Of a DNA stretch of 64,000 nucleotides, positions 1 to 64,000 are shown piece after piece. Below the pieces are notes generated by a model that saw nothing but the letters and a program-made list of their open reading frames with translations, did not search any database and was not told the origin of the DNA. The translations under genes were made by a program, and so were the position numbers. Positions within the stretch are counted from its first letter, which is position 1. The number at the start of each line of letters is the position of its first letter. The stretch is taken from the IMG/VR virus record IMGVR_UViG_3300046779_002065, positions 64,276-128,275 of that record, one strand, 5' to 3'. Origin of the DNA: a virus.

Positions 1-332
1 CTCTCCAGGCGAGCTTTCTCTTCTTCGTACGTTACGGCGTCTGCACTCAGGTTGTAATTAATCCCTGACATGTCTTTCATTCCGGCAACATAGCCGACAA
101 CGGGTTCACCGTTCTCGTCCAGGTTAACCAGACTCTCCCCGTTTTCCCAGTCGCCGTGACGGTTTTTAAACTCCGGAGTGTACGCAATTGCCCACATCCG
201 CAGTGCTTGTTCTTTGTCCCCAGCAAGTGCTGGAAGTTCCATGATGTCTTTGAACAGGATAGAGTCCTTGCTGTTTGGTGCAAGAACTCTTGAAATTTCT
301 CCTGATTTGTTACGTATAATACTGCAAGCCAT
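1..332 (-). CDS. N-terminus of a large virion cargo/ejection protein, truncated by the window edge
   Basis: Not in the ORF track. ATG at 332 opens MACSIIRNKSGEISRVLAPN...YTPEFKNRHGDW...LDENGEP with no stop before base 1. It starts 8 nt after the vRNAP stop. The TPxFKxxxGDW..DENGEP motif is common in large phage polyvalent/ejection proteins. Confidence 0.75.
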   Translation of the reverse strand, partial: MACSIIRNKSGEISRVLAPNSKDSILFKDIMELPALAGDKEQALRMWAIAYTPEFKNRHGDWENGESLVNLDENGEPVVGYVAGMKDMSGINYNLSADAVTYEEEKARLE

Positions 333-340
333 TTTTAGTG

Positions 341-3300
341 TTAGTTACATTTTGTTGATTCATCAGTCTTAGACTGAAGTACTTTATCTACCGAGTCAGT
401 TTTGAAGAGCTGACTAAACTCATTAAATATTCCACGGTTCTTTGCTGCCTCATCTGCTGCATCGTTCATCTTGTGACCGCTGTGACCTTTAACCCACTCA
501 AGTTTGACACTTCCGCCGTTTGCCTCGATCATCTCGATGCGCTCGATAGCTTTCTGTACGAGGTATTGGATGTATGGTTCTTTTGCTTTCCAAGGTTTTG
601 GTTCACGCTGAAGAGATCCTTCACTGCGCTCCCAGAGAGCACCGTAGTTTACAGCACCTTTGTAGTCCTGGCGGATAACAATATGTTCGCTGCTGTTCTT
701 AAATGAATCCAGGGTCATCACCAGACCAAGCATCTCCATGGTAGGATTGGAGAACTTAGTTCCAGGAAAGAGAGCTTGAAACGACTTCATAGCTTTGCTT
801 TCCTCTGTTCCGCTCATCTTGTACATCTGACCGTTGAACTCAACAGCTGCTCCATATCCAAGTTTACCGGTCCCTTTAATGTCGCTTCCGTCTACAAAGA
901 TTTCCAGTGGAGTTGCTGGAGTAGAAAGTATTACAGGAGTAGACTGTTGAGGTTGAGTTGCAAGTTGATCCATTATTTTAGCATACTCTTCTTTTGGATT
1001 AACACCGCCTCTTGACAAAATGTGTTTCATTCCTTCTACTGATTGAAACCCATTTTCTTTAAGTTTATTGATAAACGGCAAATATTGTCTGTTTGTTAAA
1101 TCTTCAGCAACAAATACAGCATACTGTAATCTGCCTTCAATTAAATCATTTACTCTATCATTGAAAGACTCAATTTGACTTTTTCTTAATACTTGTGAAT
1201 TACTTATAAAAGTAAAAGAGGTTTTGTCTGCATACTCTTTTAATGTTGTAGAAGAATTAAATTGAGTGTTTAGTACAGCTTTACCTAAGAATGACAGATC
1301 TATTCCTGGATAGAGTTCACCCAACGCTGCGCGATTCACCCGGTCTTCATACTGACCATAGTTTTCACCGACTTGTTTTGGACCCAACACAGCATGCTGA
1401 CGTTCATGTTCCATAACAAAGGTTTCCCACTCTTCATACGATTTAAAAATATCTTCAGGGAATGCCGTTGCATAAGAATTATCACGTTGCTTCAGCGGGT
1501 TTGTCCAAGCTTTGTCGTAGTATTTCTCTCTTAACAAATTACGGTTAAGCACAATGGTGTTATCACCTCTTCTGAATTTAGCACCACCAGGTTCGTTGCT
1601 TCCTTCACGCTCAAGAGATTTTGAATCAATCACCGTGATACCTTTATAAGTACCACCTGTTTCATCAATGCTGTTTATCTCAGGTTTAGCAGTACCTCTA
1701 GCATATTCATTCAGTTTGATTGCCTCATCTACTTCAAACGCAAGTGGATTGATATTAGAGTCACCCTGACGGCTTACTAACTTATACACTGCTTTGTTTC
1801 CGACAAATGGATTGGATGTGTTTACATCTGCTATATCCGCCTGGTCAGGATTTGCTTTGTTGTAGATCTGATCAAGTAACTTAGAACCTAATCCTTTGTC
1901 ATCAACTTCACTGAGGATTAATAAATCTCCATAGGTGTTGGTAACAAACAATGGGAAGCTGTATTTCTTTTCTCCAGTTTCCTTATTTGCTTTACGAGGG
2001 AAAATCTTGTAATGCATTGCAATAGCATCCTGAACCTGTTGTTCTTTAGCATCAGCAGGTTTCATGGAGATCATTACTTCATTGTTTTCATCAAGCAAGA
2101 ACAGGTCATTGTTAGACGGATTTGTTTTACCTTCTTTGACACTTCTGTCCTGGTTTGTCTTATATTCACGTTTACGCTCTGTAAACGGATCATTGAGGTT
2201 CTTTGCTTCAGCAATAATCTTTTCACCCATTCCAGGACGAATGCTTTTGATTGCTGCATGCATAGCTGCTTCACCATACTCCGTAAACTTGCCACGGTCA
2301 TTGCTGTAGTTTAATACTTTCACAGCATTCTCATCTGGTACAGGATTGTAAATACTTACTGCTTTTTGAACAACGTCATCAATCAGTGTATCTACATCAC
2401 CCTTTTCATCTAGAATACTTGCAAACAAACTATTAAACTTGCTTTTGTATTCCGCTTGGTTCTGTGCTTTGGTTTTGCCAAACTCATCCAGTTCATTAAA
2501 CGCTTTCTCAATCTTCTTGAGTTCACCGCTGATTTCTCTAAAGTTATCAGGGTTTAGGAATGGACGCAAGCTGTAAGGTGCTGCTCCCATACCGTCTTTG
2601 ATGATTGTATAATAAAACATCTGGTACGCTGCCTCACGAACTGTCGGATCTGCATTGGTAAGAAGTTGGTCCAGTCCGTTCATGATCATGGTCTGACGAT
2701 CTTTTGACAGCTTCACTTTACTGATGCTGCGCATGATCTTTAACCCTTTGTCAGTCTTATGCGGAACAATAGATTTGATAAATGCGTTTTCAGGAAACTG
2801 AGACTTTAAACGGTTCATGATGTTAAACATGTCGTTGTTGTACCAGTAGTCTGCTTTAAGCATTTGCTGGAAACTCTTGTAACGTGCATACACTACAGGA
2901 GACTTCTCTTTGAACGAAGGATCCGCCAACGCTTTGTTGATGGTATTCTTCAGTGCATTGAGTGCTAAATAGTTCTTGATATGACCAGCTATCTTATCTG
3001 GAGTCGCTTCAAAGATGGCAGCATTTAACTGTCTGCTCAGTTCTTTGATGATAGGACTTCTCTCCAAGAACATCTTACCCAGTACTTCATCCATCAGTTC
3101 AACACTAGCTCCTAGTTTGTTATACACCGGACTTTCGCTAAAGATGTTGTTAAACCCTTTAAATGAACTTGCGTTTCTGTCTCTGCTGTAAGTTTCCATT
3201 AAACGATCTACGGCATTGAAGTCAGGTGCTAGAGATTTCTGTGCGTCGGTTAATGGAGTTAACTCAAAGCGGATTGCTTCAGCCTGTTCGTACTGCTTGA

Positions 3301-6300
3301 TATATGCTGCAAGAATTACGACGTCTTTCATCTCTTGAGTAAGGATGCTTCCGTCATTAGCAACAATCTTTAATCCCAAAGAATCTACGGTAGGATTGTC
3401 ACTGTTTGCTACGTTTGCATCGACATTGTTTACATCGAATTCAAACGTATAGTCACTTAAATCAAATGATTCAGCAAATTCAATCAGACCGAAGTTAGTT
3501 GCCTTTTCCGTCTTTCCCTTCATCTCCAACAGACGTTTAGTCAACGCGTTGTTCATGTAGGTACCCAATGCCATACCATGCTTTCTACTACGACGAACAG
3601 AACCTTCTGTCTCCGCCATGTATTTATCAATGGTGCTTTTTACACTAGGCATCAAATTAATGTAGATGCTCAGGTATGGATCAATACCCAATGATAACAT
3701 CGTAGCTGTTACTCCCATGTTGTACTGGTTAAGAGACAACACGGCAGGATAAGGTTTCTTAGCAGCATCGGCACTCATACCCAGAGAGTTTCCAATCAAT
3801 GCGTGTGCACGCTCTGCGCTTGGATCGGATTTCTCCGGAGTAAAATTCTCATAAACCTTACCGTTGATATTCCACAATGGTTCAGTTAATTCCAATCCAT
3901 GTTTAACGGCAACACTCAATGCTTTATTAAACGCGGCAAAGATTTCAATACCACGCTTTGCACTTTTGTTGGAGTCACGAACATTTGCTACAGACGTAAT
4001 CGTTGCAAAGTTGCTTTGTCCAATCGTATCTTTTTCATCACGACCCAGTGTCTCTACAGCATTCTTATAGATATCTGCGTTGGAAGATTCTTTACTGTAC
4101 AGATTATCAAAGACGTGTTTGTGTCCAAGAATCTGATTCATCGTTTTGGTAATCTCGTTCTGGATATTGGGAATTACCGGAGAACCATTTACTTTCTCGT
4201 AGCTAGCCAGGTCATCGGCAGTCACCGGCATTCCAGAGTTCTGAAGCACGTTTACTACGGCAGCTACCTTCTCCAGGAGACGAAGCTGACGCTGTAGTTC
4301 AACACTTTGTTCATCCTGCTGGGTTTCCATGACCTGTGCAAGATCTTCCAGGGACGTAAATGTCCTACCCAGTGGTGCAATCTTCTTATCGGAAAGCAAA
4401 TCACGGTAGCGGTTCTCCATAGATTTCTCTATGTCAGCCATGGATTGGTTGAAGAACTCCTGCACTTTAGGACCAAACATTGCAGAACTTTCTTTCAAGT
4501 TCTCAATCTGGTATTCCTTATCCTCGCGCATACGACGCAGCTCTTTGCTCACCAGTGGACCAAAGAACGGATCGTCCATCATGTAATGGAGATACTCAAC
4601 GAATTTTGCAGTCTTGGTATCTAACCCATAGCGGTTCTCATATTCAGAATAATCACCATAGATGTTTAGCTCACCCAATACGTTCTCGTACGTACCCATT
4701 ACACGGGCGTACAATGCATCGATATCTTTATCAGAACCAGAGAGGTAATGCACCTGTTCTGGAACAACAATCGTATTGATATAGGTCGCATCAATGTATC
4801 CTGCTACTTTCACGCGCACCATCGAACGTTTATCCTCTGTAGGAATACGTGTTGCAAAGAACTCCTCCATGGATTTCTCAATGACTCTGAGTTTGCTTGG
4901 GTTGGTAGTAGTAGGACGAGGAATCAATACTTCCACGTAATAGTCTTCGTTACCATTTTCGTCAACTGTTTTTCTAAAAGATGGGTAACGGGTTTTGTAA
5001 TTTTTGTATTTACCAGGGTTCTTACGAATCAGGTAGTCTGGAACCGGCTGATCGTTTTCATCCACAATGATTTTATAACCAAAAGAAGAACCGTGGTAGA
5101 ATTTGAAACCAGGTGCTTTTGGTTGGAACATGGTAGAGTTTGCCATGGAGAACACATAGTACTTCAACGCCTCGGTGATCCCGTTCAAGTTGGTACTGTG
5201 TACAGGCTGACCATCCACTACATCCCACATCTTGAGCATGTTTTGTGGTGCACCCTGTTTCTGCAACGACTCTTGGATTAGTTTAAAGAAGCTGGCAACA
5301 TCGATTTCTCCGTCTTGCTTTACAATACGCTCAAACTTCATCCGTGCGTTAAACGACATGTCGCTCAACAGCTTACGATACTTGATCACCAGGTCTTTTA
5401 AGTCTTGAGGAACATTTGGATCCTTTAAGTCTAAGTCTGTATCGATCAACAACTTAGGTTGAATAGAGTCCGTCACATCATGGTGATGCGCTTCCGTAGC
5501 TACCTGGTTATAAGCATAACTCATTGGAATGGTTGCCACGTTGTTTCCTAGATCCCAGTACCCGCTAGCATTTTCAAGTTCTTCTACGCTGGTTACGTAC
5601 GGAATAACGGTACCACGCTTGGAAGCACTGTTGTCAGATACTTGTCCAAGACGGTGGAATTCCATATTGTTCAAAATGCTGTGCAGCATTTCTCTTCCGT
5701 TTATAGGAACAAACTCCTCGTGAATCTTAGTGATTGTATCACGGTAAAGCTGCTCTATTGACTCATTGTTCTCGTTTACTTCTTTTCCCATGTCTAGCTG
5801 ACCTTCATAGAGATCGGCTAGTTTGTATAACTCTGCTACGCGTAAACGCGCTGCTTTGGTATTTGAATCCTTGTAATAGCTTACAGTAAAACGGTTAATG
5901 TAATGCTCACTCATCTTGAGGTAATGAATCGGATGAGCAGTTACCGTCTTCTGTGGATTTAACTGGATACCACGACCATTTAAATATTCAATGTCTTCCC
6001 AGGATACTTGTTTGTAGCGAAGGGAACGAATGATGCTGTCGGCACGTGCGTCTTTTTTACCTTCTGCATTCAAGAAGTTCAAACGGTGATTGAGTCGTTG
6101 GTATACGTGACCATCCAGGATAGAAAACTTCTCTGCATTCTCTACATCGGATTGATTATGAGACTGCGCTTTGGTGATGTCATTTTTATCAAAGAACACC
6201 GGCATCTCTTTTTCTACATCCTTTGCACCTGCAATAGTGATAACAGCGTGTCGGTAGGTAATGTTACCTGCCTGGATCAGCATGCTTGCTGCCTCAGCGT

Positions 6301-9300
6301 TTTTACCAGCTGCCGCCTGAGATTTCAAACGCTTGTAGTAATCTACCGCATTTGCAAGACCCAGTGCTTTGTCACCGTCAAATAACTGATTAACCAACAA
6401 TCGGTTAACCCAGTCATTGAAAAAGTAATCTTTTAAGAACTTATCAGTAGTAGTAATTGAGTTCGCTTTAGATACACCGTTCTCCTTGTAGTTTGTATCA
6501 AAGAATTCACTGCTGTATCCTTCTTTTGTCTTGTTGACGATTTTAGCTTTCTCCATGCTCTCCATGAAGAAATCAAACTCATCCTGAGCATACATATCTA
6601 ACTGCTCAAATAAGCTTGACATGGCAGGCAATGCTAATGCTTCTTCAAAAGATTTACCTTCTTTAGCAGCAGCAATCAGCGTCTCACGCATCTGCGTTCT
6701 GGCAGCTACGTTTTCATCACTGATCGATGTGTCTGTTGGATCAATATCGTTTAAGAAGAAGCTGTCCAATTGATGGAACTGGTATGCTCTGAGTTTAGCA
6801 CTTTCAGTATCCACCGTGTTGTCAGACAAAAGAATACCGTTATAATCTTTGTAACGGAGTTTGTTTTCATGACGTGACGCCCACTGATTACCAATACGAC
6901 TGTACTCTTGTTTAATCAGATCACTAAGACGTTTGCTGATTAAGCTGACTTTCTTGGAATTAACTTCCGTCTTTACAGCTGCATTATTGGTGGTGTACTG
7001 CTCATAGCGACCGGTTGTGTGAAACAACGTTCCGGTAGCGTCATTCTGAGACGTAATACGTTTAAAGGTTTTTAATTCTTTACCTCCGCGTTTGTACGAT
7101 TTACGATCTGTAAACAACGCAAGGTTGGAAAGATGAATACCAATCTTGTCAAGATCTGCGGCATCTGTGTTGATCGATCCGGTGTCGTCGATATTTTGAG
7201 AAAGACCACCGAGGTATCCAACTTTTAAATAATCCAGGAAGAGTTCTCCCAATCCATCCTCTGACAGATATGGGTTGTTATCAAACCAGCTTAGGAACTC
7301 AGGACCATATACCTCTAGGACAAACTGACGAAGTCCCTTTGATTGTACGTCCTGCACAACCTGCATGTTTGGAGAGTACAGGGTAAAGCGGTATATCTTG
7401 TTGCCTGTAGTGTTCATGACCACCGGCTGACCAATCGTTGAGTCATAGCGGGTGAGGTACGTCATGGAAGGTAAGAAACTGGCAACGACGCTTTTACGGG
7501 TTTTGTTATCTTTGTTTTCAAACAATGGAACAGACCCTGTGTAGCTAAACATGTACCACATAGCTTTCAGCATGCTGGTAGTCATGTATCCTTTTTCTTT
7601 AAAGATGTCGCTGTTTGCAAGCAACACTGCTCTGGCGTTGCTACCGTCAGGTAAACGATACCCGCTTTCGGTAATCAATGCCGCCAAAGAGAAATGGAAG
7701 AAGTGACGTGGAATACCAAGTCCTGCTTCTGCAGTGATTACATACAAGTCATCGGCAAACTTGTTCACCTTGGCGTCCGAGAACTCACCATTCTCCAGGT
7801 AAAACTCAGAGATGTTTTTACCATCGTCGCTTAACTCTCTGCTTAGAAGCGTTAAGTCATTCTGGATTTTCTGTTTGTCTTCTGCAGAAAGTGCTGTATA
7901 ATTATTGTTGTATCCGTCAATGATACGGTTGAGTGCCTGGAAGTTATCCTGGGACTGCACCATATCCACGGTGTTTAATTCACTCTTTATAGTGATACCA
8001 CTAATTTCAAAACTTCTGCTGGTTTTAACATCCACACGGGTAATCTCACCACTTGCTACATAGAACACGCTGTGAAACTGGTTGAACATTGCTTCAGAAC
8101 GGGTCGGTTTACCATCTACAATTCCGCAGGTGGTATCCAACATCTTCATCATCGCTTTAAGACTCTCTGCCAACTGATACACGGATTCATATTCCACCGG
8201 GTAACGATAGTTCATGCGACTACTCAAGCGACTCATATTAGACAAGTCTTCTTCCAATGTCTTAATCACTTGTCTGATCTGTGGAAGCAAGTCTTTCTTT
8301 CCAACATTTACCGTGATCTTTTTAACAGTGTCAAACAACCTGTCGGCATCTACCGGGCGACGCATGGTAACGCCAAACATGTCTTCCTGTTCATAAACCA
8401 GGAACTGGAAAATCTTACGGAACTCACGGTCTCCTTCCGAAGTACCTGTTTCCAGTAATCCAAGATCCGGATCCTTTGCACCTGATTCTTCTACATCATT
8501 GTTAGCTTTAGCAAACGCCTCTGCTGTATTCTCACCAGTAACCTGGTCTGAAGCAGCAGCCTGTTCTATCGTATCAATAACGTTCAGATTGTTGTACACC
8601 TCCAGGACCAACGCCTTCATCTGGCGGTAACTTTCTTCCGCACTTTTTGTGTAGGTTTCACCCGTCTCGTTTCCAATGTACTTGTTATCATAGTTTGGAT
8701 CACCTGTAAGGTTTGCTACCGGGAATTTCTCCCCAAGTTTCATAGAACCCAACACGTATCTAAAGTCACGGAGTTTGTTTTCATACGTCTCCCTGATCAC
8801 ACGTTCAGCACTTGGATTCTGACTGATAAAGTTCTCAATGTTATAGTATGACACCATGGTCTTTGCAATCTGATCGTACAAATCAGACGTAGTAATTCCA
8901 GCAGATTTACTACGGAGCATCTCATAGACCATCATATTGCGCAACTCCATCATCTCATCAGCGTTCATACTGTTAGGGAAACGAACAATTTTATCGTTTA
9001 GTAATCCCATGGTAGGAACTGTCTTGATCAATGCATACGCACCTTCGACACCAGTGTATTCTTTTACGGTTGCATTCTTGTAATATCCGTTATGAATACG
9101 GTCGAATGTTTTTTCGAGTTCATCCTTGTGCTTGGTAAAGAAGTCAAGCAACGACTGGATAAGGTTAAATAATTTCTGGTACCAGGTTTCTGCTTTGGTT
9201 TTCTTGGTCGCATACTTCTGGAATTTGTCTGCCATGCGTTCCTCCGCCATCAATTCAATGACTTCGGTGTTGCTCATGTGTGCAAGACCACGACGTTGCT

Positions 9301-12300
9301 TACGGAACTCCGCAATCTGAGATTCAGAGATGATTCCCATCTTCTCGTATTCACGACGTAATAAGTCAGCGCGCTCTTGTGGACTCAACAAATAACGGAA
9401 CACAGCATGGAACGCTTCATGGTAAGCAGTTCCTGGGTTGGAAAGATTCTTACTGAGGTAAATCACTTTGTCCTTGATATACCCCAACACGTTTCCTTCA
9501 GCATCCAGGTGACGGACAATCTTCTCCAAATCGTCAATTGCAATCCCTGCAGGCAGACGATCACGGATGTAATCTACCTGGCGTTGAAATTCATCCTGCT
9601 CAAAGGCAGAACGCTCCAGAGCAGTACCCAAAGAGAAGGTTCCATCAAACTCATCAATGTCATCCAATGGGGTGCTGCCTGCAGCAGGAGTATTGTTTGG
9701 TGCTACACTTGGTTTCTTTTTATCTTCAAATGAAACATTTTCCTCACCAAAGGACGGCAATACTTCATTTTTAGGCATTGTTGCTGCATCTTCCAATGCA
9801 TGCGGGAAGTTGTAATGCAGGTTAAGACGTGTCTTGTAGTGTGCTTTTACAGTGTAATAAGTATCGAGGTTACTGGATTTTGTCGTACGGTCATTAAGTG
9901 CCACAGACGGTTGCAATCCTTGTTTGGATACAAAGAGTTGTTGCATGAACTCTTTCTTGTCACCCATCATACGTTCTGCCATCTCGCGGACGGTAGCATC
10001 TTCGTTATTGAGTAAGGCGTCTATTTTCTTTTCAAAGTTCTTTAACAGTTTCTTTTCCAATGAACTGTACGCCTTTTCAATTTGCTGTTCCAGCATTTGT
10101 ACAGATTCTTTATCGCTGCCATACTTGAGTAATCCGTCCAATTGATCAAACATCTTCTCCATTCCTTCAGGGGTAGATGTATCAGCAGGAAGACCTTCTT
10201 TTTTAAAGAACTCTTCTACCGCGCTGGTGATGTCTTTAAGGACGCTGTCACCAACCAAGAAGCTTAACTTAGACGCATGCTCGTTGAAGAACTCTGCATC
10301 CGGGTGACTGTCCAATGCCGTAAACTGAACACCCAAAAACGTTTTACCGTCCTTGGTCATGTTGACAAAGAAATCAGGTTGGATCTTACGGATAACGTCA
10401 AATCCTAATATGTTGTTATTAAAGTTTCTGTAGTACGGAGTGGTTGCTGTAGTCTTATCAAATCTGCTATAAAACCCAAATAGAGACAACAACGCTTTTG
10501 CTTTGGTAGTTGCATTTGACGGTGTCTTGTCCCTCATTAATGGAACGACTGCATAGCTTCCTGTCCTGGAAGGAACAATCATGGCGTGTTTGTATCCAGT
10601 GAGCTTGCTCAAGTTAGCAATCACTTTACCAGCTTTGGGAAGTTCAAACTTCTCTACGTATTCTTTCCATTTGTATTTAACACCTTCTACCAGGATAAAT
10701 TCACCTGGTCCAAGTAATTCTACCGGCATGTAGGGTGCACCCTTTGTAGAAGACACTGCCTGGAAAAGAAGTGGTAAACGACGTTCCATCACATTACCCG
10801 GATCGTTCTCATTAATTACCGATACGGTAATACCACTCTCATGAGCAGCCAGGAACTGGTCCAGACGCTTGTCTTTTAAACGGTCTTCAAAGTTTACTTT
10901 ATCAGAAAAATCTACAGCATATACTGTATTGGTCAGTTCATAATATTTGTTGAAAAGCTCTGCAGGTATTTGGGTTTCTCCTTTGTCAAGCAATACTTGC
11001 ACTTCTGCTTTGAACTCTTTAAATCGACGTGCACCATCGCGAAGCATTTGAAGATCTTCCAGTGATGTTGGACGTATGGTGGTCTCTGTTGTACCTACGC
11101 CTCCACGCACCTGGGTGAGCGTAGCAAATAAACTCAAGTCTTCCTCATTCTCCAGGTCAAGTAAACGAGTCGTGTTATCCGGATAAACAACCACGTAGTT
11201 ATTAAAATCCATCAACGTTACAGTCTTACCGGTAGGAGAGACCATACGAATGGCAAACCCATCGGTCATACGACCACGCGTAAGAATGACCTTACCACTT
11301 TGTAATGCCATGATTTGTGCAGGCGTCTCCCGGGTCTCGATGGTACGGTTTGCTAAACTTGGGTATTGATCCGTAGCATTCTGGATCATTTGCATACGGG
11401 ATGCGTTACGCTGTGCACCCGTGCTATCAGCAATGATAGTAACCAGATTGGATGGAGAAACATTTGCACCGGAGAGTTCTTCCGTAAATGCGTCGACATC
11501 TTCCCCGATCATAACAAGTCCCGTGCGCAGTTCACCTGCGTCTACAAGAACAGTAGCACCGTCGTTTGCAATAAAACGCGTATTTGGTACATTAAGTTTT
11601 TTAGGTTTTGGATTGTTGTCAAGTACATAAAGCTCTCCTGTAGACTGGAGGTTCTCATCAGCATAGAAATATTCTTCCCCTTCACGGATCAGATCCACCA
11701 CGGTACCATCACTCAAGTACACCTCGTAGTGATTGGTTCCAAATCCTGGTAACGTACGCAAATCCACATAGCTTGCCATGTTGTTGCTATTACGAACCAG
11801 TGCAATGGCATCTTCTAACTTGCGTACAAAATCGCGTCTTACTCTTTTGTCCTCAATAGAGTTGTTTACTTTGTCCAGTGCGTTTCGTAAAATCTTTTCG
11901 CTGTTCAGTTCATTGGTTTCATTTAAACCAGCGTCCAGTACAGCACGCTCCCTGACAATCGTATCGATAGCATTCTTAACCGCACTGTGACGTTTGATCA
12001 CAGGGGATTCCAATGCTTCAGACAATTGTGCAGCAAGTTCTTTAGTACGTTTATTTTGGGTGGTCTCTTCGCTGCTTGTAATACCTAGGTGTTCCTGGAG
12101 AAGGTTTAACGCCTGGGTAAAACGATTTGCATCCAGACTGGTGTCATTTACCAGTGGATACACGGTCGCATCAATAAAACTATCCAGCTTGTTCAGTTCA
12201 AAGACTGTAGACTTCTTGGATAATTGTTTGTACAACTCGCTGTAAGCAATGATAATATTGCTCTTAGCTTCGTCGGTGAGATTAGTCAGCTTAACAATAT

Positions 12301-12400
12301 CGCGAACTGAATTTTCGAGATTGCGATATTTTTCGGGATTAGTACGAAGTGCTTGTTGCAGCGCGGTGCGCAGCACTTTAGAATCTATAGTGCAGGACAT
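341..12400 (-). CDS. Giant virion-packaged two-barrel RNA polymerase (crAss-type) with zincin motifs and a C-terminal RNase H domain
   Basis: 4019 aa. RIPT motif followed by catalytic GSDKDID (DxDxD, 4718-4732). HEAFH at 9407-9421 and HERQH at 1394-1408. RNase HI motifs at ~435-910. Lies among giant cargo genes as in Crassvirales. Confidence 0.88.
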   Translation of the reverse strand: MSCTIDSKVLRTALQQALRTNPEKYRNLENSVRDIVKLTNLTDEAKSNIIIAYSELYKQLSKKSTVFELNKLDSFIDATVYPLVNDTSLDANRFTQALNLLQEHLGITSSEETTQNKRTKELAAQLSEALESPVIKRHSAVKNAIDTIVRERAVLDAGLNETNELNSEKILRNALDKVNNSIEDKRVRRDFVRKLEDAIALVRNSNNMASYVDLRTLPGFGTNHYEVYLSDGTVVDLIREGEEYFYADENLQSTGELYVLDNNPKPKKLNVPNTRFIANDGATVLVDAGELRTGLVMIGEDVDAFTEELSGANVSPSNLVTIIADSTGAQRNASRMQMIQNATDQYPSLANRTIETRETPAQIMALQSGKVILTRGRMTDGFAIRMVSPTGKTVTLMDFNNYVVVYPDNTTRLLDLENEEDLSLFATLTQVRGGVGTTETTIRPTSLEDLQMLRDGARRFKEFKAEVQVLLDKGETQIPAELFNKYYELTNTVYAVDFSDKVNFEDRLKDKRLDQFLAAHESGITVSVINENDPGNVMERRLPLLFQAVSSTKGAPYMPVELLGPGEFILVEGVKYKWKEYVEKFELPKAGKVIANLSKLTGYKHAMIVPSRTGSYAVVPLMRDKTPSNATTKAKALLSLFGFYSRFDKTTATTPYYRNFNNNILGFDVIRKIQPDFFVNMTKDGKTFLGVQFTALDSHPDAEFFNEHASKLSFLVGDSVLKDITSAVEEFFKKEGLPADTSTPEGMEKMFDQLDGLLKYGSDKESVQMLEQQIEKAYSSLEKKLLKNFEKKIDALLNNEDATVREMAERMMGDKKEFMQQLFVSKQGLQPSVALNDRTTKSSNLDTYYTVKAHYKTRLNLHYNFPHALEDAATMPKNEVLPSFGEENVSFEDKKKPSVAPNNTPAAGSTPLDDIDEFDGTFSLGTALERSAFEQDEFQRQVDYIRDRLPAGIAIDDLEKIVRHLDAEGNVLGYIKDKVIYLSKNLSNPGTAYHEAFHAVFRYLLSPQERADLLRREYEKMGIISESQIAEFRKQRRGLAHMSNTEVIELMAEERMADKFQKYATKKTKAETWYQKLFNLIQSLLDFFTKHKDELEKTFDRIHNGYYKNATVKEYTGVEGAYALIKTVPTMGLLNDKIVRFPNSMNADEMMELRNMMVYEMLRSKSAGITTSDLYDQIAKTMVSYYNIENFISQNPSAERVIRETYENKLRDFRYVLGSMKLGEKFPVANLTGDPNYDNKYIGNETGETYTKSAEESYRQMKALVLEVYNNLNVIDTIEQAAASDQVTGENTAEAFAKANNDVEESGAKDPDLGLLETGTSEGDREFRKIFQFLVYEQEDMFGVTMRRPVDADRLFDTVKKITVNVGKKDLLPQIRQVIKTLEEDLSNMSRLSSRMNYRYPVEYESVYQLAESLKAMMKMLDTTCGIVDGKPTRSEAMFNQFHSVFYVASGEITRVDVKTSRSFEISGITIKSELNTVDMVQSQDNFQALNRIIDGYNNNYTALSAEDKQKIQNDLTLLSRELSDDGKNISEFYLENGEFSDAKVNKFADDLYVITAEAGLGIPRHFFHFSLAALITESGYRLPDGSNARAVLLANSDIFKEKGYMTTSMLKAMWYMFSYTGSVPLFENKDNKTRKSVVASFLPSMTYLTRYDSTIGQPVVMNTTGNKIYRFTLYSPNMQVVQDVQSKGLRQFVLEVYGPEFLSWFDNNPYLSEDGLGELFLDYLKVGYLGGLSQNIDDTGSINTDAADLDKIGIHLSNLALFTDRKSYKRGGKELKTFKRITSQNDATGTLFHTTGRYEQYTTNNAAVKTEVNSKKVSLISKRLSDLIKQEYSRIGNQWASRHENKLRYKDYNGILLSDNTVDTESAKLRAYQFHQLDSFFLNDIDPTDTSISDENVAARTQMRETLIAAAKEGKSFEEALALPAMSSLFEQLDMYAQDEFDFFMESMEKAKIVNKTKEGYSSEFFDTNYKENGVSKANSITTTDKFLKDYFFNDWVNRLLVNQLFDGDKALGLANAVDYYKRLKSQAAAGKNAEAASMLIQAGNITYRHAVITIAGAKDVEKEMPVFFDKNDITKAQSHNQSDVENAEKFSILDGHVYQRLNHRLNFLNAEGKKDARADSIIRSLRYKQVSWEDIEYLNGRGIQLNPQKTVTAHPIHYLKMSEHYINRFTVSYYKDSNTKAARLRVAELYKLADLYEGQLDMGKEVNENNESIEQLYRDTITKIHEEFVPINGREMLHSILNNMEFHRLGQVSDNSASKRGTVIPYVTSVEELENASGYWDLGNNVATIPMSYAYNQVATEAHHHDVTDSIQPKLLIDTDLDLKDPNVPQDLKDLVIKYRKLLSDMSFNARMKFERIVKQDGEIDVASFFKLIQESLQKQGAPQNMLKMWDVVDGQPVHSTNLNGITEALKYYVFSMANSTMFQPKAPGFKFYHGSSFGYKIIVDENDQPVPDYLIRKNPGKYKNYKTRYPSFRKTVDENGNEDYYVEVLIPRPTTTNPSKLRVIEKSMEEFFATRIPTEDKRSMVRVKVAGYIDATYINTIVVPEQVHYLSGSDKDIDALYARVMGTYENVLGELNIYGDYSEYENRYGLDTKTAKFVEYLHYMMDDPFFGPLVSKELRRMREDKEYQIENLKESSAMFGPKVQEFFNQSMADIEKSMENRYRDLLSDKKIAPLGRTFTSLEDLAQVMETQQDEQSVELQRQLRLLEKVAAVVNVLQNSGMPVTADDLASYEKVNGSPVIPNIQNEITKTMNQILGHKHVFDNLYSKESSNADIYKNAVETLGRDEKDTIGQSNFATITSVANVRDSNKSAKRGIEIFAAFNKALSVAVKHGLELTEPLWNINGKVYENFTPEKSDPSAERAHALIGNSLGMSADAAKKPYPAVLSLNQYNMGVTATMLSLGIDPYLSIYINLMPSVKSTIDKYMAETEGSVRRSRKHGMALGTYMNNALTKRLLEMKGKTEKATNFGLIEFAESFDLSDYTFEFDVNNVDANVANSDNPTVDSLGLKIVANDGSILTQEMKDVVILAAYIKQYEQAEAIRFELTPLTDAQKSLAPDFNAVDRLMETYSRDRNASSFKGFNNIFSESPVYNKLGASVELMDEVLGKMFLERSPIIKELSRQLNAAIFEATPDKIAGHIKNYLALNALKNTINKALADPSFKEKSPVVYARYKSFQQMLKADYWYNNDMFNIMNRLKSQFPENAFIKSIVPHKTDKGLKIMRSISKVKLSKDRQTMIMNGLDQLLTNADPTVREAAYQMFYYTIIKDGMGAAPYSLRPFLNPDNFREISGELKKIEKAFNELDEFGKTKAQNQAEYKSKFNSLFASILDEKGDVDTLIDDVVQKAVSIYNPVPDENAVKVLNYSNDRGKFTEYGEAAMHAAIKSIRPGMGEKIIAEAKNLNDPFTERKREYKTNQDRSVKEGKTNPSNNDLFLLDENNEVMISMKPADAKEQQVQDAIAMHYKIFPRKANKETGEKKYSFPLFVTNTYGDLLILSEVDDKGLGSKLLDQIYNKANPDQADIADVNTSNPFVGNKAVYKLVSRQGDSNINPLAFEVDEAIKLNEYARGTAKPEINSIDETGGTYKGITVIDSKSLEREGSNEPGGAKFRRGDNTIVLNRNLLREKYYDKAWTNPLKQRDNSYATAFPEDIFKSYEEWETFVMEHERQHAVLGPKQVGENYGQYEDRVNRAALGELYPGIDLSFLGKAVLNTQFNSSTTLKEYADKTSFTFISNSQVLRKSQIESFNDRVNDLIEGRLQYAVFVAEDLTNRQYLPFINKLKENGFQSVEGMKHILSRGGVNPKEEYAKIMDQLATQPQQSTPVILSTPATPLEIFVDGSDIKGTGKLGYGAAVEFNGQMYKMSGTEESKAMKSFQALFPGTKFSNPTMEMLGLVMTLDSFKNSSEHIVIRQDYKGAVNYGALWERSEGSLQREPKPWKAKEPYIQYLVQKAIERIEMIEANGGSVKLEWVKGHSGHKMNDAADEAAKNRGIFNEFSQLFKTDSVDKVLQSKTDESTKCN

Positions 12401-12419
12401 TATTCAAGGGGATGGATTA

Positions 12420-15400
12420 CTACAGTTTGCAGAAAACAGCTTCACCCAATGAATCAAACGGATTAGTATCCTCAGTATTTGACGCATTAGTAGAGATGGT
12501 TCCTACTTCAAATTTACGACTTTTTGTAGACTTTTTTGTAGATTTTTTTGTAGTCTCTACAGATCTTTCTACATAATTCACTAAAGGAGTGAACTCATCT
12601 ATGGCGGTCACTAAATCTGTTACGAGTGAATCCAACGTGCTGGTGTACTGTTCAACAGGGGTAACAGGCGTTACGTTCTTGTTTTCCGTTTGTACACGAG
12701 TCTCCGCTTTGGCGTCTTCAAATTGAAGTTCTAGTTGTTCGACGCTCTCCTGGAGAGAAGTCGGTTCACTTTTAGCTTTGCTATTACGCGGAGCTTTTTT
12801 TCCGTCGGCAACACCCGCATCATCACTAGATTGCTTACTAGCAGCTTTTTGCTTTCGCTTTGCTTTTCTGGATTTTTTGTCTTTAACAGTGGGGTCATTA
12901 GGTTTGTTATCAGGTGGGTACTTACTATTTAATTTGTTGAGGTCATAGTTTATATCGTCTTCAAGTTTATCCAACAATGGACCTTGAACACTGGATTCAT
13001 TTTTCAAAGTTAATGCATTGAGAAAAGAATTACGCAATGCTTCCACTTCTTCAGGAGTCAAATCCTCACGGAATAAAAACTTTAAATACGCATCAGCCGG
13101 AAATGTATCACTGATTTGTTTAACAGCATTAGCTTCTTTGGAATTGTTTTCCGCGTCAAGAAGTTCTTTTGCTAACGCCTCTTGTTCTTCTGCAGCAATT
13201 GCGTCATGCATTTCCTGTAATGAAGTGCTGACAGCATTGATGTATTGCTTGAATATACCATTACGTCCGACACGCTGTCCAGCTTTGGTCTGGTATGCAA
13301 GACCAGTGATCTCCCCGGTAGATTCGCTGCGTACAATGGTAAAATCTTTTCCGTCAATCTTGACAGTACTGCGATCATCGCTGGTAAACTCTACCGTAAA
13401 CACCTTGTCATCAACAGCAACAACCTCTCCATCATCAGTGCTTGCTTCAGGAGCTAGACTCAAACCAGGATATTCTTCCAGTAAACTGTCTTCCGGACCT
13501 AATGTAAGTTCTAAACCGCTGTCCAGTTTGACAAAATATAACTCAAACTCATCCTGGGTCTTTTGAATAATACCAGCTTCACCGTTATACATGACACGTT
13601 TACCTTCCTGCCACTTCAACTTTTGCTTCTCGTCCCGGATAGCATTCTCTTTTTCATCCTCTAATTGTTGCACTTCATTGTTTACAGCAGGTGCATCATT
13701 TACTGAATTAATGGAAGGACTATCTCCAGGAGCAGCCTCTGTAGGATCTCCGGGTTCAGGTATCAATGTAAACCACTGCTTACCATCTTGTTTTACTTTT
13801 GTATAGCTTACTTCACCGTTGTCTCCAGCTGCTATTTCTTCAATGACGTCACCGGTTTCCGGGTTAAACACTATAAACACATACCCATCAGGATCTTCAT
13901 CTAGTTCTGCAGTATTGCCGTCTTCAGTTTTAAACTGTCGACCGACAAGGTTTTTCAGTTTGCGAGCTTCTTTGAGAATAGTCTCATCAACAACAGATCC
14001 TTTGGTGTTTGATGTAAACAGTTCAGTTTCAAACTTGACAGCAAAATTGAAACAATCATTTTCGGTGATGTCCAATTCTCCTTCATGTGTTACCACTGGT
14101 TCTGGAACCCTGCTGTCTACAACACGTTGGAACGAATAGCGGTTCCCGGCAATCTGTTTAAAAATATAATGCTTGTTAACAAATGATACAACTTGTACAT
14201 CCATTCCCCGGTCCAGCATCATCTGCAGGTTCTCCGGTTCCAGTGCTTTGGGAGACGTGGTTATATTTCCTGTTTCATCTTTGTTTACGTTTTCAGAATC
14301 AGTAGTGTCTGCTGATTTCTTTGCTTTGTCGTTTTCAGGATTCTCAGTTTTCTTTTTCTTATCCTCCAGTGCTTTGGAAATCTTTCCTTTAAGTTCTGCC
14401 AGGTATGCAAACGCCTGGTTTGTAATCATAGGAGAGTCCGCAAATCGTTCTGCTTCTTTGATTAACTTTTCATTCTCATTGAGCAATCTTCCAAACACAG
14501 GATCCATCAACGCAAGGTGTCGGATCATCTGCACCATGTTGTTTGCGTGAGCACCAATACGAGCAGCCATTGCTGCATCCATTGTCTTGTTAAAAGCAAT
14601 AGGATCATTGAGCATGTTCAGTGCGTCAACCATCTTACGGTTTTCTTCACCCAACTCCATGTAGTCAACAATATCCTGCATCGCTGCATCAATGTCTTCC
14701 TGCTTAACGTTGGTGTTGATACGACCTTCCGCATTCTTGGAAACTAGGAAACGCTTGAATGCATCAGATGCTTTGGTTCTTTCTACGGAACTCTTCTGGC
14801 GAAGTGCTTCATTGTTATATGTGTAAGTGCTCGTCTCATCTTTTGATTGAGTCACTGTATACCCAATAGCTTCTGTCCAGTCATTAAGTGCTTTACGTTG
14901 CTCTTTCTTATGTTTAATCAGACGCTCTGTCTCTTCAGACTTCACTTCCTGTTGCTCAAGACTTCTGATTTCGTTATCCAAAATCATGCTCTCGTTCTTC
15001 AGCTCTGTAAGATTGGTCAGCTTATCAAACCCCGATGACACTGACTGTCCAATACTGTCGTACTGACTGATTTTGCTTTGAATACCGGCACGACGTTTTA
15101 CTGCGTCCTGCGCTTTATTTTCATGGAATGATACGGTCTCAATAGCGTCAAGCAATGAGGCACGTGCAATCTCAGATACAAGTTTCTTCTCCGGATCTTT
15201 GATGTATTTACCCAAGTCCAGGAAGTTTGCATACTTCTTCATATAGTGATCATAGGTCTCGCTGTAGCGTTCTATGTCAGAGGCAATCCTGGAGGTAAAT
15301 TCTGCAGGAGAGTTGTACCCTGCGTCTTTTGCTGTAAATCCAAATGCTTCTTTAAATGCTTGGTTATCAAATCCTTCCCCGTACGCGCGCACGGTGTCTA

Positions 15401-17324
15401 ATAACAATGGAAGATTTCCCAATCGTTTTGCAGAATGCACCGCTTGAATCAAATCGCTCTCACGACTGTTCAAGTAGTTAAACAAATCGTTCTCTGCAGC
15501 AGCACGCTGCATTTGATCTCCGTACGCATTATGTTCTTTTGTTTTACGGATATGCTCCTGTAACACCTTAGCATGATTGTTCATGTAGTTGTTAAAAGCT
15601 GCCACCGTCTTTGCCGTTTCTTCTTTTTGAGTACGGTATCCTTCACGGTCCTGGAGATACTCCATACCTTTAGAAGCTCGCATAATCAACGGACCGGTAA
15701 CGACACCCGTCATTGCTCCCATCATAAAGGTTTTAAGACCTTGCTTGTTCATTTGAGAGTCTACTGCTTCCTGGAATCCTTCACCCCAGGTACTTGGATC
15801 ATTGTTGTAAAGATCCTGGTAATGTTTCTTCAGACCGTGTACAGTTCCCTCCTGGATATTCTCCTGAAGACCTTCCCATACACTGAACTGTTTAAACCCT
15901 GCCACCAATCCTTTACCGAACTGTGCAGCAGCTACCCGGTAACCATTGTCAAATGTTGCTGCAATCTCCGGAAGGACACCTAATCGACCCATGGTTCCTT
16001 TTGTAAAGGTTTGAGCAGTATCAACGCCTCCGATCTTACCAGCAACGGTAATGTTATCCAATGCCTCATTTTTGAATGCACGAACAATTGCGTTATCGGG
16101 AACCATATTGCGCATGATGTTACCAAATTCAATTTTGTTCATCAATAACAATGTTCCCATATTCAGACCATACGAATCCGTAGCAGCAGTTTTTGCCAGC
16201 TCCCGCATCCGTCTGTCTTCTTCAGCATCCGGTTCTGCACCGTTTGCTTTGGAATATTCCTCGTAAAGATGGTTATACACTTCATTGTATGTACCACCCG
16301 CTTCAATAGCAGCCTCACCGGAAGCAGCCTGGAATTCACCATAAGCACGGCGAATACCACCAACACCAATAGAAGCGAGTTCACCCTTGGTCAACAGTCC
16401 GGTTTTGCCTGCCGTACGCATTATGTTACCTGTTTCTATCAATTCTCCTACTACAGGAATCTTGGTAGAAAACTTGTACAGGTTTTCTGATATTTTACTT
16501 CCAAACTGAACATCCCGGAGTTTACCCATTTCTGAAATAATCTCCGCTTGCTGTGCCATGGTTTTAGCACGTAATATATTTTGAGCACCCAATTCAGCTG
16601 TTCTTGCTTTACCAAGTCCGCCCAATGCTTCTCCTGCTGCAAAACCCACCTTTCGGACACCGTTTATGAATCTACCCCATCTACCTGCTTCAAATGCACT
16701 AGCAGCAGCAAGTGATGCACCACCAGCACCACCAGTAGCTCCCGTAAAAGCAGCTGCTAAAAAGTGCGTAGCAACGGTTTCTGTAGCAAGTTCCGCAAAT
16801 GTACCTATGGTGTAACCCGCGTTTTGCATCATCTCACCAGCAGCTTTCATACTGAAGATGTCATCACGCTCATCGGCAGTCATGTAGATTGGATTCTCAT
16901 TCTGGTTTTGCTGCTGTTCAAATTCTCCCATACGCATACCATACTCATCATCCATCATACCGTCTACACTACCGCTGAATATAGAACCAATCAATCGTGG
17001 CAACACCATTGCACTGGACGTGAATCCGTCTTTAATACCATCCCAGGATCCTTTTGTACCATTGTACAACGCTTCCCAACCACTCTGTGCTTGAGCTGCA
17101 GCAGTTTCATTATCCGCAAATGGATCAATCCACGGAGAGTAAATTGGACTGTTCTTGTACCTTTCTACCTTCTGTGGGTCAAAATATTCGTTTTGAAACG
17201 GATCTGACTTTACCGGGTTTGCTTGTTGGTACTGATTAAAGAATTGAGCAAATGAAGGTGCTGGTCCTGGAGAAGGAGTTGCTTGTTGATTGCCATTAAG
17301 GAGGTTTGCGAATTCGTCAGCCAT
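12420..17324 (-). CDS. Large virion cargo/ejection protein
   Basis: 1634 aa with a Gly/Ala-rich hydrophobic N-terminal part and coiled-coil and acidic regions. It directly precedes the vRNAP, matching crAss cargo synteny. Confidence 0.65.
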   Translation of the reverse strand: MADEFANLLNGNQQATPSPGPAPSFAQFFNQYQQANPVKSDPFQNEYFDPQKVERYKNSPIYSPWIDPFADNETAAAQAQSGWEALYNGTKGSWDGIKDGFTSSAMVLPRLIGSIFSGSVDGMMDDEYGMRMGEFEQQQNQNENPIYMTADERDDIFSMKAAGEMMQNAGYTIGTFAELATETVATHFLAAAFTGATGGAGGASLAAASAFEAGRWGRFINGVRKVGFAAGEALGGLGKARTAELGAQNILRAKTMAQQAEIISEMGKLRDVQFGSKISENLYKFSTKIPVVGELIETGNIMRTAGKTGLLTKGELASIGVGGIRRAYGEFQAASGEAAIEAGGTYNEVYNHLYEEYSKANGAEPDAEEDRRMRELAKTAATDSYGLNMGTLLLMNKIEFGNIMRNMVPDNAIVRAFKNEALDNITVAGKIGGVDTAQTFTKGTMGRLGVLPEIAATFDNGYRVAAAQFGKGLVAGFKQFSVWEGLQENIQEGTVHGLKKHYQDLYNNDPSTWGEGFQEAVDSQMNKQGLKTFMMGAMTGVVTGPLIMRASKGMEYLQDREGYRTQKEETAKTVAAFNNYMNNHAKVLQEHIRKTKEHNAYGDQMQRAAAENDLFNYLNSRESDLIQAVHSAKRLGNLPLLLDTVRAYGEGFDNQAFKEAFGFTAKDAGYNSPAEFTSRIASDIERYSETYDHYMKKYANFLDLGKYIKDPEKKLVSEIARASLLDAIETVSFHENKAQDAVKRRAGIQSKISQYDSIGQSVSSGFDKLTNLTELKNESMILDNEIRSLEQQEVKSEETERLIKHKKEQRKALNDWTEAIGYTVTQSKDETSTYTYNNEALRQKSSVERTKASDAFKRFLVSKNAEGRINTNVKQEDIDAAMQDIVDYMELGEENRKMVDALNMLNDPIAFNKTMDAAMAARIGAHANNMVQMIRHLALMDPVFGRLLNENEKLIKEAERFADSPMITNQAFAYLAELKGKISKALEDKKKKTENPENDKAKKSADTTDSENVNKDETGNITTSPKALEPENLQMMLDRGMDVQVVSFVNKHYIFKQIAGNRYSFQRVVDSRVPEPVVTHEGELDITENDCFNFAVKFETELFTSNTKGSVVDETILKEARKLKNLVGRQFKTEDGNTAELDEDPDGYVFIVFNPETGDVIEEIAAGDNGEVSYTKVKQDGKQWFTLIPEPGDPTEAAPGDSPSINSVNDAPAVNNEVQQLEDEKENAIRDEKQKLKWQEGKRVMYNGEAGIIQKTQDEFELYFVKLDSGLELTLGPEDSLLEEYPGLSLAPEASTDDGEVVAVDDKVFTVEFTSDDRSTVKIDGKDFTIVRSESTGEITGLAYQTKAGQRVGRNGIFKQYINAVSTSLQEMHDAIAAEEQEALAKELLDAENNSKEANAVKQISDTFPADAYLKFLFREDLTPEEVEALRNSFLNALTLKNESSVQGPLLDKLEDDINYDLNKLNSKYPPDNKPNDPTVKDKKSRKAKRKQKAASKQSSDDAGVADGKKAPRNSKAKSEPTSLQESVEQLELQFEDAKAETRVQTENKNVTPVTPVEQYTSTLDSLVTDLVTAIDEFTPLVNYVERSVETTKKSTKKSTKSRKFEVGTISTNASNTEDTNPFDSLGEAVFCKL

Positions 17325-20041
17325 TAGTTAAATATCTTGTTAATTGGAACCCAGTCACTTTTAGCTTGTGATCGTATGTTGTTATTTGCATTTGTCTTAG
17401 AAACATGCTTTGCATTTGCACGTTGTTCAACGTAAGCTTCAGCAGCGTTCTCTAACTGAACGGCTGTCTGTGGAGTAATTTCTGTAACACCTGTTGGTTC
17501 TTCTGCCGTTACGTTACCTTCCTTGTCATAGAATGTAATGTAGACTTGCCCGTCACTTAATGAGAAAGCACCGTCTACACCCTTGATACGCATATAGTCA
17601 GGGAATCGTACCGAAGAAGCACCCCGGTTTAGATTGAGTAATTCACTGGCAAAAGGATTTTCTTCTGCACTGTTTTGTGCAGTATTGATAATAGAAGAAC
17701 TACCATCAGGTCTGGAGATAACACTTCCATCCTGACCAACCACAAGTTTGTTGTTAAATCCAAGTTGCGCTGCTTTAGATGCTGGCACCATGAATGTAAT
17801 AGAACTCGAGATTCCCGCTTTTTCTATCACTTCTTTTGGTAAACCAAACGTACCTAATGCAAGATTTCCTTTTTCACCACTGCGTTTTAATGGAATAGTT
17901 ACACGGATCATCGGTTTACCCTTATAACGATCTCCCGGAGTAATACTGACGTTTGCATCTACAGAGTTGATCAGGTTTTGATCACCCATATGTCCCATCA
18001 CATTCTTTACCGCCTGAGCAGTTGTTTGGTCAAATTCATTGAACTTTCCAGTAGCATCAAAATATCCGATGTTATCTGCTTGCTGTACGGTACGAGTAAC
18101 ATGGGACATACCGCTCTTTTCAGGATTAACATTATAGGTTAATGTTGGTAATTTGTCACCCGCTGCATTTGTGTATTTTTCTCTATTGGGAACAATAGTG
18201 CTTAATACCGGATCGCTTACATGGTTACCTACACGTACCCATCTACCGTTAGCTTCCTGTTTGAAGTGTTCCGGATGTGAGCGTGCATGCGCCGCTAAAG
18301 TCTTTTGTTCTTCGATGTATAATTTATTTGCTTCCGCCATCATACGCATACCCTTGCTTAAGTTGCTGGTAGCGTTTTTATAAAGAGGATGATCTTCGTT
18401 TTGTTTTACTTCACTGTTGATGATTTGCTGAACCTGGTCAAAGCTTCTGAACTTTTGTCCAACGGTTTTGTCAGTGAACTCGTTAAGCACATTTATAGTT
18501 TCTTTTGATAATGGTTTTCCACGGTAAAAATTTAATTCTGCCTCGCGAATTGCATTCTGCAAAACACCTAAAGATCCTCCGGGAATTTTACCGCTGACTT
18601 TGCTACCTTCTGTAGGAAGATTCAACGCTACAGCCAAAACATCACGAGATGTCATTGCTTTAGCACTTTCACCTACTTTAGTCGTGATGTCCGTTTCATA
18701 TACTTCCATTGGAGTAGCGTTCTCGGTGGCGTATTCATTAACCCCTTGAGTAAGCATTCCCTGCGCATCAATCATTTTCTCCTGGATCTTTTCACTCATA
18801 CGGTATCGGTGTTCCAATGCAGCCTTACGCAAGTCATGTTCAAACTGTCTAGCCTGACGCGCGTTTTGTTGAGACTGCTGATACATTTCCAGTTTTACCT
18901 GGTCAGGACGTATTTCGGTCTCGCTGTGTACATCTGCATAAGAGTCTGCCCATTTCCTGGAGTCAGAGTTACGCATCAGATTTGCCTGGTAACCGTATGG
19001 ATTACGTACATAGTTTTGTACAACTTCTTGTACAGCTTCAGAGTACGCTTCCGGACGTTTCTTTGCATCATCGAGTTTACTTTGCAATGCTTTACGACGC
19101 TCTGCAATCATTGCCAGTTGATCAGCTACTTCCGGGGGTACAGTGTTTCCGTACTTGTTGATAGCCGAGTTTTTAAGTTTGTCAATCTGAGCAATGTTAT
19201 AGGATAAACTTTTGGTATAGTTCTCGTGACTCTTGTAGATCTCCGGTAAGGATTGTCTCCCAAGTTGTTCCAACGCCTGGTCTCTGGTAAATCCAGGAGT
19301 AGTTTGCAATTGCTGGTCAACCATCTTGTCCACCATAACAGAAGCAGCTCGGTTGTAGTATTCACCGTATTGACCGCTTCCCAGTAAACCGGACGCCCAT
19401 TCAGTAAAGTCTTTCTTAGCACCTTCACCGTTTTTCTGCTTGACAATGTACATTCCACTACCTTGTTCTCTGGTAATGACAAGTCCCTGTTCTTTTGCTT
19501 GCGCGTTGAGATAACTCATCGGATCCTCAATTGCCAGGTAATTTCGTACACCGTGATTAGGAATGTCATCAAACTTTGCTTTTTTCAATTCCTGCGCACC
19601 TCGCATTACATACTCCTCCATGAGAGGATTATACAGCTTACGAACTTTTTCATCCGTGCTGTTTTTGTAACCGTTGATTTGCTGCGCTTGTTGCTGATAC
19701 TGACGGGTGTAGTTCATATCTGCTATAAAAGATTTGTTTTCCACAAGTGGATCAAAACTTGACATAGCATTGCTGACGTTGCTGGAAACACTTAAATCAA
19801 CATGTGCATATTGCTTAAGCTGTTCGTTATTTTTTTGAAACCACATCTGACGCATTTTCTCTGTCTCTGGATTAGTGACAGGAGAATTCAGCAAAGAGCT
19901 GTACATCGTACGTAGTTTGTTGAAACCGACGTTGTATCGTTGAGTGAGCGCACCGAGTGCTGTTGACATCAGCTGGTAATTCGGTGCAGCGTAATCTATC
20001 TCAGGAAACAAGTCCGTGGAGTTCTGTAAGTAGGTTGCCAT
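17324..20041 (-). CDS. Virion cargo/structural protein
   Basis: 905 aa, helical and Gln-rich. TAATG overlap with the next gene. Function from synteny only. Confidence 0.55.
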   Translation of the reverse strand: MATYLQNSTDLFPEIDYAAPNYQLMSTALGALTQRYNVGFNKLRTMYSSLLNSPVTNPETEKMRQMWFQKNNEQLKQYAHVDLSVSSNVSNAMSSFDPLVENKSFIADMNYTRQYQQQAQQINGYKNSTDEKVRKLYNPLMEEYVMRGAQELKKAKFDDIPNHGVRNYLAIEDPMSYLNAQAKEQGLVITREQGSGMYIVKQKNGEGAKKDFTEWASGLLGSGQYGEYYNRAASVMVDKMVDQQLQTTPGFTRDQALEQLGRQSLPEIYKSHENYTKSLSYNIAQIDKLKNSAINKYGNTVPPEVADQLAMIAERRKALQSKLDDAKKRPEAYSEAVQEVVQNYVRNPYGYQANLMRNSDSRKWADSYADVHSETEIRPDQVKLEMYQQSQQNARQARQFEHDLRKAALEHRYRMSEKIQEKMIDAQGMLTQGVNEYATENATPMEVYETDITTKVGESAKAMTSRDVLAVALNLPTEGSKVSGKIPGGSLGVLQNAIREAELNFYRGKPLSKETINVLNEFTDKTVGQKFRSFDQVQQIINSEVKQNEDHPLYKNATSNLSKGMRMMAEANKLYIEEQKTLAAHARSHPEHFKQEANGRWVRVGNHVSDPVLSTIVPNREKYTNAAGDKLPTLTYNVNPEKSGMSHVTRTVQQADNIGYFDATGKFNEFDQTTAQAVKNVMGHMGDQNLINSVDANVSITPGDRYKGKPMIRVTIPLKRSGEKGNLALGTFGLPKEVIEKAGISSSITFMVPASKAAQLGFNNKLVVGQDGSVISRPDGSSSIINTAQNSAEENPFASELLNLNRGASSVRFPDYMRIKGVDGAFSLSDGQVYITFYDKEGNVTAEEPTGVTEITPQTAVQLENAAEAYVEQRANAKHVSKTNANNNIRSQAKSDWVPINKIFN

Positions 20042-20101
20042 GGGTACACTTATAATTTACAAAAAAAACTTTAAAAATTTATAAACTTCTAAAGTTTAAA
20101 C

Positions 20102-23100
20102 TTATTCATACGGAGTATAACCTCCTGTCATACCCGCAAGTGCTGCTTGTGGGTTTTGCTGTAAGTACGCACGACGACTAATATTGGACGATTGATGATT
20201 ACGGTTCATTTCATCTTTAGCAAATGCAGCAGCTTGTTTGGTTGCTTCATCCGGACTCATACCGCTGCTCATTAACTGCGATTTATATTTTTCAATAATA
20301 TCTTTGAGCTGACCAGTACTTGCTGTTGGTTGCGTTTGAAACGTACCTTCAGTAAAATCTTCTCCGTCAATAAAAGCATTTGCTCCGGTAACAGAGTTGA
20401 TATCATACATCGGATAGATTGCACGCATCATGTTTCTGTTTTGTAATCCCTGGAATGCATTGTTAAATGAGTTAGTAATCATTGTACGCTGCTTGTTAGA
20501 ACTGTTGACAAGGTTCTGTCCGTAGTTCATTGTCTCATCGTAGAACTGTTTACGCATTGCAGTATTCTTACCGTTCACATCATTTCTCATGTGAGCACGG
20601 TCTGCTGCAACAGCGTTGGTAGTATTGACGTTACGATTCTGAATATTAGCAATCTCATTAAGACCCGCTTGTCCAAGCTGACCAGCAACCGCTGCAATGT
20701 TTGCACGGGCAGTAGTAGGATCCGCAGACGCATTGATGTTACTCATGGCAAGAGACGCATCACTTTGCAACGACGCATTCTTTGCACTATACTCTTCAAG
20801 CTGTGGATCGTAGGTAGCACCATTCATTTGAAACATTGCTGGTTCACCATAGAATCGATCCATGTTCATAGCATTTGCTATACCTAGTTTATGCTGAATC
20901 CAAAAGTCATTGTCTTGAGGTTTTTGTTCAGGGGTAGTAGTATTGGTCTTACCAGCACAAGCGGTTTGACAAGCTGATAGACTGGTAAAATCAGACGCTG
21001 AAACAGCTTGATCTGCGGGAATCTGTACCGGTTGACAATCAGGACAACGATAAACAGTTTGTGGTCCAGGAGGTTTCTTGCCAATATTGATGGTAGGACG
21101 AGACCAAGTGTAGCGACCAAACAAACCGTCTTTTGCGTTTGGATCTTTACTATCAGCTATAAATCCAAACTTGTTTACATAACCTGTAGCTTCTTCTGGA
21201 CTATATCCCGCTTTAGTTGCCTGATTGTAAATATCATCATTGTACCAATTTTGGAATACACCAGAATCTTTTTTAGGATTGAAATTAGGATTTGCTGCAA
21301 CGAATCGTGCATGACGTTTCTTAAAATCACCAGAATTCTTATCATTCCAGTAATTTTGTGTACCATAAGTTCCACTGTCACCACGAGCACCCTGACGACC
21401 CTCGGTCATATCAGATCCAAAATTTGAAGCAAGTGATTCAGGTAAGGTAACATCAATACCATTCTTTTTCCAATCTTCTACATCTTTTGCACTGTATGTT
21501 TGGTAGTCATTTTCAATCTTGTGACTACTAACTACTTCGTTCTTTTCATCGTAGATAGTAACCGTGTTACCTTTGGTAACTTCTTTCCTTTTTTTACCGT
21601 CTTTGGTTTTATAGCTGTTCACATATTCTTTTTCACCAGTACCTCCACCATCGGCAAATACGGGAACCATCTTCCGTTGTACAGCGTCGTACTTGTATTT
21701 AGGTTGTTCGTACGCTCCACCATCCTGGAAGAGTTCACCACCCATTGCTTTATCTTGAAGTTGTTCTAATCTCCATTTTAAATACTCTTCATCACTCTCG
21801 TAAATTCTTTCTTTACTTTGTTGAGCTTTCAGTCTTGGAGGTGTTCCGCTAGTTTGCTGTCTTACGTTACCGGTAGCTTTCTGAATGTTTGGTTGTTTTC
21901 TTTCAGTTTTGTTTTCAGAGTAACCAGCTGGAGTCTCACTGTTTATCGATATTTGCAGAGGATTGCCACTAGCATCATATACCGTTCTAGTTGCTCCCAT
22001 TGATGCATTCGCTTCGGTTGTTGTACCAGCTTGTGTAAATGGTACAACACTACCGTCTTTATTTACTAGACCTAATTGGTTCTTTTTGTAATAAGACGTA
22101 ATGAGCTTTTTGTTTAAGTATTGAGTTTTACCAGCCGAGTCAGTAACTTTAATTACCGGTTCTCCTGCTGCTCCTTCCAACATTGCATCGACTACTTTAT
22201 ACTTTTGACTACCTGCTACAAATTCGGTACCTGGTGCAAACTGTAATCGATTGTTATTTTCTACTCCTAGAAGTGCAGCTTTGTGATTAAGGTCTTTTGC
22301 CGGAGTACTTCCGAAAAACATCGGTTGTATCTTTTTATAACTGACTTCATTTAAAAAATTGTTGTTTGCAAATGGAATTGGAGGACCACCTGGAATAGAC
22401 GGTAAATACTCTTTTTCAGTTCCAACAACACTTTTGTATGGTGAACTGCTTCCAAAATGTTTCTTAAAATCATTTAACGGAATCTTACTTACACCATTAA
22501 TAGGTTTTTCTAAATGAACGTAGTTGTCATCTATCCAATTGTCATCAATGGATTTAATCTTTGCTTTTTGAGATCCTACGTAGAACTGAAATCCAGGAAC
22601 AAGTAATGGAGATCCGCCACCTGTTTGCATTTTTGTCATCCCACCGTACGCCATTTCAAGTTCATCCATCATTGCAGGATCGGTTTGTCCCATCATTTCC
22701 GGATTCATCTGTGGAGGCATTGCTGCCTGAGACATTTGTGCACCACCATCTGGTAGCATTTGCTCAGACACAGCAGGCGGTTGCTTACCTTTCATTCCTT
22801 CCTGGTATGCCGCAAGTTCAGAAAGCTTTTGCATGTTGTTGTTCAACATACGCTCTGCGGTACGACGAGTAAACGGATCCGTTTGTGGATCGTTCACTTT
22901 CTTCATAAAATCGTTTAACTGGTATTGCTTTGCAATTTGAGCAGGAGTGTACCCTCCGGCTTTACCACCCATACCGAAATGTTTAAGAACCTCCGGGTCC
23001 TTAATTTTCATTTTCTTGGTATCAGAGAAGATAAAACTACCTCCAGGTACATTCAATGGAACACCCCCTTGTGTATGTCTTTTCCCGGTAATAGTCATGT

Positions 23101-23308
23101 GCTCGATGTTTCCATCGTTGTTGATATCACCTAATATAGTTTCACCACCCTCAGCTTCAATGTTTGCCATGTGGCGAGGTACAGCACCCATAGTATTTCT
23201 AGCTGCATTTGGGTCTTCTGAATTTGACGGAGACCATGGACGGTGGGTAGTTAACGAGTAATCGCGTTGATCACCGGTACGAGGGGTTTTCTTGATACGG
23301 ACTTTCAT
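20102..23308 (-). CDS. crAss-type internal virion protein (EAEGGE / H-x-x-GG N-terminal domain)
   Basis: 1068 aa. N-terminal NIEAEGGE...GKRHTQGGV...IFSD pattern typical of crAss-like structural proteins. Repeated xxxGG motifs. Confidence 0.6.
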   Translation of the reverse strand: MKVRIKKTPRTGDQRDYSLTTHRPWSPSNSEDPNAARNTMGAVPRHMANIEAEGGETILGDINNDGNIEHMTITGKRHTQGGVPLNVPGGSFIFSDTKKMKIKDPEVLKHFGMGGKAGGYTPAQIAKQYQLNDFMKKVNDPQTDPFTRRTAERMLNNNMQKLSELAAYQEGMKGKQPPAVSEQMLPDGGAQMSQAAMPPQMNPEMMGQTDPAMMDELEMAYGGMTKMQTGGGSPLLVPGFQFYVGSQKAKIKSIDDNWIDDNYVHLEKPINGVSKIPLNDFKKHFGSSSPYKSVVGTEKEYLPSIPGGPPIPFANNNFLNEVSYKKIQPMFFGSTPAKDLNHKAALLGVENNNRLQFAPGTEFVAGSQKYKVVDAMLEGAAGEPVIKVTDSAGKTQYLNKKLITSYYKKNQLGLVNKDGSVVPFTQAGTTTEANASMGATRTVYDASGNPLQISINSETPAGYSENKTERKQPNIQKATGNVRQQTSGTPPRLKAQQSKERIYESDEEYLKWRLEQLQDKAMGGELFQDGGAYEQPKYKYDAVQRKMVPVFADGGGTGEKEYVNSYKTKDGKKRKEVTKGNTVTIYDEKNEVVSSHKIENDYQTYSAKDVEDWKKNGIDVTLPESLASNFGSDMTEGRQGARGDSGTYGTQNYWNDKNSGDFKKRHARFVAANPNFNPKKDSGVFQNWYNDDIYNQATKAGYSPEEATGYVNKFGFIADSKDPNAKDGLFGRYTWSRPTINIGKKPPGPQTVYRCPDCQPVQIPADQAVSASDFTSLSACQTACAGKTNTTTPEQKPQDNDFWIQHKLGIANAMNMDRFYGEPAMFQMNGATYDPQLEEYSAKNASLQSDASLAMSNINASADPTTARANIAAVAGQLGQAGLNEIANIQNRNVNTTNAVAADRAHMRNDVNGKNTAMRKQFYDETMNYGQNLVNSSNKQRTMITNSFNNAFQGLQNRNMMRAIYPMYDINSVTGANAFIDGEDFTEGTFQTQPTASTGQLKDIIEKYKSQLMSSGMSPDEATKQAAAFAKDEMNRNHQSSNISRRAYLQQNPQAALAGMTGGYTPYE

Positions 23309-23383
23309 AATAAACTTTAAAAGTTTAAACTTGTTTTGCAGGGGTACTAATAGAATTTACGGATAAATTGTTAGGATTCCTAA

Positions 23384-25351
23384 TTACATGAACTCAACTT
23401 CGCCACCTGCAGCAAGGATCTGTTGAATTTCTTCTTCGGTTAAATCATATTCACCACCTTCTTCAAATTGACTCTGCATTTGCATACCAGTGTATTGAAC
23501 AGGAGTGTAGAGGTTTGGAGCTTGTGTTTGTCCAGGACCGGTGTTAAGCGTATCGTAACCCATCGGCATCCAGTTGGTATCATCAGGTTGGTAAGCAAAG
23601 TCTGACATACCCGCTTTGACAGCATTTTCACGTACAGACTTCATTCCTTGCTTGAAACCAAGTGCATTGTTAAACATACTGATACCGGCATTTGCACCTA
23701 AAGTGCGGTTTAATCCACCTTCCAGGTCAACAGCTAATCTGCTTTTTCCAACGTAGACAGGGTTTCCGTTTTGAGTATAGTCGGTAGGTTGAGGAGGTTG
23801 AGGGGTTGTTCCAGGAACTTGCATTCCACCACCAGCTTTAATCATTCCCCCATACGCTGCAGTACGATTTAAGTCAACAGCATTTGTATTCATTGGAGGA
23901 ACAATCGGAGGTTGTGCAGGAGGATTGACAGTGTTAGCAGCTTTACGTTGCGCTTCTTGTTGTACACTCTCCTGGTTTAAAGCAGCAGCATTTTTTGGAT
24001 CACTCCAATTCATTGTATTACCTGTCGCATTTGGATTAGTGTTTACTTCAGGTGTTGCATCAGGTTTGCGCGCTTTAAATCCTCTCCAGACATTATCTAA
24101 ACCGGTTGCTATACCGCTGACACCAGCAAGCGCACCAAGACCCATTTTCAGATAACCACTCAAACCGTTATCACTCATCATTCCAATAGCAGGATTGTAG
24201 AGCGGCATAGTTGCCAGGTCACTGATGTTTTTATACATCTTGTTACCAATCATCTGGTGCTTTGCTACTTCCTGCATCTTGTACTGACCAGGACCAAGTG
24301 TAGATGGACCGGTAGGTTTTGGAGCAGCTGGTGCAGGAGTACCTTTCTCAAAGTTGGATTTCGCCAGGTTTTCCGCTGTAGGTTGCCAAGCGTATGGTTG
24401 ACTTGCTTTTGAACCTTTACCTGTCATATCAATAGAAGAACCAGAAGTAGGAGCTGCACCTGTGAAATTTGTTTTACCTACTTCATTGTCAGCAACACGC
24501 ATAGTACCCGGTGCAGCATTTGGATCAAACGGTGTAGCAGATACCGGAGATCCACCTGTAAAATTTGTTTTTCCAGCTAAATTGTCAGCAACATGTATAG
24601 GAGCAGGAGCTGCGTTTGGATCAAATGTTGCCCCTGTTACTGGGAAGTTACCAGTAAGGTTAGGTTGACCCAGTGTAGGATCTGGAACTTTAATTGTTGG
24701 TTGTGGAGCAGGACCTTGCATCTTTTTGATGACCTGTGGATTGTTATACCAGTTGTTTTGAGTCATCGTAGGACCAGCAAACTGAAACTCAGGTAGCATT
24801 GGTCCACCATTTTCCAATTTTGGAAATCCTGCTGCTTTCCATTTATCATAACCACCTGGTCCGTATTTTGTGAAAAGCTTTTGTGTATCTGAAGTGCTTA
24901 GATTTAATATCCCTTCTCTTTTAGTTTGGTTGTCATCTGCAACTTTTTTACCTAATGTTTTTTCGGTTACATAATCTAATGCTGCTGGCAAAGCTTTACC
25001 TGCAAAACCAGGAGCAGCCATACCAATAATTCCCTGATTCATCTGAGTTTTATTGCCTGTTGCAGCACCGTGAACAATATCGTAACCATCAATGATATCA
25101 TTGATTCCAGGTACCATTGAGGGAACAATAGGTAACAAAGTCCGAGGTTCCGATGCAGGTCCACCATTTTGCATGATGTTTGTCTGGATAAAACGCGGTT
25201 GATTGTAGAACGCATTTAAGTCTACAGCACCACCGTGCTTCATCTGCATCGCTTCAGGATGTGCTGTGAAAAAAGCTTCCTCTGTAGGATACTTTTTATA
25301 AAATTCGCTTTCGGATGTTACACCCGCTATTTTTAAGAATTGTGCTTTCAT
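23384..25351 (-). CDS. Low-complexity virion-associated protein with xxxGG motifs
   Basis: 655 aa, Pro/Gly/Thr-rich. Contains MKHGG, MQNGG, LENGG and FEEGG and a 32-aa internal duplication. Confidence 0.55.
   Translation of the reverse strand: MKAQFLKIAGVTSESEFYKKYPTEEAFFTAHPEAMQMKHGGAVDLNAFYNQPRFIQTNIMQNGGPASEPRTLLPIVPSMVPGINDIIDGYDIVHGAATGNKTQMNQGIIGMAAPGFAGKALPAALDYVTEKTLGKKVADDNQTKREGILNLSTSDTQKLFTKYGPGGYDKWKAAGFPKLENGGPMLPEFQFAGPTMTQNNWYNNPQVIKKMQGPAPQPTIKVPDPTLGQPNLTGNFPVTGATFDPNAAPAPIHVADNLAGKTNFTGGSPVSATPFDPNAAPGTMRVADNEVGKTNFTGAAPTSGSSIDMTGKGSKASQPYAWQPTAENLAKSNFEKGTPAPAAPKPTGPSTLGPGQYKMQEVAKHQMIGNKMYKNISDLATMPLYNPAIGMMSDNGLSGYLKMGLGALAGVSGIATGLDNVWRGFKARKPDATPEVNTNPNATGNTMNWSDPKNAAALNQESVQQEAQRKAANTVNPPAQPPIVPPMNTNAVDLNRTAAYGGMIKAGGGMQVPGTTPQPPQPTDYTQNGNPVYVGKSRLAVDLEGGLNRTLGANAGISMFNNALGFKQGMKSVRENAVKAGMSDFAYQPDDTNWMPMGYDTLNTGPGQTQAPNLYTPVQYTGMQMQSQFEEGGEYDLTEEEIQQILAAGGEVEFM
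24457..24640 (-). repeat. Two-copy 96-nt (32-aa) intragenic tandem duplication
   Basis: FDPNAAPAPIHVADNLAGKTNFTG versus FDPNAAPGTMRVADNEVGKTNFTG. ggatcaaa occurs at 24522 and 24618. Confidence 0.85.
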
Positions 25352-25352
25352 G

Positions 25353-28300
25353 TCAATTATATTTGTTTAACCACCCTTGAGACTGTCCACCAAACTTTGC
25401 ATAATCCTGATTGGGTGAATCATTCTTTGCAAACAGATACATCATCTCGTTAATTTCGCTGTCAGATAAACCAGCTTTTTTAAGTTGCTCATATTGCTTC
25501 ATCTCCTCTGGAGTAAAACCTTTCTTATACTGTTCAATATCGTATCCAGGTGCTTGTAGTTTGTATCCCTGCTCAATAGAGGAATCTCTTAACGCACGAA
25601 GTCTTGCTTTTGCTTCCGAAGGATCCAGGAGGTAATCTGCTTCATTAAAATCTGTTTCAATATTCTCACCAACCGTCATGTCCTTTTTTAAACTAGAAGG
25701 TTGTCCCAGAAATTCCTGACTGTCCCTGGACATAGCATTCTTACCAAGTTGCTCGGTAAAGTATGGTCCCACTCCTGGATTAGGATTATCACCAAATGGT
25801 GCTTGGTCTCCTACATGAGAAAACTCATGCGAGTGAACACCTCGTTCTACAGGAGTAGAAGGAACGAACATGGTGTGGAAATTAGGATCGTAACCTGCTT
25901 TGATTCCTTTTGCTGACAGATCTGCGGTAACTAGATTAATGTTACCGAGGTTCTCCCTGCGCTGATTCAGAATGTCATCAATCTTGATTTTCTCACCATC
26001 AGTCAATTCATCGTAAGTAGTATTAGGTCCATAAAATTCTACAGCAAGTAAATCAGCATAGTCTGCACTTCTTGCATACTTCAATTCTTTATCTGCAGCT
26101 GCACGTACGTCATACTCCGATTGCAAACGTTTTTGACGCTGAACTCCTTTGTCATATAACCACTGATTCACTGAACCAGCATTCTCAGGCATTGGAGGTA
26201 AATCAGCAGGACGAGCTGGTCCACCGTCTTGGAAGTTGTTTAACCACCCTGTACTACCACCCATCTTTTTACCTGGAACATAATCACGGATAGAGAACGG
26301 ACTTGTATGCATATAGACTTTATCCCACATTTCAGGAGGGACACCTGCACGCTGCAAGTATTCCTGACGTGTCTTTTCATCCCAGTTAAGTAATGTGTTC
26401 TGTTCCGACCCCGATTTCATGGTAGGACTAAACATGTCCATAGTAACCGGTAAATACCCAGCTAAAGTAAACTCCTCTGGATTTTGAATTACAGGTGTGT
26501 ACTCACGCGAGTGCGGGATCACTAATCCCTTCTTATTAAATCTTGCATCACGCGATGCTACCAAAGCTTCTGCAAGAACGGGTGAAAACTGATCTTTTCC
26601 TAAATTGTCCAAATCAATGTTGTGCTCTTTAGCGTATGCAACAATCTCTGGATTATTACGCATCTCTACCAACATTTGCTGACCAAGTCTCCATGTTTCT
26701 CCAGTCGGACTTGGAATCACTTTTTCTGCTTTCTTCTGAACTTCCTCTGAACGTTTTTTGAATTCAAAAGCAGCTGGTGAAAAGTTTGGAGCAGCAGCTG
26801 ATGTTTGCTTGTTTTTAGGAGTGGTGTAGTATTCATCTCCACAATTCCCAGAAGCGCAGTGCAAGTCTTTTAATTGTTCCGCAACTTTTTCATCTTGACC
26901 CCACTGTGTGTTATGCTTGGGAGCAATAAAGTACAAGTAACGAGGATTTGTTTCAGGATTATAAGCTTCACTGTCACCTAACCATGGTCTTGACTTTTCA
27001 GACGGTGCTGACGTCCAGATACGATTAGGAGAATATCCTTCATAAATACCAGGTCCTTCAACAACCGGTAAACCACCAAAGGTTTTTCCAAGATTCTCTT
27101 TGTATTTTTCATCCAGTGGTTTGTATTGCTTTGTATCCTTGATTTCCTCGGAACGTTCAGCAGTTACAGGACCTGCTTGTACACCACGTTGTTTTGGATC
27201 AGCATCATGGGTGTCTTCGTAATATTCATTGTACTTTGGAATCCTGGAGAGAAGGTTTTTAAATTCGCTGAGTGTAGGGTTCAGCTTTTCCATGTTCTGC
27301 CAGTCCTGGAATCCATCTTCGTATTTGTTTTCCGTTTTTGCTTGAACACGTCCTTTCTCATCAATTCGGAACTGAAATCCTCCTTGTGTATTTTTAAACG
27401 TTTCCGGATCAATTGTACTGGTGACAGGTTTTTCCTGATTACCTACAAATTTGTCTACAGCTATTTGAGTGTCTTTACCCCAGATACCATCTTCGTCCAG
27501 GTACGCATTGTAATTATCGTTTATCCATTTTTGGTACTTCTGTACTTCAGGATCACCTTTCAGTTTACTATTAAACGCATAACGCTCCGCATCTAAATTT
27601 ACCTGTTCATACTTTGCGGGATCTGTTTCAGATTTCTGCCATTTGTAGCGATCCCAGAATGATTTGTCATATTTTTTTTCTCCACCGTCTTGATAATTAT
27701 CCATCCACCCAGTAACGCCACCAAACGCTTTTTCTTCTTTACGAATCTTGCGTTCCTGCTCAAGCATTTCTTTGGTAGGTTTCTTACCGCTACCCTTGTT
27801 TGCACGAATGTTATCCCAAAGTCCACGTTGAGAATATGAACCATCAGCACGACGAATCATTTCACCACCTTGTTTAAATACCTGCGCATCATGTAGAAAG
27901 TCAGTTGGATTGAATGAAACGTTCTCATCCTGAAAGTTTGACATCATGTATTTTGCCAATTCTTCGCGGTTTTTCTTGTCTTTAACCCTGCTGAGAATGT
28001 CAGCAACTCCTTCCAGCATTTCTTTGTCGTCACTGGTTTCCCCACCTTTCTCCCATGTCTTTCTTGCAAATGCACGGAAATACGGATTGTTCTCAAGATT
28101 TTTCTTATGACGAGCATAAAACGCTTTCTTACGTTCCGGGTCCTTTGGATGTTGACCAAGTTTAGAATCACCAAAATATTTTACGGTACCATCCGGTCCA
28201 GTAACCTTATGGGTTTTTCCTTTACGATCATTACTCCGGGTTACAATGTAACCACCGTTTTTCATGACCGGTTTCTCATAGACCATATCTCCAGGAAAGG

Positions 28301-28469
28301 TATACTCACCTCCCGGCATCATCATGATACTATGACCTGTATTATCTGTACCAAGTACAGGATAAGGTACTCCTTTCATGGTGATGTCACCAGAGGGTAT
28401 AATCGTATCTCTCCCTGGGTAATCCCATTGACCACGGGACGTTACTGGTACATTCTTCAGTTTTTTCAT
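25353..28469 (-). CDS. Mosaic virion protein with GG-delimited modules, a peptidoglycan-binding-like motif and an HExxH domain
   Basis: 1038 aa. VQKYQKWIN...DGIWGKDTQIAV resembles PG-binding-1. HEFSH at 25815-25829. Eight xxxGG motifs. Confidence 0.6.
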   Translation of the reverse strand: MKKLKNVPVTSRGQWDYPGRDTIIPSGDITMKGVPYPVLGTDNTGHSIMMMPGGEYTFPGDMVYEKPVMKNGGYIVTRSNDRKGKTHKVTGPDGTVKYFGDSKLGQHPKDPERKKAFYARHKKNLENNPYFRAFARKTWEKGGETSDDKEMLEGVADILSRVKDKKNREELAKYMMSNFQDENVSFNPTDFLHDAQVFKQGGEMIRRADGSYSQRGLWDNIRANKGSGKKPTKEMLEQERKIRKEEKAFGGVTGWMDNYQDGGEKKYDKSFWDRYKWQKSETDPAKYEQVNLDAERYAFNSKLKGDPEVQKYQKWINDNYNAYLDEDGIWGKDTQIAVDKFVGNQEKPVTSTIDPETFKNTQGGFQFRIDEKGRVQAKTENKYEDGFQDWQNMEKLNPTLSEFKNLLSRIPKYNEYYEDTHDADPKQRGVQAGPVTAERSEEIKDTKQYKPLDEKYKENLGKTFGGLPVVEGPGIYEGYSPNRIWTSAPSEKSRPWLGDSEAYNPETNPRYLYFIAPKHNTQWGQDEKVAEQLKDLHCASGNCGDEYYTTPKNKQTSAAAPNFSPAAFEFKKRSEEVQKKAEKVIPSPTGETWRLGQQMLVEMRNNPEIVAYAKEHNIDLDNLGKDQFSPVLAEALVASRDARFNKKGLVIPHSREYTPVIQNPEEFTLAGYLPVTMDMFSPTMKSGSEQNTLLNWDEKTRQEYLQRAGVPPEMWDKVYMHTSPFSIRDYVPGKKMGGSTGWLNNFQDGGPARPADLPPMPENAGSVNQWLYDKGVQRQKRLQSEYDVRAAADKELKYARSADYADLLAVEFYGPNTTYDELTDGEKIKIDDILNQRRENLGNINLVTADLSAKGIKAGYDPNFHTMFVPSTPVERGVHSHEFSHVGDQAPFGDNPNPGVGPYFTEQLGKNAMSRDSQEFLGQPSSLKKDMTVGENIETDFNEADYLLDPSEAKARLRALRDSSIEQGYKLQAPGYDIEQYKKGFTPEEMKQYEQLKKAGLSDSEINEMMYLFAKNDSPNQDYAKFGGQSQGWLNKYN

Positions 28470-31400
28470 CGAGGACTATGCAGCTTCTTAGTGGTAAACA
28501 TCTTGAGGAGCATTTTTACATTACCACTTATTTTGCGGATCAAAATAAATCGATCAGCGTAGTGACGAAACTTCTTACGCTCAAGAGGTGCTTTATTATA
28601 ATTTACGTAATCTGAGTTGATTTTCCGAACATAACCGTTACAATCAGTCAACCACATAGGCGTTCGGGTTGTTGTAAACTCCCCTCTGTCTTTGGTGATG
28701 TCCCAGAATTGATTAAAGCGATAGGTGTTTTCTTCTTTACTAAACAAGATATCAATGTTGTTTGCATTGATTCGTGGATAGGTAAGCATACCAATCGGAT
28801 CGCTTTTTGGTTTAAGAACCAGGTTCAACGCACCTGAGATCTGTTCGTTGTTATAGACGACAGCCTGGTCAAAGTTGTGATCCAGTACTTCATGCGCACT
28901 CATCCCGTCATTAGAGAAGATGTAGTTTTCCAGCACGTACTCTCCGTTGCGGATTGTCGTAATAGTGTTTGCCGTAGATGTTGGGAACTCTACCTCAAAA
29001 GGATAATCAACCCCATAGAAATTGCAGTAGCTGTCCCAGCGTTTGTTATGCTTGTACACACTTGGACCTTTTACCGTCATGAAGTGCTCATGAGGTTGAA
29101 TCATCAGATCCGGATGCCAGTCATGGAAGCTGATCCACATTTTGTTTTTCGGATCGTAGGAGATCGTCCAGGAGCAGCGGGTAAAGTATTGAGGATCATC
29201 CAGGGTCACGTGCCTGCGCTTGTACACTACTTTCTCAGTATCCGGTAACGTAACTTCTTGCACGGGTGCTGTCAATACGCGGCGGCAAATAGGAGTAGTA
29301 CAATTGCTTGCCAAACCAAGTGTGTAGTCAAGTGGGCAGATGTAATTGTTTGCAGTAAACGTAGTTTTATCTCTAGTGGTAAAAATTACGTTTAACATAC
29401 TATAACTGGTAGCAGCGATAATTTCAGATGCGGTATTGTCATAAATTTCAGCACCTATCATACCTACACTACCTGATTGATTCCAACCAATTAGTTCAAG
29501 CAAATGATTTCCCGCTTCAATTTCTATTGGGTAAATATGTAATCTTTGAAATTGAATACGTCCGTCAGATGGGTTAATATTATGATTTTCACACATTTGT
29601 GCAGCGTCGGCTTCCAAAATAATATTACCGTCTATTTTTAAAGTAAATTTATTATCACCAGTCAATGCTACATAATACGTTTTAGTTTGATTGATACAAA
29701 CGTTAAAACTAAATCCTCTTTCTCCAGGGGTGGTTATACCTGATGCATCCCATACAGAAAGCCTGTTTACAGGGTTTAATGTATAAGTAGTATTGTACCA
29801 AAAAGTATTAGAGTATGGTATTACGCTGTAACCGTTTGTATTTAATATTCCAGGAGTGTGTCCTGCACCCGTTCCATTCGAATTCCATCCTGTATCATAT
29901 ACAGCAGTACCGAGATATCCCCAATCAGGTCTTTGATAAGGTGTAACGGAATAGCTTGTTGGAACTTCAGTCGCAGTAACTGTCTCGATCTTTTCGCAAA
30001 ACTTAACACCGCTTGGTGTGGTTTTCAGGGTGTATCCGGCAGCACATCCAATAGTGGTCTCTCCGGGAACTTTAACAGTCACCGGGTACTCCGTATAGAA
30101 CCCGTAATCCGGATCATACTTTACTTCCGGATTTAGCGGAATGTAATCTACCTTACTGAAATACACCAACTCGTACTGCGGATCATACACTGTCTGAGCA
30201 CCAATACCTGCAACCGGATTATCAATACCTCTAAAGTTCGGATAACGCTGAAGCAATTTGCTTGGCAGGTATTTCTGGAACCAGTAATTCATTCCGTTGC
30301 GGGAAATCTCGTCAAGTCCACTGCCTGTGTAATTGAGGATTTTACCAGTTTCTTCTGAAACATAAAACGTTCCGTGAGGCGTATTGACCGCAGAACGTCC
30401 GCTTAGACAAGAACCATATTGCATGGTGTCATCAGCATTCACCAATGACTGCAATGCCTGGTTAAACAATCCACCATCACCGATGGTAATTTTTGTGCCG
30501 GCGTCCGTCTGTAATTGATCCACCCCTACAAATTGGGTAGGTTCTGCATCTTCATACAAAATGATAGCACCGGTCTTATTTATAGCTTTTATTGCAGAAA
30601 CCCTGCTGTTAAAATCTTTGTAGTTGTTTGCCAGGTAAACTCTCCAGTTGTCCTTTACTCCCTCTGCCTGACGTTGCAGTGAATACAACACGCGTTTTTC
30701 ACGGTTGGCAAAACAAGTTTGAGAAACGTACGGATCATACAACGATGGCAGCACGTATCCCCAACTGCCATATTGCTGGATAGATTTGCTGAAGCTCAGC
30801 GAATAATCATACTTGTAGTAGTTACCAGTAGCAACAATGTCACTTCTGAAGAGTTCATCCGTTGACGTAAATGTATAGCGATCATAGTGTCGCTCACTCA
30901 TTCTTTCACCCCAGTCACGATGTGCCAGGTTGACTTCGCTTTCTACAAAGAACTCACGGACCCCTGAATTGAACAAATAGAAGTACGCATTTTTAACACT
31001 GAACGTAAATCCGTTTCCAGACTTGCGGTTCAGGGATCGATAGTCACTTGGGTAGTTTAAGATATCACCGTTGTTTCCACCCAATAATCCTTCGTATTTG
31101 TTTGAATCTACCCAGTAACGAGGAAACGGAATGTTTACATTGGTACGGTAGTCAAAGGTGGTTCCATCCGGGTACCCGCATGCATTGGTATTGAAGAAGA
31201 ACATTGAGTTCTTTTCGGTGTATCGATTGATGTAAATGTCCCCTCCAAAGATTACCGGTGAAGAGAACTTTTTACGTTTTAACGGTTCAGTGCTGTAAAC
31301 ACACTGTGTCACAGGTACTTGCGAAATGTTTGCAATCTGACCGTACTGGTTTTGAAAATCAACTTTTAAAGACGTGTAGTAAGAGCTTACCGTTGTGGTA

Positions 31401-33874
31401 AAATCTTCTCCTACATTTTCATTGACATCGGTAATAAGACGACGCGAATTATCCGTCACTGAAGGATCAGCAACGTCGTTAGAAACTTCTACACCGACAA
31501 AGCGATTCCGAAACATATTATTGATTCGGTGCGTTCCGCCAAACTGCATGAGCGTAGGATCTACATAATTGCTTCTATTAACGCGTCTGCGCTTGTTTCC
31601 CGCAATGTTTTCTACAGATTGGTTATATTCTCCCACCTGATCTACTTGAAGCGCGTAATCGCGGTATTTTGACAAAAGCGTAATTGCCTGCAAAATGTTT
31701 TCGTTGATCATGTCAAATGCGCTAATCGCAAAAGCACCGGCAGCAAGGAGTTGACCTGGCAGTAACGAATTAGTAGAGACACCCACCATACCGTTTACTC
31801 CAGGAGAAAGGACGGTGGTCATTGGAATGTCGTCAGTTCCGCCAACAGTTACAGGAGTTTCCGAAATAATAGCGTTTGCAATAGCAATACCTGAAAGAAT
31901 ACTTGCCGTAATCAATGCACCGTTGTTTAATAATCTAAACTTAGGATGCTGGTATACATATTTAAAACGACCCGTAGACGTACCGTGCTCCACATGATGA
32001 AGCTTTAACTCATAAGTGCTTAAATATGGATTTCTGAAGTTGGTATCCGGACTATGAAAAGAAAACATGTCTTTCCTGTACTCCGTAAGCGCATCGTTAG
32101 AAGTATCATCATCTCCTCGACCACTGCTGTAAAACTCATCAAACGTTCCGTATTTACGATGAAAGCGATCTGCTCCCAAATCATTGAACGGATAGTTTTG
32201 GTATAATCCTTTGCTGCTCTTTCCTGGAATGGAATACTCGCGCATGTTGTTAATGAGACCTTTAGCAACAATGGTTCTGTTCCCTTCACGGGTTCCACGC
32301 AGGATTTCATATCCTACAATCTCAGCAATCGGATTACCAAAGAAATCAAGAGGATGTTCGATGCTTTCAAAGCGTACGCCCAGTACACGGATATTCTGAC
32401 CACCCTGGTCATGAATATTGGTAACGTCCGATCCATCTGTATAGGTATCTGGAAAACGGTGATGACGAATCTTCTTACCACACAGGTCTCCCCAGATTTG
32501 AGGTTTGTCTGCCGGGTATTGTTCCGTAGACTCCCAGTATCCCATGTCTCCTTCGGCAAGAACATACCCGCTGTCTGCCGCAGTAAGTCCTGGCGATAAA
32601 GCTGTCACGGTAGCAGTATTACGAACCTGCCATTCTTCTTTTTCTACACCGGTGTCTAGCACATCTCCATCAGTGGGAGACACTAACTTACGATCCACAG
32701 CATCAACCGGTGGACGTCCTGGTATGTGATAGCTGGCACTTTTGTGTCCGGTATTATACACCCAGCGAATGAAAAACGCATACTGCTCATCACGCATGTA
32801 ACTCATGATGTGTCCGCCTTTTACGTAATAATCACTTGGGTATTCTACACTCACCCACTTTGCGCGTATTTTATTTGCCAGTGGTTGGTAGTTAAAATCA
32901 GGTTTTGTAGTTACACCACTACGAAGAAGGTATCCGTTGAGCGAAAACATTTTACTACTCTTCTCATACACATTGTTCAGAAGAGGAATCAGTCGGTATG
33001 GAATGACTTCCAAAGACGCTGAATAGTTATCCAGTTGCACGGTCTTTTGAGACGTGCTGTAGTTTCCGATTTTACGCGCTGTAACGTTTTGGTTAATAAA
33101 ACCAATCATGACCAGTTCATACTCGTCAAACTGATCGTCCAGGTTTTCAATAACCACTTCCAGGGATCCCGCAACGTTTTCGTGCGTAAAGAGTCCCTGT
33201 GCATTGGAGGGTGTAAAATAATCCGTCACACGTAATCCATTCACCGAGTAAGCAACAGCTGCCTGGTAGGTGCCGTTTGGAAGCTGACCTGCTCCTTTAC
33301 CTTTTCGAAGGTCAATGCATGGACTTTTTAAATGAGGGTGTAATAAAAGCTTTTCGCAATCCAGTTGGGTACTGTACACCTTTGTCAAGCATCCTGGATT
33401 GTTTGGATCTTCTTTAACGGTGTATTTGTACGGAACGTGACTGAGGTTCATGAAGCGGTCCGGATTGAGTCCGTCTGCCCAGTATGCTGAATAGGTGCAG
33501 TCATAGTTTGATTTTACAGCACCTGTGATCAGGTTGCTCTTCTTAAAACCAAGACAGCGGTCATTAGCCAGTTTTACGTATTTGCAGGTTGCTTCCTGGA
33601 GAATACCAATCTCGCTGTCCGTGTCATTGGTTGACATGATCAACCATTCTCCCGGTTGAATGTCCAACACCCCGATGATGTCATAGGGAGCTGTAATGCA
33701 CAACTCATTACTTTGTTCGTTACCGAGTACACCCTGTTCTCCTAAATGAGAATTGTTGACTGCGTTACGTGCGTGTGTCCACAGACCATCTCCAACGAAA
33801 GAATCGTTGAGGTCTTTGAGCATCCCTTTGTTAAAGGAGTTGACTGAATTTATAGGATTAGATTGGGTAGGCAT
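28466..33874 (-). CDS. Tail muzzle / tail stabilisation protein
   Basis: 1802 aa. N-terminal FNKGMLKD...ARNAVN and C-terminal WTISYDP..KMWISFHDW are typical of P22 gp10-like/crAss muzzle proteins. Follows the ring genes. Confidence 0.8.
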   Translation of the reverse strand: MPTQSNPINSVNSFNKGMLKDLNDSFVGDGLWTHARNAVNNSHLGEQGVLGNEQSNELCITAPYDIIGVLDIQPGEWLIMSTNDTDSEIGILQEATCKYVKLANDRCLGFKKSNLITGAVKSNYDCTYSAYWADGLNPDRFMNLSHVPYKYTVKEDPNNPGCLTKVYSTQLDCEKLLLHPHLKSPCIDLRKGKGAGQLPNGTYQAAVAYSVNGLRVTDYFTPSNAQGLFTHENVAGSLEVVIENLDDQFDEYELVMIGFINQNVTARKIGNYSTSQKTVQLDNYSASLEVIPYRLIPLLNNVYEKSSKMFSLNGYLLRSGVTTKPDFNYQPLANKIRAKWVSVEYPSDYYVKGGHIMSYMRDEQYAFFIRWVYNTGHKSASYHIPGRPPVDAVDRKLVSPTDGDVLDTGVEKEEWQVRNTATVTALSPGLTAADSGYVLAEGDMGYWESTEQYPADKPQIWGDLCGKKIRHHRFPDTYTDGSDVTNIHDQGGQNIRVLGVRFESIEHPLDFFGNPIAEIVGYEILRGTREGNRTIVAKGLINNMREYSIPGKSSKGLYQNYPFNDLGADRFHRKYGTFDEFYSSGRGDDDTSNDALTEYRKDMFSFHSPDTNFRNPYLSTYELKLHHVEHGTSTGRFKYVYQHPKFRLLNNGALITASILSGIAIANAIISETPVTVGGTDDIPMTTVLSPGVNGMVGVSTNSLLPGQLLAAGAFAISAFDMINENILQAITLLSKYRDYALQVDQVGEYNQSVENIAGNKRRRVNRSNYVDPTLMQFGGTHRINNMFRNRFVGVEVSNDVADPSVTDNSRRLITDVNENVGEDFTTTVSSYYTSLKVDFQNQYGQIANISQVPVTQCVYSTEPLKRKKFSSPVIFGGDIYINRYTEKNSMFFFNTNACGYPDGTTFDYRTNVNIPFPRYWVDSNKYEGLLGGNNGDILNYPSDYRSLNRKSGNGFTFSVKNAYFYLFNSGVREFFVESEVNLAHRDWGERMSERHYDRYTFTSTDELFRSDIVATGNYYKYDYSLSFSKSIQQYGSWGYVLPSLYDPYVSQTCFANREKRVLYSLQRQAEGVKDNWRVYLANNYKDFNSRVSAIKAINKTGAIILYEDAEPTQFVGVDQLQTDAGTKITIGDGGLFNQALQSLVNADDTMQYGSCLSGRSAVNTPHGTFYVSEETGKILNYTGSGLDEISRNGMNYWFQKYLPSKLLQRYPNFRGIDNPVAGIGAQTVYDPQYELVYFSKVDYIPLNPEVKYDPDYGFYTEYPVTVKVPGETTIGCAAGYTLKTTPSGVKFCEKIETVTATEVPTSYSVTPYQRPDWGYLGTAVYDTGWNSNGTGAGHTPGILNTNGYSVIPYSNTFWYNTTYTLNPVNRLSVWDASGITTPGERGFSFNVCINQTKTYYVALTGDNKFTLKIDGNIILEADAAQMCENHNINPSDGRIQFQRLHIYPIEIEAGNHLLELIGWNQSGSVGMIGAEIYDNTASEIIAATSYSMLNVIFTTRDKTTFTANNYICPLDYTLGLASNCTTPICRRVLTAPVQEVTLPDTEKVVYKRRHVTLDDPQYFTRCSWTISYDPKNKMWISFHDWHPDLMIQPHEHFMTVKGPSVYKHNKRWDSYCNFYGVDYPFEVEFPTSTANTITTIRNGEYVLENYIFSNDGMSAHEVLDHNFDQAVVYNNEQISGALNLVLKPKSDPIGMLTYPRINANNIDILFSKEENTYRFNQFWDITKDRGEFTTTRTPMWLTDCNGYVRKINSDYVNYNKAPLERKKFRHYADRFILIRKISGNVKMLLKMFTTKKLHSPR

Positions 33875-33888
33875 TTAGGTTCTAAGAG

Positions 33889-34977
33889 TTAAGACTTAAA
33901 CATGTCGATGTACTTACTGGAAAGTGCTCGACGGTTCATTTCCCAGACATGACGCATTTCTTCAAAGTCAGGAGTGTTTACATAAGAAATGGCATTGTTG
34001 CGTGCAGCACGCATACGCATCTCTGTCATTTGGAGCAACGCACTGGTATTTTCTCCGGCATACATCATGTTTTCCAACACGCGCTGCTTTAGTGCATATT
34101 CGTAGTATTCGTTTACACGCTCCTGATCCATGACCAACAAGTTTCCGTCGTCATCTTCCATCAGGGACTGGTAGTTCAAATACACGGTTCCTTCATCGAT
34201 GTTCATGTCCAGGAACCCGTTTTTCAGTGCTGCCCTGTAAGGAGACGCTACGGCATGGTTCATGCACTCCGGTTGTACGTGCTTGCTTTTTTCAATCTGC
34301 AGGCGTACCGGGTGTTCATAAGAAGTTACACTGTGCAACTTTCTGTCAATGATCTTGGGACCTTCCGGTGTCCAGTCTAAATGCGTGGAACAGGTAGATT
34401 CACCTACGTTCCATTCAGCGGTACCAACACCGATGATAACCATACGAACGTTCATGATCGCAACATCCGCGTGGATCTGCACACGGTTTAAATCCACCGC
34501 TGTGTACTCAAACGCCAGGTTGGGTTCACCATCTTTGTGTAATTGGACAATGACGTCCATGGTACCCAGATTATGGGTAATTTCGTTTTCACCGGCAGAC
34601 AAGCTCACCGTTTTTAAGTATGTGGGAAGACGGTGTTTTTCCACCATGTCTTCCAGTTCATGGATCTTGTACTTAAGCAGGTTTTCACGAACCACCGCAA
34701 AGGTAGCTCCAGGTGTGTCCCAGGTCTTCTTTCCTTCACAGAGTACTGCAAAGTTCAGCACATGAAAATCCAATGGGAGTTTTGCTTTTCCCTTGTGAAC
34801 TTCAATGAGTTTTTCCCTGTTAGGATTAACCTTCAGACCAAGTTCGTAGTTGATATTGCGAGCGACTTTGATCAGTGCTTGCGGTTCAATCTGTCCTTCT
34901 GCGTCCTGGACACGCAGGTCCAAACGTACGCTGTCAAGCAGATCGTCAAAGGTTCTGTATTTAACTTCAGTCTTCAT
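33889..34977 (-). CDS. Tail ring/tubular protein with an inserted beta domain
   Basis: 362 aa. C-terminal Y..KNGFL..N..EGTVYLNY...DDDGNLLV pattern of crAss ring proteins. Contains an ITHNLG insertion. Confidence 0.6.
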   Translation of the reverse strand: MKTEVKYRTFDDLLDSVRLDLRVQDAEGQIEPQALIKVARNINYELGLKVNPNREKLIEVHKGKAKLPLDFHVLNFAVLCEGKKTWDTPGATFAVVRENLLKYKIHELEDMVEKHRLPTYLKTVSLSAGENEITHNLGTMDVIVQLHKDGEPNLAFEYTAVDLNRVQIHADVAIMNVRMVIIGVGTAEWNVGESTCSTHLDWTPEGPKIIDRKLHSVTSYEHPVRLQIEKSKHVQPECMNHAVASPYRAALKNGFLDMNIDEGTVYLNYQSLMEDDDGNLLVMDQERVNEYYEYALKQRVLENMMYAGENTSALLQMTEMRMRAARNNAISYVNTPDFEEMRHVWEMNRRALSSKYIDMFKS

Positions 34978-34980
34978 GGA

Positions 34981-35655
34981 TTACGGACGCATAATGTGTT
35001 TGTTGTCTTCCTGTGTATCACCAGGGATTGAAAGCGTTGTGCTCAGTTCTTTAAGTACGTTTGATTCCATTTCAGCAAAGAGGTACTCCGGAATCGGCAT
35101 ATTTGCATCCTGGCGGTACTGACAATCGTCTTTTGTATCACAGTTGAATTTGCTGATGTCATCCTCAAACAATGCTTCCAGGCGGATAGCATCCCACTCT
35201 ACGTTAGGCAGGTACAGGTGACCATCCAGAAACCAGGCATACTTGTGCTTGTTGTATTTAAAGAGTTTGGTTCTCGCCATTTGCTCCCAGTTCCTGGAAG
35301 AGGTAAGCAATACTTCCTGGGAATTGTCCAGGGAACTAATGCTGCGGATGAGCGGACCATAGTACCCCTCTACAATGCGAGGTAGCTTTTCCTTTGTTCG
35401 TTTGAATGTGCAATCCGTAGAAATGCAACGACACTGTGCTTCTACAGCACTGACATCGATTAAGTCAACGACGTCCAACGCCTGAAAGGAGTGGAACAGA
35501 CGCATGATCTTATTGCCGCCGTCTTCACGACGGATTAACCACTTGGCGTGCTTCATCGCCATACTGTAGAGAAAACGATCCGTAAGGAACGCATCCTGCG
35601 CAGTCGACTTGACTTGGTTACGTAAGCGATTAGTTATTTCACCTATGGTGTTCAT
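34981..35655 (-). CDS. Tail ring/adaptor structural protein
   Basis: 224 aa with a YAWFLDGHLYL...IRLEALFED pattern. Synteny with crAss tail genes. Confidence 0.6.
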   Translation of the reverse strand: MNTIGEITNRLRNQVKSTAQDAFLTDRFLYSMAMKHAKWLIRREDGGNKIMRLFHSFQALDVVDLIDVSAVEAQCRCISTDCTFKRTKEKLPRIVEGYYGPLIRSISSLDNSQEVLLTSSRNWEQMARTKLFKYNKHKYAWFLDGHLYLPNVEWDAIRLEALFEDDISKFNCDTKDDCQYRQDANMPIPEYLFAEMESNVLKELSTTLSIPGDTQEDNKHIMRP

Positions 35656-35663
35656 GATAGCGT

Positions 35664-36245
35664 TTAAATCTCTAGATCATTGTAGGTCTGGAGTTGTTCT
35701 TTGGTTTTCTTAATGACATACTCCTTTGCCTTCTGTTTGCGATAGAGCGCACTGATCTTCAGTGTGTGATCTATCAGCATGTAACGTTTCCAGTTTTCCG
35801 GAAATGTTTTTGCTACTGCCCGTTTGAATTGACGGATGGGAGTGAATCCCCAGAGTTCGTGGTGTTTGAACCTGTATTTGCTGGAGTAGTTGGTGTAGAA
35901 AATCTTTGCAATGTAATTGTCTGATTCCCAATTACGGTGCTGAATGACTTGAAGAAAATCCAGCGTCTTCTTGAAGTCTACGTTCTTTTTCACTTTAGGT
36001 TGACAGGTTCCGATGAACACCGTACCTAATTGCTCAGGTAATTCAATTCCGTCGCGCAGTTCAATGACGCTTTCCCAAATCAGACCATTGCAGTCGGTCA
36101 GGAAGCTTTTGATTTGCTTGTCGCTCAGGTCCCGGAGTTCGGGAACTTCCTTGCGGATGTGGTCATAACAATCTTTATTGAGGGTGTTATAAACGCCTAG
36201 ACGAAATCGAGGAGCTGTGAGGTCTGGTTTTCTTGCTTGTTTCAC
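35664..36245 (-). CDS. HU/IHF-like protein of the crAss structural module
   Basis: 193 aa, basic, GTG start. GIELPEQLGTVFI resembles the IHF beta arm. Confidence 0.6.
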   Translation of the reverse strand: MKQARKPDLTAPRFRLGVYNTLNKDCYDHIRKEVPELRDLSDKQIKSFLTDCNGLIWESVIELRDGIELPEQLGTVFIGTCQPKVKKNVDFKKTLDFLQVIQHRNWESDNYIAKIFYTNYSSKYRFKHHELWGFTPIRQFKRAVAKTFPENWKRYMLIDHTLKISALYRKQKAKEYVIKKTKEQLQTYNDLEI

Positions 36246-36290
36246 AAATATCCTACATTAAAAATTTACGAAAAAAAAGGCAGATTATCA

Positions 36291-37535
36291 TCACTTTCTA
36301 ATGATGTGGTTGAACTCTCCCAGCTTACCAAGGGAGTCATCATGTAATTCAAGAATTGCGGCGCGTTTATTTCCGGTAAACTTATTGTGATAATGCCAGT
36401 AGTCGGTGTGACTGAGCGATGGTAATATTTTAATCGAAAAACCATGTTCTTCATTTTCGGTTACGTATTCAGTTGTTTTCTTTTTATGAAAGTGTCCGGT
36501 ATATAATGTGCGGTATTGACTGTTTCCCCATTCTCTTGGAAACTCTGTAGCATACACCAGTGGTGTGTCTTTTTTGGAAACATCCCCGTGCTCAAAGCAA
36601 AACATGTTTACACCGACGGTGTGAACTTTACGTTCAGCATACTCGACATCAAAAGAGATATTTGGAATACCGTGAAAAGATCTGCTCAATGCATGCACTA
36701 AATGGTAGCTGGAGAGACGGTCGTGATTACCTGGAATGTACAGAACCTTCAGATGAGAAACGTATTGCTGGATTTGCTGGATAGCTTTGTGCATCGCCTC
36801 AAAAGCAGCTAGGTAAACATCTTGTGCAGGTGCAGCATTGTCAACAGGAGTTCCTTTGGTTGTAGTACCCAGGAACGTATCCATGTTTAAGAGGTCTCCA
36901 CCTACCACAAAGATAAGTTCTTTGATGTGATAATTGTTTGCACCTTTTAACAAAAGATCATGAATGCAACGCTGGAGTAGTTCATCCATATCTTCGTTAC
37001 CAGGTTTACCAAAGTGCATGTCTTGCAAAGACAGAACTCCAGTAACAAATTCCTTTGTTTCATTGATATATTGAGTTGTTTTAGGTGGGGTGTACTTTGG
37101 AAGTTTGACCTTAGAAAGTTGTTCAAGAAAGTTGCTCTCTGCAATCTCATGTCCAGGAAGACGGGAGACCAGTGCGCTGACATGCCAGGCACCTGCTTTC
37201 TCTTTATTCCAGTACTGTGACAATTTCCACTGACTGGTGTCAATTTTTAATAACCTGATAATATCTTCAGCACTGCGCGGCTGCACTGCCGTTACAACAG
37301 AGAGTCTATTGGTTCCTTCTTCAAGGTTACAGAAGTCTTCGCTAACAAGATCTTTATCAAATTTTTCATTACCTTCTAAGTAAGCATAGATGTGCTTCTT
37401 AAAATGCTTCATCATTTTCAATACCTCATGTTTCTTTTTGATATAATCCGAAAGAGGTAATCCTAAAATCTCTGCACCACGTTCATTGGAGGTTTTTTTG
37501 CAGATGATTTTGTAAACTTTTATGTTTATATGCAT
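36291..37535 (-). CDS. Calcineurin-like metallophosphoesterase
   Basis: All five motifs are present in order: DMH, GGD, GNHD, HGD, GHFH. Confidence 0.88.
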   Translation of the reverse strand: MHINIKVYKIICKKTSNERGAEILGLPLSDYIKKKHEVLKMMKHFKKHIYAYLEGNEKFDKDLVSEDFCNLEEGTNRLSVVTAVQPRSAEDIIRLLKIDTSQWKLSQYWNKEKAGAWHVSALVSRLPGHEIAESNFLEQLSKVKLPKYTPPKTTQYINETKEFVTGVLSLQDMHFGKPGNEDMDELLQRCIHDLLLKGANNYHIKELIFVVGGDLLNMDTFLGTTTKGTPVDNAAPAQDVYLAAFEAMHKAIQQIQQYVSHLKVLYIPGNHDRLSSYHLVHALSRSFHGIPNISFDVEYAERKVHTVGVNMFCFEHGDVSKKDTPLVYATEFPREWGNSQYRTLYTGHFHKKKTTEYVTENEEHGFSIKILPSLSHTDYWHYHNKFTGNKRAAILELHDDSLGKLGEFNHIIRK

Positions 37536-37598
37536 AAGGTCTTAAGCAAAGTTCGACTGAGAGTGCGGCGGTTGGTTGTAATTGTTGATTAAATGTTG

Positions 37599-37631
37599 AA
37601 AAATACAAACCCCGATATTTCTACCGGGGTT
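37599..37631 (-). terminator. Intrinsic terminator
   Basis: Minus strand AACCCCGGTA-GAAA-TATCGGGGTT followed by TGTATTTTT. Confidence 0.75.
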
Positions 37632-37689
37632 GCATAGCAGGGTCATTTTCAGGTAAACCAACAAACCAAAAACTTCCCCGCACGATTTT

Positions 37690-38307
37690 TTATGAAATGG
37701 ATGTCACGCAGCTGATACCTACATTGTAACTATCGTTTATTGGACTCGATAGGTTTGCTGGTCCGGCTTCAATAACCAGTTTGTAGTAGGTGACGCCTGG
37801 AGTACGCGCAATATTTAAGATACCGTTTGTTGCTCCAGACAAGGAAGATCCCCACGGACCTGCATACGAGGCGACACCTTTCCATCCGGTAGTTGCTACC
37901 AGGTTGCCGCTGTCGTCATAGACGCTAAAGCGGTTAGGTCTGTCTACCGCGTCGTAGCTGATGTTGAGCTGTGTAATGGCAGGATTAAAGCAGTCAATGT
38001 ATATCGCAGGATAGCTGTATGCATTTGAACCGGTGTAGGAATTGCTAAGGGATGCTCCGCACTGTACAAAAGAATAAGGAGACGCAGAACTAAACGCAGT
38101 GACTGCACTAAAGACACCATCAGCACAAGAAGCTTCAATGGTACCCTCATAGCTGACACCGTTTTCCAATCCAGTAATTTCCACAGGAGAAGAGGTTGGG
38201 TATGGAGATACCGTGTTCCAGGCGGTTGCACCCACTTTTCGATATTTAACCCTGTATCCTCCTGAAGGTGCAGGAGAGGGTGCTGTAAATGATACCGTTA
38301 ATTTCAT
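37690..38307 (-). CDS. Fibronectin type III domain virion protein
   Basis: GYRVKYRK...ITGLENGVSYEGTIEASC FN3 signature plus a second beta domain. Confidence 0.75.
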   Translation of the reverse strand: MKLTVSFTAPSPAPSGGYRVKYRKVGATAWNTVSPYPTSSPVEITGLENGVSYEGTIEASCADGVFSAVTAFSSASPYSFVQCGASLSNSYTGSNAYSYPAIYIDCFNPAITQLNISYDAVDRPNRFSVYDDSGNLVATTGWKGVASYAGPWGSSLSGATNGILNIARTPGVTYYKLVIEAGPANLSSPINDSYNVGISCVTSIS

Positions 38308-38311
38308 GATG

Positions 38312-38875
38312 TTATGATAATGAGGCGGTCACCGAAGTCGGAGTGCCACAGGTTGGAGCGACTGTTAGAAAATCAAATGTTGCGCAGTTTGTCAATGCAT
38401 ACGTTCCGACATAAGGAGTAATCATTATAACGTACACTGTCGCAGCTGTCAAACCCGTAAAGGTGTGACTGACTGTAGAACCCCCGGTAAATGGTCCGGT
38501 TTTATCTACGCTTGTGATTAACGTCAAGGGAGTCGTATTTGCGTATAATTTGATATTATACTTGGATACTTCCCCTCCTAAATGAGGAAACGATACGGTA
38601 GTAGATGTCGATGTTGGTGCGTTTGACGGGGTCACACACGTTTGATTAATTCCTTCTACATTGAAGGAAGCAATTTCACCACCGCTACAAAGGTTAACCA
38701 CCCGGAACTCATAGACCGTGTTATCAGCCAGTCCCGTAATAGTAGCAGTGTTCACGGTAGCACTGACAGTAGAAAACACTGTCCAGGATCCACCAACAGA
38801 TTTAACGCGGTATTCAACACGCTGCCCGGTAGAGGTTCCACCGGCAGGAGTCCAGTTTATAGTTGCACTTGCCAT
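38312..38875 (-). CDS. Tandem FN3 domain virion protein
   Basis: INWT...ITGLADNTVYEFRV and FTGLTAATVY. Confidence 0.78.
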   Translation of the reverse strand: MASATINWTPAGGTSTGQRVEYRVKSVGGSWTVFSTVSATVNTATITGLADNTVYEFRVVNLCSGGEIASFNVEGINQTCVTPSNAPTSTSTTVSFPHLGGEVSKYNIKLYANTTPLTLITSVDKTGPFTGGSTVSHTFTGLTAATVYVIMITPYVGTYALTNCATFDFLTVAPTCGTPTSVTASLS

Positions 38876-38877
38876 GA

Positions 38878-39534
38878 TTAGCTAAAAGTTAAAGTTGGGG
38901 TTGAAGGAGCATCACAGGTTGCAGGAGTAACAGGAGTCAGCGTAGTAAAGTCTATAGCTTCACTCCAAGAACTTTCGCTGCCATCTGAACAAACAGTCTT
39001 AAGACGTACCAAGAAATCAGAAGTTCCATTAAGTCCGGTAATGTTAACAGACACTGTTGATCCGCTAGGGTTTGCAATCAAACCGCCGATCTGGGTATAC
39101 TCTCCACTGGTCTCTTTAAGTTCCAGGTAGTATCCGGATACTCCGGCAATTTTTGCCCAGCTTACGGTAGCACCTGTAGCCGTTACGTTACTGATCACAA
39201 TTCCTGAAGGAATGTCACACAGTGTAATGGTGTTACAATCCACTGAACAAACAATTTGAGCAAACAACGTTTTAAGAGATTCGTTATCACGAATCATACG
39301 CAATAGTCCGCGAACAAATTCTTCGTTATAGCAGGTCCCCAGTTTATGGATCACTTCCTCTAAACGATCTCCGGTTTCAATTTGACGACATTCAATGGGT
39401 GCACCACTGTAGCGTATGCAGGAGGCGTCATATATTTCTACACATTTCTCTCCAGAGCAATTCGGAGGTGCAGGTTGTTCTACTGACGGTGTCTTTTGAC
39501 ACTCGTGGCAGTAATCATTAGGATAGATAGACAT
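38878..39534 (-). CDS. Cys-rich fibre-like protein with an FN3 domain
   Basis: N-terminal CIRYSGAPIEC motif shared with the 497-aa neighbour (CVVWNGPDIPC). C-terminal ATVSW...ITGL...VRLKTVC. Confidence 0.65.
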   Translation of the reverse strand: MSIYPNDYCHECQKTPSVEQPAPPNCSGEKCVEIYDASCIRYSGAPIECRQIETGDRLEEVIHKLGTCYNEEFVRGLLRMIRDNESLKTLFAQIVCSVDCNTITLCDIPSGIVISNVTATGATVSWAKIAGVSGYYLELKETSGEYTQIGGLIANPSGSTVSVNITGLNGTSDFLVRLKTVCSDGSESSWSEAIDFTTLTPVTPATCDAPSTPTLTFS

Positions 39535-39548
39535 TGCTTAGGATATTA

Positions 39549-41042
39549 TTAAGATACAGTGACAATTTTAATAGCAGCAGTTGCAGCACCACAGGTTCCA
39601 GCATAGGTAGGGAATACTTCTACTTTGTAGCTTCCCACACTCAAACCACTTAGAGATGTTGATACACCGGTAATGTTGTTTGAACTAACCAGGCTATAGA
39701 CACCTGAAACATCTTTGTAAACATTCACCGTGTAGAAACTTACAGGTACACCGATACCGGTTGGTGCAGTGTAGCTGATAGCAATCGTTCCAGCTCCAGG
39801 AGTGGTAGTCAATGCAGTTACCGGATTTTTGATACAAGGAAGAACGATTGTTTTAGTGCTGACTTTAGAGCAGGTAGACGACCCATTGACAATGTTTGCT
39901 TCCAGCGTCACTGTCAAATCCTTGGTAGTATCAATACCGTTTGACGTCAAGTTTACAAGAGTACCAGAAGAGTTTCCAGTCAATGCAACAAGATCTACGC
40001 TGACAGTATATGAATTTGTACCATCGCTGATGACAAAACGGTTTACTGTTCCATTTGACCATCCTGTAGGAATACTCATAAACCCGTAGGTTTTAAGCGT
40101 TGCCTGGGTTCTGTCTGTGCTGTAGGAGAAACTAAAATCAGGTTTGAAGTTATCGCACGCACTGTTTTTAGAAGTGATCATCAGCGTTGAGACCGCACTG
40201 CGCATGTCGCAAACAGTTAACCATAGGTTACTCATTGCATCCGCTCCGTTTACAGGAGTTGCGCTCCAGCCAGAGATGCTGCTCATAATACCCGTACCGG
40301 TTAGCTTATCGCTTGCCGCCAGACCTGCACATTGTTTTGCTACAGCTGCGCTGATTTGAGACGCTGTTCCGGTTGCTCCACGAAGTGCACAGAATGCTTC
40401 TTCAATCGCTTCTACAGCCGCATCAATGTCAGTGAGTCCACTACCAAGACAGGTCATATTCACCTGGGTAATTCCACCGGCACCTGTTATTGCTGCTTGT
40501 AAATCAGCTACATCCTGTTCCAGGGAACTTACACGGGTGTCCAGAGAGTTTACTGTGCTGTTGATAGCACATACTTTGTTTGCCACCAGGTACACGTATT
40601 CGTCTACCGGTAAACTTACAATGGTAGTCGATCCAGATGCATATTGAAGACATGCTGGAAGGTTTACCACAGGAAGTGTTTGTGTACCTCCGTTGCTGTC
40701 GTTTCCGCCGCCGTCGTTGATTAAATCCTGAAGGTTACAAACCTTGTTGATCAATAACTGAAGGACAATGCGAAGCGTCTTCTGTGGTTCAGGACAAGTG
40801 TTGCAGGATTCTACCAGGCAGCTTAAGTCCAGGGTAGAAAGGTTTAACTGCTCGGCAAGCTCACAGTGAGCTTTACCTAACTTGTAAACAACATCTTCAA
40901 TAGAATCTCCATGACAAAGATTCAAGCAAGGAATGTCCGGACCGTTCCAGACAACACAGCGAGAAGAGGTTTTTACGCAAGCAGCTTCTTTATTATGATC
41001 AATAGGTTTCATATTCAGTTTAAAGGGTTTGGATCCATTCAC
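39549..41042 (-). CDS. Cys-rich tail fibre/spike-like protein
   Basis: 497 aa with Cys-rich repeats, a coiled coil (VNSLDTRVSSLEQDVADLQ) and C-terminal Ig/FN3-like domains. Confidence 0.6.
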   Translation of the reverse strand: MNGSKPFKLNMKPIDHNKEAACVKTSSRCVVWNGPDIPCLNLCHGDSIEDVVYKLGKAHCELAEQLNLSTLDLSCLVESCNTCPEPQKTLRIVLQLLINKVCNLQDLINDGGGNDSNGGTQTLPVVNLPACLQYASGSTTIVSLPVDEYVYLVANKVCAINSTVNSLDTRVSSLEQDVADLQAAITGAGGITQVNMTCLGSGLTDIDAAVEAIEEAFCALRGATGTASQISAAVAKQCAGLAASDKLTGTGIMSSISGWSATPVNGADAMSNLWLTVCDMRSAVSTLMITSKNSACDNFKPDFSFSYSTDRTQATLKTYGFMSIPTGWSNGTVNRFVISDGTNSYTVSVDLVALTGNSSGTLVNLTSNGIDTTKDLTVTLEANIVNGSSTCSKVSTKTIVLPCIKNPVTALTTTPGAGTIAISYTAPTGIGVPVSFYTVNVYKDVSGVYSLVSSNNITGVSTSLSGLSVGSYKVEVFPTYAGTCGAATAAIKIVTVS

Positions 41043-41244
41043 TCATAACGGGTAAATCACAGCTTCCAGTAGACATGCAAAGAGGATTTAATTCTTTGTT
41101 ACGCAGGTATAGCTCACGCAGATCCGCCAGGTAATCCAGATCATATCGGATTGCACACTCACGCAACCCAAAGCGTTGGGATTGCAATTTTTTGTATGCG
41201 CTGGCAGCAAATGCTGAATCGAGTTTTTCCTGTAAAGCGTCCAT
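41020..41244 (-). CDS. Hypothetical protein
   Basis: 74 aa, co-oriented and overlapping its neighbours. Confidence 0.55.
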   Translation of the reverse strand: MDALQEKLDSAFAASAYKKLQSQRFGLRECAIRYDLDYLADLRELYLRNKELNPLCMSTGSCDLPVMSEWIQTL

Positions 41245-41420
41245 TATCTGGTGAATGTCTTCAGTGTAATTTTATCGAGGTCTGAGAGGTTTACTGTTTT
41301 CTTTGCTGTAATTGAATCTTCGTAAGAACTGATACAATTGGAACAAACTTGTTTTCCGTCGGTTGCTGTTCTTAATTGACAGCTACATCCTAGCTGGGTG
41401 TTGCAGTTTTGGCAAGTCAT
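41244..41420 (-). CDS. Small Cys-rich protein (58 aa), absent from the ORF track
   Basis: MTCQNCNTQLGCSCQLRTATDGKQVCSNCISSYED... It fills the gap exactly, has a TAAAACCAAT leader and a TAATG coupling to the next gene. Confidence 0.75.
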   Translation of the reverse strand: MTCQNCNTQLGCSCQLRTATDGKQVCSNCISSYEDSITAKKTVNLSDLDKITLKTFTR

Positions 41421-41435
41421 ATTGGTTTTAATCGG

Positions 41436-41990
41436 TTAGTGACAGTGTGAGCAACAGGTGTCATAGAACTTTGTAAGCAATTTGCTTGCATACGCATACA
41501 TCTCCATTCCCTGTTTGATTGCGTGGCAGGATTCTACCTGTGCTTTTGCAGCATCAATGTAGAGTTTGATTAAGCGGAGTTTGTGAAGATTAGCTTCTAA
41601 TTCAGCAGAAGGTTCGCAAGGTTCCAAACGAAGCTTGCAGAGGATTGTGAGGTATTGATTTACCTGATTGGTATTGCGCAGGTGGTAGTATTCCACGAAA
41701 GCGTAATCGTTGGGAGATACACTGTATTTGATGGTGTACACTCCATCCTGGAGAGCAACGGGTTCTGTATCCCCCAATTGTACCAGACCAAGATTTTCTG
41801 CAGACAAGTTCATTGAACTGGCTGCTTCGATGTTTTCAATAAAAACCGGAGCTGCAAACCCTGGCATAGTAATGTCTAATCGACCACAATCTACGCTTAG
41901 ACCGGGAGCATAAGTACTTACGTCAACTACACGGAGAACGTAAGGGTTTGCAGTTTCTGGGATATCGAGTGCTAGATTGTGTTTTGCCAT
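41436..41990 (-). CDS. Conserved structural protein (tail hub-like)
   Basis: 184 aa. The LQDGVYTIKYSVSP motif is typical of crAss-like tail-module proteins. Confidence 0.55.
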   Translation of the reverse strand: MAKHNLALDIPETANPYVLRVVDVSTYAPGLSVDCGRLDITMPGFAAPVFIENIEAASSMNLSAENLGLVQLGDTEPVALQDGVYTIKYSVSPNDYAFVEYYHLRNTNQVNQYLTILCKLRLEPCEPSAELEANLHKLRLIKLYIDAAKAQVESCHAIKQGMEMYAYASKLLTKFYDTCCSHCH

Positions 41991-42046
41991 GACGTAAGTG
42001 AGGAAACTCTCTAATAGAATTTACTACTTTTTTTTCGATTAAACAA

Positions 42047-42083
42047 CAAAACAAAAAGGGATCGCAAAATGCGACCCCCTTCT
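42047..42083 (-). terminator. Intrinsic terminator
   Basis: Minus strand AGAAGGGGGTCGCA-TTT-TGCGATCCCTTTTTGTTTT. Confidence 0.8.
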
Positions 42084-42105
42084 GTATATAAAAACCAACC
42101 GAGGT

Positions 42106-43443
42106 TTAGTGGAGAGTAGATGCGTCAGTGCAATCAATTTTGTTTCCGCCAAGTTCAGTGAACTTAGTGAACCAAGTTTCGAATGAAGGAACGAACGCAG
42201 TTACTACGATTCTGATCAAGTACTGATCGCTGTCCAACATACCGCTAGGGTTTGCGTTGCGAGGTACACTGTGCAAAATGTAGTATGATTTATACTGGGT
42301 GCTACGAGACACGTCTGTCAATGAAGTATCGTTCAATACCTCACGCATACGTGGATCTTGCTGCCAAGGTTCTTGCAAGTAACGTTTTTGTAAGATCAAC
42401 TCACGCAAAACTGTTTCACCTAAACCGTCTGAAATCACAGGAGCTTGAGTTTCTGTTACACAGAAAGCCAAAGAGCTGCATGGGTTACCAGACTCATCTA
42501 CCACTGAAGGATAGATTGCAATTGGTGCAACTTCCACGAAGTCTTTAGGATCGAATGAACAATCACCAAAGGTAGTGTCTTGGTAAGCAGCAGTCAAGTC
42601 CATGTGAGCTTGTACGTTCGGGATGTTACCTTGAACTGTTACAGGAACATACGTACCAGTAACTGCTTCAGTCCAGAATACTACAGCAGCAGTGGTACCA
42701 GCAGCGGTTGCCGCTTTACCAAAAGTGATAGTAGTTCCAGAAACGTTTGTTACAAACGTGTTGTTTGGAATACCAGTACCAGTCACTTTCTGACCAATTA
42801 CAATACCAGTAGCAGAAGCTACCACCATTGTAGTACCAGCGTTAGACCAGGTTGCAGTAGTAGCAGCAGTTTTGCTGTATACTTTTGGAGACACAAAGTT
42901 TTTCAAAATTGGGTCTGCAGCGATTTGGTCTTTCCATGCCAAGAAGACAACCGTAGGATCCACGATGTCAGTTGCAGTTGCGCAACAACCAGTGAAACCA
43001 TCTAATGTCTTGTACACGTTGTGACTCAAGAAACGCAACGCAGGCGATCCTTTGATGTCCAAACGTAAACGGTACGTTTTGTTACAAGATAAGCTGTAAG
43101 CAGCGTCACAACCAACTTTAACGATTTGGTTCACAGCAGACTGAGAGTCTACTTTGTAGAAACGACTAACAAAACGAGGACTGATACCTTTAGTTTTGAT
43201 AGACTCTTTGTAGCCACCATGGAAAGGTCCGATTTTGTCTACAGTGTGGAAGCTACCTTGTGCAAGGTAAACTTGTGGAATGTACGCACTAGGCGTAGTA
43301 GCAGGAGCATACGAAGTGTTTGCTTTAGCATCAAAGATACCAATTTGACCAGCTGTCAAAGTGCTTGATGCTTGACCCGCAGTAGTTAAAAATCCAGAAG
43401 TACCGATCAGGACTTTCTGAAATGCGTGTGGAAAATAAGACAT
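42106..43443 (-). CDS. Abundant structural protein (auxiliary capsid/decoration-type)
   Basis: 445 aa with strongly biased codon use and its own terminator, located in the head-tail module. Contains a Thr/Gly-rich beta insertion. Confidence 0.55.
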   Translation of the reverse strand: MSYFPHAFQKVLIGTSGFLTTAGQASSTLTAGQIGIFDAKANTSYAPATTPSAYIPQVYLAQGSFHTVDKIGPFHGGYKESIKTKGISPRFVSRFYKVDSQSAVNQIVKVGCDAAYSLSCNKTYRLRLDIKGSPALRFLSHNVYKTLDGFTGCCATATDIVDPTVVFLAWKDQIAADPILKNFVSPKVYSKTAATTATWSNAGTTMVVASATGIVIGQKVTGTGIPNNTFVTNVSGTTITFGKAATAAGTTAAVVFWTEAVTGTYVPVTVQGNIPNVQAHMDLTAAYQDTTFGDCSFDPKDFVEVAPIAIYPSVVDESGNPCSSLAFCVTETQAPVISDGLGETVLRELILQKRYLQEPWQQDPRMREVLNDTSLTDVSRSTQYKSYYILHSVPRNANPSGMLDSDQYLIRIVVTAFVPSFETWFTKFTELGGNKIDCTDASTLH

Positions 43444-43470
43444 GATATATAAATTGTTTTTAAGGGGTTG

Positions 43471-43893
43471 TTATGATAAAAAAAGAAGTTTGTACTTAGC
43501 GGTGTTGATGGTGCTTTTTGCTTCGTCGAGTTCATTTACAATCTCGGAGTAAGGAAGGATACCTTGGAGATTCTCGATTTTTACTTTCAGCTCTCTTAAA
43601 TAAGATAATGCTTCTTCGACACTTTGACAAGGAGTATTTTCATTTACTGCAGGGATCTCTAGTAATTTTTCTGCAGCACCTTGATATCCTTCTGCCAGCG
43701 CATCCGCATGACCTTTGATAGCGTCGTAAAAATCATTCAACGCTGCATGCGCTGCATAACTTCCAGGACCAGTAACTTTTAAATGAGTCTTGTGTAATTT
43801 ACTAGACGCACTTAAAAACTCCGCTACTAAAGCTGCAGTAGCTGTATCAACGTTGTTTCCCTGTGAGGGTCTTTTGAGTGAACTAGGTAACAT
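43471..43893 (-). CDS. Dps/ferritin-like protein
   Basis: Ferroxidase spacing H-x11-H-x14-D-x3-E (HLKVTGPGSYAAH...DALAE). Confidence 0.8.
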   Translation of the reverse strand: MLPSSLKRPSQGNNVDTATAALVAEFLSASSKLHKTHLKVTGPGSYAAHAALNDFYDAIKGHADALAEGYQGAAEKLLEIPAVNENTPCQSVEEALSYLRELKVKIENLQGILPYSEIVNELDEAKSTINTAKYKLLFLS

Positions 43894-44594
43894 TAGTTAT
43901 TTCTTTCTGTGGTTGCTTGACCTTTTTGTAACTGGGTGATGCTTTCAATGTCTCCTGCTAAAATCAGACAGGTCTCTTCAATTAAAAGTTCCATTACGTC
44001 ATCCTTGAACTCGCCTTCTACATCTGCTGCACTGGTGCCGCCTGTTACCAGGTTAACACATCCTGCAAACTCCACCTTGCGTGGTGTACGATAGTACATC
44101 AGCGAAATGGTGTCCATTGCCCAGTCTTCTTCACGATAAACTTTAAAACGGTTGTTTCCCATTACCGAGAAGGTTTCACCCCACTCCCAGGAGGGATTGC
44201 GATAGTTGTCCGCCAACAGGTCCATTACATCTGCCTGTTCAGCGATGTAGGTGTTGACACGGTGTGGAGGACAACAGTCTTTCGCAACCATCAGGTCAAG
44301 TCGTTTAAAGAACAGGTAATCTTTGGGAAGATCCTGCGTTTCATAATACAAATCGTATTTTGTAAACGTCAGTTCCTTCTCAGTGAGCAAACGCTGCAAA
44401 TCATCAATGAGCACTTTGGAGGACTCGTCTCCTTCTTTGCGCATGTTGTTACCATGCACCTGGCGACGAACCCATTCCACCTGCGCTTTGTTAAACGCCT
44501 CCAGGATCTGCCAGCACTCAAAATTATCATAGTCGAGTGAAGCAAGTTTATTGAGACGTTGCTTGATCTTTATTTGCAGTGTAGCGTTATTCAT
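43893..44594 (-). CDS. Head-tail ring/adaptor protein
   Basis: 233 aa with FNKAQ...DDLQRLL...LPKDYL...YYRTP, the pattern of the crAss ring protein found two genes after the MCP. Confidence 0.65.
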   Translation of the reverse strand: MNNATLQIKIKQRLNKLASLDYDNFECWQILEAFNKAQVEWVRRQVHGNNMRKEGDESSKVLIDDLQRLLTEKELTFTKYDLYYETQDLPKDYLFFKRLDLMVAKDCCPPHRVNTYIAEQADVMDLLADNYRNPSWEWGETFSVMGNNRFKVYREEDWAMDTISLMYYRTPRKVEFAGCVNLVTGGTSAADVEGEFKDDVMELLIEETCLILAGDIESITQLQKGQATTERNN

Positions 44595-44607
44595 TGATCA
44601 GTTCAGG

Positions 44608-45624
44608 TTATTGGTTCCAGTATTTTTCCAAGTTTTTGCTTAAGTCAATTAAGATTTCTTCGTTCAAAGGATTCTTTAAGTACTCAGTCACATCACTTGG
44701 GTTTTTACCTAGTACAGTGCTTGACTTCATGTGGTAGATAAATCCATCACCACGGAATGAAATCATTTTGTAGTAAGTAGAGTCCTTAACGATTGCACGC
44801 AATTTCAATGTTTCCATATCCAATCCGGCTACGTCCAGGAACGTTTGTGCTGCACGACGTTTGTTGGTCTCGATAGACTCACCATTGATGTAGCGGTCCA
44901 TGATGTCATACATAACATCGTTTGGCGTATTCTTACGGTATTGTGCGCTGTTAGGATCGATTACCTTACACACATACATAAGTTTATTAGGATTCTTGTC
45001 AAAGAGCTTCTGCAACTCAGCCAACGCTTTGTTACGTACTTTCTTCCATTCTGTTTTGGTTCCTGCAGTCTCCTCGTATTTGTCAAGGTAAAACTTAGGT
45101 GGTTTTGCCATCGTACGCGCGTGCTCAAGACTCTTAGCAACCAGGGAGAATCCTCCAGCTTCAATTGCTTTAAGTTTGATCAGATCGTAGGGATCTTTTG
45201 CCGGATCCAGGTACAGCGGATCATTACTCATTCTCAAGACAATTTTGTCCCAGAAATCACCGTTGTCCGGACGAAGCACTTTAACCTTATTCCAGAACTC
45301 TACATCAGTAACATCGATGACGTTTGATGCAAGCATTTTCTCAAGTGTCATAACCAGCGCGCGGATCTCTTTGATCTTCGCTAGTTTTTCTTCTTCAGGA
45401 AGCATCTGGATCTCAGGAGCGAACTCGTTCAGTCCAGTTACATACTGCTTAATACCGTTTCTTTCCAAACATGCTAACTGTTCTTCATGGAAAATTCCAT
45501 CATACAGTGCAAGGTTGTACTTTTCAAGACCCATGTTTGTAGAACCTGCTTCTACATAAGGTCGGATTGCTAATGCTGCCCCTCGCTTCGCGAAGGTTCC
45601 GCTTTCTACTATTGTAACGCTCAT
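44608..45624 (-). CDS. Conserved crAss-like protein downstream of the MCP
   Basis: 338 aa, assigned by synteny. AAACCAACCAACCA leader. Confidence 0.6.
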   Translation of the reverse strand: MSVTIVESGTFAKRGAALAIRPYVEAGSTNMGLEKYNLALYDGIFHEEQLACLERNGIKQYVTGLNEFAPEIQMLPEEEKLAKIKEIRALVMTLEKMLASNVIDVTDVEFWNKVKVLRPDNGDFWDKIVLRMSNDPLYLDPAKDPYDLIKLKAIEAGGFSLVAKSLEHARTMAKPPKFYLDKYEETAGTKTEWKKVRNKALAELQKLFDKNPNKLMYVCKVIDPNSAQYRKNTPNDVMYDIMDRYINGESIETNKRRAAQTFLDVAGLDMETLKLRAIVKDSTYYKMISFRGDGFIYHMKSSTVLGKNPSDVTEYLKNPLNEEILIDLSKNLEKYWNQ

Positions 45625-45655
45625 TGGTTGGTTGGTTTATCGCGTATCGCGATTT

Positions 45656-45701
45656 GCGAACTGCAGTGACTCGAACACTGTGGACACCGGCTGTCAGTTC
45701 A
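45656..45701 (-). ncRNA. tRNA-like element lacking an anticodon arm
   Basis: TGAACTG-ACAGCCGGTGTCCA-CAGTG-TTCGAGT-CACTG-CAGTTCG-C: 7-bp acceptor stem, 5-bp T stem and canonical T loop. Confidence 0.6.
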
Positions 45702-45738
45702 GGATATTTGCCGGGTAGCGAACTACCCGGCGTATCCT
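45701..45738 (-). promoter_or_regulatory. Strong hairpin after the MCP stop (no U tract)
   Basis: GCCGGGTAG-TTCG-CTACCCGGC, extended by AGGATA/TATCCT. Confidence 0.6.
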
Positions 45739-45749
45739 ATAGGGTCAGA

Positions 45750-47366
45750 TTACAAAGAAGTTCCAGTAACTGGGTTTCTCATAACAATCTTCAACACCTT
45801 CGTAGGGTCTTTCACCCAGATCGCTGGCATTGTTTGCGTCATGAACACTCTGTAACCGTTGAAGTTTCCAGAGCTGTTGAAACCTTGTGTACGTCCCATG
45901 TAGTCCATGGTACCGTTTTGGTAGAACCATTTCAATTCGTTATCCCATTTCAACTTCAACAAGTAGATGTTGTCGTTGGTGTTGTCGGTGATATCGAACA
46001 CGATGAAGTTGTAAGAAGACAATGGGAAACCATCAACGATTGGGTTTTCAATGTCGTTAGTATGAACGTTGTCAAACGCTGGGTTCAATACAAATTTCAC
46101 ATTCGCTAAGAACGGAATAGTGTAAGAAGTGAACGCAAAACCGAAGTTCAAGTCCATTCCTTTACCAGTGATTGCCCCGATGTCTGCAGCCTGTACAACC
46201 AAACCTGCACCTAAAGCTTCTTTCTTGATCGCTTCATTTACCATCTTCATACCAGCCATACCAGTTTGAACAATGATTTGACGCTTTGGATCTGGTCCTT
46301 TGAACTCAACCTTACCATTGTAGAAGTTGAAGATTTCAGAACGGAACAATTCCAATGTGAAAGAACCTTTGTTGTACACACGTTTGAACGCGTTGTCCAA
46401 CTGCTTCCAAAGACCCACTGATAAGCGGATATCATCTGGACCATCTTGCTTAACACGTCCACCTTGTCCCCACATTAAGTAGGTCTCGATGTCTGTAGCA
46501 ATCTTAGTCAAATGAGCTGCTTCCAAGTTGGTTACGAATGAACGAGACAAGTTTCCGTTTTCGTAAGCTTTACGAACGAATTCTTTACCCATCTTCTTAA
46601 CCATGTCGTCGATGCTGGTGATTGAAGGATCAACACTCTTGTCGAAGTTTCTCCAGATCTCTGTTACAGGAACAGTACCATCAGCATTCATTCCACCTTT
46701 CATCATCAACTCAGCACGAGAAGAGATTGAATAGTGTACGTGAGCTTCCGCACCGCCTACGAAGTTGTAGAACTCACGGAAACCTGCAGAGATTTCTCCG
46801 ATGTCAGAGAATTTCTCTCCATATTCACCACGAGCAGAACCTTTACGGAAATACTTAACACCTGGTTTTAAGTAGTTCTTGTCGAAATACTTGGTGTTGT
46901 CGTTGTTAACAATTTGAACTGTGTAGATGAAACCGTCACCAGCTGGAAGAATGTCTTCAGCAGTGATGTACAATTCCACACCATTGTATTTGTCGTAGGT
47001 GATGATATCACCGTGTCCGAAAATACGTTTGTTCATTTTGATTTTGAAAGAAGTACCATCAACACCTGGAGTGCTGTTAGTTTCCACGTCCTCAGTGATG
47101 TACGGAAGATCCTGTACTACAGGAACCTGCCATTTGTACTCACCACGAGCGTTGTCAACCATGATGGTGTTTTTACCACCGAATGATGCCATCTGGTAAA
47201 GAGGCATTTCTACCTTTTGTACCATTGCCCACAAGTCTACCGGACCTAAATCCATAGGTTCGCTTGACTTAAGCATGTTTACTAAGTGGTAGGAGTCCAA
47301 GTGTGACTGCACCTTGTACTGGGTGTCACGCAAGAACAGACCGTTGTTTAATACTGGAGTTGCCAT
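45750..47366 (-). CDS. Major capsid protein
   Basis: 538 aa with strong codon bias. Portal-X-MCP order and the C-terminal IWVKDPTK motif match crAss MCPs. Confidence 0.88.
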   Translation of the reverse strand: MATPVLNNGLFLRDTQYKVQSHLDSYHLVNMLKSSEPMDLGPVDLWAMVQKVEMPLYQMASFGGKNTIMVDNARGEYKWQVPVVQDLPYITEDVETNSTPGVDGTSFKIKMNKRIFGHGDIITYDKYNGVELYITAEDILPAGDGFIYTVQIVNNDNTKYFDKNYLKPGVKYFRKGSARGEYGEKFSDIGEISAGFREFYNFVGGAEAHVHYSISSRAELMMKGGMNADGTVPVTEIWRNFDKSVDPSITSIDDMVKKMGKEFVRKAYENGNLSRSFVTNLEAAHLTKIATDIETYLMWGQGGRVKQDGPDDIRLSVGLWKQLDNAFKRVYNKGSFTLELFRSEIFNFYNGKVEFKGPDPKRQIIVQTGMAGMKMVNEAIKKEALGAGLVVQAADIGAITGKGMDLNFGFAFTSYTIPFLANVKFVLNPAFDNVHTNDIENPIVDGFPLSSYNFIVFDITDNTNDNIYLLKLKWDNELKWFYQNGTMDYMGRTQGFNSSGNFNGYRVFMTQTMPAIWVKDPTKVLKIVMRNPVTGTSL

Positions 47367-47395
47367 TTTCTTTTAGGGTATGAGATTAATTGTGT

Positions 47396-48634
47396 TTATC
47401 GTTTGAAGAAGCTTTGTGTAGGACGTTGTATGGTTCTACGTGCGGGTTTGTTGTTATCGTCTTTGTCTTCTGTTGGGTTAGAAGAAATACGATTTTGTTG
47501 TTCAGTCTTGAGTTTTCTCACGGTGTCCTGAGTAGCTGCATTCTGACCTTGTTGTTTGATCTGCGCTTTGTACTCATCCGGACTGCTGAGTAACCACATG
47601 GCTTCAGCGATTAATCCGTAGTTCGGCTCAACGAACTGGTATTTTTCCAGGAGGTGACCAAGCAGGTTGACTTTCTTTCCGCTGATGGAGTCATACTTGG
47701 GAGTGGTCATTTCAGTGAAGATGAACGCCTGTGTTTTTTTGTCCAACTTGATTCCGTTGATCTCACCGGCTTTCACAGTCTCGTACACATTGTCTACATA
47801 CTGCTTCATGGCGTCTTCACGTTGCTGCTTCATTTGCTCTTGCTGAGCTAGCTGTGCCTGAACCATTTGTTCCTGCATGCGGTCCAACTTTGGTTTGAAC
47901 CCGCCTGCTTTCTTTTCAAGCACACCCATTTCATTCCACTCCTGGATTTGTTCAGCAATCTCATCTTCGGTTCCGAACTGAGTTGCCATCAGGTAGTGTC
48001 TTGCAATAGCGTCTGCGTCATTTTGTGGGTCCAGTGAACGAGACTCTTCGACAGAGGCAAGTGCACGGAACAAACCTCTTAGGTCTTGTCCACCGTCAGC
48101 AACATACTTGGCAGCATATTGTAATTCCTGGGGTAATGATTCAAAGAACTCTTTTGGAGTTTGCTCACGCACCTGGCGTTCGCGCTCCTGTATATTTGCT
48201 TCCAGAAGTTCTTCCCAGTCTTTCACTGAGTACTCTTCCAGTTTCTTTTCATCTTCAAAAGGAATGATGGTTCCTTTTTCGATTAGTTTGGAGAAGGTCT
48301 CTACCAAACCGCTTTTGTCAATCTTCTGACGACCAGGGGTTTTCTTTTGTCCTTCGGCATCGTCATCGTCATTATTTGTCAGGTCATCTAATACAGCGTC
48401 TGCATTGATTTCCTTTGCTTGCTTCTTCTTGTCAGGATCCGTGTTTGCATCATCATCGTCATTGTCATCATCGTCTGGATTGTCCAGGAAGGATGTGTCA
48501 GTCTGGGTGTTCGAAAACATATTTGGTTTCTTGTCCCCTTCATTTCCGGTGATGATGTCTTCCGCACCTGGTAGTGGTAAGAAGTCATCAATGTTCACTA
48601 CGTCTTCGGTAGTTGTAGTCGTGTTGGTTGTCAT
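47396..48634 (-). CDS. Putative scaffolding protein
   Basis: 412 aa with an acidic disordered N-terminus and coiled coil, between portal and MCP. Confidence 0.55.
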   Translation of the reverse strand: MTTNTTTTTEDVVNIDDFLPLPGAEDIITGNEGDKKPNMFSNTQTDTSFLDNPDDDDNDDDDANTDPDKKKQAKEINADAVLDDLTNNDDDDAEGQKKTPGRQKIDKSGLVETFSKLIEKGTIIPFEDEKKLEEYSVKDWEELLEANIQERERQVREQTPKEFFESLPQELQYAAKYVADGGQDLRGLFRALASVEESRSLDPQNDADAIARHYLMATQFGTEDEIAEQIQEWNEMGVLEKKAGGFKPKLDRMQEQMVQAQLAQQEQMKQQREDAMKQYVDNVYETVKAGEINGIKLDKKTQAFIFTEMTTPKYDSISGKKVNLLGHLLEKYQFVEPNYGLIAEAMWLLSSPDEYKAQIKQQGQNAATQDTVRKLKTEQQNRISSNPTEDKDDNNKPARRTIQRPTQSFFKR

Positions 48635-48765
48635 AATCTTGGTTGGTTTGCGACCGAGGTCTACATTAATAATCTACATATTTTTAAACGTTCGAGAGTT
48701 ATCTGTAGACCTTTATTTGGACAAACCCGTACTATATCGCTATGAAAACCATTTTGTTGATAACA

Positions 48766-48800
48766 GAAAATGAAAAACCCCGCCTCGGGGAGGCAGGGTC
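48766..48800 (-). terminator. Intrinsic terminator after portal
   Basis: Minus strand GACCCTGCCTC-CCC-GAGGCGGGGTT-TTTCATTTT. Confidence 0.8.
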
Positions 48801-48823
48801 TACAATTAGATACCTTGTGGAGA

Positions 48824-51550
48824 CTATTCTTTCTTAGTCTTGCTGTCGAATCGGTTCTTGTTTTCACGGGCGACCTGCACCTGTTTGTCTGCTATCTCCT
48901 TGCGGATTTGCAGCTCTTCACGCTTTAACTGATTCTTAGCTGATTCGGAGTTCTGACGATTGACGTTCTCTTCCCGGCGCAGGTTAATATCCTCCTGGTC
49001 TTTACGACGCTTGTCCAGGATATCCAGCGAATCCAGGTAATCATTCTGAGCGTTGTTGTTAAGGTCCTTCATGGCACCAAAACCAGCAGAACGTACTTCT
49101 GCGACATCCAACTCATTCTGACGATCCAGAGCTTTCTGTTCAGCTTCCCACTGAAGCTTCTGTTGCTGACGTTCACTTTCTGCCTGCTGACGCATTTCTT
49201 CCACCTGTTTAGCAGATTCCTGCGCTTGTTGCTGTTGCGCCTGCACCTTGGTTTCAACGTCTTTAAGCACATGTGTAATTTCAGCCATGCTTTCTGCTTT
49301 GATCAAGTTACCCAGATCATAGATCGATGCACCGCTGGTATTGTTACTCATTGCCAGCTGACGAATGTTTTCCATCACCTGACGCGTATTTACTTTCGTA
49401 GTACAGAAAATATTGAAGTCACGCATTAACAGGTCGGTTCCATTCATCTGGAAGTTAACCCGTTCGTCCATGGTGGTCATGTATTGCAGACGAACGCTTG
49501 GACGCTTGCTGTGGTAATACTGCGCCAGATCCGTACGCATCTGATGTACGCGCGGCATGAGGTATTCACAGTGCTGTACAAAGTACATCTCGGTTTGAGA
49601 ATAACTTTGGTTCATTGCCTGTTGCACGCCAGTAGCTGTTTCCTGTGCATTGACTGCACCCATACGTTGCGGAGTGATACCAATGGTTTCAAATGCTTGT
49701 TGCTTAAAGTAGTTTGCCAGCTGGATACGACTCATCAAACGCTGAGACTGCTCCAGGTTAAGTACCTGGTAGTGCTGGAAATTCAGTGCATTCTCTGTAT
49801 TGGTAATCGATGTATCAAGCGGTAACATCTGGAAGTCCTTCATTGCCACGTATGCTTTGGCAAAGTTGTTACGACCCCAGTCCTCTCCCATAGAATGCTT
49901 AGGAAGTGCGTTCTGATCCATCATGATCACCGTACCGAGTTCATCGATCAGGATGTCTGCAATCTGGTTATTGACCATGTTGTAGCCGATCTGGTAGGGT
50001 TTCATCTTGTCGACCATGGAAACACTCTTACTGTTACGATCTGAGAATACAGATCCCTCTACAGGAAGTTTGCAACCGTATAAGGTAAAGTCACCCTTAA
50101 ACTGGAAGGGTAACGGTTTTAAGTTGAGGTAAATAGGTTGCACCCCATTAACGTCTGCAGAACCATAGAAGCTTGGACGGTTAGGTCCGATCTTAATACC
50201 GCTCCACACCTGGTTAATCCAGATCCAGTCAATGTGCTCACCAAAAACCAGTGTCTCTGAATTTTTGTTCTTATTGAGCGTGGTATTGTAAATAGGTTTC
50301 TCTGTGATCTTGTAATCTTCGGTAACTACTTCCTGGATGACCATACCATCTTCCTGCACTTTTGTCAAGTGACCCACCATGCGCTGTGATTTCCAGTACA
50401 CGGTCGTAACTCGTAACATCTGGTAGGTACCATAGTCAAACAAGTCTTCACTTTGTGAGGTGATCTGCGTAATCAAATCGTCTCCCATGTTCAGGAAACT
50501 ATCCGTTACGCTCATGAACTGACGCATTCCCAAAGACGGCATGTTGGTGTTCCACTCGTAGGAGCGCGTAGCGTCATAGAAGGAACCATCATTTTGCTGA
50601 CCCAGGATTGGATAACCAGCTGATTTTACCGGGTAGATGTGTTCGAGTGCCTGGAGTTGTTCATCATCCATCATGTAACCATACTTGTCGATAATATCGC
50701 TCAGGGTGGCGAGTTCTACTTTACCTACCCAGTTACCTTGAGACACATAACGTACATCGGGAGATTTGTGGTAGAACGTTAATACAGGATTCCAAAGTTC
50801 CAGTTCGTAGTCTTCTTCGAGCATACGGAAGTGCCAGAACTCGCGATCTGTCACCAGCATGTCGCGGAACCCGGTAGTTTCCAATTCTTTTAAATAAAAA
50901 CGTTCTTCGTCTACCTTGTGCTGATGGGTTGCCCACTGCTCATACATGGAACGGTAGGTCTTGCTGAAAAACTGCTGGATCTCCGGTAGACTTTTTACCT
51001 GCTGGTCCATCTGCTCCTGGAACTGTGGATCATTTGGATCCGCTCCCTGAGCAATCATATTTTCCATTAACTTCTGCTCCGCCTGTGCAATAAGGTAGTC
51101 CTCAATCATAGCACGTTTCTCTTCCATCATTTCATTGTAGGACAAATCGTCCACAGCACGGTAGAGAATACGGTCAGTGCGTTTTGCAAACTCACCTACC
51201 ATTACGTTGACTACGTTGGGAATAATCGGATAGAACTTTAATTCCAACGCACTTTGATCTTCTTTAGTCAGAATCTCAATGAGTTCAGCTTCTTCATTAT
51301 CGTCACTCACCAGGTAGTCTGTTTTATCAATGAGACCATTGGCAAGTTTGTAGTTCTTCAGCAAGCGGCGTGCATTACGACGCAATTGCTTCAAACCTTG
51401 AAGTTCCAACCAGTCGACGTTCCACGCCGCCCATTCATCATCTTTATCCTTTTGCGGTAAAAACTGAACAGGTTGGGTTATTGTACCCATCTTGTTGTAA
51501 TCTGCTTTTGCACCGTTCTTGAGTTGCAGTGCGTTGTATATTTTAGGCAT
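48824..51550 (-). CDS. Portal protein
   Basis: 908 aa. YPIIPNVVNVMVGE, MKPYQ and IGITPQRMG motifs and a C-terminal coiled-coil barrel. Confidence 0.88.
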   Translation of the reverse strand: MPKIYNALQLKNGAKADYNKMGTITQPVQFLPQKDKDDEWAAWNVDWLELQGLKQLRRNARRLLKNYKLANGLIDKTDYLVSDDNEEAELIEILTKEDQSALELKFYPIIPNVVNVMVGEFAKRTDRILYRAVDDLSYNEMMEEKRAMIEDYLIAQAEQKLMENMIAQGADPNDPQFQEQMDQQVKSLPEIQQFFSKTYRSMYEQWATHQHKVDEERFYLKELETTGFRDMLVTDREFWHFRMLEEDYELELWNPVLTFYHKSPDVRYVSQGNWVGKVELATLSDIIDKYGYMMDDEQLQALEHIYPVKSAGYPILGQQNDGSFYDATRSYEWNTNMPSLGMRQFMSVTDSFLNMGDDLITQITSQSEDLFDYGTYQMLRVTTVYWKSQRMVGHLTKVQEDGMVIQEVVTEDYKITEKPIYNTTLNKNKNSETLVFGEHIDWIWINQVWSGIKIGPNRPSFYGSADVNGVQPIYLNLKPLPFQFKGDFTLYGCKLPVEGSVFSDRNSKSVSMVDKMKPYQIGYNMVNNQIADILIDELGTVIMMDQNALPKHSMGEDWGRNNFAKAYVAMKDFQMLPLDTSITNTENALNFQHYQVLNLEQSQRLMSRIQLANYFKQQAFETIGITPQRMGAVNAQETATGVQQAMNQSYSQTEMYFVQHCEYLMPRVHQMRTDLAQYYHSKRPSVRLQYMTTMDERVNFQMNGTDLLMRDFNIFCTTKVNTRQVMENIRQLAMSNNTSGASIYDLGNLIKAESMAEITHVLKDVETKVQAQQQQAQESAKQVEEMRQQAESERQQQKLQWEAEQKALDRQNELDVAEVRSAGFGAMKDLNNNAQNDYLDSLDILDKRRKDQEDINLRREENVNRQNSESAKNQLKREELQIRKEIADKQVQVARENKNRFDSKTKKE

Positions 51551-51553
51551 CTT

Positions 51554-51934
51554 TTATAATTTCTTTAAACTGTTAGCATCCACATAACCTGATAATCCGC
51601 CAGATAAAACACCTGTATCTGCTAGTAAGCTGATACCGCCAGGCAGTGTACCTGATGAATAACTCAAACCAGATGCTGCTTCATGTCTGCGAATAACTTG
51701 AGTATTGCTAGGAGGAGGGAATGGAGAGCTTGGTGTCTTTAAAAACTCTTCAATCAATCTTTGAACCATGTCTCTAGGTAATGCATCTGGTTGTGCTTCC
51801 GGAACTGGTGGATTGTTGATTAACAACTCCTGCTGCATAATGGACAGCTCGTCACTGGAGATGTGTCCGTTGTTGAACAATCGTCCCAGGATATTAATGA
51901 TGGTTTCTTTTGGAGAGAGGGTTGTCGTTTCCAT
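51554..51934 (-). CDS. Hypothetical protein between terminase and portal
   Basis: 126 aa, TAATG-coupled to the terminase stop. Confidence 0.6.
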   Translation of the reverse strand: METTTLSPKETIINILGRLFNNGHISSDELSIMQQELLINNPPVPEAQPDALPRDMVQRLIEEFLKTPSSPFPPPSNTQVIRRHEAASGLSYSSGTLPGGISLLADTGVLSGGLSGYVDANSLKKL

Positions 51935-54150
51935 TAGCGAAGGTTCTTATACGGATTGCGTTTGACTTTGTATTTCTCGTCGACACCAGGTCTGTATCGC
52001 TCGATGTTACGAAAGGGGGACATATTTAATTTACTCATATTATTTGACATTTGTGCTTTATTAGCATCTTCATATTCTACTTTTTTTGCATTACCTCTAT
52101 TTGACTGCTGCACTTTTGCAAATGCAATCAATGCACAATAAGCAACTAACCTATCGACGTTCATACCTTCACGGTATGCTTGCATCTCTTTGCATATCAT
52201 TAAATCAGGGATTCGTTCAATACCGTAGCGCACTTTTTTAATGTTACCCTCGGTATCAACCTCTTCATCAATCTTTTCACTTAAATATTGAATACCGTAT
52301 TCAAGAAGGTTTGTCTTAAAGATTGTTCCTACGTTACGCCATCCGTAATCCTGGAACACGTTGGTATTGCTACCTAAATCTTTGAGGAATGCAATCTGGT
52401 TTTTAGGAACCAGGTATTTTTGTTTACGTCTGCGAATCATGTGCTGAATAAATCCGGTAACGTTATTCTCGCACACGGTCCATGCATTGTATGCTTCGAT
52501 CAAGAGTTCACAGAGTTCATGGGTATCATTGATGTCATCAAACCTGCCACACCAGGTAGCAACAATCTTGTCCTGTTCAATGATGTGTTCAATCGTTCCA
52601 TCCTGTTTGTGAATGACACGTTCCAATGGATTTTTGTAAATAATCAGTGAACACAGTGAATCACTGGTGGTGGTTTTACCGTCACGCACCGGGTCCATAG
52701 AGGCGTAGTATGTTCCCCAGGGTGCGTCGGGTATCGGACGTTCGTACATCTCGATAGCACCTTCCTTGTTTTCGGTTTTAGGAGAGATCGGAAATTCCCG
52801 GATGGGAAGCTTGCGGGTATTCTTAATGACTACTTTTCCCTGGTCGTTGCGTTCCAGCTCCACGTTTTCGCTGAAATATTCTTTTTCCTCGATGCGTCTA
52901 AGTTGGTTGCTGACAAGATGTTGCGGAAACACACTTTGCTTTCGATACGCAAAAGCTTCTTCAATATTGGTCGGTTTTTGTGAAATACGAAGCTGGTAGT
53001 CACCCGGTTTCATCTTACGTTTCCACTCCTCCCGTTCAGCTTTGATCATGCGCAGAGCGTCTTCTACCTGGGAGTTACCGTAGGCATCGATGCAGGGAAG
53101 CATACTCCACTGCTCCGGGATAAACAACCCGCACATACCGATAGAACCTTTAGCGTCTACCAGGTTGGTTTCTACTGCAAGAATGTCTTTACTGTCTGGT
53201 TGAAGGATTAAATCTTTGAGCGGATCACACTGCTCCAGATCACCCACTGATCCTGCCACGGCAAACATCCCGGTATACACCATACCAGACTTGAGAGCTG
53301 GAAGCAGGTACTCCAGTGTTTCGTTCATCTTGGGAGCAATACCTGCTTCCTCGTGAAAGAAAAACTTACACGGACCACCGACACCATTGGTTGGATCTTT
53401 ATCCAGGGACAGACCAATGAGTACGGATTTGAGACCCACGTCCTTTTTTCGACCACCGGTGTTAACCTCAATCTTTTGTTCCCAGTTTAGTACTTTGTCC
53501 GGGTTACAGGGACGATACCAAGCAGTATGGGTGTTAAGGAAATTTCGGTATTCTTCCAGGAAACGCCAGGTACCTTTTTCGTTGATGTAATCCTTTAGCG
53601 ATCCTGCCATCTTGTTTACAGCACCTTCTTCAAACCAGAAGATGTTGATAATCTTTGCAGCGTGGTAATAGGAAGAAGCAATCTGACGCTTTTTAAGAAT
53701 AGCTACGTGTTTGTAACTCCATTCAGCGAGAGCTTCATAGAGCTGCATGTGGTACTGCGCATCCCGGATATCGGCAAACGTGAACTTACCGACCTCTTTG
53801 TTGTAGATCGGCAGAAAGTTTAACCACATGTAATAATCCCGGTTAAGAAACCAGCTCTGACCTTTGAGTCCCTTTACAATGATTCCTTTGCGGCAACGAT
53901 TTTTCTGTTCGTCCCAGTAGGTCATAAAGTCTTTAGAACGCACCGGTGCAATACAATACACCCCTTCTTTACGAAAGCGTACACCTTCAGCGTTAAATAT
54001 TTTGGATCCTTCGTCAAAATCGTATTGACCAGGTTCCTTCCAGATGCTCCACAGAAACGCTACAAAGTCTGCACGGCTGGCAAACGATGTAGTGCTCCAG
54101 CTTTCCGAGACAGCATCATAGGTAGGGATGTCTTGTATAAATTCACTCAT
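51934..54150 (-). CDS. terL: Terminase large subunit
   Basis: 738 aa. Deviant Walker A (LKKRQIASSY), Walker B (FFHEEAG) and nuclease motifs (ASMDP, ENN, DRL). Confidence 0.9.
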   Translation of the reverse strand: MSEFIQDIPTYDAVSESWSTTSFASRADFVAFLWSIWKEPGQYDFDEGSKIFNAEGVRFRKEGVYCIAPVRSKDFMTYWDEQKNRCRKGIIVKGLKGQSWFLNRDYYMWLNFLPIYNKEVGKFTFADIRDAQYHMQLYEALAEWSYKHVAILKKRQIASSYYHAAKIINIFWFEEGAVNKMAGSLKDYINEKGTWRFLEEYRNFLNTHTAWYRPCNPDKVLNWEQKIEVNTGGRKKDVGLKSVLIGLSLDKDPTNGVGGPCKFFFHEEAGIAPKMNETLEYLLPALKSGMVYTGMFAVAGSVGDLEQCDPLKDLILQPDSKDILAVETNLVDAKGSIGMCGLFIPEQWSMLPCIDAYGNSQVEDALRMIKAEREEWKRKMKPGDYQLRISQKPTNIEEAFAYRKQSVFPQHLVSNQLRRIEEKEYFSENVELERNDQGKVVIKNTRKLPIREFPISPKTENKEGAIEMYERPIPDAPWGTYYASMDPVRDGKTTTSDSLCSLIIYKNPLERVIHKQDGTIEHIIEQDKIVATWCGRFDDINDTHELCELLIEAYNAWTVCENNVTGFIQHMIRRRKQKYLVPKNQIAFLKDLGSNTNVFQDYGWRNVGTIFKTNLLEYGIQYLSEKIDEEVDTEGNIKKVRYGIERIPDLMICKEMQAYREGMNVDRLVAYCALIAFAKVQQSNRGNAKKVEYEDANKAQMSNNMSKLNMSPFRNIERYRPGVDEKYKVKRNPYKNLR

Positions 54151-54404
54151 TCTAGTTGTGCAATCTTTGCAGGAAGTAGTGTGTAAAGTTTCTTGCAGAG
54201 GTTTACAGAAAGCATTTTACCCTCCCATCCAGGACGTGGATCTGCAAAAAAGTCAATAACAAATGACACAATCTCAGGCGTCGACATTGTTTTTACCTTT
54301 TCGTAGGATAATGTGCATTGCTGACCTTCAGCGTTGAAAAGCATTTCTTTAAAAAGATTGTCTCCGATAATGGACAAGTCGTTGATGAGATCGGTTTGGT
54401 TCAT
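54147..54404 (-). CDS. Hypothetical protein
   Basis: 85 aa with ATGA overlaps on both sides. Confidence 0.65.
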   Translation of the reverse strand: MNQTDLINDLSIIGDNLFKEMLFNAEGQQCTLSYEKVKTMSTPEIVSFVIDFFADPRPGWEGKMLSVNLCKKLYTLLPAKIAQLE

Positions 54405-54604
54405 ATATTTTTTATCAGATCAGCTTCGCCTTTGGTTTGTTTAAGAATCTCCATCAGAGTTTTTGGTTCTTTGGATTTCAAAATGGGGTATTTAGTGTCT
54501 GTACCATTCCAGTATGCACTGTGATCTTCACGGTGAAACGCATACCATAAATTAGTGTGGTGGTTGTAATGAAATAACCAGTTATAAAATATATTCTCGT
54601 TCAT
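54401..54604 (-). CDS. Small aromatic-rich hypothetical protein
   Basis: Likely start is MNENIFYNWLFHYNHH at 54604, 1 nt after the upstream stop; 67 aa. Confidence 0.65.
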   Translation of the reverse strand: MNENIFYNWLFHYNHHTNLWYAFHREDHSAYWNGTDTKYPILKSKEPKTLMEILKQTKGEADLIKNI

Positions 54605-54605
54605 A

Positions 54606-55121
54606 TTACATTTGATCGTAAGAGAGTTGCGTTCCGCCACGGGTGTGACCTTTTTGTTCTTCCTGCAAGTCTTTGTAGGCACCTTTGAACGATGCACGAA
54701 TTGCTTCAAACTTTGCTGCAGCATTGACCAGCGAGTTGATATTACCATCACGACCGTGCTCGATAGGGGTATTTCCCATGTAGGTTGCCAATCGGTCAAG
54801 CATGGTTTTGATTCCCATGTATGCGCGCATGGTAGGGGTCTCATACAATTTTCTGCAGAATGCAAGAGCTTTAATGATCTCCAGATCTTCCAGACTGAAA
54901 TCCGCATCTATTTCTCGCATGATGATTTCTTCTTTATCCTGCTCGGGTAAATCAAAGAATGGATTGATTTCAGGAGACGGACAAGACATGTAAAACAGGT
55001 ATGCGTAGATTTTCATAAACTCATCCGGATAATGCTTCATTATTCCGTGCAGCGTCGGTAAGGTGTAGCAATGTTCCGTTGGAACCACTACACCGTTTTG
55101 TACATCAAAAAGTCTGATCAT
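54606..55121 (-). CDS. Conserved helical protein, possible terminase small subunit
   Basis: 171 aa just upstream of terL, ending in RGG. Function inferred from position. Confidence 0.45.
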   Translation of the reverse strand: MIRLFDVQNGVVVPTEHCYTLPTLHGIMKHYPDEFMKIYAYLFYMSCPSPEINPFFDLPEQDKEEIIMREIDADFSLEDLEIIKALAFCRKLYETPTMRAYMGIKTMLDRLATYMGNTPIEHGRDGNINSLVNAAAKFEAIRASFKGAYKDLQEEQKGHTRGGTQLSYDQM

Positions 55122-55957
55122 TTGCGTTTAGAAAATTTCTGTGGGTTGTCTTGTACCATGTGCATGATCGCAATCACTTCGTCTCTGAGATAAGGCATGT
55201 GGTATTCGATGACATCTTTGACGATCGGTTTGCCGTTCTCATCCTGGAGAGTAATGGGAAATCCGTACATGTCTTTTTGGTCCCGCTCTTCAAAGGTTAC
55301 ATGTCGGATAACCAGATCGCCAAACTCCAGTTTAGGATTGTGTTTGAGGATCATGTACATGTAAATGGAAAGCTGCAGGTTGTAATGATTGTAGTTGCAA
55401 TCGTCCAGGTGAGTTACCGGCGACAGCATTTTCTCGCTGATTCCTTCCCAGTTTTTAAAACTCTGACGTTTGATTTCCTTATTTGTCTTGTAGTCAGTGA
55501 TATAGACTTTTCCTTTGATTACTTCTACCAGGTCACTCTGACCACAAACACCAGCAGACTTTAAGTACACCATGTGTTCAGGATAGATACCATCCTGTAA
55601 TTTTTGTGTTGGTGCCATCTTGCGACCATCTCCGTCGAAGATGGGTGCGATCACGGGTAACTCAACACCTTGCTGAACAATGGTTTTAAAACTTAAGAGT
55701 TCTTCTTCCCGCTGGTTGTGGTAGTAGGTTCCCAGATCACATGCACGATCTGCTTCTGCTTTCCATGCTTTCTGAATGTCTTCTACTGACATTCCATACC
55801 ACTTGCTTTTAGCATTCTTTGCACTTTTGGTAGCAATGTTTTTGCCGTCAAATGGTTTTTTAAAATGAGAGAGAAGCGTCGTTACGCTGATCCATCGTTG
55901 ATCAGACTCCGTTGAAATATAGGAATGGGTTTCAGGTTCAAATATTAATGCGTCCAT
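55118..55957 (-). CDS. PD-(D/E)XK (Cas4/RecB-like) nuclease
   Basis: SVTT, GT..H, GQSD, DYKT and QLSIY motifs. Confidence 0.85.
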   Translation of the reverse strand: MDALIFEPETHSYISTESDQRWISVTTLLSHFKKPFDGKNIATKSAKNAKSKWYGMSVEDIQKAWKAEADRACDLGTYYHNQREEELLSFKTIVQQGVELPVIAPIFDGDGRKMAPTQKLQDGIYPEHMVYLKSAGVCGQSDLVEVIKGKVYITDYKTNKEIKRQSFKNWEGISEKMLSPVTHLDDCNYNHYNLQLSIYMYMILKHNPKLEFGDLVIRHVTFEERDQKDMYGFPITLQDENGKPIVKDVIEYHMPYLRDEVIAIMHMVQDNPQKFSKRK

Positions 55958-55970
55958 AGGGTTGGATTAG

Positions 55971-56041
55971 TTGTCCCGAGAGGATTCGAACCTCTACGCT
56001 CTGAGTCAAAGTCAGATGAACTGCCGTTATTCTACAGGACA
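55971..56041 (-). tRNA. tRNA-Gln(TTG)
   Basis: Acceptor TGTCCTG/CGGGACA, anticodon arm TCTGA-CTTTGAC-TCAGA, T arm AGAGG-TTCGAAT-CCTCT. No encoded CCA. Confidence 0.92.
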
Positions 56042-56044
56042 ATG

Positions 56045-56121
56045 TGGTTGCGGGAGTGGTAATCGAAACCACCTAGTGGAGCTTATGAGACTCCCGAGTG
56101 CACCAGCTCTACTTTCCCGCA
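56045..56121 (-). tRNA. tRNA-Met(CAT)
   Basis: Acceptor TGCGGGA/TCCCGCA plus ACCA, anticodon arm GGAGT-CTCATAA-GCTCC. D arm is atypical. Confidence 0.82.
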
Positions 56122-56153
56122 ATGTATCCCGGATCACTGCTCCGGGAAGGCAG

Positions 56154-56471
56154 TTATTCTTTGGGTTCCATGACAATCTGCGTCTTGGATGCAAGCTTAT
56201 AAAGAGCAATAAACGCATGAGGTGAAAACACCTCCAGCTCACCACCTTTATGTTGCACAATCCAATCACCATGCGTCACGGTCACAATTCCTGTTTTCGT
56301 AGGGATGTCGTACTCGTACTTTTTACCCACTACACGGATCTGATAGTCTGTGTTACAAGCTTCCAGGAAATTGCTTGTGTGTGTAGTATTGTTTCCCGTG
56401 AACTCGTGTGCAGCCACTCGTGTTCTGGACAGTCCACTAGGGACGATTCTACGATACTGGAAATAGAACAT
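56154..56471 (-). CDS. PGDYG-like small phage protein
   Basis: IPTKTG.VTVTHGDWIV..KGGELEVFSPHAFIALY resembles the widespread GDWII..GE.YPC.P..F..TY phage family. Confidence 0.6.
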   Translation of the reverse strand: MFYFQYRRIVPSGLSRTRVAAHEFTGNNTTHTSNFLEACNTDYQIRVVGKKYEYDIPTKTGIVTVTHGDWIVQHKGGELEVFSPHAFIALYKLASKTQIVMEPKE

Positions 56472-56472
56472 G

Positions 56473-56802
56473 TTATTTTACAATTACCCAATCTTCGCTG
56501 AGCATATCTGTTTGAGATGCTAACCATCCCATTAAGATTTTGTCATCAGCCGTTTTAAACAAAATGTAGGGAAGTACATCTGCTGAACCTCCATTGCTTT
56601 CTGCAAACGCTTTTGAATGTTCGTTCCAAAATCCTTCGGCAGGTAATTTTGGTTGACCTTTTCCAAGAGCGATCCACATGTCTTTACCGTTCCAGCCTTG
56701 TCTGGCAACTTTGTGTCCTTGCTTGATCAGACGAATTGCCTGACCAAAGTCAAACTGACCACCGTTTAGAGGTTCTTGATCTGTGTATAGTTCTGTAGTC
56801 AT
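56473..56802 (-). CDS. DUF2829 / Tad2-family anti-defence sponge
   Basis: FGQAIRLIKQGHKVARQGWNGKDMWI...PYI...GWLASQTDMLSEDW. Likely start at 56802. Confidence 0.85.
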   Translation of the reverse strand: MTTELYTDQEPLNGGQFDFGQAIRLIKQGHKVARQGWNGKDMWIALGKGQPKLPAEGFWNEHSKAFAESNGGSADVLPYILFKTADDKILMGWLASQTDMLSEDWVIVK

Positions 56803-56806
56803 AGTC

Positions 56807-57094
56807 TTACCAAATAATGGAGATATCGCGTTCGCCAATCATCAGCTTTACACTATCATCGATAATAACCTTATCGGCGTGTACAAGAATCTGTGGTGTT
56901 ACATACACGTCGTCTCCGGGTTTAACTTTAGTTACATCTTCACCGACAGCAAACACTTCAAGTGATTTTAACTGTGCGATGAATTCTTGCTGTACTCTAG
57001 TTTTTACTTCGTCAGTTAATTCAATAACTGAAGGTTCTGGTGCAGGAGGAATCGTTAACAAGATTCTACTTCCTAATATTTTCATTTCACTCAT
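56807..57094 (-). CDS. groES: GroES-like co-chaperonin
   Basis: LGSRILL...EVFAVGEDVTKVKPGDDV...MIGERDI. Confidence 0.78.
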   Translation of the reverse strand: MSEMKILGSRILLTIPPAPEPSVIELTDEVKTRVQQEFIAQLKSLEVFAVGEDVTKVKPGDDVYVTPQILVHADKVIIDDSVKLMIGERDISIIW

Positions 57095-57097
57095 GGT

Positions 57098-57352
57098 TTA
57101 CTTTTGCCAGGTTGCTGCTTTTACTGCCCACATTTGAGCTGTCTGTGCTTCTGTGATAGCGATGGAACACATGCGCTGTACTTCAGGGTCCCTGGAGCTT
57201 TCGCGAATAAAGTTGATGTGATCAATAGCGGTCGCAAAGTCCTTCTTGATCTCATTGACTGTAGGATGTCCTCCAGGATTGAAAGACAATCCAACCGCCT
57301 TTTCACCGTAAGTCAACTCACGGTTGGTTGTTGGTAATGTTTCTGTTGTCAT
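57098..57352 (-). CDS. Acb2/Tad1-like cyclic-nucleotide sponge
   Basis: 84 aa from ATG 57352. Helical hairpin ending R.CSIAITEAQTAQMWAVKA, with an N-terminal FNP motif. Confidence 0.72.
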   Translation of the reverse strand: MTTETLPTTNRELTYGEKAVGLSFNPGGHPTVNEIKKDFATAIDHINFIRESSRDPEVQRMCSIAITEAQTAQMWAVKAATWQK

Positions 57353-57368
57353 AATGTTGGTTTTATGT

Positions 57369-57443
57369 TGGAGCTTCTTCCTGGAGTCGAACCAGGTTAT
57401 CATGATTACAAGTCATGCGCATCGCCGTCAATGCTTAAGAAGC
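57369..57443 (-). tRNA. tRNA-Thr(TGT)
   Basis: Acceptor GCTTCTT/AAGAAGC plus TCCA, anticodon arm CATGA-CTTGTAA-TCATG, T arm CCTGG-TTCGACT-CCAGG. Confidence 0.95.
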
Positions 57444-57586
57444 GTGTAGGAAGCACTCAAAACTTCCTGTTGGTGGTTTATCTGATAGTATATCAAAAGG
57501 ACATTGACTCCAGATCAGGTTCTATGGTTACTTACCATAGCGGGGATAGGCAGCGCACCACTTTCACCTGTAACGCCGAACGAGTT

Positions 57587-58015
57587 TGGTGGAGATGGGC
57601 GGTATCGAACCGCCGTCCAGATAAAGCAGCAGATATGTACAGTTATTTACATGCTTAGCACTGAATCAAACTTCTCGCGTCCAAATGGTTATGGACCGTG
57701 GTGTTTCATTCTGCACCGTAAAGGGTTGACCGAAGTCAAATTCCACCACCTGGTTTTAGCTATCAAGTGTGAAACCAGGAAAGTCCACTTCGAGCAGGGA
57801 CACCCTGCTCCGCTTGTCATTTTGGATCAGGGATGACTCCCCGTGACTTAGGCTGCCATGTCGTATTCGTTCACGAATTCGATTGCATCTTCAAAAGTCA
57901 TTTCAGATAATTCTACGTTGCCGTTTAATTGTTTAATACGTGATTAAAGAGAACAGTATCATCTCTCTGCATGTGTACATGTCCCCGACAATCCTGTCGA
58001 ATCCATTTCATCCCC
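57587..58015 (-). ncRNA. ssrA: tmRNA (429 nt)
   Basis: 5' GGGGATGAAATGGATTCGAC and 3' GGCGG-TTCGATA-CCGCC-CATCTCCACCA, with a G3:U Ala identity pair. Tag frame 57922-57848 encodes GNVELSEMTFEDAIEFVNEYDMAA*. Confidence 0.93.
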
Positions 58016-58041
58016 ATAATTCAAAGAACGTGTTGGTTGGT

Positions 58042-58356
58042 TTAATCTGTCAACCCCAGGTTTTTGTTAATCATGTCCTCTTCTTCCTGGCTGACTTCTG
58101 CCTTCCATTTTCCAACAGGACATTCACTTGCAAGTGATCTAGTTTTCCAGCCGAGTTTGCAACCACACTTAGCGCAGCAGGGTTGTGTTCCGGGAACCAG
58201 GCAGTTACCGCCTTTGGTATCCAGGTGCTCACACCCTTCACACACGTTCATGCGTGCTTCAGCAATGATTTCTACATCCTGACGACTGAAGATGCTGTTC
58301 TTGATTCCCTCAAGAATGTTACCTTTCTCTTTCCAGATAGTGATTAGTGATTTCAT
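58042..58356 (-). CDS. Cys-rich metal-binding protein
   Basis: R..VCEGC...C...CCAKCGC...KTR.....CPVGKW. Confidence 0.7.
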   Translation of the reverse strand: MKSLITIWKEKGNILEGIKNSIFSRQDVEIIAEARMNVCEGCEHLDTKGGNCLVPGTQPCCAKCGCKLGWKTRSLASECPVGKWKAEVSQEEEDMINKNLGLTD

Positions 58357-58718
58357 AAGTATTTAGATTCTTTGAAAGTCTTTTTGTTGTCTTTTTCTTC
58401 CTCTAGCAACTCTTGCATATTTTGCAAGTTTTGATAATCGTGCTCCTTGTCTTTAAGGATTGCATAACTACTGGTGGAGTTTTGAGGAAGGAGGTATTGA
58501 ATGTATTTACTCAGTTCTTTAATGCGTTTGTCCAGACTCCATGGTTTAACGGTAAAGGTTCCCAGGTTTGGGACCATCACCCTTGGGTGGTCCAGCGTTC
58601 CCAGCTTCTCCCGGATGAAGGACCAATATGCACGCAACATTTTGTCTGACTGTTCAGCAGTCAATCCATGCTTGTGTGCTACAGGTGATATGATGTCCTT
58701 TACTCTGGTAGGTTTCAT
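58353..58718 (-). CDS. HU/IHF-like DNA-binding protein
   Basis: IISPVAHKHGLT...RVMVPNLGTFTVK. Confidence 0.65.
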   Translation of the reverse strand: MKPTRVKDIISPVAHKHGLTAEQSDKMLRAYWSFIREKLGTLDHPRVMVPNLGTFTVKPWSLDKRIKELSKYIQYLLPQNSTSSYAILKDKEHDYQNLQNMQELLEEEKDNKKTFKESKYL

Positions 58719-59101
58719 GGTTCCACACTTAAAAACTGGTAGTCAAGTAAAATAGCACCACTGTCTGAGCGTATCAGTTCAGGAGTGACCATCACTTGTT
58801 TCTTACCTTTCTTTTGTTTGATCATCAAGCCGCGTTTTTCAAGCTTGACAACCCGGTTACGTACGTTTTGCGAACGCTTAGGGAGATCATAAGGGTCTAC
58901 ATCGGTGTAGATATGGTTGGCAGCTTTCTCACAGAAGGCTGTCAAATCCATAGGACCCCACAATGCAAGCAACGTGAGGAACTCCAGATCACTGGGGATC
59001 ACGTGTTCCTTGCGTAGAAACGCAATCTCCATAAGCAACTGACACCGCAACATGTCCTGTCGCGATACCCTTAGCTTTTTTGAGATCTTCGTTACCTGCA
59101 T
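58715..59101 (-). CDS. Winged-helix DNA-binding protein
   Basis: SQNVRNRVVKLEKRGLMIK is a wHTH recognition helix plus wing. Confidence 0.6.
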   Translation of the reverse strand: MQVTKISKKLRVSRQDMLRCQLLMEIAFLRKEHVIPSDLEFLTLLALWGPMDLTAFCEKAANHIYTDVDPYDLPKRSQNVRNRVVKLEKRGLMIKQKKGKKQVMVTPELIRSDSGAILLDYQFLSVEP

Positions 59102-59137
59102 CGGTGTTGGTTTATGGGTCCTGTGTTGGTTTTTCTA

Positions 59138-59218
59138 TTACTTTTCTTCATCATGTCCAAGCACAAGTGCTAGTACAACAAATAGAACGACTACCAGAGG
59201 TGTATACTCAAGAGACAC
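59138..59218 (-). CDS. Possible 26-aa single-pass membrane microprotein
   Basis: GTG start, MSLEYTPLVVVLFVVLALVLGHDEEK*, filling the gap between two genes. Confidence 0.35.
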   Translation of the reverse strand: MSLEYTPLVVVLFVVLALVLGHDEEK

Positions 59219-59456
59219 TTTCTTCAGTGGTTGAAGCATCTTCCTGCTCCTGTTGGTTTACTGGAGATTTTGCTGCCGGAGGGTTGGTGAAATAGGCATA
59301 CTTAGCAACTGCTTCAATGCGTTTGGTTTCTTCTTCCTGGATTTCTCTGCGGAGGATAGCATATTTTAATTGGTACTCCAACAAAGTGATCTGTTCCTTG
59401 TAGTGAGCAACCATCTCCGCGACGGTTGGGATCTTTTTTTCTGATTCAGTAGTCAT
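59208..59456 (-). CDS. Hypothetical coiled-coil protein, first gene of the leftward unit
   Basis: 82 aa with an AAAAACC-ATG leader. Confidence 0.65.
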   Translation of the reverse strand: MTTESEKKIPTVAEMVAHYKEQITLLEYQLKYAILRREIQEEETKRIEAVAKYAYFTNPPAAKSPVNQQEQEDASTTEESVS

Positions 59457-59541
59457 GGTTTTTGTAAGGTCTACAATACAAATCTACAAAAAAAGTTTAA
59501 ACTCTACAAATTTAACCTTAAAGTTCTTTAAATTTGTAGTT
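59457..59541. promoter_or_regulatory. Divergent promoter region
   Basis: Inverted repeat CTACAAATTTAA (59504-59515) / TTAAATTTGTAG (59528-59539); each arm gives an outward-facing TAAATTTG matching the Bacteroidota TAnnTTTG -7 box. A further TAGATTTG lies on the minus strand at 59479-59486. Confidence 0.65.
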
Positions 59542-59931
59542 ATGGAAAAGGTAGACCAATTACTATTCGTACCTGCTGCAAGTGGGACGATTCTGGAGAG
59601 CCTGCACGGACACTGTCCAAAGTGCGGTGATAACTTACAAGGTCCTGATGTAAAGACTTATTTTATTGAGGACTTGATTAACAGAAAATATGAGGGGGAT
59701 GTGCATGCAGAAGCAGAGAGACTTGCCGCATTATACGGCTGGACAAAAGAAGCTCCGGTACATTTTAGCAACATTATAGGGATTGCCCTGCCGGGTAGTC
59801 CCGATGATTTTATACTACACCAGTGTCCAACTTGCGAGACGACCTGGGATAAATTCACCAAACGCGAAGGAACCTATGAAATTCCTGGTCCCGAAGTACC
59901 TAAAATATCTACAGAAGATGTCCAAGAATAA
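59542..59931 (+). CDS. Zinc-ribbon protein
   Basis: CPKC...CPTC. Likely start MEKVDQ at 59542. Confidence 0.65.
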   Translation: MEKVDQLLFVPAASGTILESLHGHCPKCGDNLQGPDVKTYFIEDLINRKYEGDVHAEAERLAALYGWTKEAPVHFSNIIGIALPGSPDDFILHQCPTCETTWDKFTKREGTYEIPGPEVPKISTEDVQE

Positions 59932-60445
59932 GTTTATTGATTTTTACACAGAGCATGATACCATCTATCAACTCTGTCAGTTGATCTACAACCGCAGCCG
60001 GGAGAACTTTACCCCTTCCAATACGGTGATCTTAAATGTCAGTCCGGATTACTCCAGCATTTTTGCGATGCGCCTGGCGCACTACATGAGTGCAGAAGGA
60101 GAAGTGATGGAGATGGTTAACGTGGACGTTCCATATCCCGATGAGCTGGACATGGTTTACAAGCAGGAGTTTTATTTAACTCTTAGAAATTTAAAACGTC
60201 GGTTTAAGAAGTTCATCCTGTGTGAAGCAGCGGTGCTGACGGGTAAGAACTACACCTGGATGGTAGAGATGATGGTTGCTGAAGGGATCCAACCTGAAGA
60301 CATCATGACCACGGCATTGTTCCAACGTCATGACAGCATTTTTGATACGCAGTATGTGGGTCAGCTGTTCCAGGAGGACATGATTGAATTTCACTGGGAG
60401 AAGTATAACAAGCACTGGGATGAGCAACGTACAGAAAAAGATTAA
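59918..60445 (+). CDS. Phosphoribosyltransferase-fold protein (degenerate PRPP loop)
   Basis: KKFILCEAAVLTGKNY resembles VLIVDDxxxTG; C-terminal YVG...IEFHWE. Likely start at 59918. Confidence 0.55.
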   Translation: MSKNKFIDFYTEHDTIYQLCQLIYNRSRENFTPSNTVILNVSPDYSSIFAMRLAHYMSAEGEVMEMVNVDVPYPDELDMVYKQEFYLTLRNLKRRFKKFILCEAAVLTGKNYTWMVEMMVAEGIQPEDIMTTALFQRHDSIFDTQYVGQLFQEDMIEFHWEKYNKHWDEQRTEKD

Positions 60446-60842
60446 ACCGGTGTTTGCCTGGGCATGTGCAGAGATATACAAGCAGAATCTTTGGATATCG
60501 ATTGGACAGAGCGACAAGCAGTTTTACAATTCTTTGATGAAGAATGTGATGAACCTGTCTAAAGAAGAAGCACAGGAAGTTGTCCTTGAAATGAAACAAC
60601 GCACGTCTCGTCACCATGGATTGTTCATGGGTAGTCAGGGGTTGCACCTGATCCGACTGTATATACCTGCAGACATGAATAACCCATCTTTTCATGGGGT
60701 ATTGGCACATGAAGTGCTGCACGCTACTTGTCACCTACTCCGGGAAAGAGGTATGGAATTGTGTGAAGAAAGCGAAGAAGCATACACCTACCTCAATGAC
60801 TTCTTCATTACCAAAATTTATAGCGCATTAGTAAAAAAATGA
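60420..60842 (+). CDS. Zincin-like HExxH metallopeptidase
   Basis: LAHEVLHA...EEAYTY. Confidence 0.7.
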   Translation: MSNVQKKIKPVFAWACAEIYKQNLWISIGQSDKQFYNSLMKNVMNLSKEEAQEVVLEMKQRTSRHHGLFMGSQGLHLIRLYIPADMNNPSFHGVLAHEVLHATCHLLRERGMELCEESEEAYTYLNDFFITKIYSALVKK

Positions 60843-61252
60843 AATTATTATCTACACATCCCGTCAAGAAACTTGATTTAGGGTTTCATGGAAATCTTTT
60901 TGGCGGACAATTATTATCCTGGATTGATGCTGCTGCCGCAGCATACGCAATGGAGTACTGTCACTCCAAGAACATGGTCACGATTGCCATTGACAAGTGT
61001 GTCTTCAAGAAACCTGCAAAAGAAGGTAACCTGGTAAAGATCTACGCTGAGATGGTAAAGATTGGCACCACCAGCTGCATCTTTGAAGTGCAGGCACGCG
61101 TGTACAATGTATTCACCGGAGAGGAAACACCTATCTTAACCACCAACATCAGCTTTGTACGTATCGATGATGAGGGAGGACCCATTCCGATCAGTGACCA
61201 GGTACGTCGGAATTTTCAAGCATTAATGGACAAAAAGGAGGTTACTGAATGA
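60839..61252 (+). CDS. Acyl-CoA thioesterase (HotDog, YciA-like)
   Basis: HGNLFGGQLLSWIDAAA...VTIAID...FKKP...GTTS...FVRID..G.P. Confidence 0.9.
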   Translation: MKLLSTHPVKKLDLGFHGNLFGGQLLSWIDAAAAAYAMEYCHSKNMVTIAIDKCVFKKPAKEGNLVKIYAEMVKIGTTSCIFEVQARVYNVFTGEETPILTTNISFVRIDDEGGPIPISDQVRRNFQALMDKKEVTE

Positions 61253-61662
61253 AACATGCAACATTATACATGGACCTGGCAACCCGTATTTCTCATGAAT
61301 CAAAATGCACCCGGTTGAATGTGGGTGCTGTAATTGTGAAAGAGAAAAACATCATAGCGTTCGGCTGGAACGGAATGCCTACCGGATTTCCCAATGCTTG
61401 TGAAGTGGACAACGTTACCAACCCCGAAGTGATCCATGCCGAAGCAAACGCAATCCTCAAAGCTGCCCGATCTACGGAGTCAACAGAGGGAGCAACTTTG
61501 TTCTGCACGCATAGCTGTTGTGTGGAGTGCGCCAAGATGATCATCCAGTCCGGGATAAGCAAGTTCATCTACCAGACTCAGTATCGAGACGACGCTGGGT
61601 TGAGATTACTTCATCGTGCTGGTATTGAAGTGGAGCAATTTGACCCACCCTGTATCCTTTAA
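61249..61662 (+). CDS. dCMP deaminase
   Basis: VGAVIV, GWNG, HAEANA and CVECAK. Confidence 0.92.
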   Translation: MKHATLYMDLATRISHESKCTRLNVGAVIVKEKNIIAFGWNGMPTGFPNACEVDNVTNPEVIHAEANAILKAARSTESTEGATLFCTHSCCVECAKMIIQSGISKFIYQTQYRDDAGLRLLHRAGIEVEQFDPPCIL

Positions 61663-61685
61663 AAATACTACCCCTATAGTTACTC

Positions 61686-61712
61686 AACCCCTGGTACCCC
61701 CGGGGGTTTTTT
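61686..61712 (+). terminator. Intrinsic terminator
   Basis: AACCCCTGG-TACCC-CCGGGGGTT followed by T4. Confidence 0.7.
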
Positions 61713-61886
61713 ATGTCCCCCCTGGTATCCGGTACAGCATGAATGGTCACTGGAATGTTATGGGTGAGAGAGGGGTAGTACCACCTAGGTGACTGCGTCC
61801 CCCTCGGAGTATGCTAGACCCCACCCCCCGTGTTTTGCTACTACGCTTCGCTGCGTAGCTGCAACAACGGTGTGTGTGCGTCAACT

Positions 61887-61916
61887 AAAAACATCAGGCT
61901 GCGCCGTGATGTTTTT
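61887..61916 (+). promoter_or_regulatory. Candidate hairpin early promoter 1
   Basis: AAAAACATCA-GGC-TGC-GCC-G-TGATGTTTTT. Confidence 0.6.
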
Positions 61917-61967
61917 TGGGTAGATAGTATGACATCGTCATATCTACACATTTAAATAGTATTAGAC

Positions 61968-62351
61968 ATGAGTACAATCAAATTGAAAGCGACATTCGAG
62001 CGCACGACGAAAACCGGTTACCTTTACACCGTATCATCATTTAGCCGCGATGCTAAGACAGCACAAGCGGACATGGATTTCTTTCACGAGAACTACACCG
62101 AGTTGAGCACAACTGGTTCGCGTGCTGAAGGGTGCTTCTATTCGGACGAATTATTTCCGAAGAAGTTCGGATCAGCGACGTTGACCTACGATGAGAACAC
62201 TAAGACGGGTAAATCGTACTGGAACATCAATGCTCCGGATGCATTACTCGAAGAGGCAGCGATTCACAAGATGCTGAATCGTAACTCGAACCGTAGTGCT
62301 GCGCCTGTTCGCAAGCAAGCCGAGATCGAGCAAGACGCTGACCTCGATTAA
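61968..62351 (+). CDS. Early protein, possibly SSB-like
   Basis: 127 aa, beta- and aromatic-rich, with an acidic tail EIEQDADLD. Confidence 0.55.
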   Translation: MSTIKLKATFERTTKTGYLYTVSSFSRDAKTAQADMDFFHENYTELSTTGSRAEGCFYSDELFPKKFGSATLTYDENTKTGKSYWNINAPDALLEEAAIHKMLNRNSNRSAAPVRKQAEIEQDADLD

Positions 62352-62358
62352 TTAGAAC

Positions 62359-62388
62359 GCACTCTCCTTCGGGGGAGTGCTTCTTTTT
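62359..62388 (+). terminator. Intrinsic terminator
   Basis: GCACTCTCC-TTCG-GGGGAGTGC-TTCTTTTT. Confidence 0.85.
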
Positions 62389-62419
62389 CTCTCATGCTAT
62401 TACTACCTAACTAAGACCT

Positions 62420-62653
62420 ATGAAAACAATGATAACATACTTCGGAAAGGCACTACTTCTCATCGTAGTACCAGTAACATTTTGCTTAATCTTAGTAATT
62501 GGTTTCAGTGCATTGATTGCATTCGTTGACCAATTCGATAAGAACACAGTATTCGTTGACACATTCAGAGAGATGATGAAACATGGTTTCATCTGGATAG
62601 TGTCAATATTTGCTACACTAGGTTTCACTGCACTCTTTTTCTCTGAGCATTAA
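62420..62653 (+). CDS. Two-TM membrane protein
   Basis: 77 aa with two hydrophobic segments. Confidence 0.65.
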   Translation: MKTMITYFGKALLLIVVPVTFCLILVIGFSALIAFVDQFDKNTVFVDTFREMMKHGFIWIVSIFATLGFTALFFSEH

Positions 62654-62695
62654 GAGTTGCAGTGCAACAGCGTTAAACTATTAACGCTTTCATGG

Positions 62696-62719
62696 GAAGC
62701 AAGGCTGCGCCGTTGCTTC
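62696..62719 (+). promoter_or_regulatory. Candidate hairpin early promoter 2
   Basis: GAAGCAA-GGC-TGC-GCC-G-TTGCTTC. Confidence 0.6.
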
Positions 62720-62765
62720 ACCTAAAAAATATAACATGGTTATAGTCACACCTATATGTTATACT

Positions 62766-63092
62766 ATGAAACCTACAGATATCTACACATCAAAACCGTA
62801 CTTTACTGGCAAAGAATTAGGTATAAGTAAATACCTAATCATATCTCATGATAGTTTCAGTTTTATCAGCAATGATTGCAGTAACAACTTATACGTAACA
62901 ACATCACGTAGTTATCACTATGAGGACATGAAAACTTCTTATGCTGAAGTAGTGCATGCTTATGTTACTAAATCCTGGGATGATTTCTGTCTATACATAG
63001 ATGAACTCTTAGAGATTCATGCACATGATGAAATTGCATACATCATGCAACGTGAGTACGAAGACTATTACGCGGATCAGGACGATGATTAA
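62766..63092 (+). CDS. Hypothetical early protein
   Basis: Likely start MKPTDI at 62766; acidic C-terminus. Confidence 0.6.
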   Translation: MKPTDIYTSKPYFTGKELGISKYLIISHDSFSFISNDCSNNLYVTTSRSYHYEDMKTSYAEVVHAYVTKSWDDFCLYIDELLEIHAHDEIAYIMQREYEDYYADQDDD

Positions 63093-63096
63093 CCAC

Positions 63097-63131
63097 AGCA
63101 CAGAGAACAATCTCTCTGTGCTTTTTCTTTT
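63097..63131 (+). terminator. Intrinsic terminator
   Basis: AGCACAGAGA-ACAATC-TCTCTGTGCT-TTTTCTTTT. Confidence 0.85.
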
Positions 63132-63134
63132 CAT

Positions 63135-63160
63135 TGAAGCAAAGCTGCGCTGTTGCTTCA
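63135..63160 (+). promoter_or_regulatory. Candidate hairpin early promoter 3
   Basis: TGAAGCAA-AGC-TGC-GCT-G-TTGCTTCA. Confidence 0.6.
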
Positions 63161-63212
63161 CTTGAATATAGAGTATTGCATAGTCATAGTCACACAATTA
63201 AAAAGCAGAAAC

Positions 63213-63737
63213 ATGGAAAAACTTATTCAATTCGCATTAGCGACCAAATTTGGTGAAGACAACGTTAATTTTATCATGCAAGTTATCACAGCAACTCCAA
63301 GTCCTGAAGTTGCTACTGAAATACTATTAGGACTTTATGAGAGACCTGAAATTGATCGCACAGATGAAGTATTACATTATGCAGGTGACGATAAGACTAA
63401 CATTCGTTACAGCATGTATGATGACTTCACCAAAGAGGTTCATTTCTCTTACCAAAGAATTATTAAAAGTTCTGCATGGTTTGAGAAGAATCCTTCAGGA
63501 GTGGTTATCACTTCTGAAGAGAAAATCATCAGCGACAAGTATTGGGCAGAGGATGCTGCACGAGTATTGAAGATGAGCACTGAAGATTTCAATGAGAAAT
63601 ACGAACGTCTCGTATATCACACTGAAGTTGAGAAGCACGCTCGCAATGCTACTAAATCTGTTACTGATTGGAACGAGTACGTTCAGAAGTGCGAGACATT
63701 CTCACACGTTGAGGTAACAGGCGGCGTCATGCTTTAA
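63213..63737 (+). CDS. Hypothetical early protein
   Basis: Likely start MEKLIQ at 63213 after an A-rich leader. Confidence 0.65.
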   Translation: MEKLIQFALATKFGEDNVNFIMQVITATPSPEVATEILLGLYERPEIDRTDEVLHYAGDDKTNIRYSMYDDFTKEVHFSYQRIIKSSAWFEKNPSGVVITSEEKIISDKYWAEDAARVLKMSTEDFNEKYERLVYHTEVEKHARNATKSVTDWNEYVQKCETFSHVEVTGGVML

Positions 63738-63742
63738 CACCG

Positions 63743-63773
63743 AACAGAGAGGGTAACACCTCTCTGTTTTCTT
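63743..63773 (+). terminator. Intrinsic terminator
   Basis: AACAGAGAGG-GTAACA-CCTCTCTGTT-TTCTT. Confidence 0.8.
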
Positions 63774-64000
63774 CTTCGCTTTCACACAATGGTCTCGCTT
63801 CGCTCGGGTTTATTTCCACGGTGCAAACAAGTTTGCTAACCGTGGTCCAGCACAGCTTTCTCCAGCATCGATTTCCCCAGCACCGTTGTCCGGGTACGCA
63901 GCGCGTACGGGTCCGAAGTCGATCCTTGTCCGTCCAACGGAGTACGCTTCGGTTACTTGTCGCGGCAGCGCATCGTCGGAGTTCTCTCCAGGAGAAGTAA

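Follow-up and report, generated by a model that had tools for sequence, protein, structure and literature searches.

Covarying triloop hairpins as candidate promoters for a crAss-type virion RNA polymerase in an uncultured freshwater phage

Four DNA hairpins, each with a box approximately 40 nt downstream, were identified in the 128-kb record of an uncultured freshwater crAss-like phage, and the balance of the evidence tips towards these units being early promoters that are read by an injected crAss-type virion RNA polymerase. The stretch of 64,000 nt of this record that was analysed is referred to as the window. A wider claim is that the hairpin and box form the promoter of crAss-type two-barrel virion RNA polymerases in an aquatic crassvirus clade, which converged with the unrelated T7-like RNA polymerase of N4 on a supercoil-extruded, GNA-capped hairpin in the template strand; the chances of this tentative claim seem slightly below even. 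If true, the proposal would account for the preference of phi14:2 gp66 for single-stranded DNA in vitro and would supply a defined template for biochemical and structural work. Confirmation would provide a clear example of unrelated polymerases converging on a structured-DNA promoter, and the signal could mark the earliest genes of uncultured crassviruses. The signal is a short, defined DNA, so the promoter question can be tested in vitro without phage culture. The literature search found no description of a promoter for the injected RNA polymerase of crassviruses and no paper that tied hairpin promoters to crAss-like phages. The word "promoter" is absent from the 2023 Crassvirales review, and a 2026 N4 structure paper treats the relation between the two injected polymerases as an open question.

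The four hairpins were as follows.

61887..61916, + strand: hairpin c1, 10-bp outer stem (AAAAACATCA and TGATGTTTTT), inner hairpin GGC-TGC-GCC, bulged G at 61906
62696..62719, + strand: hairpin c2, 7-bp outer stem (GAAGCAA and TTGCTTC), inner hairpin GGC-TGC-GCC, bulged G at 62712
63135..63160, + strand: hairpin c3, 8-bp outer stem (TGAAGCAA and TTGCTTCA), inner hairpin AGC-TGC-GCT, bulged G at 63152
Record positions 376-399, outside the window, + strand: hairpin c0, outer stem GGTGTGG and CCACACC, inner hairpin GGC-TGC-GCC, bulged G

The three hairpins reported in the first-pass annotation were real, but its count was short by one; the fourth copy, c0, lies about 1.1 kb past c3, across a 127-bp end repeat and just beyond the window end. 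This exact repeat may be an assembly overlap. All copies shared the form that had been described, with an invariant RGC-TGC-GCY core, a bulged G and an outer stem (7-10 bp) paired throughout. The outer stems had been said to differ throughout, whereas c2 and c3 share one, which leaves three distinct stems among the four copies. The compensatory change from G-C to A-T in the inner hairpin of c3 was confirmed as a real double change. Each copy folded into a stem and a triloop, with total stems of 10-13 bp and one bulge. All four were intergenic, on the + strand and co-oriented with the genes after them, and they formed a cluster of about 2.7 kb near the start of a long rightward gene block. The distance from the hairpin 3' end to the likely ATG was 51 nt for c1 (61968), 47 nt for c2 (62766) and 52 nt for c3 (63213), in agreement with the spacing of about 50 nt noted before, and the approximately 360 nt on the 3' side of c0 contained no plausible ORF. 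Hairpin c3 starts immediately 3' of the T-run of the preceding terminator, and hence there is no space for another promoter upstream of it.

The template strand of c1 reads C-GGC-GCA-GCC. The core GC-GCA-GC, with the loop GCA closed by C:G, was present on this strand in all four copies, just as the earlier reading had it. An additional C-GNA-G hairpin (ATCCAC-TAC-GTGGAT, record positions 428-442) was located 40 nt past c0, and its template loop is GTA. The mini-hairpin d(GCGNAGC), including d(gcGCAgc), is described as exceptionally stable in the accessible text of two papers (PMC13037366, PMC3201870); the core of all four copies resembles it, although the mini-hairpin is a structural motif and not a functional family. 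The folding energies of the template-strand DNA were −10.2 kcal/mol for c1 (z −5.7, with 0 of 200 shuffles equally good), −9.1 kcal/mol for c2 and −8.5 kcal/mol for c3, all computed with generic DNA parameters, and the stability of the mini-hairpin was taken from the literature.

The structure was scanned throughout the record, as the first-pass annotation had proposed. The pattern RGC-NNN-GCY, with a 1-nt bulge allowed and 5 bp or more in the outer stem, had exactly four matches, c0-c3, all confined to one small region. The record contained five C-GNA-G hairpins with 9 bp or more, whereas 100 dinucleotide shuffles gave 0.10 on average and never more than 2; all five lay on a single strand within approximately 2.7 kb. 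The covariation that had been claimed was borne out in the alignment of the four copies, in which 40 of 40 base-pair cells were paired and 8 of 10 pairs had changed on both sides. This pairing was reached by 0 of 500 shuffles, and the slid controls were paired at 32-71%. The hairpin core was the sole invariant part of the unit in the window phage (eight invariant columns). A fifth match to RGCTGCGCYG, at window position 40344, was in coding sequence and had no stem. The bare heptamer GCGNAGC was rejected as a signal: about 16 occurrences of its complement GCTNCGC are expected on each strand, and 27 (+ strand) and 16 (− strand) were counted. The GCTTCGC at 63797-63803, which had been considered related, is present but has no flanking stem, is at chance level and is lost in the close relative G001. 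Five rightward genes at 59455-61662 and the rightward block of about 45 kb after c0 had no hairpin.

The regions downstream of the hairpins were organized as follows.

61937..61949, + strand: downstream box of c1 (GTCATATCTACAC), about 42 nt past the loop centre, candidate initiation region (MAFFT alignment)
62739..62751, + strand: downstream box of c2 (GTTATAGTCACAC) (MAFFT alignment)
63183..63195, + strand: downstream box of c3 (GTCATAGTCACAC) (MAFFT alignment)
61968..62351, + strand: first cassette gene, 127 aa, no family (homologues in 12 protein clusters at E up to 0.001)
62766..63092, + strand: second cassette gene, no family (the ORF opens at 62736, likely start 62766)
63213..63737, + strand: third cassette gene, 174 aa, no family
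62359-62380, 63097-63122 and 63742-63769: intrinsic terminators, one after each cassette gene (terminator scan)

The box was defined from a MAFFT alignment of 10 hairpin-downstream regions in three records. The downstream block was common to all 10 aligned units, its conservation was loose, and its distance from the loop centre was 39-44 nt. The presence of this block in every unit would also suit an unlikely alternative, in which the box or another sequence is the real promoter for a host or phage-modified host polymerase and the hairpin is an accessory that binds a regulator, senses supercoiling or bars read-through from the terminator before it. More distant relatives that share the polymerase but not the hairpin family point the same way, as does a sigma-70-like match (TTCACC-18-TATAGT) that overlaps c2. 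However, c2 was the sole hairpin with such a match, and sigma-70-like matches at 59000-64000 were at the shuffle level (10 against an expectation of 9.7), on which account sigma-70-type promoters were rejected as the start signals. TAnnTTTG is the −7 consensus of Bacteroidota, and it was not found on the + strand of 61700-64000 or of record positions 1-800, which also argues against a host-type promoter. Furthermore, the invariance was restricted to the hairpin core whereas the box was loose. Variable arms around a fixed centre would be the opposite of a dimeric double-strand operator, and arms that vary yet remain complementary favour intrastrand pairing over such an operator. As a stand-alone signal the 13-nt box was rejected as non-specific: the pattern written from c0 and c1 matched two of the four copies and occurred elsewhere at about the chance rate.

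A second inverted repeat was observed downstream of c1 (TATGAC-ATC-GTCATA) and c2 (TATAAC-ATG-GTTATA). It had no counterpart at c3 or in G001 and is therefore probably incidental. No tRNA was detected in a scan of 59000-64000.

The terminator scan reported four true terminators between the hairpins and none of the hairpins themselves. A T-run follows c1 only, and the three copies without one indicate that the hairpins are not terminators; this role was rejected. Action of the hairpins in RNA is quite unlikely but needs to be weighed, in the form of antitermination signals (nut/put-like), processing elements or 5'-stabilising elements within read-through or upstream-initiated transcripts. Every hairpin precedes a gene with a strong intrinsic terminator, which is the layout that an antitermination signal needs; the T-run after c1 is compatible with such a role, and covariation by itself cannot separate DNA from RNA. 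On the other hand, an Rfam search of 61400-64000 returned no family at E up to 1, and a transcript containing c3 must first read through the abutting terminator. Moreover, the antisense DNA gives a G-N-A loop closed by C:G, a documented stable motif, whereas the RNA loop gives U-N-C. To our knowledge, no special stability is attached to a U-N-C loop in RNA.

The hairpins might also serve as single-stranded DNA signals, either as priming sites similar to the G4 or ssiA origins or as structure-specific recombination sites for cassette shuffling; this is very improbable. In the accessible text of PMC13037366, such mini-hairpins mark the priming sites of phages G4, St-1 and alpha3 and of RSF1010 ssiA. 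A variant contig in one public run joins 62717 to 63191; the gene that c2 and c3 enclose is lost, and the junction falls exactly on the repeated hairpin. Nevertheless, ordinary recombination between two near-identical 24-nt repeats explains the deletion, and the co-oriented copies, the fixed spacing of 47-52 nt and the single terminator per unit fit transcription units better.

The proposed reader of the hairpins is encoded at the other end of the window.

341..12400, − strand: gene of a 4019-aa crAss-type two-barrel virion RNA polymerase

The catalytic motif DKDID was located at residues 2557-2561 and a C-terminal RNase H domain at residues 3832-3988; Asp2557, Asp2559 and Asp2561 were invariant in 16 of 16 homologues. 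The assignment to the crAss two-barrel family, made in the first-pass annotation, was upheld by the alignment of the protein with phi14:2 gp66 (hhalign probability 98.3%, E 2.2e-14, 897 columns) and by tblastn, where all 29 matches were crAss-like phages (best E 2e-14), many of them under annotated RNA polymerase subunits. A profile search of PDB sequences with the polymerase found nothing, PHROGs and Pfam named nothing besides RNase H, and the protein atlas gave a weak lead only (PF05183 RdRP, score 0.79). PF00940, which covers T7/N4-like polymerases, had no match in the whole record, a weak result since the same search also matched 0 of 14 control genomes. The polymerase is probably packaged in the virion and injected, judging by the location of its gene among those of giant virion proteins and by the crAss-type genes for portal, terminase and capsid. 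The RNase H fusion had been linked to the hairpins in one early transcription system; this link was not supported beyond co-occurrence within one lineage, both features being found in the window record and G001 and neither in the relatives G002-G005.

The hairpins were compared with the early promoters P1-P3 of N4 (Schitoviridae), which are read by the injected T7-like gp50. The N4 promoters are described as a GC-rich heptamer flanked by inverted repeats; extrusion requires a 5'G and a 3'A in the loop and a C:G closing pair, and pairing suffices for the non-conserved stem bases, according to the accessible part of PMC4496689. Both systems have a short inverted repeat around a loop of 3 nt and, on the template strand, a GC-rich heptamer in which C:G closes the 5'-GNA-3' loop; their variable stem bases need only to pair (PMC4496689, PMC13037366, as far as accessible). 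In both, few copies are clustered ahead of the first small genes and the polymerase is giant and virion-carried, the latter presumptively so in the present phage. The N4 cluster occupies the leading end of the injected genome. The polymerase here is of the two-barrel crAss type whereas that of N4 is T7-like; hence, the hairpins are not classed as N4-type promoters and the likeness is one of form only. The geometry also differs. The stems are 10-13 bp with an invariant bulge here, 6-7 bp without a bulge in G001 and 5-7 bp in N4, and the loops are GCA, GTA or GAA here and in relatives but GGA or GAA in N4. The conserved block lies at a distance of 39-44 nt from the loop. Transcription from the N4 promoters, which depends on gyrase and SSB, begins 11 nt downstream of the loop centre; at c1, a start at that distance would fall within the stem.

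The phi14:2 polymerase gp66 (PDB 6VR4) has a polymerase core homologous to that of the 4019-aa protein. The latter has roughly twice the length of gp66, a DKDID motif in place of DFDID, and the RNase H domain. In the accessible part of the phi14:2 preprint, gp66 is presented as the maker of early rightward transcripts that transcribes single-stranded or denatured DNA and hardly transcribes double-stranded DNA. The same part gives no common upstream motif of early transcripts, and the primer-extension ends in Supplementary Table 4 and Extended Data Fig. 4c could bear on this point. Two intergenic regions are described there as highly transcribed early, and the approximately 360 nt after c0 may be similar to this long non-coding early region. 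Both phages have a rightward early block that adjoins leftward virion genes, whereas clustered C-GNA-G hairpins were absent from the phi14:2 genome.

In the proposed promoter model, the phage DNA would enter the cell along with the 4019-aa polymerase, and negative supercoiling or transient strand separation would extrude the inverted repeats as cruciforms. The template-strand arm, capped by the C-GNA-G triloop, would form easily and persist, and the opposite arm (loop TNC) would be weaker. Recognition by the polymerase may involve the inner hairpin, which is invariant, and the bulged C of the template strand, and the outer stem would need only to pair. Initiation would take place further downstream, where the template is exposed; the GTYR..YACAC box or the bases directly after it are the probable start, and the leaders would then be about 20 nt long. 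Each short unit would be ended by its own intrinsic terminator, and c0 would head the non-coding leader and the long rightward gene block. Several observations stand against this model: the hairpin family is missing from more distant relatives, from phi14:2 and from the scanned half of crAss001; the geometry is unlike that of N4, the box is loose and rightward genes lack a hairpin; and an RNA hairpin with its U-N-C loop would be conserved in the same pattern. The RNA library run X13, available as contigs only, contained a 170-nt contig that matches part of the first cassette gene exactly and may stem from carried-over DNA, and a 39-nt piece over c3 that was 82% alike and lay inside an otherwise unlike contig; neither reveals a start, a strand or transcription. 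Stretches without cover in runs X3, X4 and X6 were uninformative.

The distribution of the hairpins among relatives was narrow. No clustered C-GNA-G hairpins were found in any of the four genomes G002-G005 (portal 64-68% identical), whether the minimum stem was set at 6 bp or at 3 bp; phi14:2 had three scattered hairpins of 5-6 bp with none in the early region, and the right half of crAss001 that was scanned had no hairpin family and one lone 6-bp hairpin. According to these results, the family in its present form is not a general crassvirus signal. Two hairpins of G004 had flanks in common (ATGTCC ... ATCT), but their loops were not of the GNA type.

A DNA search of GenBank phages with 61700-64000 returned no match. 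The first cassette protein had a single match in the viral collection, G001, and a single one in the metagenome collection, the contig L123. G001 is the one close relative in the viral collection (portal 90% identical), and its hairpins stood at orthologous places, before the orthologous gene, with entirely different stems. The template loops of G001 were GTA, GTA and GAA, in the cores GC-GTA-GC, AC-GTA-GT and GC-GAA-GC. C-GNA-G hairpins numbered nine across the G001 genome, which was not above the shuffles (mean 3.6, maximum 9), and those of the cluster were set apart only by position and orientation. L123 had the three hairpins of G001 without any change, whereas the hairpin-to-box spacers had diverged, and only the middle loop base was altered in the secondary hairpin. 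The comparison of the window phage, G001 and L123 thus places all three loop differences between orthologous hairpins at the N of GNA. With loops that vary only at the middle base, as in the GNA rule, the resemblance to N4 is closer than the first-pass annotation could see.

Four copies of one hairpin were found on the + strand of the viral record. Three of them (c1-c3) lay exactly where the first-pass annotation had placed them, and the fourth (c0) was situated beyond the end of the window:

c1, 61887-61916, + strand: hairpin; sequence reading and whole-record scan
c2, 62696-62719, + strand: hairpin; sequence reading and whole-record scan
c3, 63135-63160, + strand: hairpin; sequence reading and whole-record scan
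c0, record positions 376-399, + strand: hairpin about 1.1 kb 3' of c3, over the record junction; whole-record scan

Every copy consisted of an outer stem, the inner hairpin RGC-TGC-GCY, a bulged G and the second arm of the outer stem. The whole record was scanned with the pattern RGC-NNN-GCY, in which the bulge was optional and the outer stem had to reach 5 bp. The four matches were exactly c0-c3, with c0 as the one further copy and none elsewhere in the record; the loop TGC, the side of the bulge and the + strand were the same in 4/4. The outer stems had been described as different in each copy yet fully paired. The pairing was borne out in 40 of 40 cells of the four aligned copies, whereas the stems were not all different: c2 and c3 have one common stem, and that of c0 is a third type, unrelated to the others. 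The compensatory change proposed for c3 was also present, a G-C pair of the inner stem being replaced by A-T on both sides. Eight of the ten pairs changed on both sides; this level of pairing and two-sided change was reached in 0 of 500 shuffles, and slid-register controls gave only 32-71% pairing. Moreover, five template-strand C-GNA-G hairpins of at least 9 bp were observed, where 100 dinucleotide shuffles averaged 0.10 and never exceeded 2, the fifth (ATCCAC-TAC-GTGGAT) lying 40 nt 3' of c0. Folded as single-stranded DNA, the template strands of all four copies were predicted to form the stem, bulge and triloop (-8.5 to -10.2 kcal/mol).

The hairpins c1-c3 preceded three small cassette genes of no known family, and their 3' ends were 51, 47 and 52 nt from the likely start codons, in agreement with the spacing of about 50 nt noted initially. 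The hairpin units were separated by four strong intrinsic terminators:

61686-61708: intrinsic terminator, strong
62359-62380: intrinsic terminator, strong
63097-63122: intrinsic terminator, strong
63742-63769: intrinsic terminator, strong

c3 began directly 3' of the T-run of the preceding terminator, and none of the hairpins scored as a terminator in the scan. That the hairpins are an RNA-level element is unlikely; the Rfam search of the hairpin region returned no family matches. Among the contigs of public runs, one of 170 nt from an RNA library matched a portion of the first cassette gene exactly; it is evidence of neither a transcription start nor expression. TAnnTTTG, a Bacteroidota consensus, was absent from the leaders of the hairpin units, and sigma-70-like matches around the hairpins occurred at chance level only. 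A loose block, GTYR..YACAC, was located 39-44 nt 3' of the loop centre in 10/10 aligned units from three records. This box could itself be the promoter, with the hairpin as an accessory, which we consider unlikely; the box was not specific as a stand-alone pattern.

The portal search of the viral collection gave 291 related stretches, of which 80 were kept. Among these 80, only one relative (G001) was close, at 90% identity; the others were at 63-70%. The region was syntenic in G001, which carried three hairpins oriented as in the window phage:

AAAAGGC-TAC-GCCTTTT, same orientation: 5' of the first cassette gene's orthologue
CAAGAC-TAC-GTCTTG, same orientation: 5' of the next gene
GTGGGGC-TTC-GCCCCAC, same orientation: in the position of c0, with the same secondary hairpin after it

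The stems in G001 were unrelated to those of the window phage and had no bulge. At 6-7 bp they were short, and in number they did not exceed shuffles; the G001 hairpins are marked out by position and orientation, not by count. In L123, a metagenome contig close to G001, the three hairpins were letter-for-letter identical and the spacers had diverged; the loop of the secondary hairpin was TGC in L123 versus TAC in G001. Read on the template strand, all loops of the window phage, G001 and L123 were G-N-A with a C:G closing pair, and the differences between orthologous loops fell on the N in 3/3 cases. Four more distant relatives (G002-G005, 64-68% identical in the portal) had a homologous polymerase core but lacked both RNase H and a hairpin family of this kind. 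The phi14:2 genome contained only three C-GNA-G hairpins, scattered, of 5-6 bp and with none in the early region, and the scanned half of crAss001, which includes its early genes, contained one only. These results weigh against a general claim. In one distant relative (G004), two hairpins between rightward genes (64924-64960 and 65040-65080) had different stems, non-GNA loops (AAG, ACA) and the common flanks ATGTCC (5') and ATCT (3').

By sequence comparison, the polymerase of this phage is of the crAss two-barrel type, as first proposed. The profile of its 4019-aa protein (gene at 341-12400, - strand) aligned with phi14:2 gp66, annotated as a catalytic RNA polymerase subunit, over 897 columns (probability 98.3%). 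Residues 1950-3100 matched 29 GenBank phage records in tblastn, all crAss-like (best E 2e-14), and many of the hits coincided with annotated RNAP catalytic subunits; the profile search of PDB sequences gave no match. The literal DFDxD motif was absent from the protein. D-x-D-x-D (residues 2557-2561) was invariant in 16 aligned homologues, reading DKDID in the six closest, whereas the remaining 10 had DFD(I/V)D or DLDID; DKDID was also present in two further homologues outside this alignment. An invariant HExxH (zincin-like) motif occupied residues 994-998. An RNase H domain formed the C-terminus (341-910, - strand). This fusion had been proposed to belong with the hairpins in one system. Both were present in the window record and G001 and absent in G002-G005; since the co-occurrence is within one lineage only, it gives no evidence of a functional link.

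We favour, with modest confidence, the hairpins as candidate early promoters of the presumably injected polymerase. The inverted repeats would extrude under supercoiling, and the GNA cap may stabilise the template-strand arm. Recognition by the polymerase would then involve the bulged base as well as the invariant inner hairpin, and transcription would start 3' of the hairpin, near the box. This promoter reading is consistent with phi14:2 gp66, which is reported to transcribe single-stranded or denatured DNA and hardly double-stranded DNA, and to make the rightward early transcripts with no detectable linear motif. The literature searches found no crAss-type virion polymerase with a described promoter.

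The element looks like the N4 early promoter. According to PMC4496689, the latter has a GC-rich heptamer centred at -11 between inverted repeats; extrusion and stability depend on the C:G closing pair together with the 5' G and 3' A of the loop, which form a sheared pair, and pairing is the sole requirement for non-conserved stem bases. The exact hairpin core of the window phage, d(gcGCAgc), is described in PMC3201870 as a very stable hairpin dependent on its C:G closing pair. However, N4 uses a T7-like polymerase, and no sign of an N4-type enzyme was seen in this phage, which has the crAss-type enzyme instead; PF00940 (T7-like polymerases) had no match in the record, although the control genomes were also unmatched by the same search. 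The stems were also longer than in N4 and bulged, with a distal box. The element is not a member of the N4 system, since the polymerase that defines it is missing here and the two differ in geometry.

The GCGNAGC mini-hairpin is extraordinarily stable according to PMC13037366, which names the promoters of N4 and primase sites in ssDNA phages as natural cases. That the hairpins serve priming or recombination is a very improbable reading. In a variant contig of run X3, 62717 (3' arm of c2) was joined to 63191 (leader of the third cassette) through 32 other letters resembling the region downstream of c1; the second cassette gene and c3 were lost at the repeated hairpin. Therefore, the early cassettes appear to be shuffled at repeated hairpins.

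The record comprised 128,275 bp, the window being its final 64,000 bases. An exact 127-bp direct repeat was present at both ends (window 63874-64000, record positions 1-127); it is probably a k-mer overlap left by the assembler and not a genuine terminal redundancy, and the map was therefore treated as circular. Rightward genes started at about 59455 and continued over the junction for about 45 kb. The terminase, portal and major head protein genes (PHROGs) were on the - strand, adjoined by a run of giant ORFs (4019, 1634, 905, 1068, 655, 1038 and 1802 aa). The stretch of about 360 nt that follows c0 (record positions 400-760) had no plausible ORF, much like the non-coding regions reported to be highly expressed early in phi14:2. 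This stretch contained many CTCTCTCTATAGAGAGAG-type palindromes and a block, GTTGCATTAGATRGCTA, also present in G001 and L123. A second non-coding stretch of 178 bp with C-tracts (61709-61886), bounded by c1 and the dCMP deaminase terminator, could contain a physical genome end or packaging site. In it, a GCTTCGC heptamer (61845-61851) was enclosed by the palindrome CTACGC...GCGTAG; the stretch was recognisably kept in G001 and L123, CGCTTCG being present in all three.
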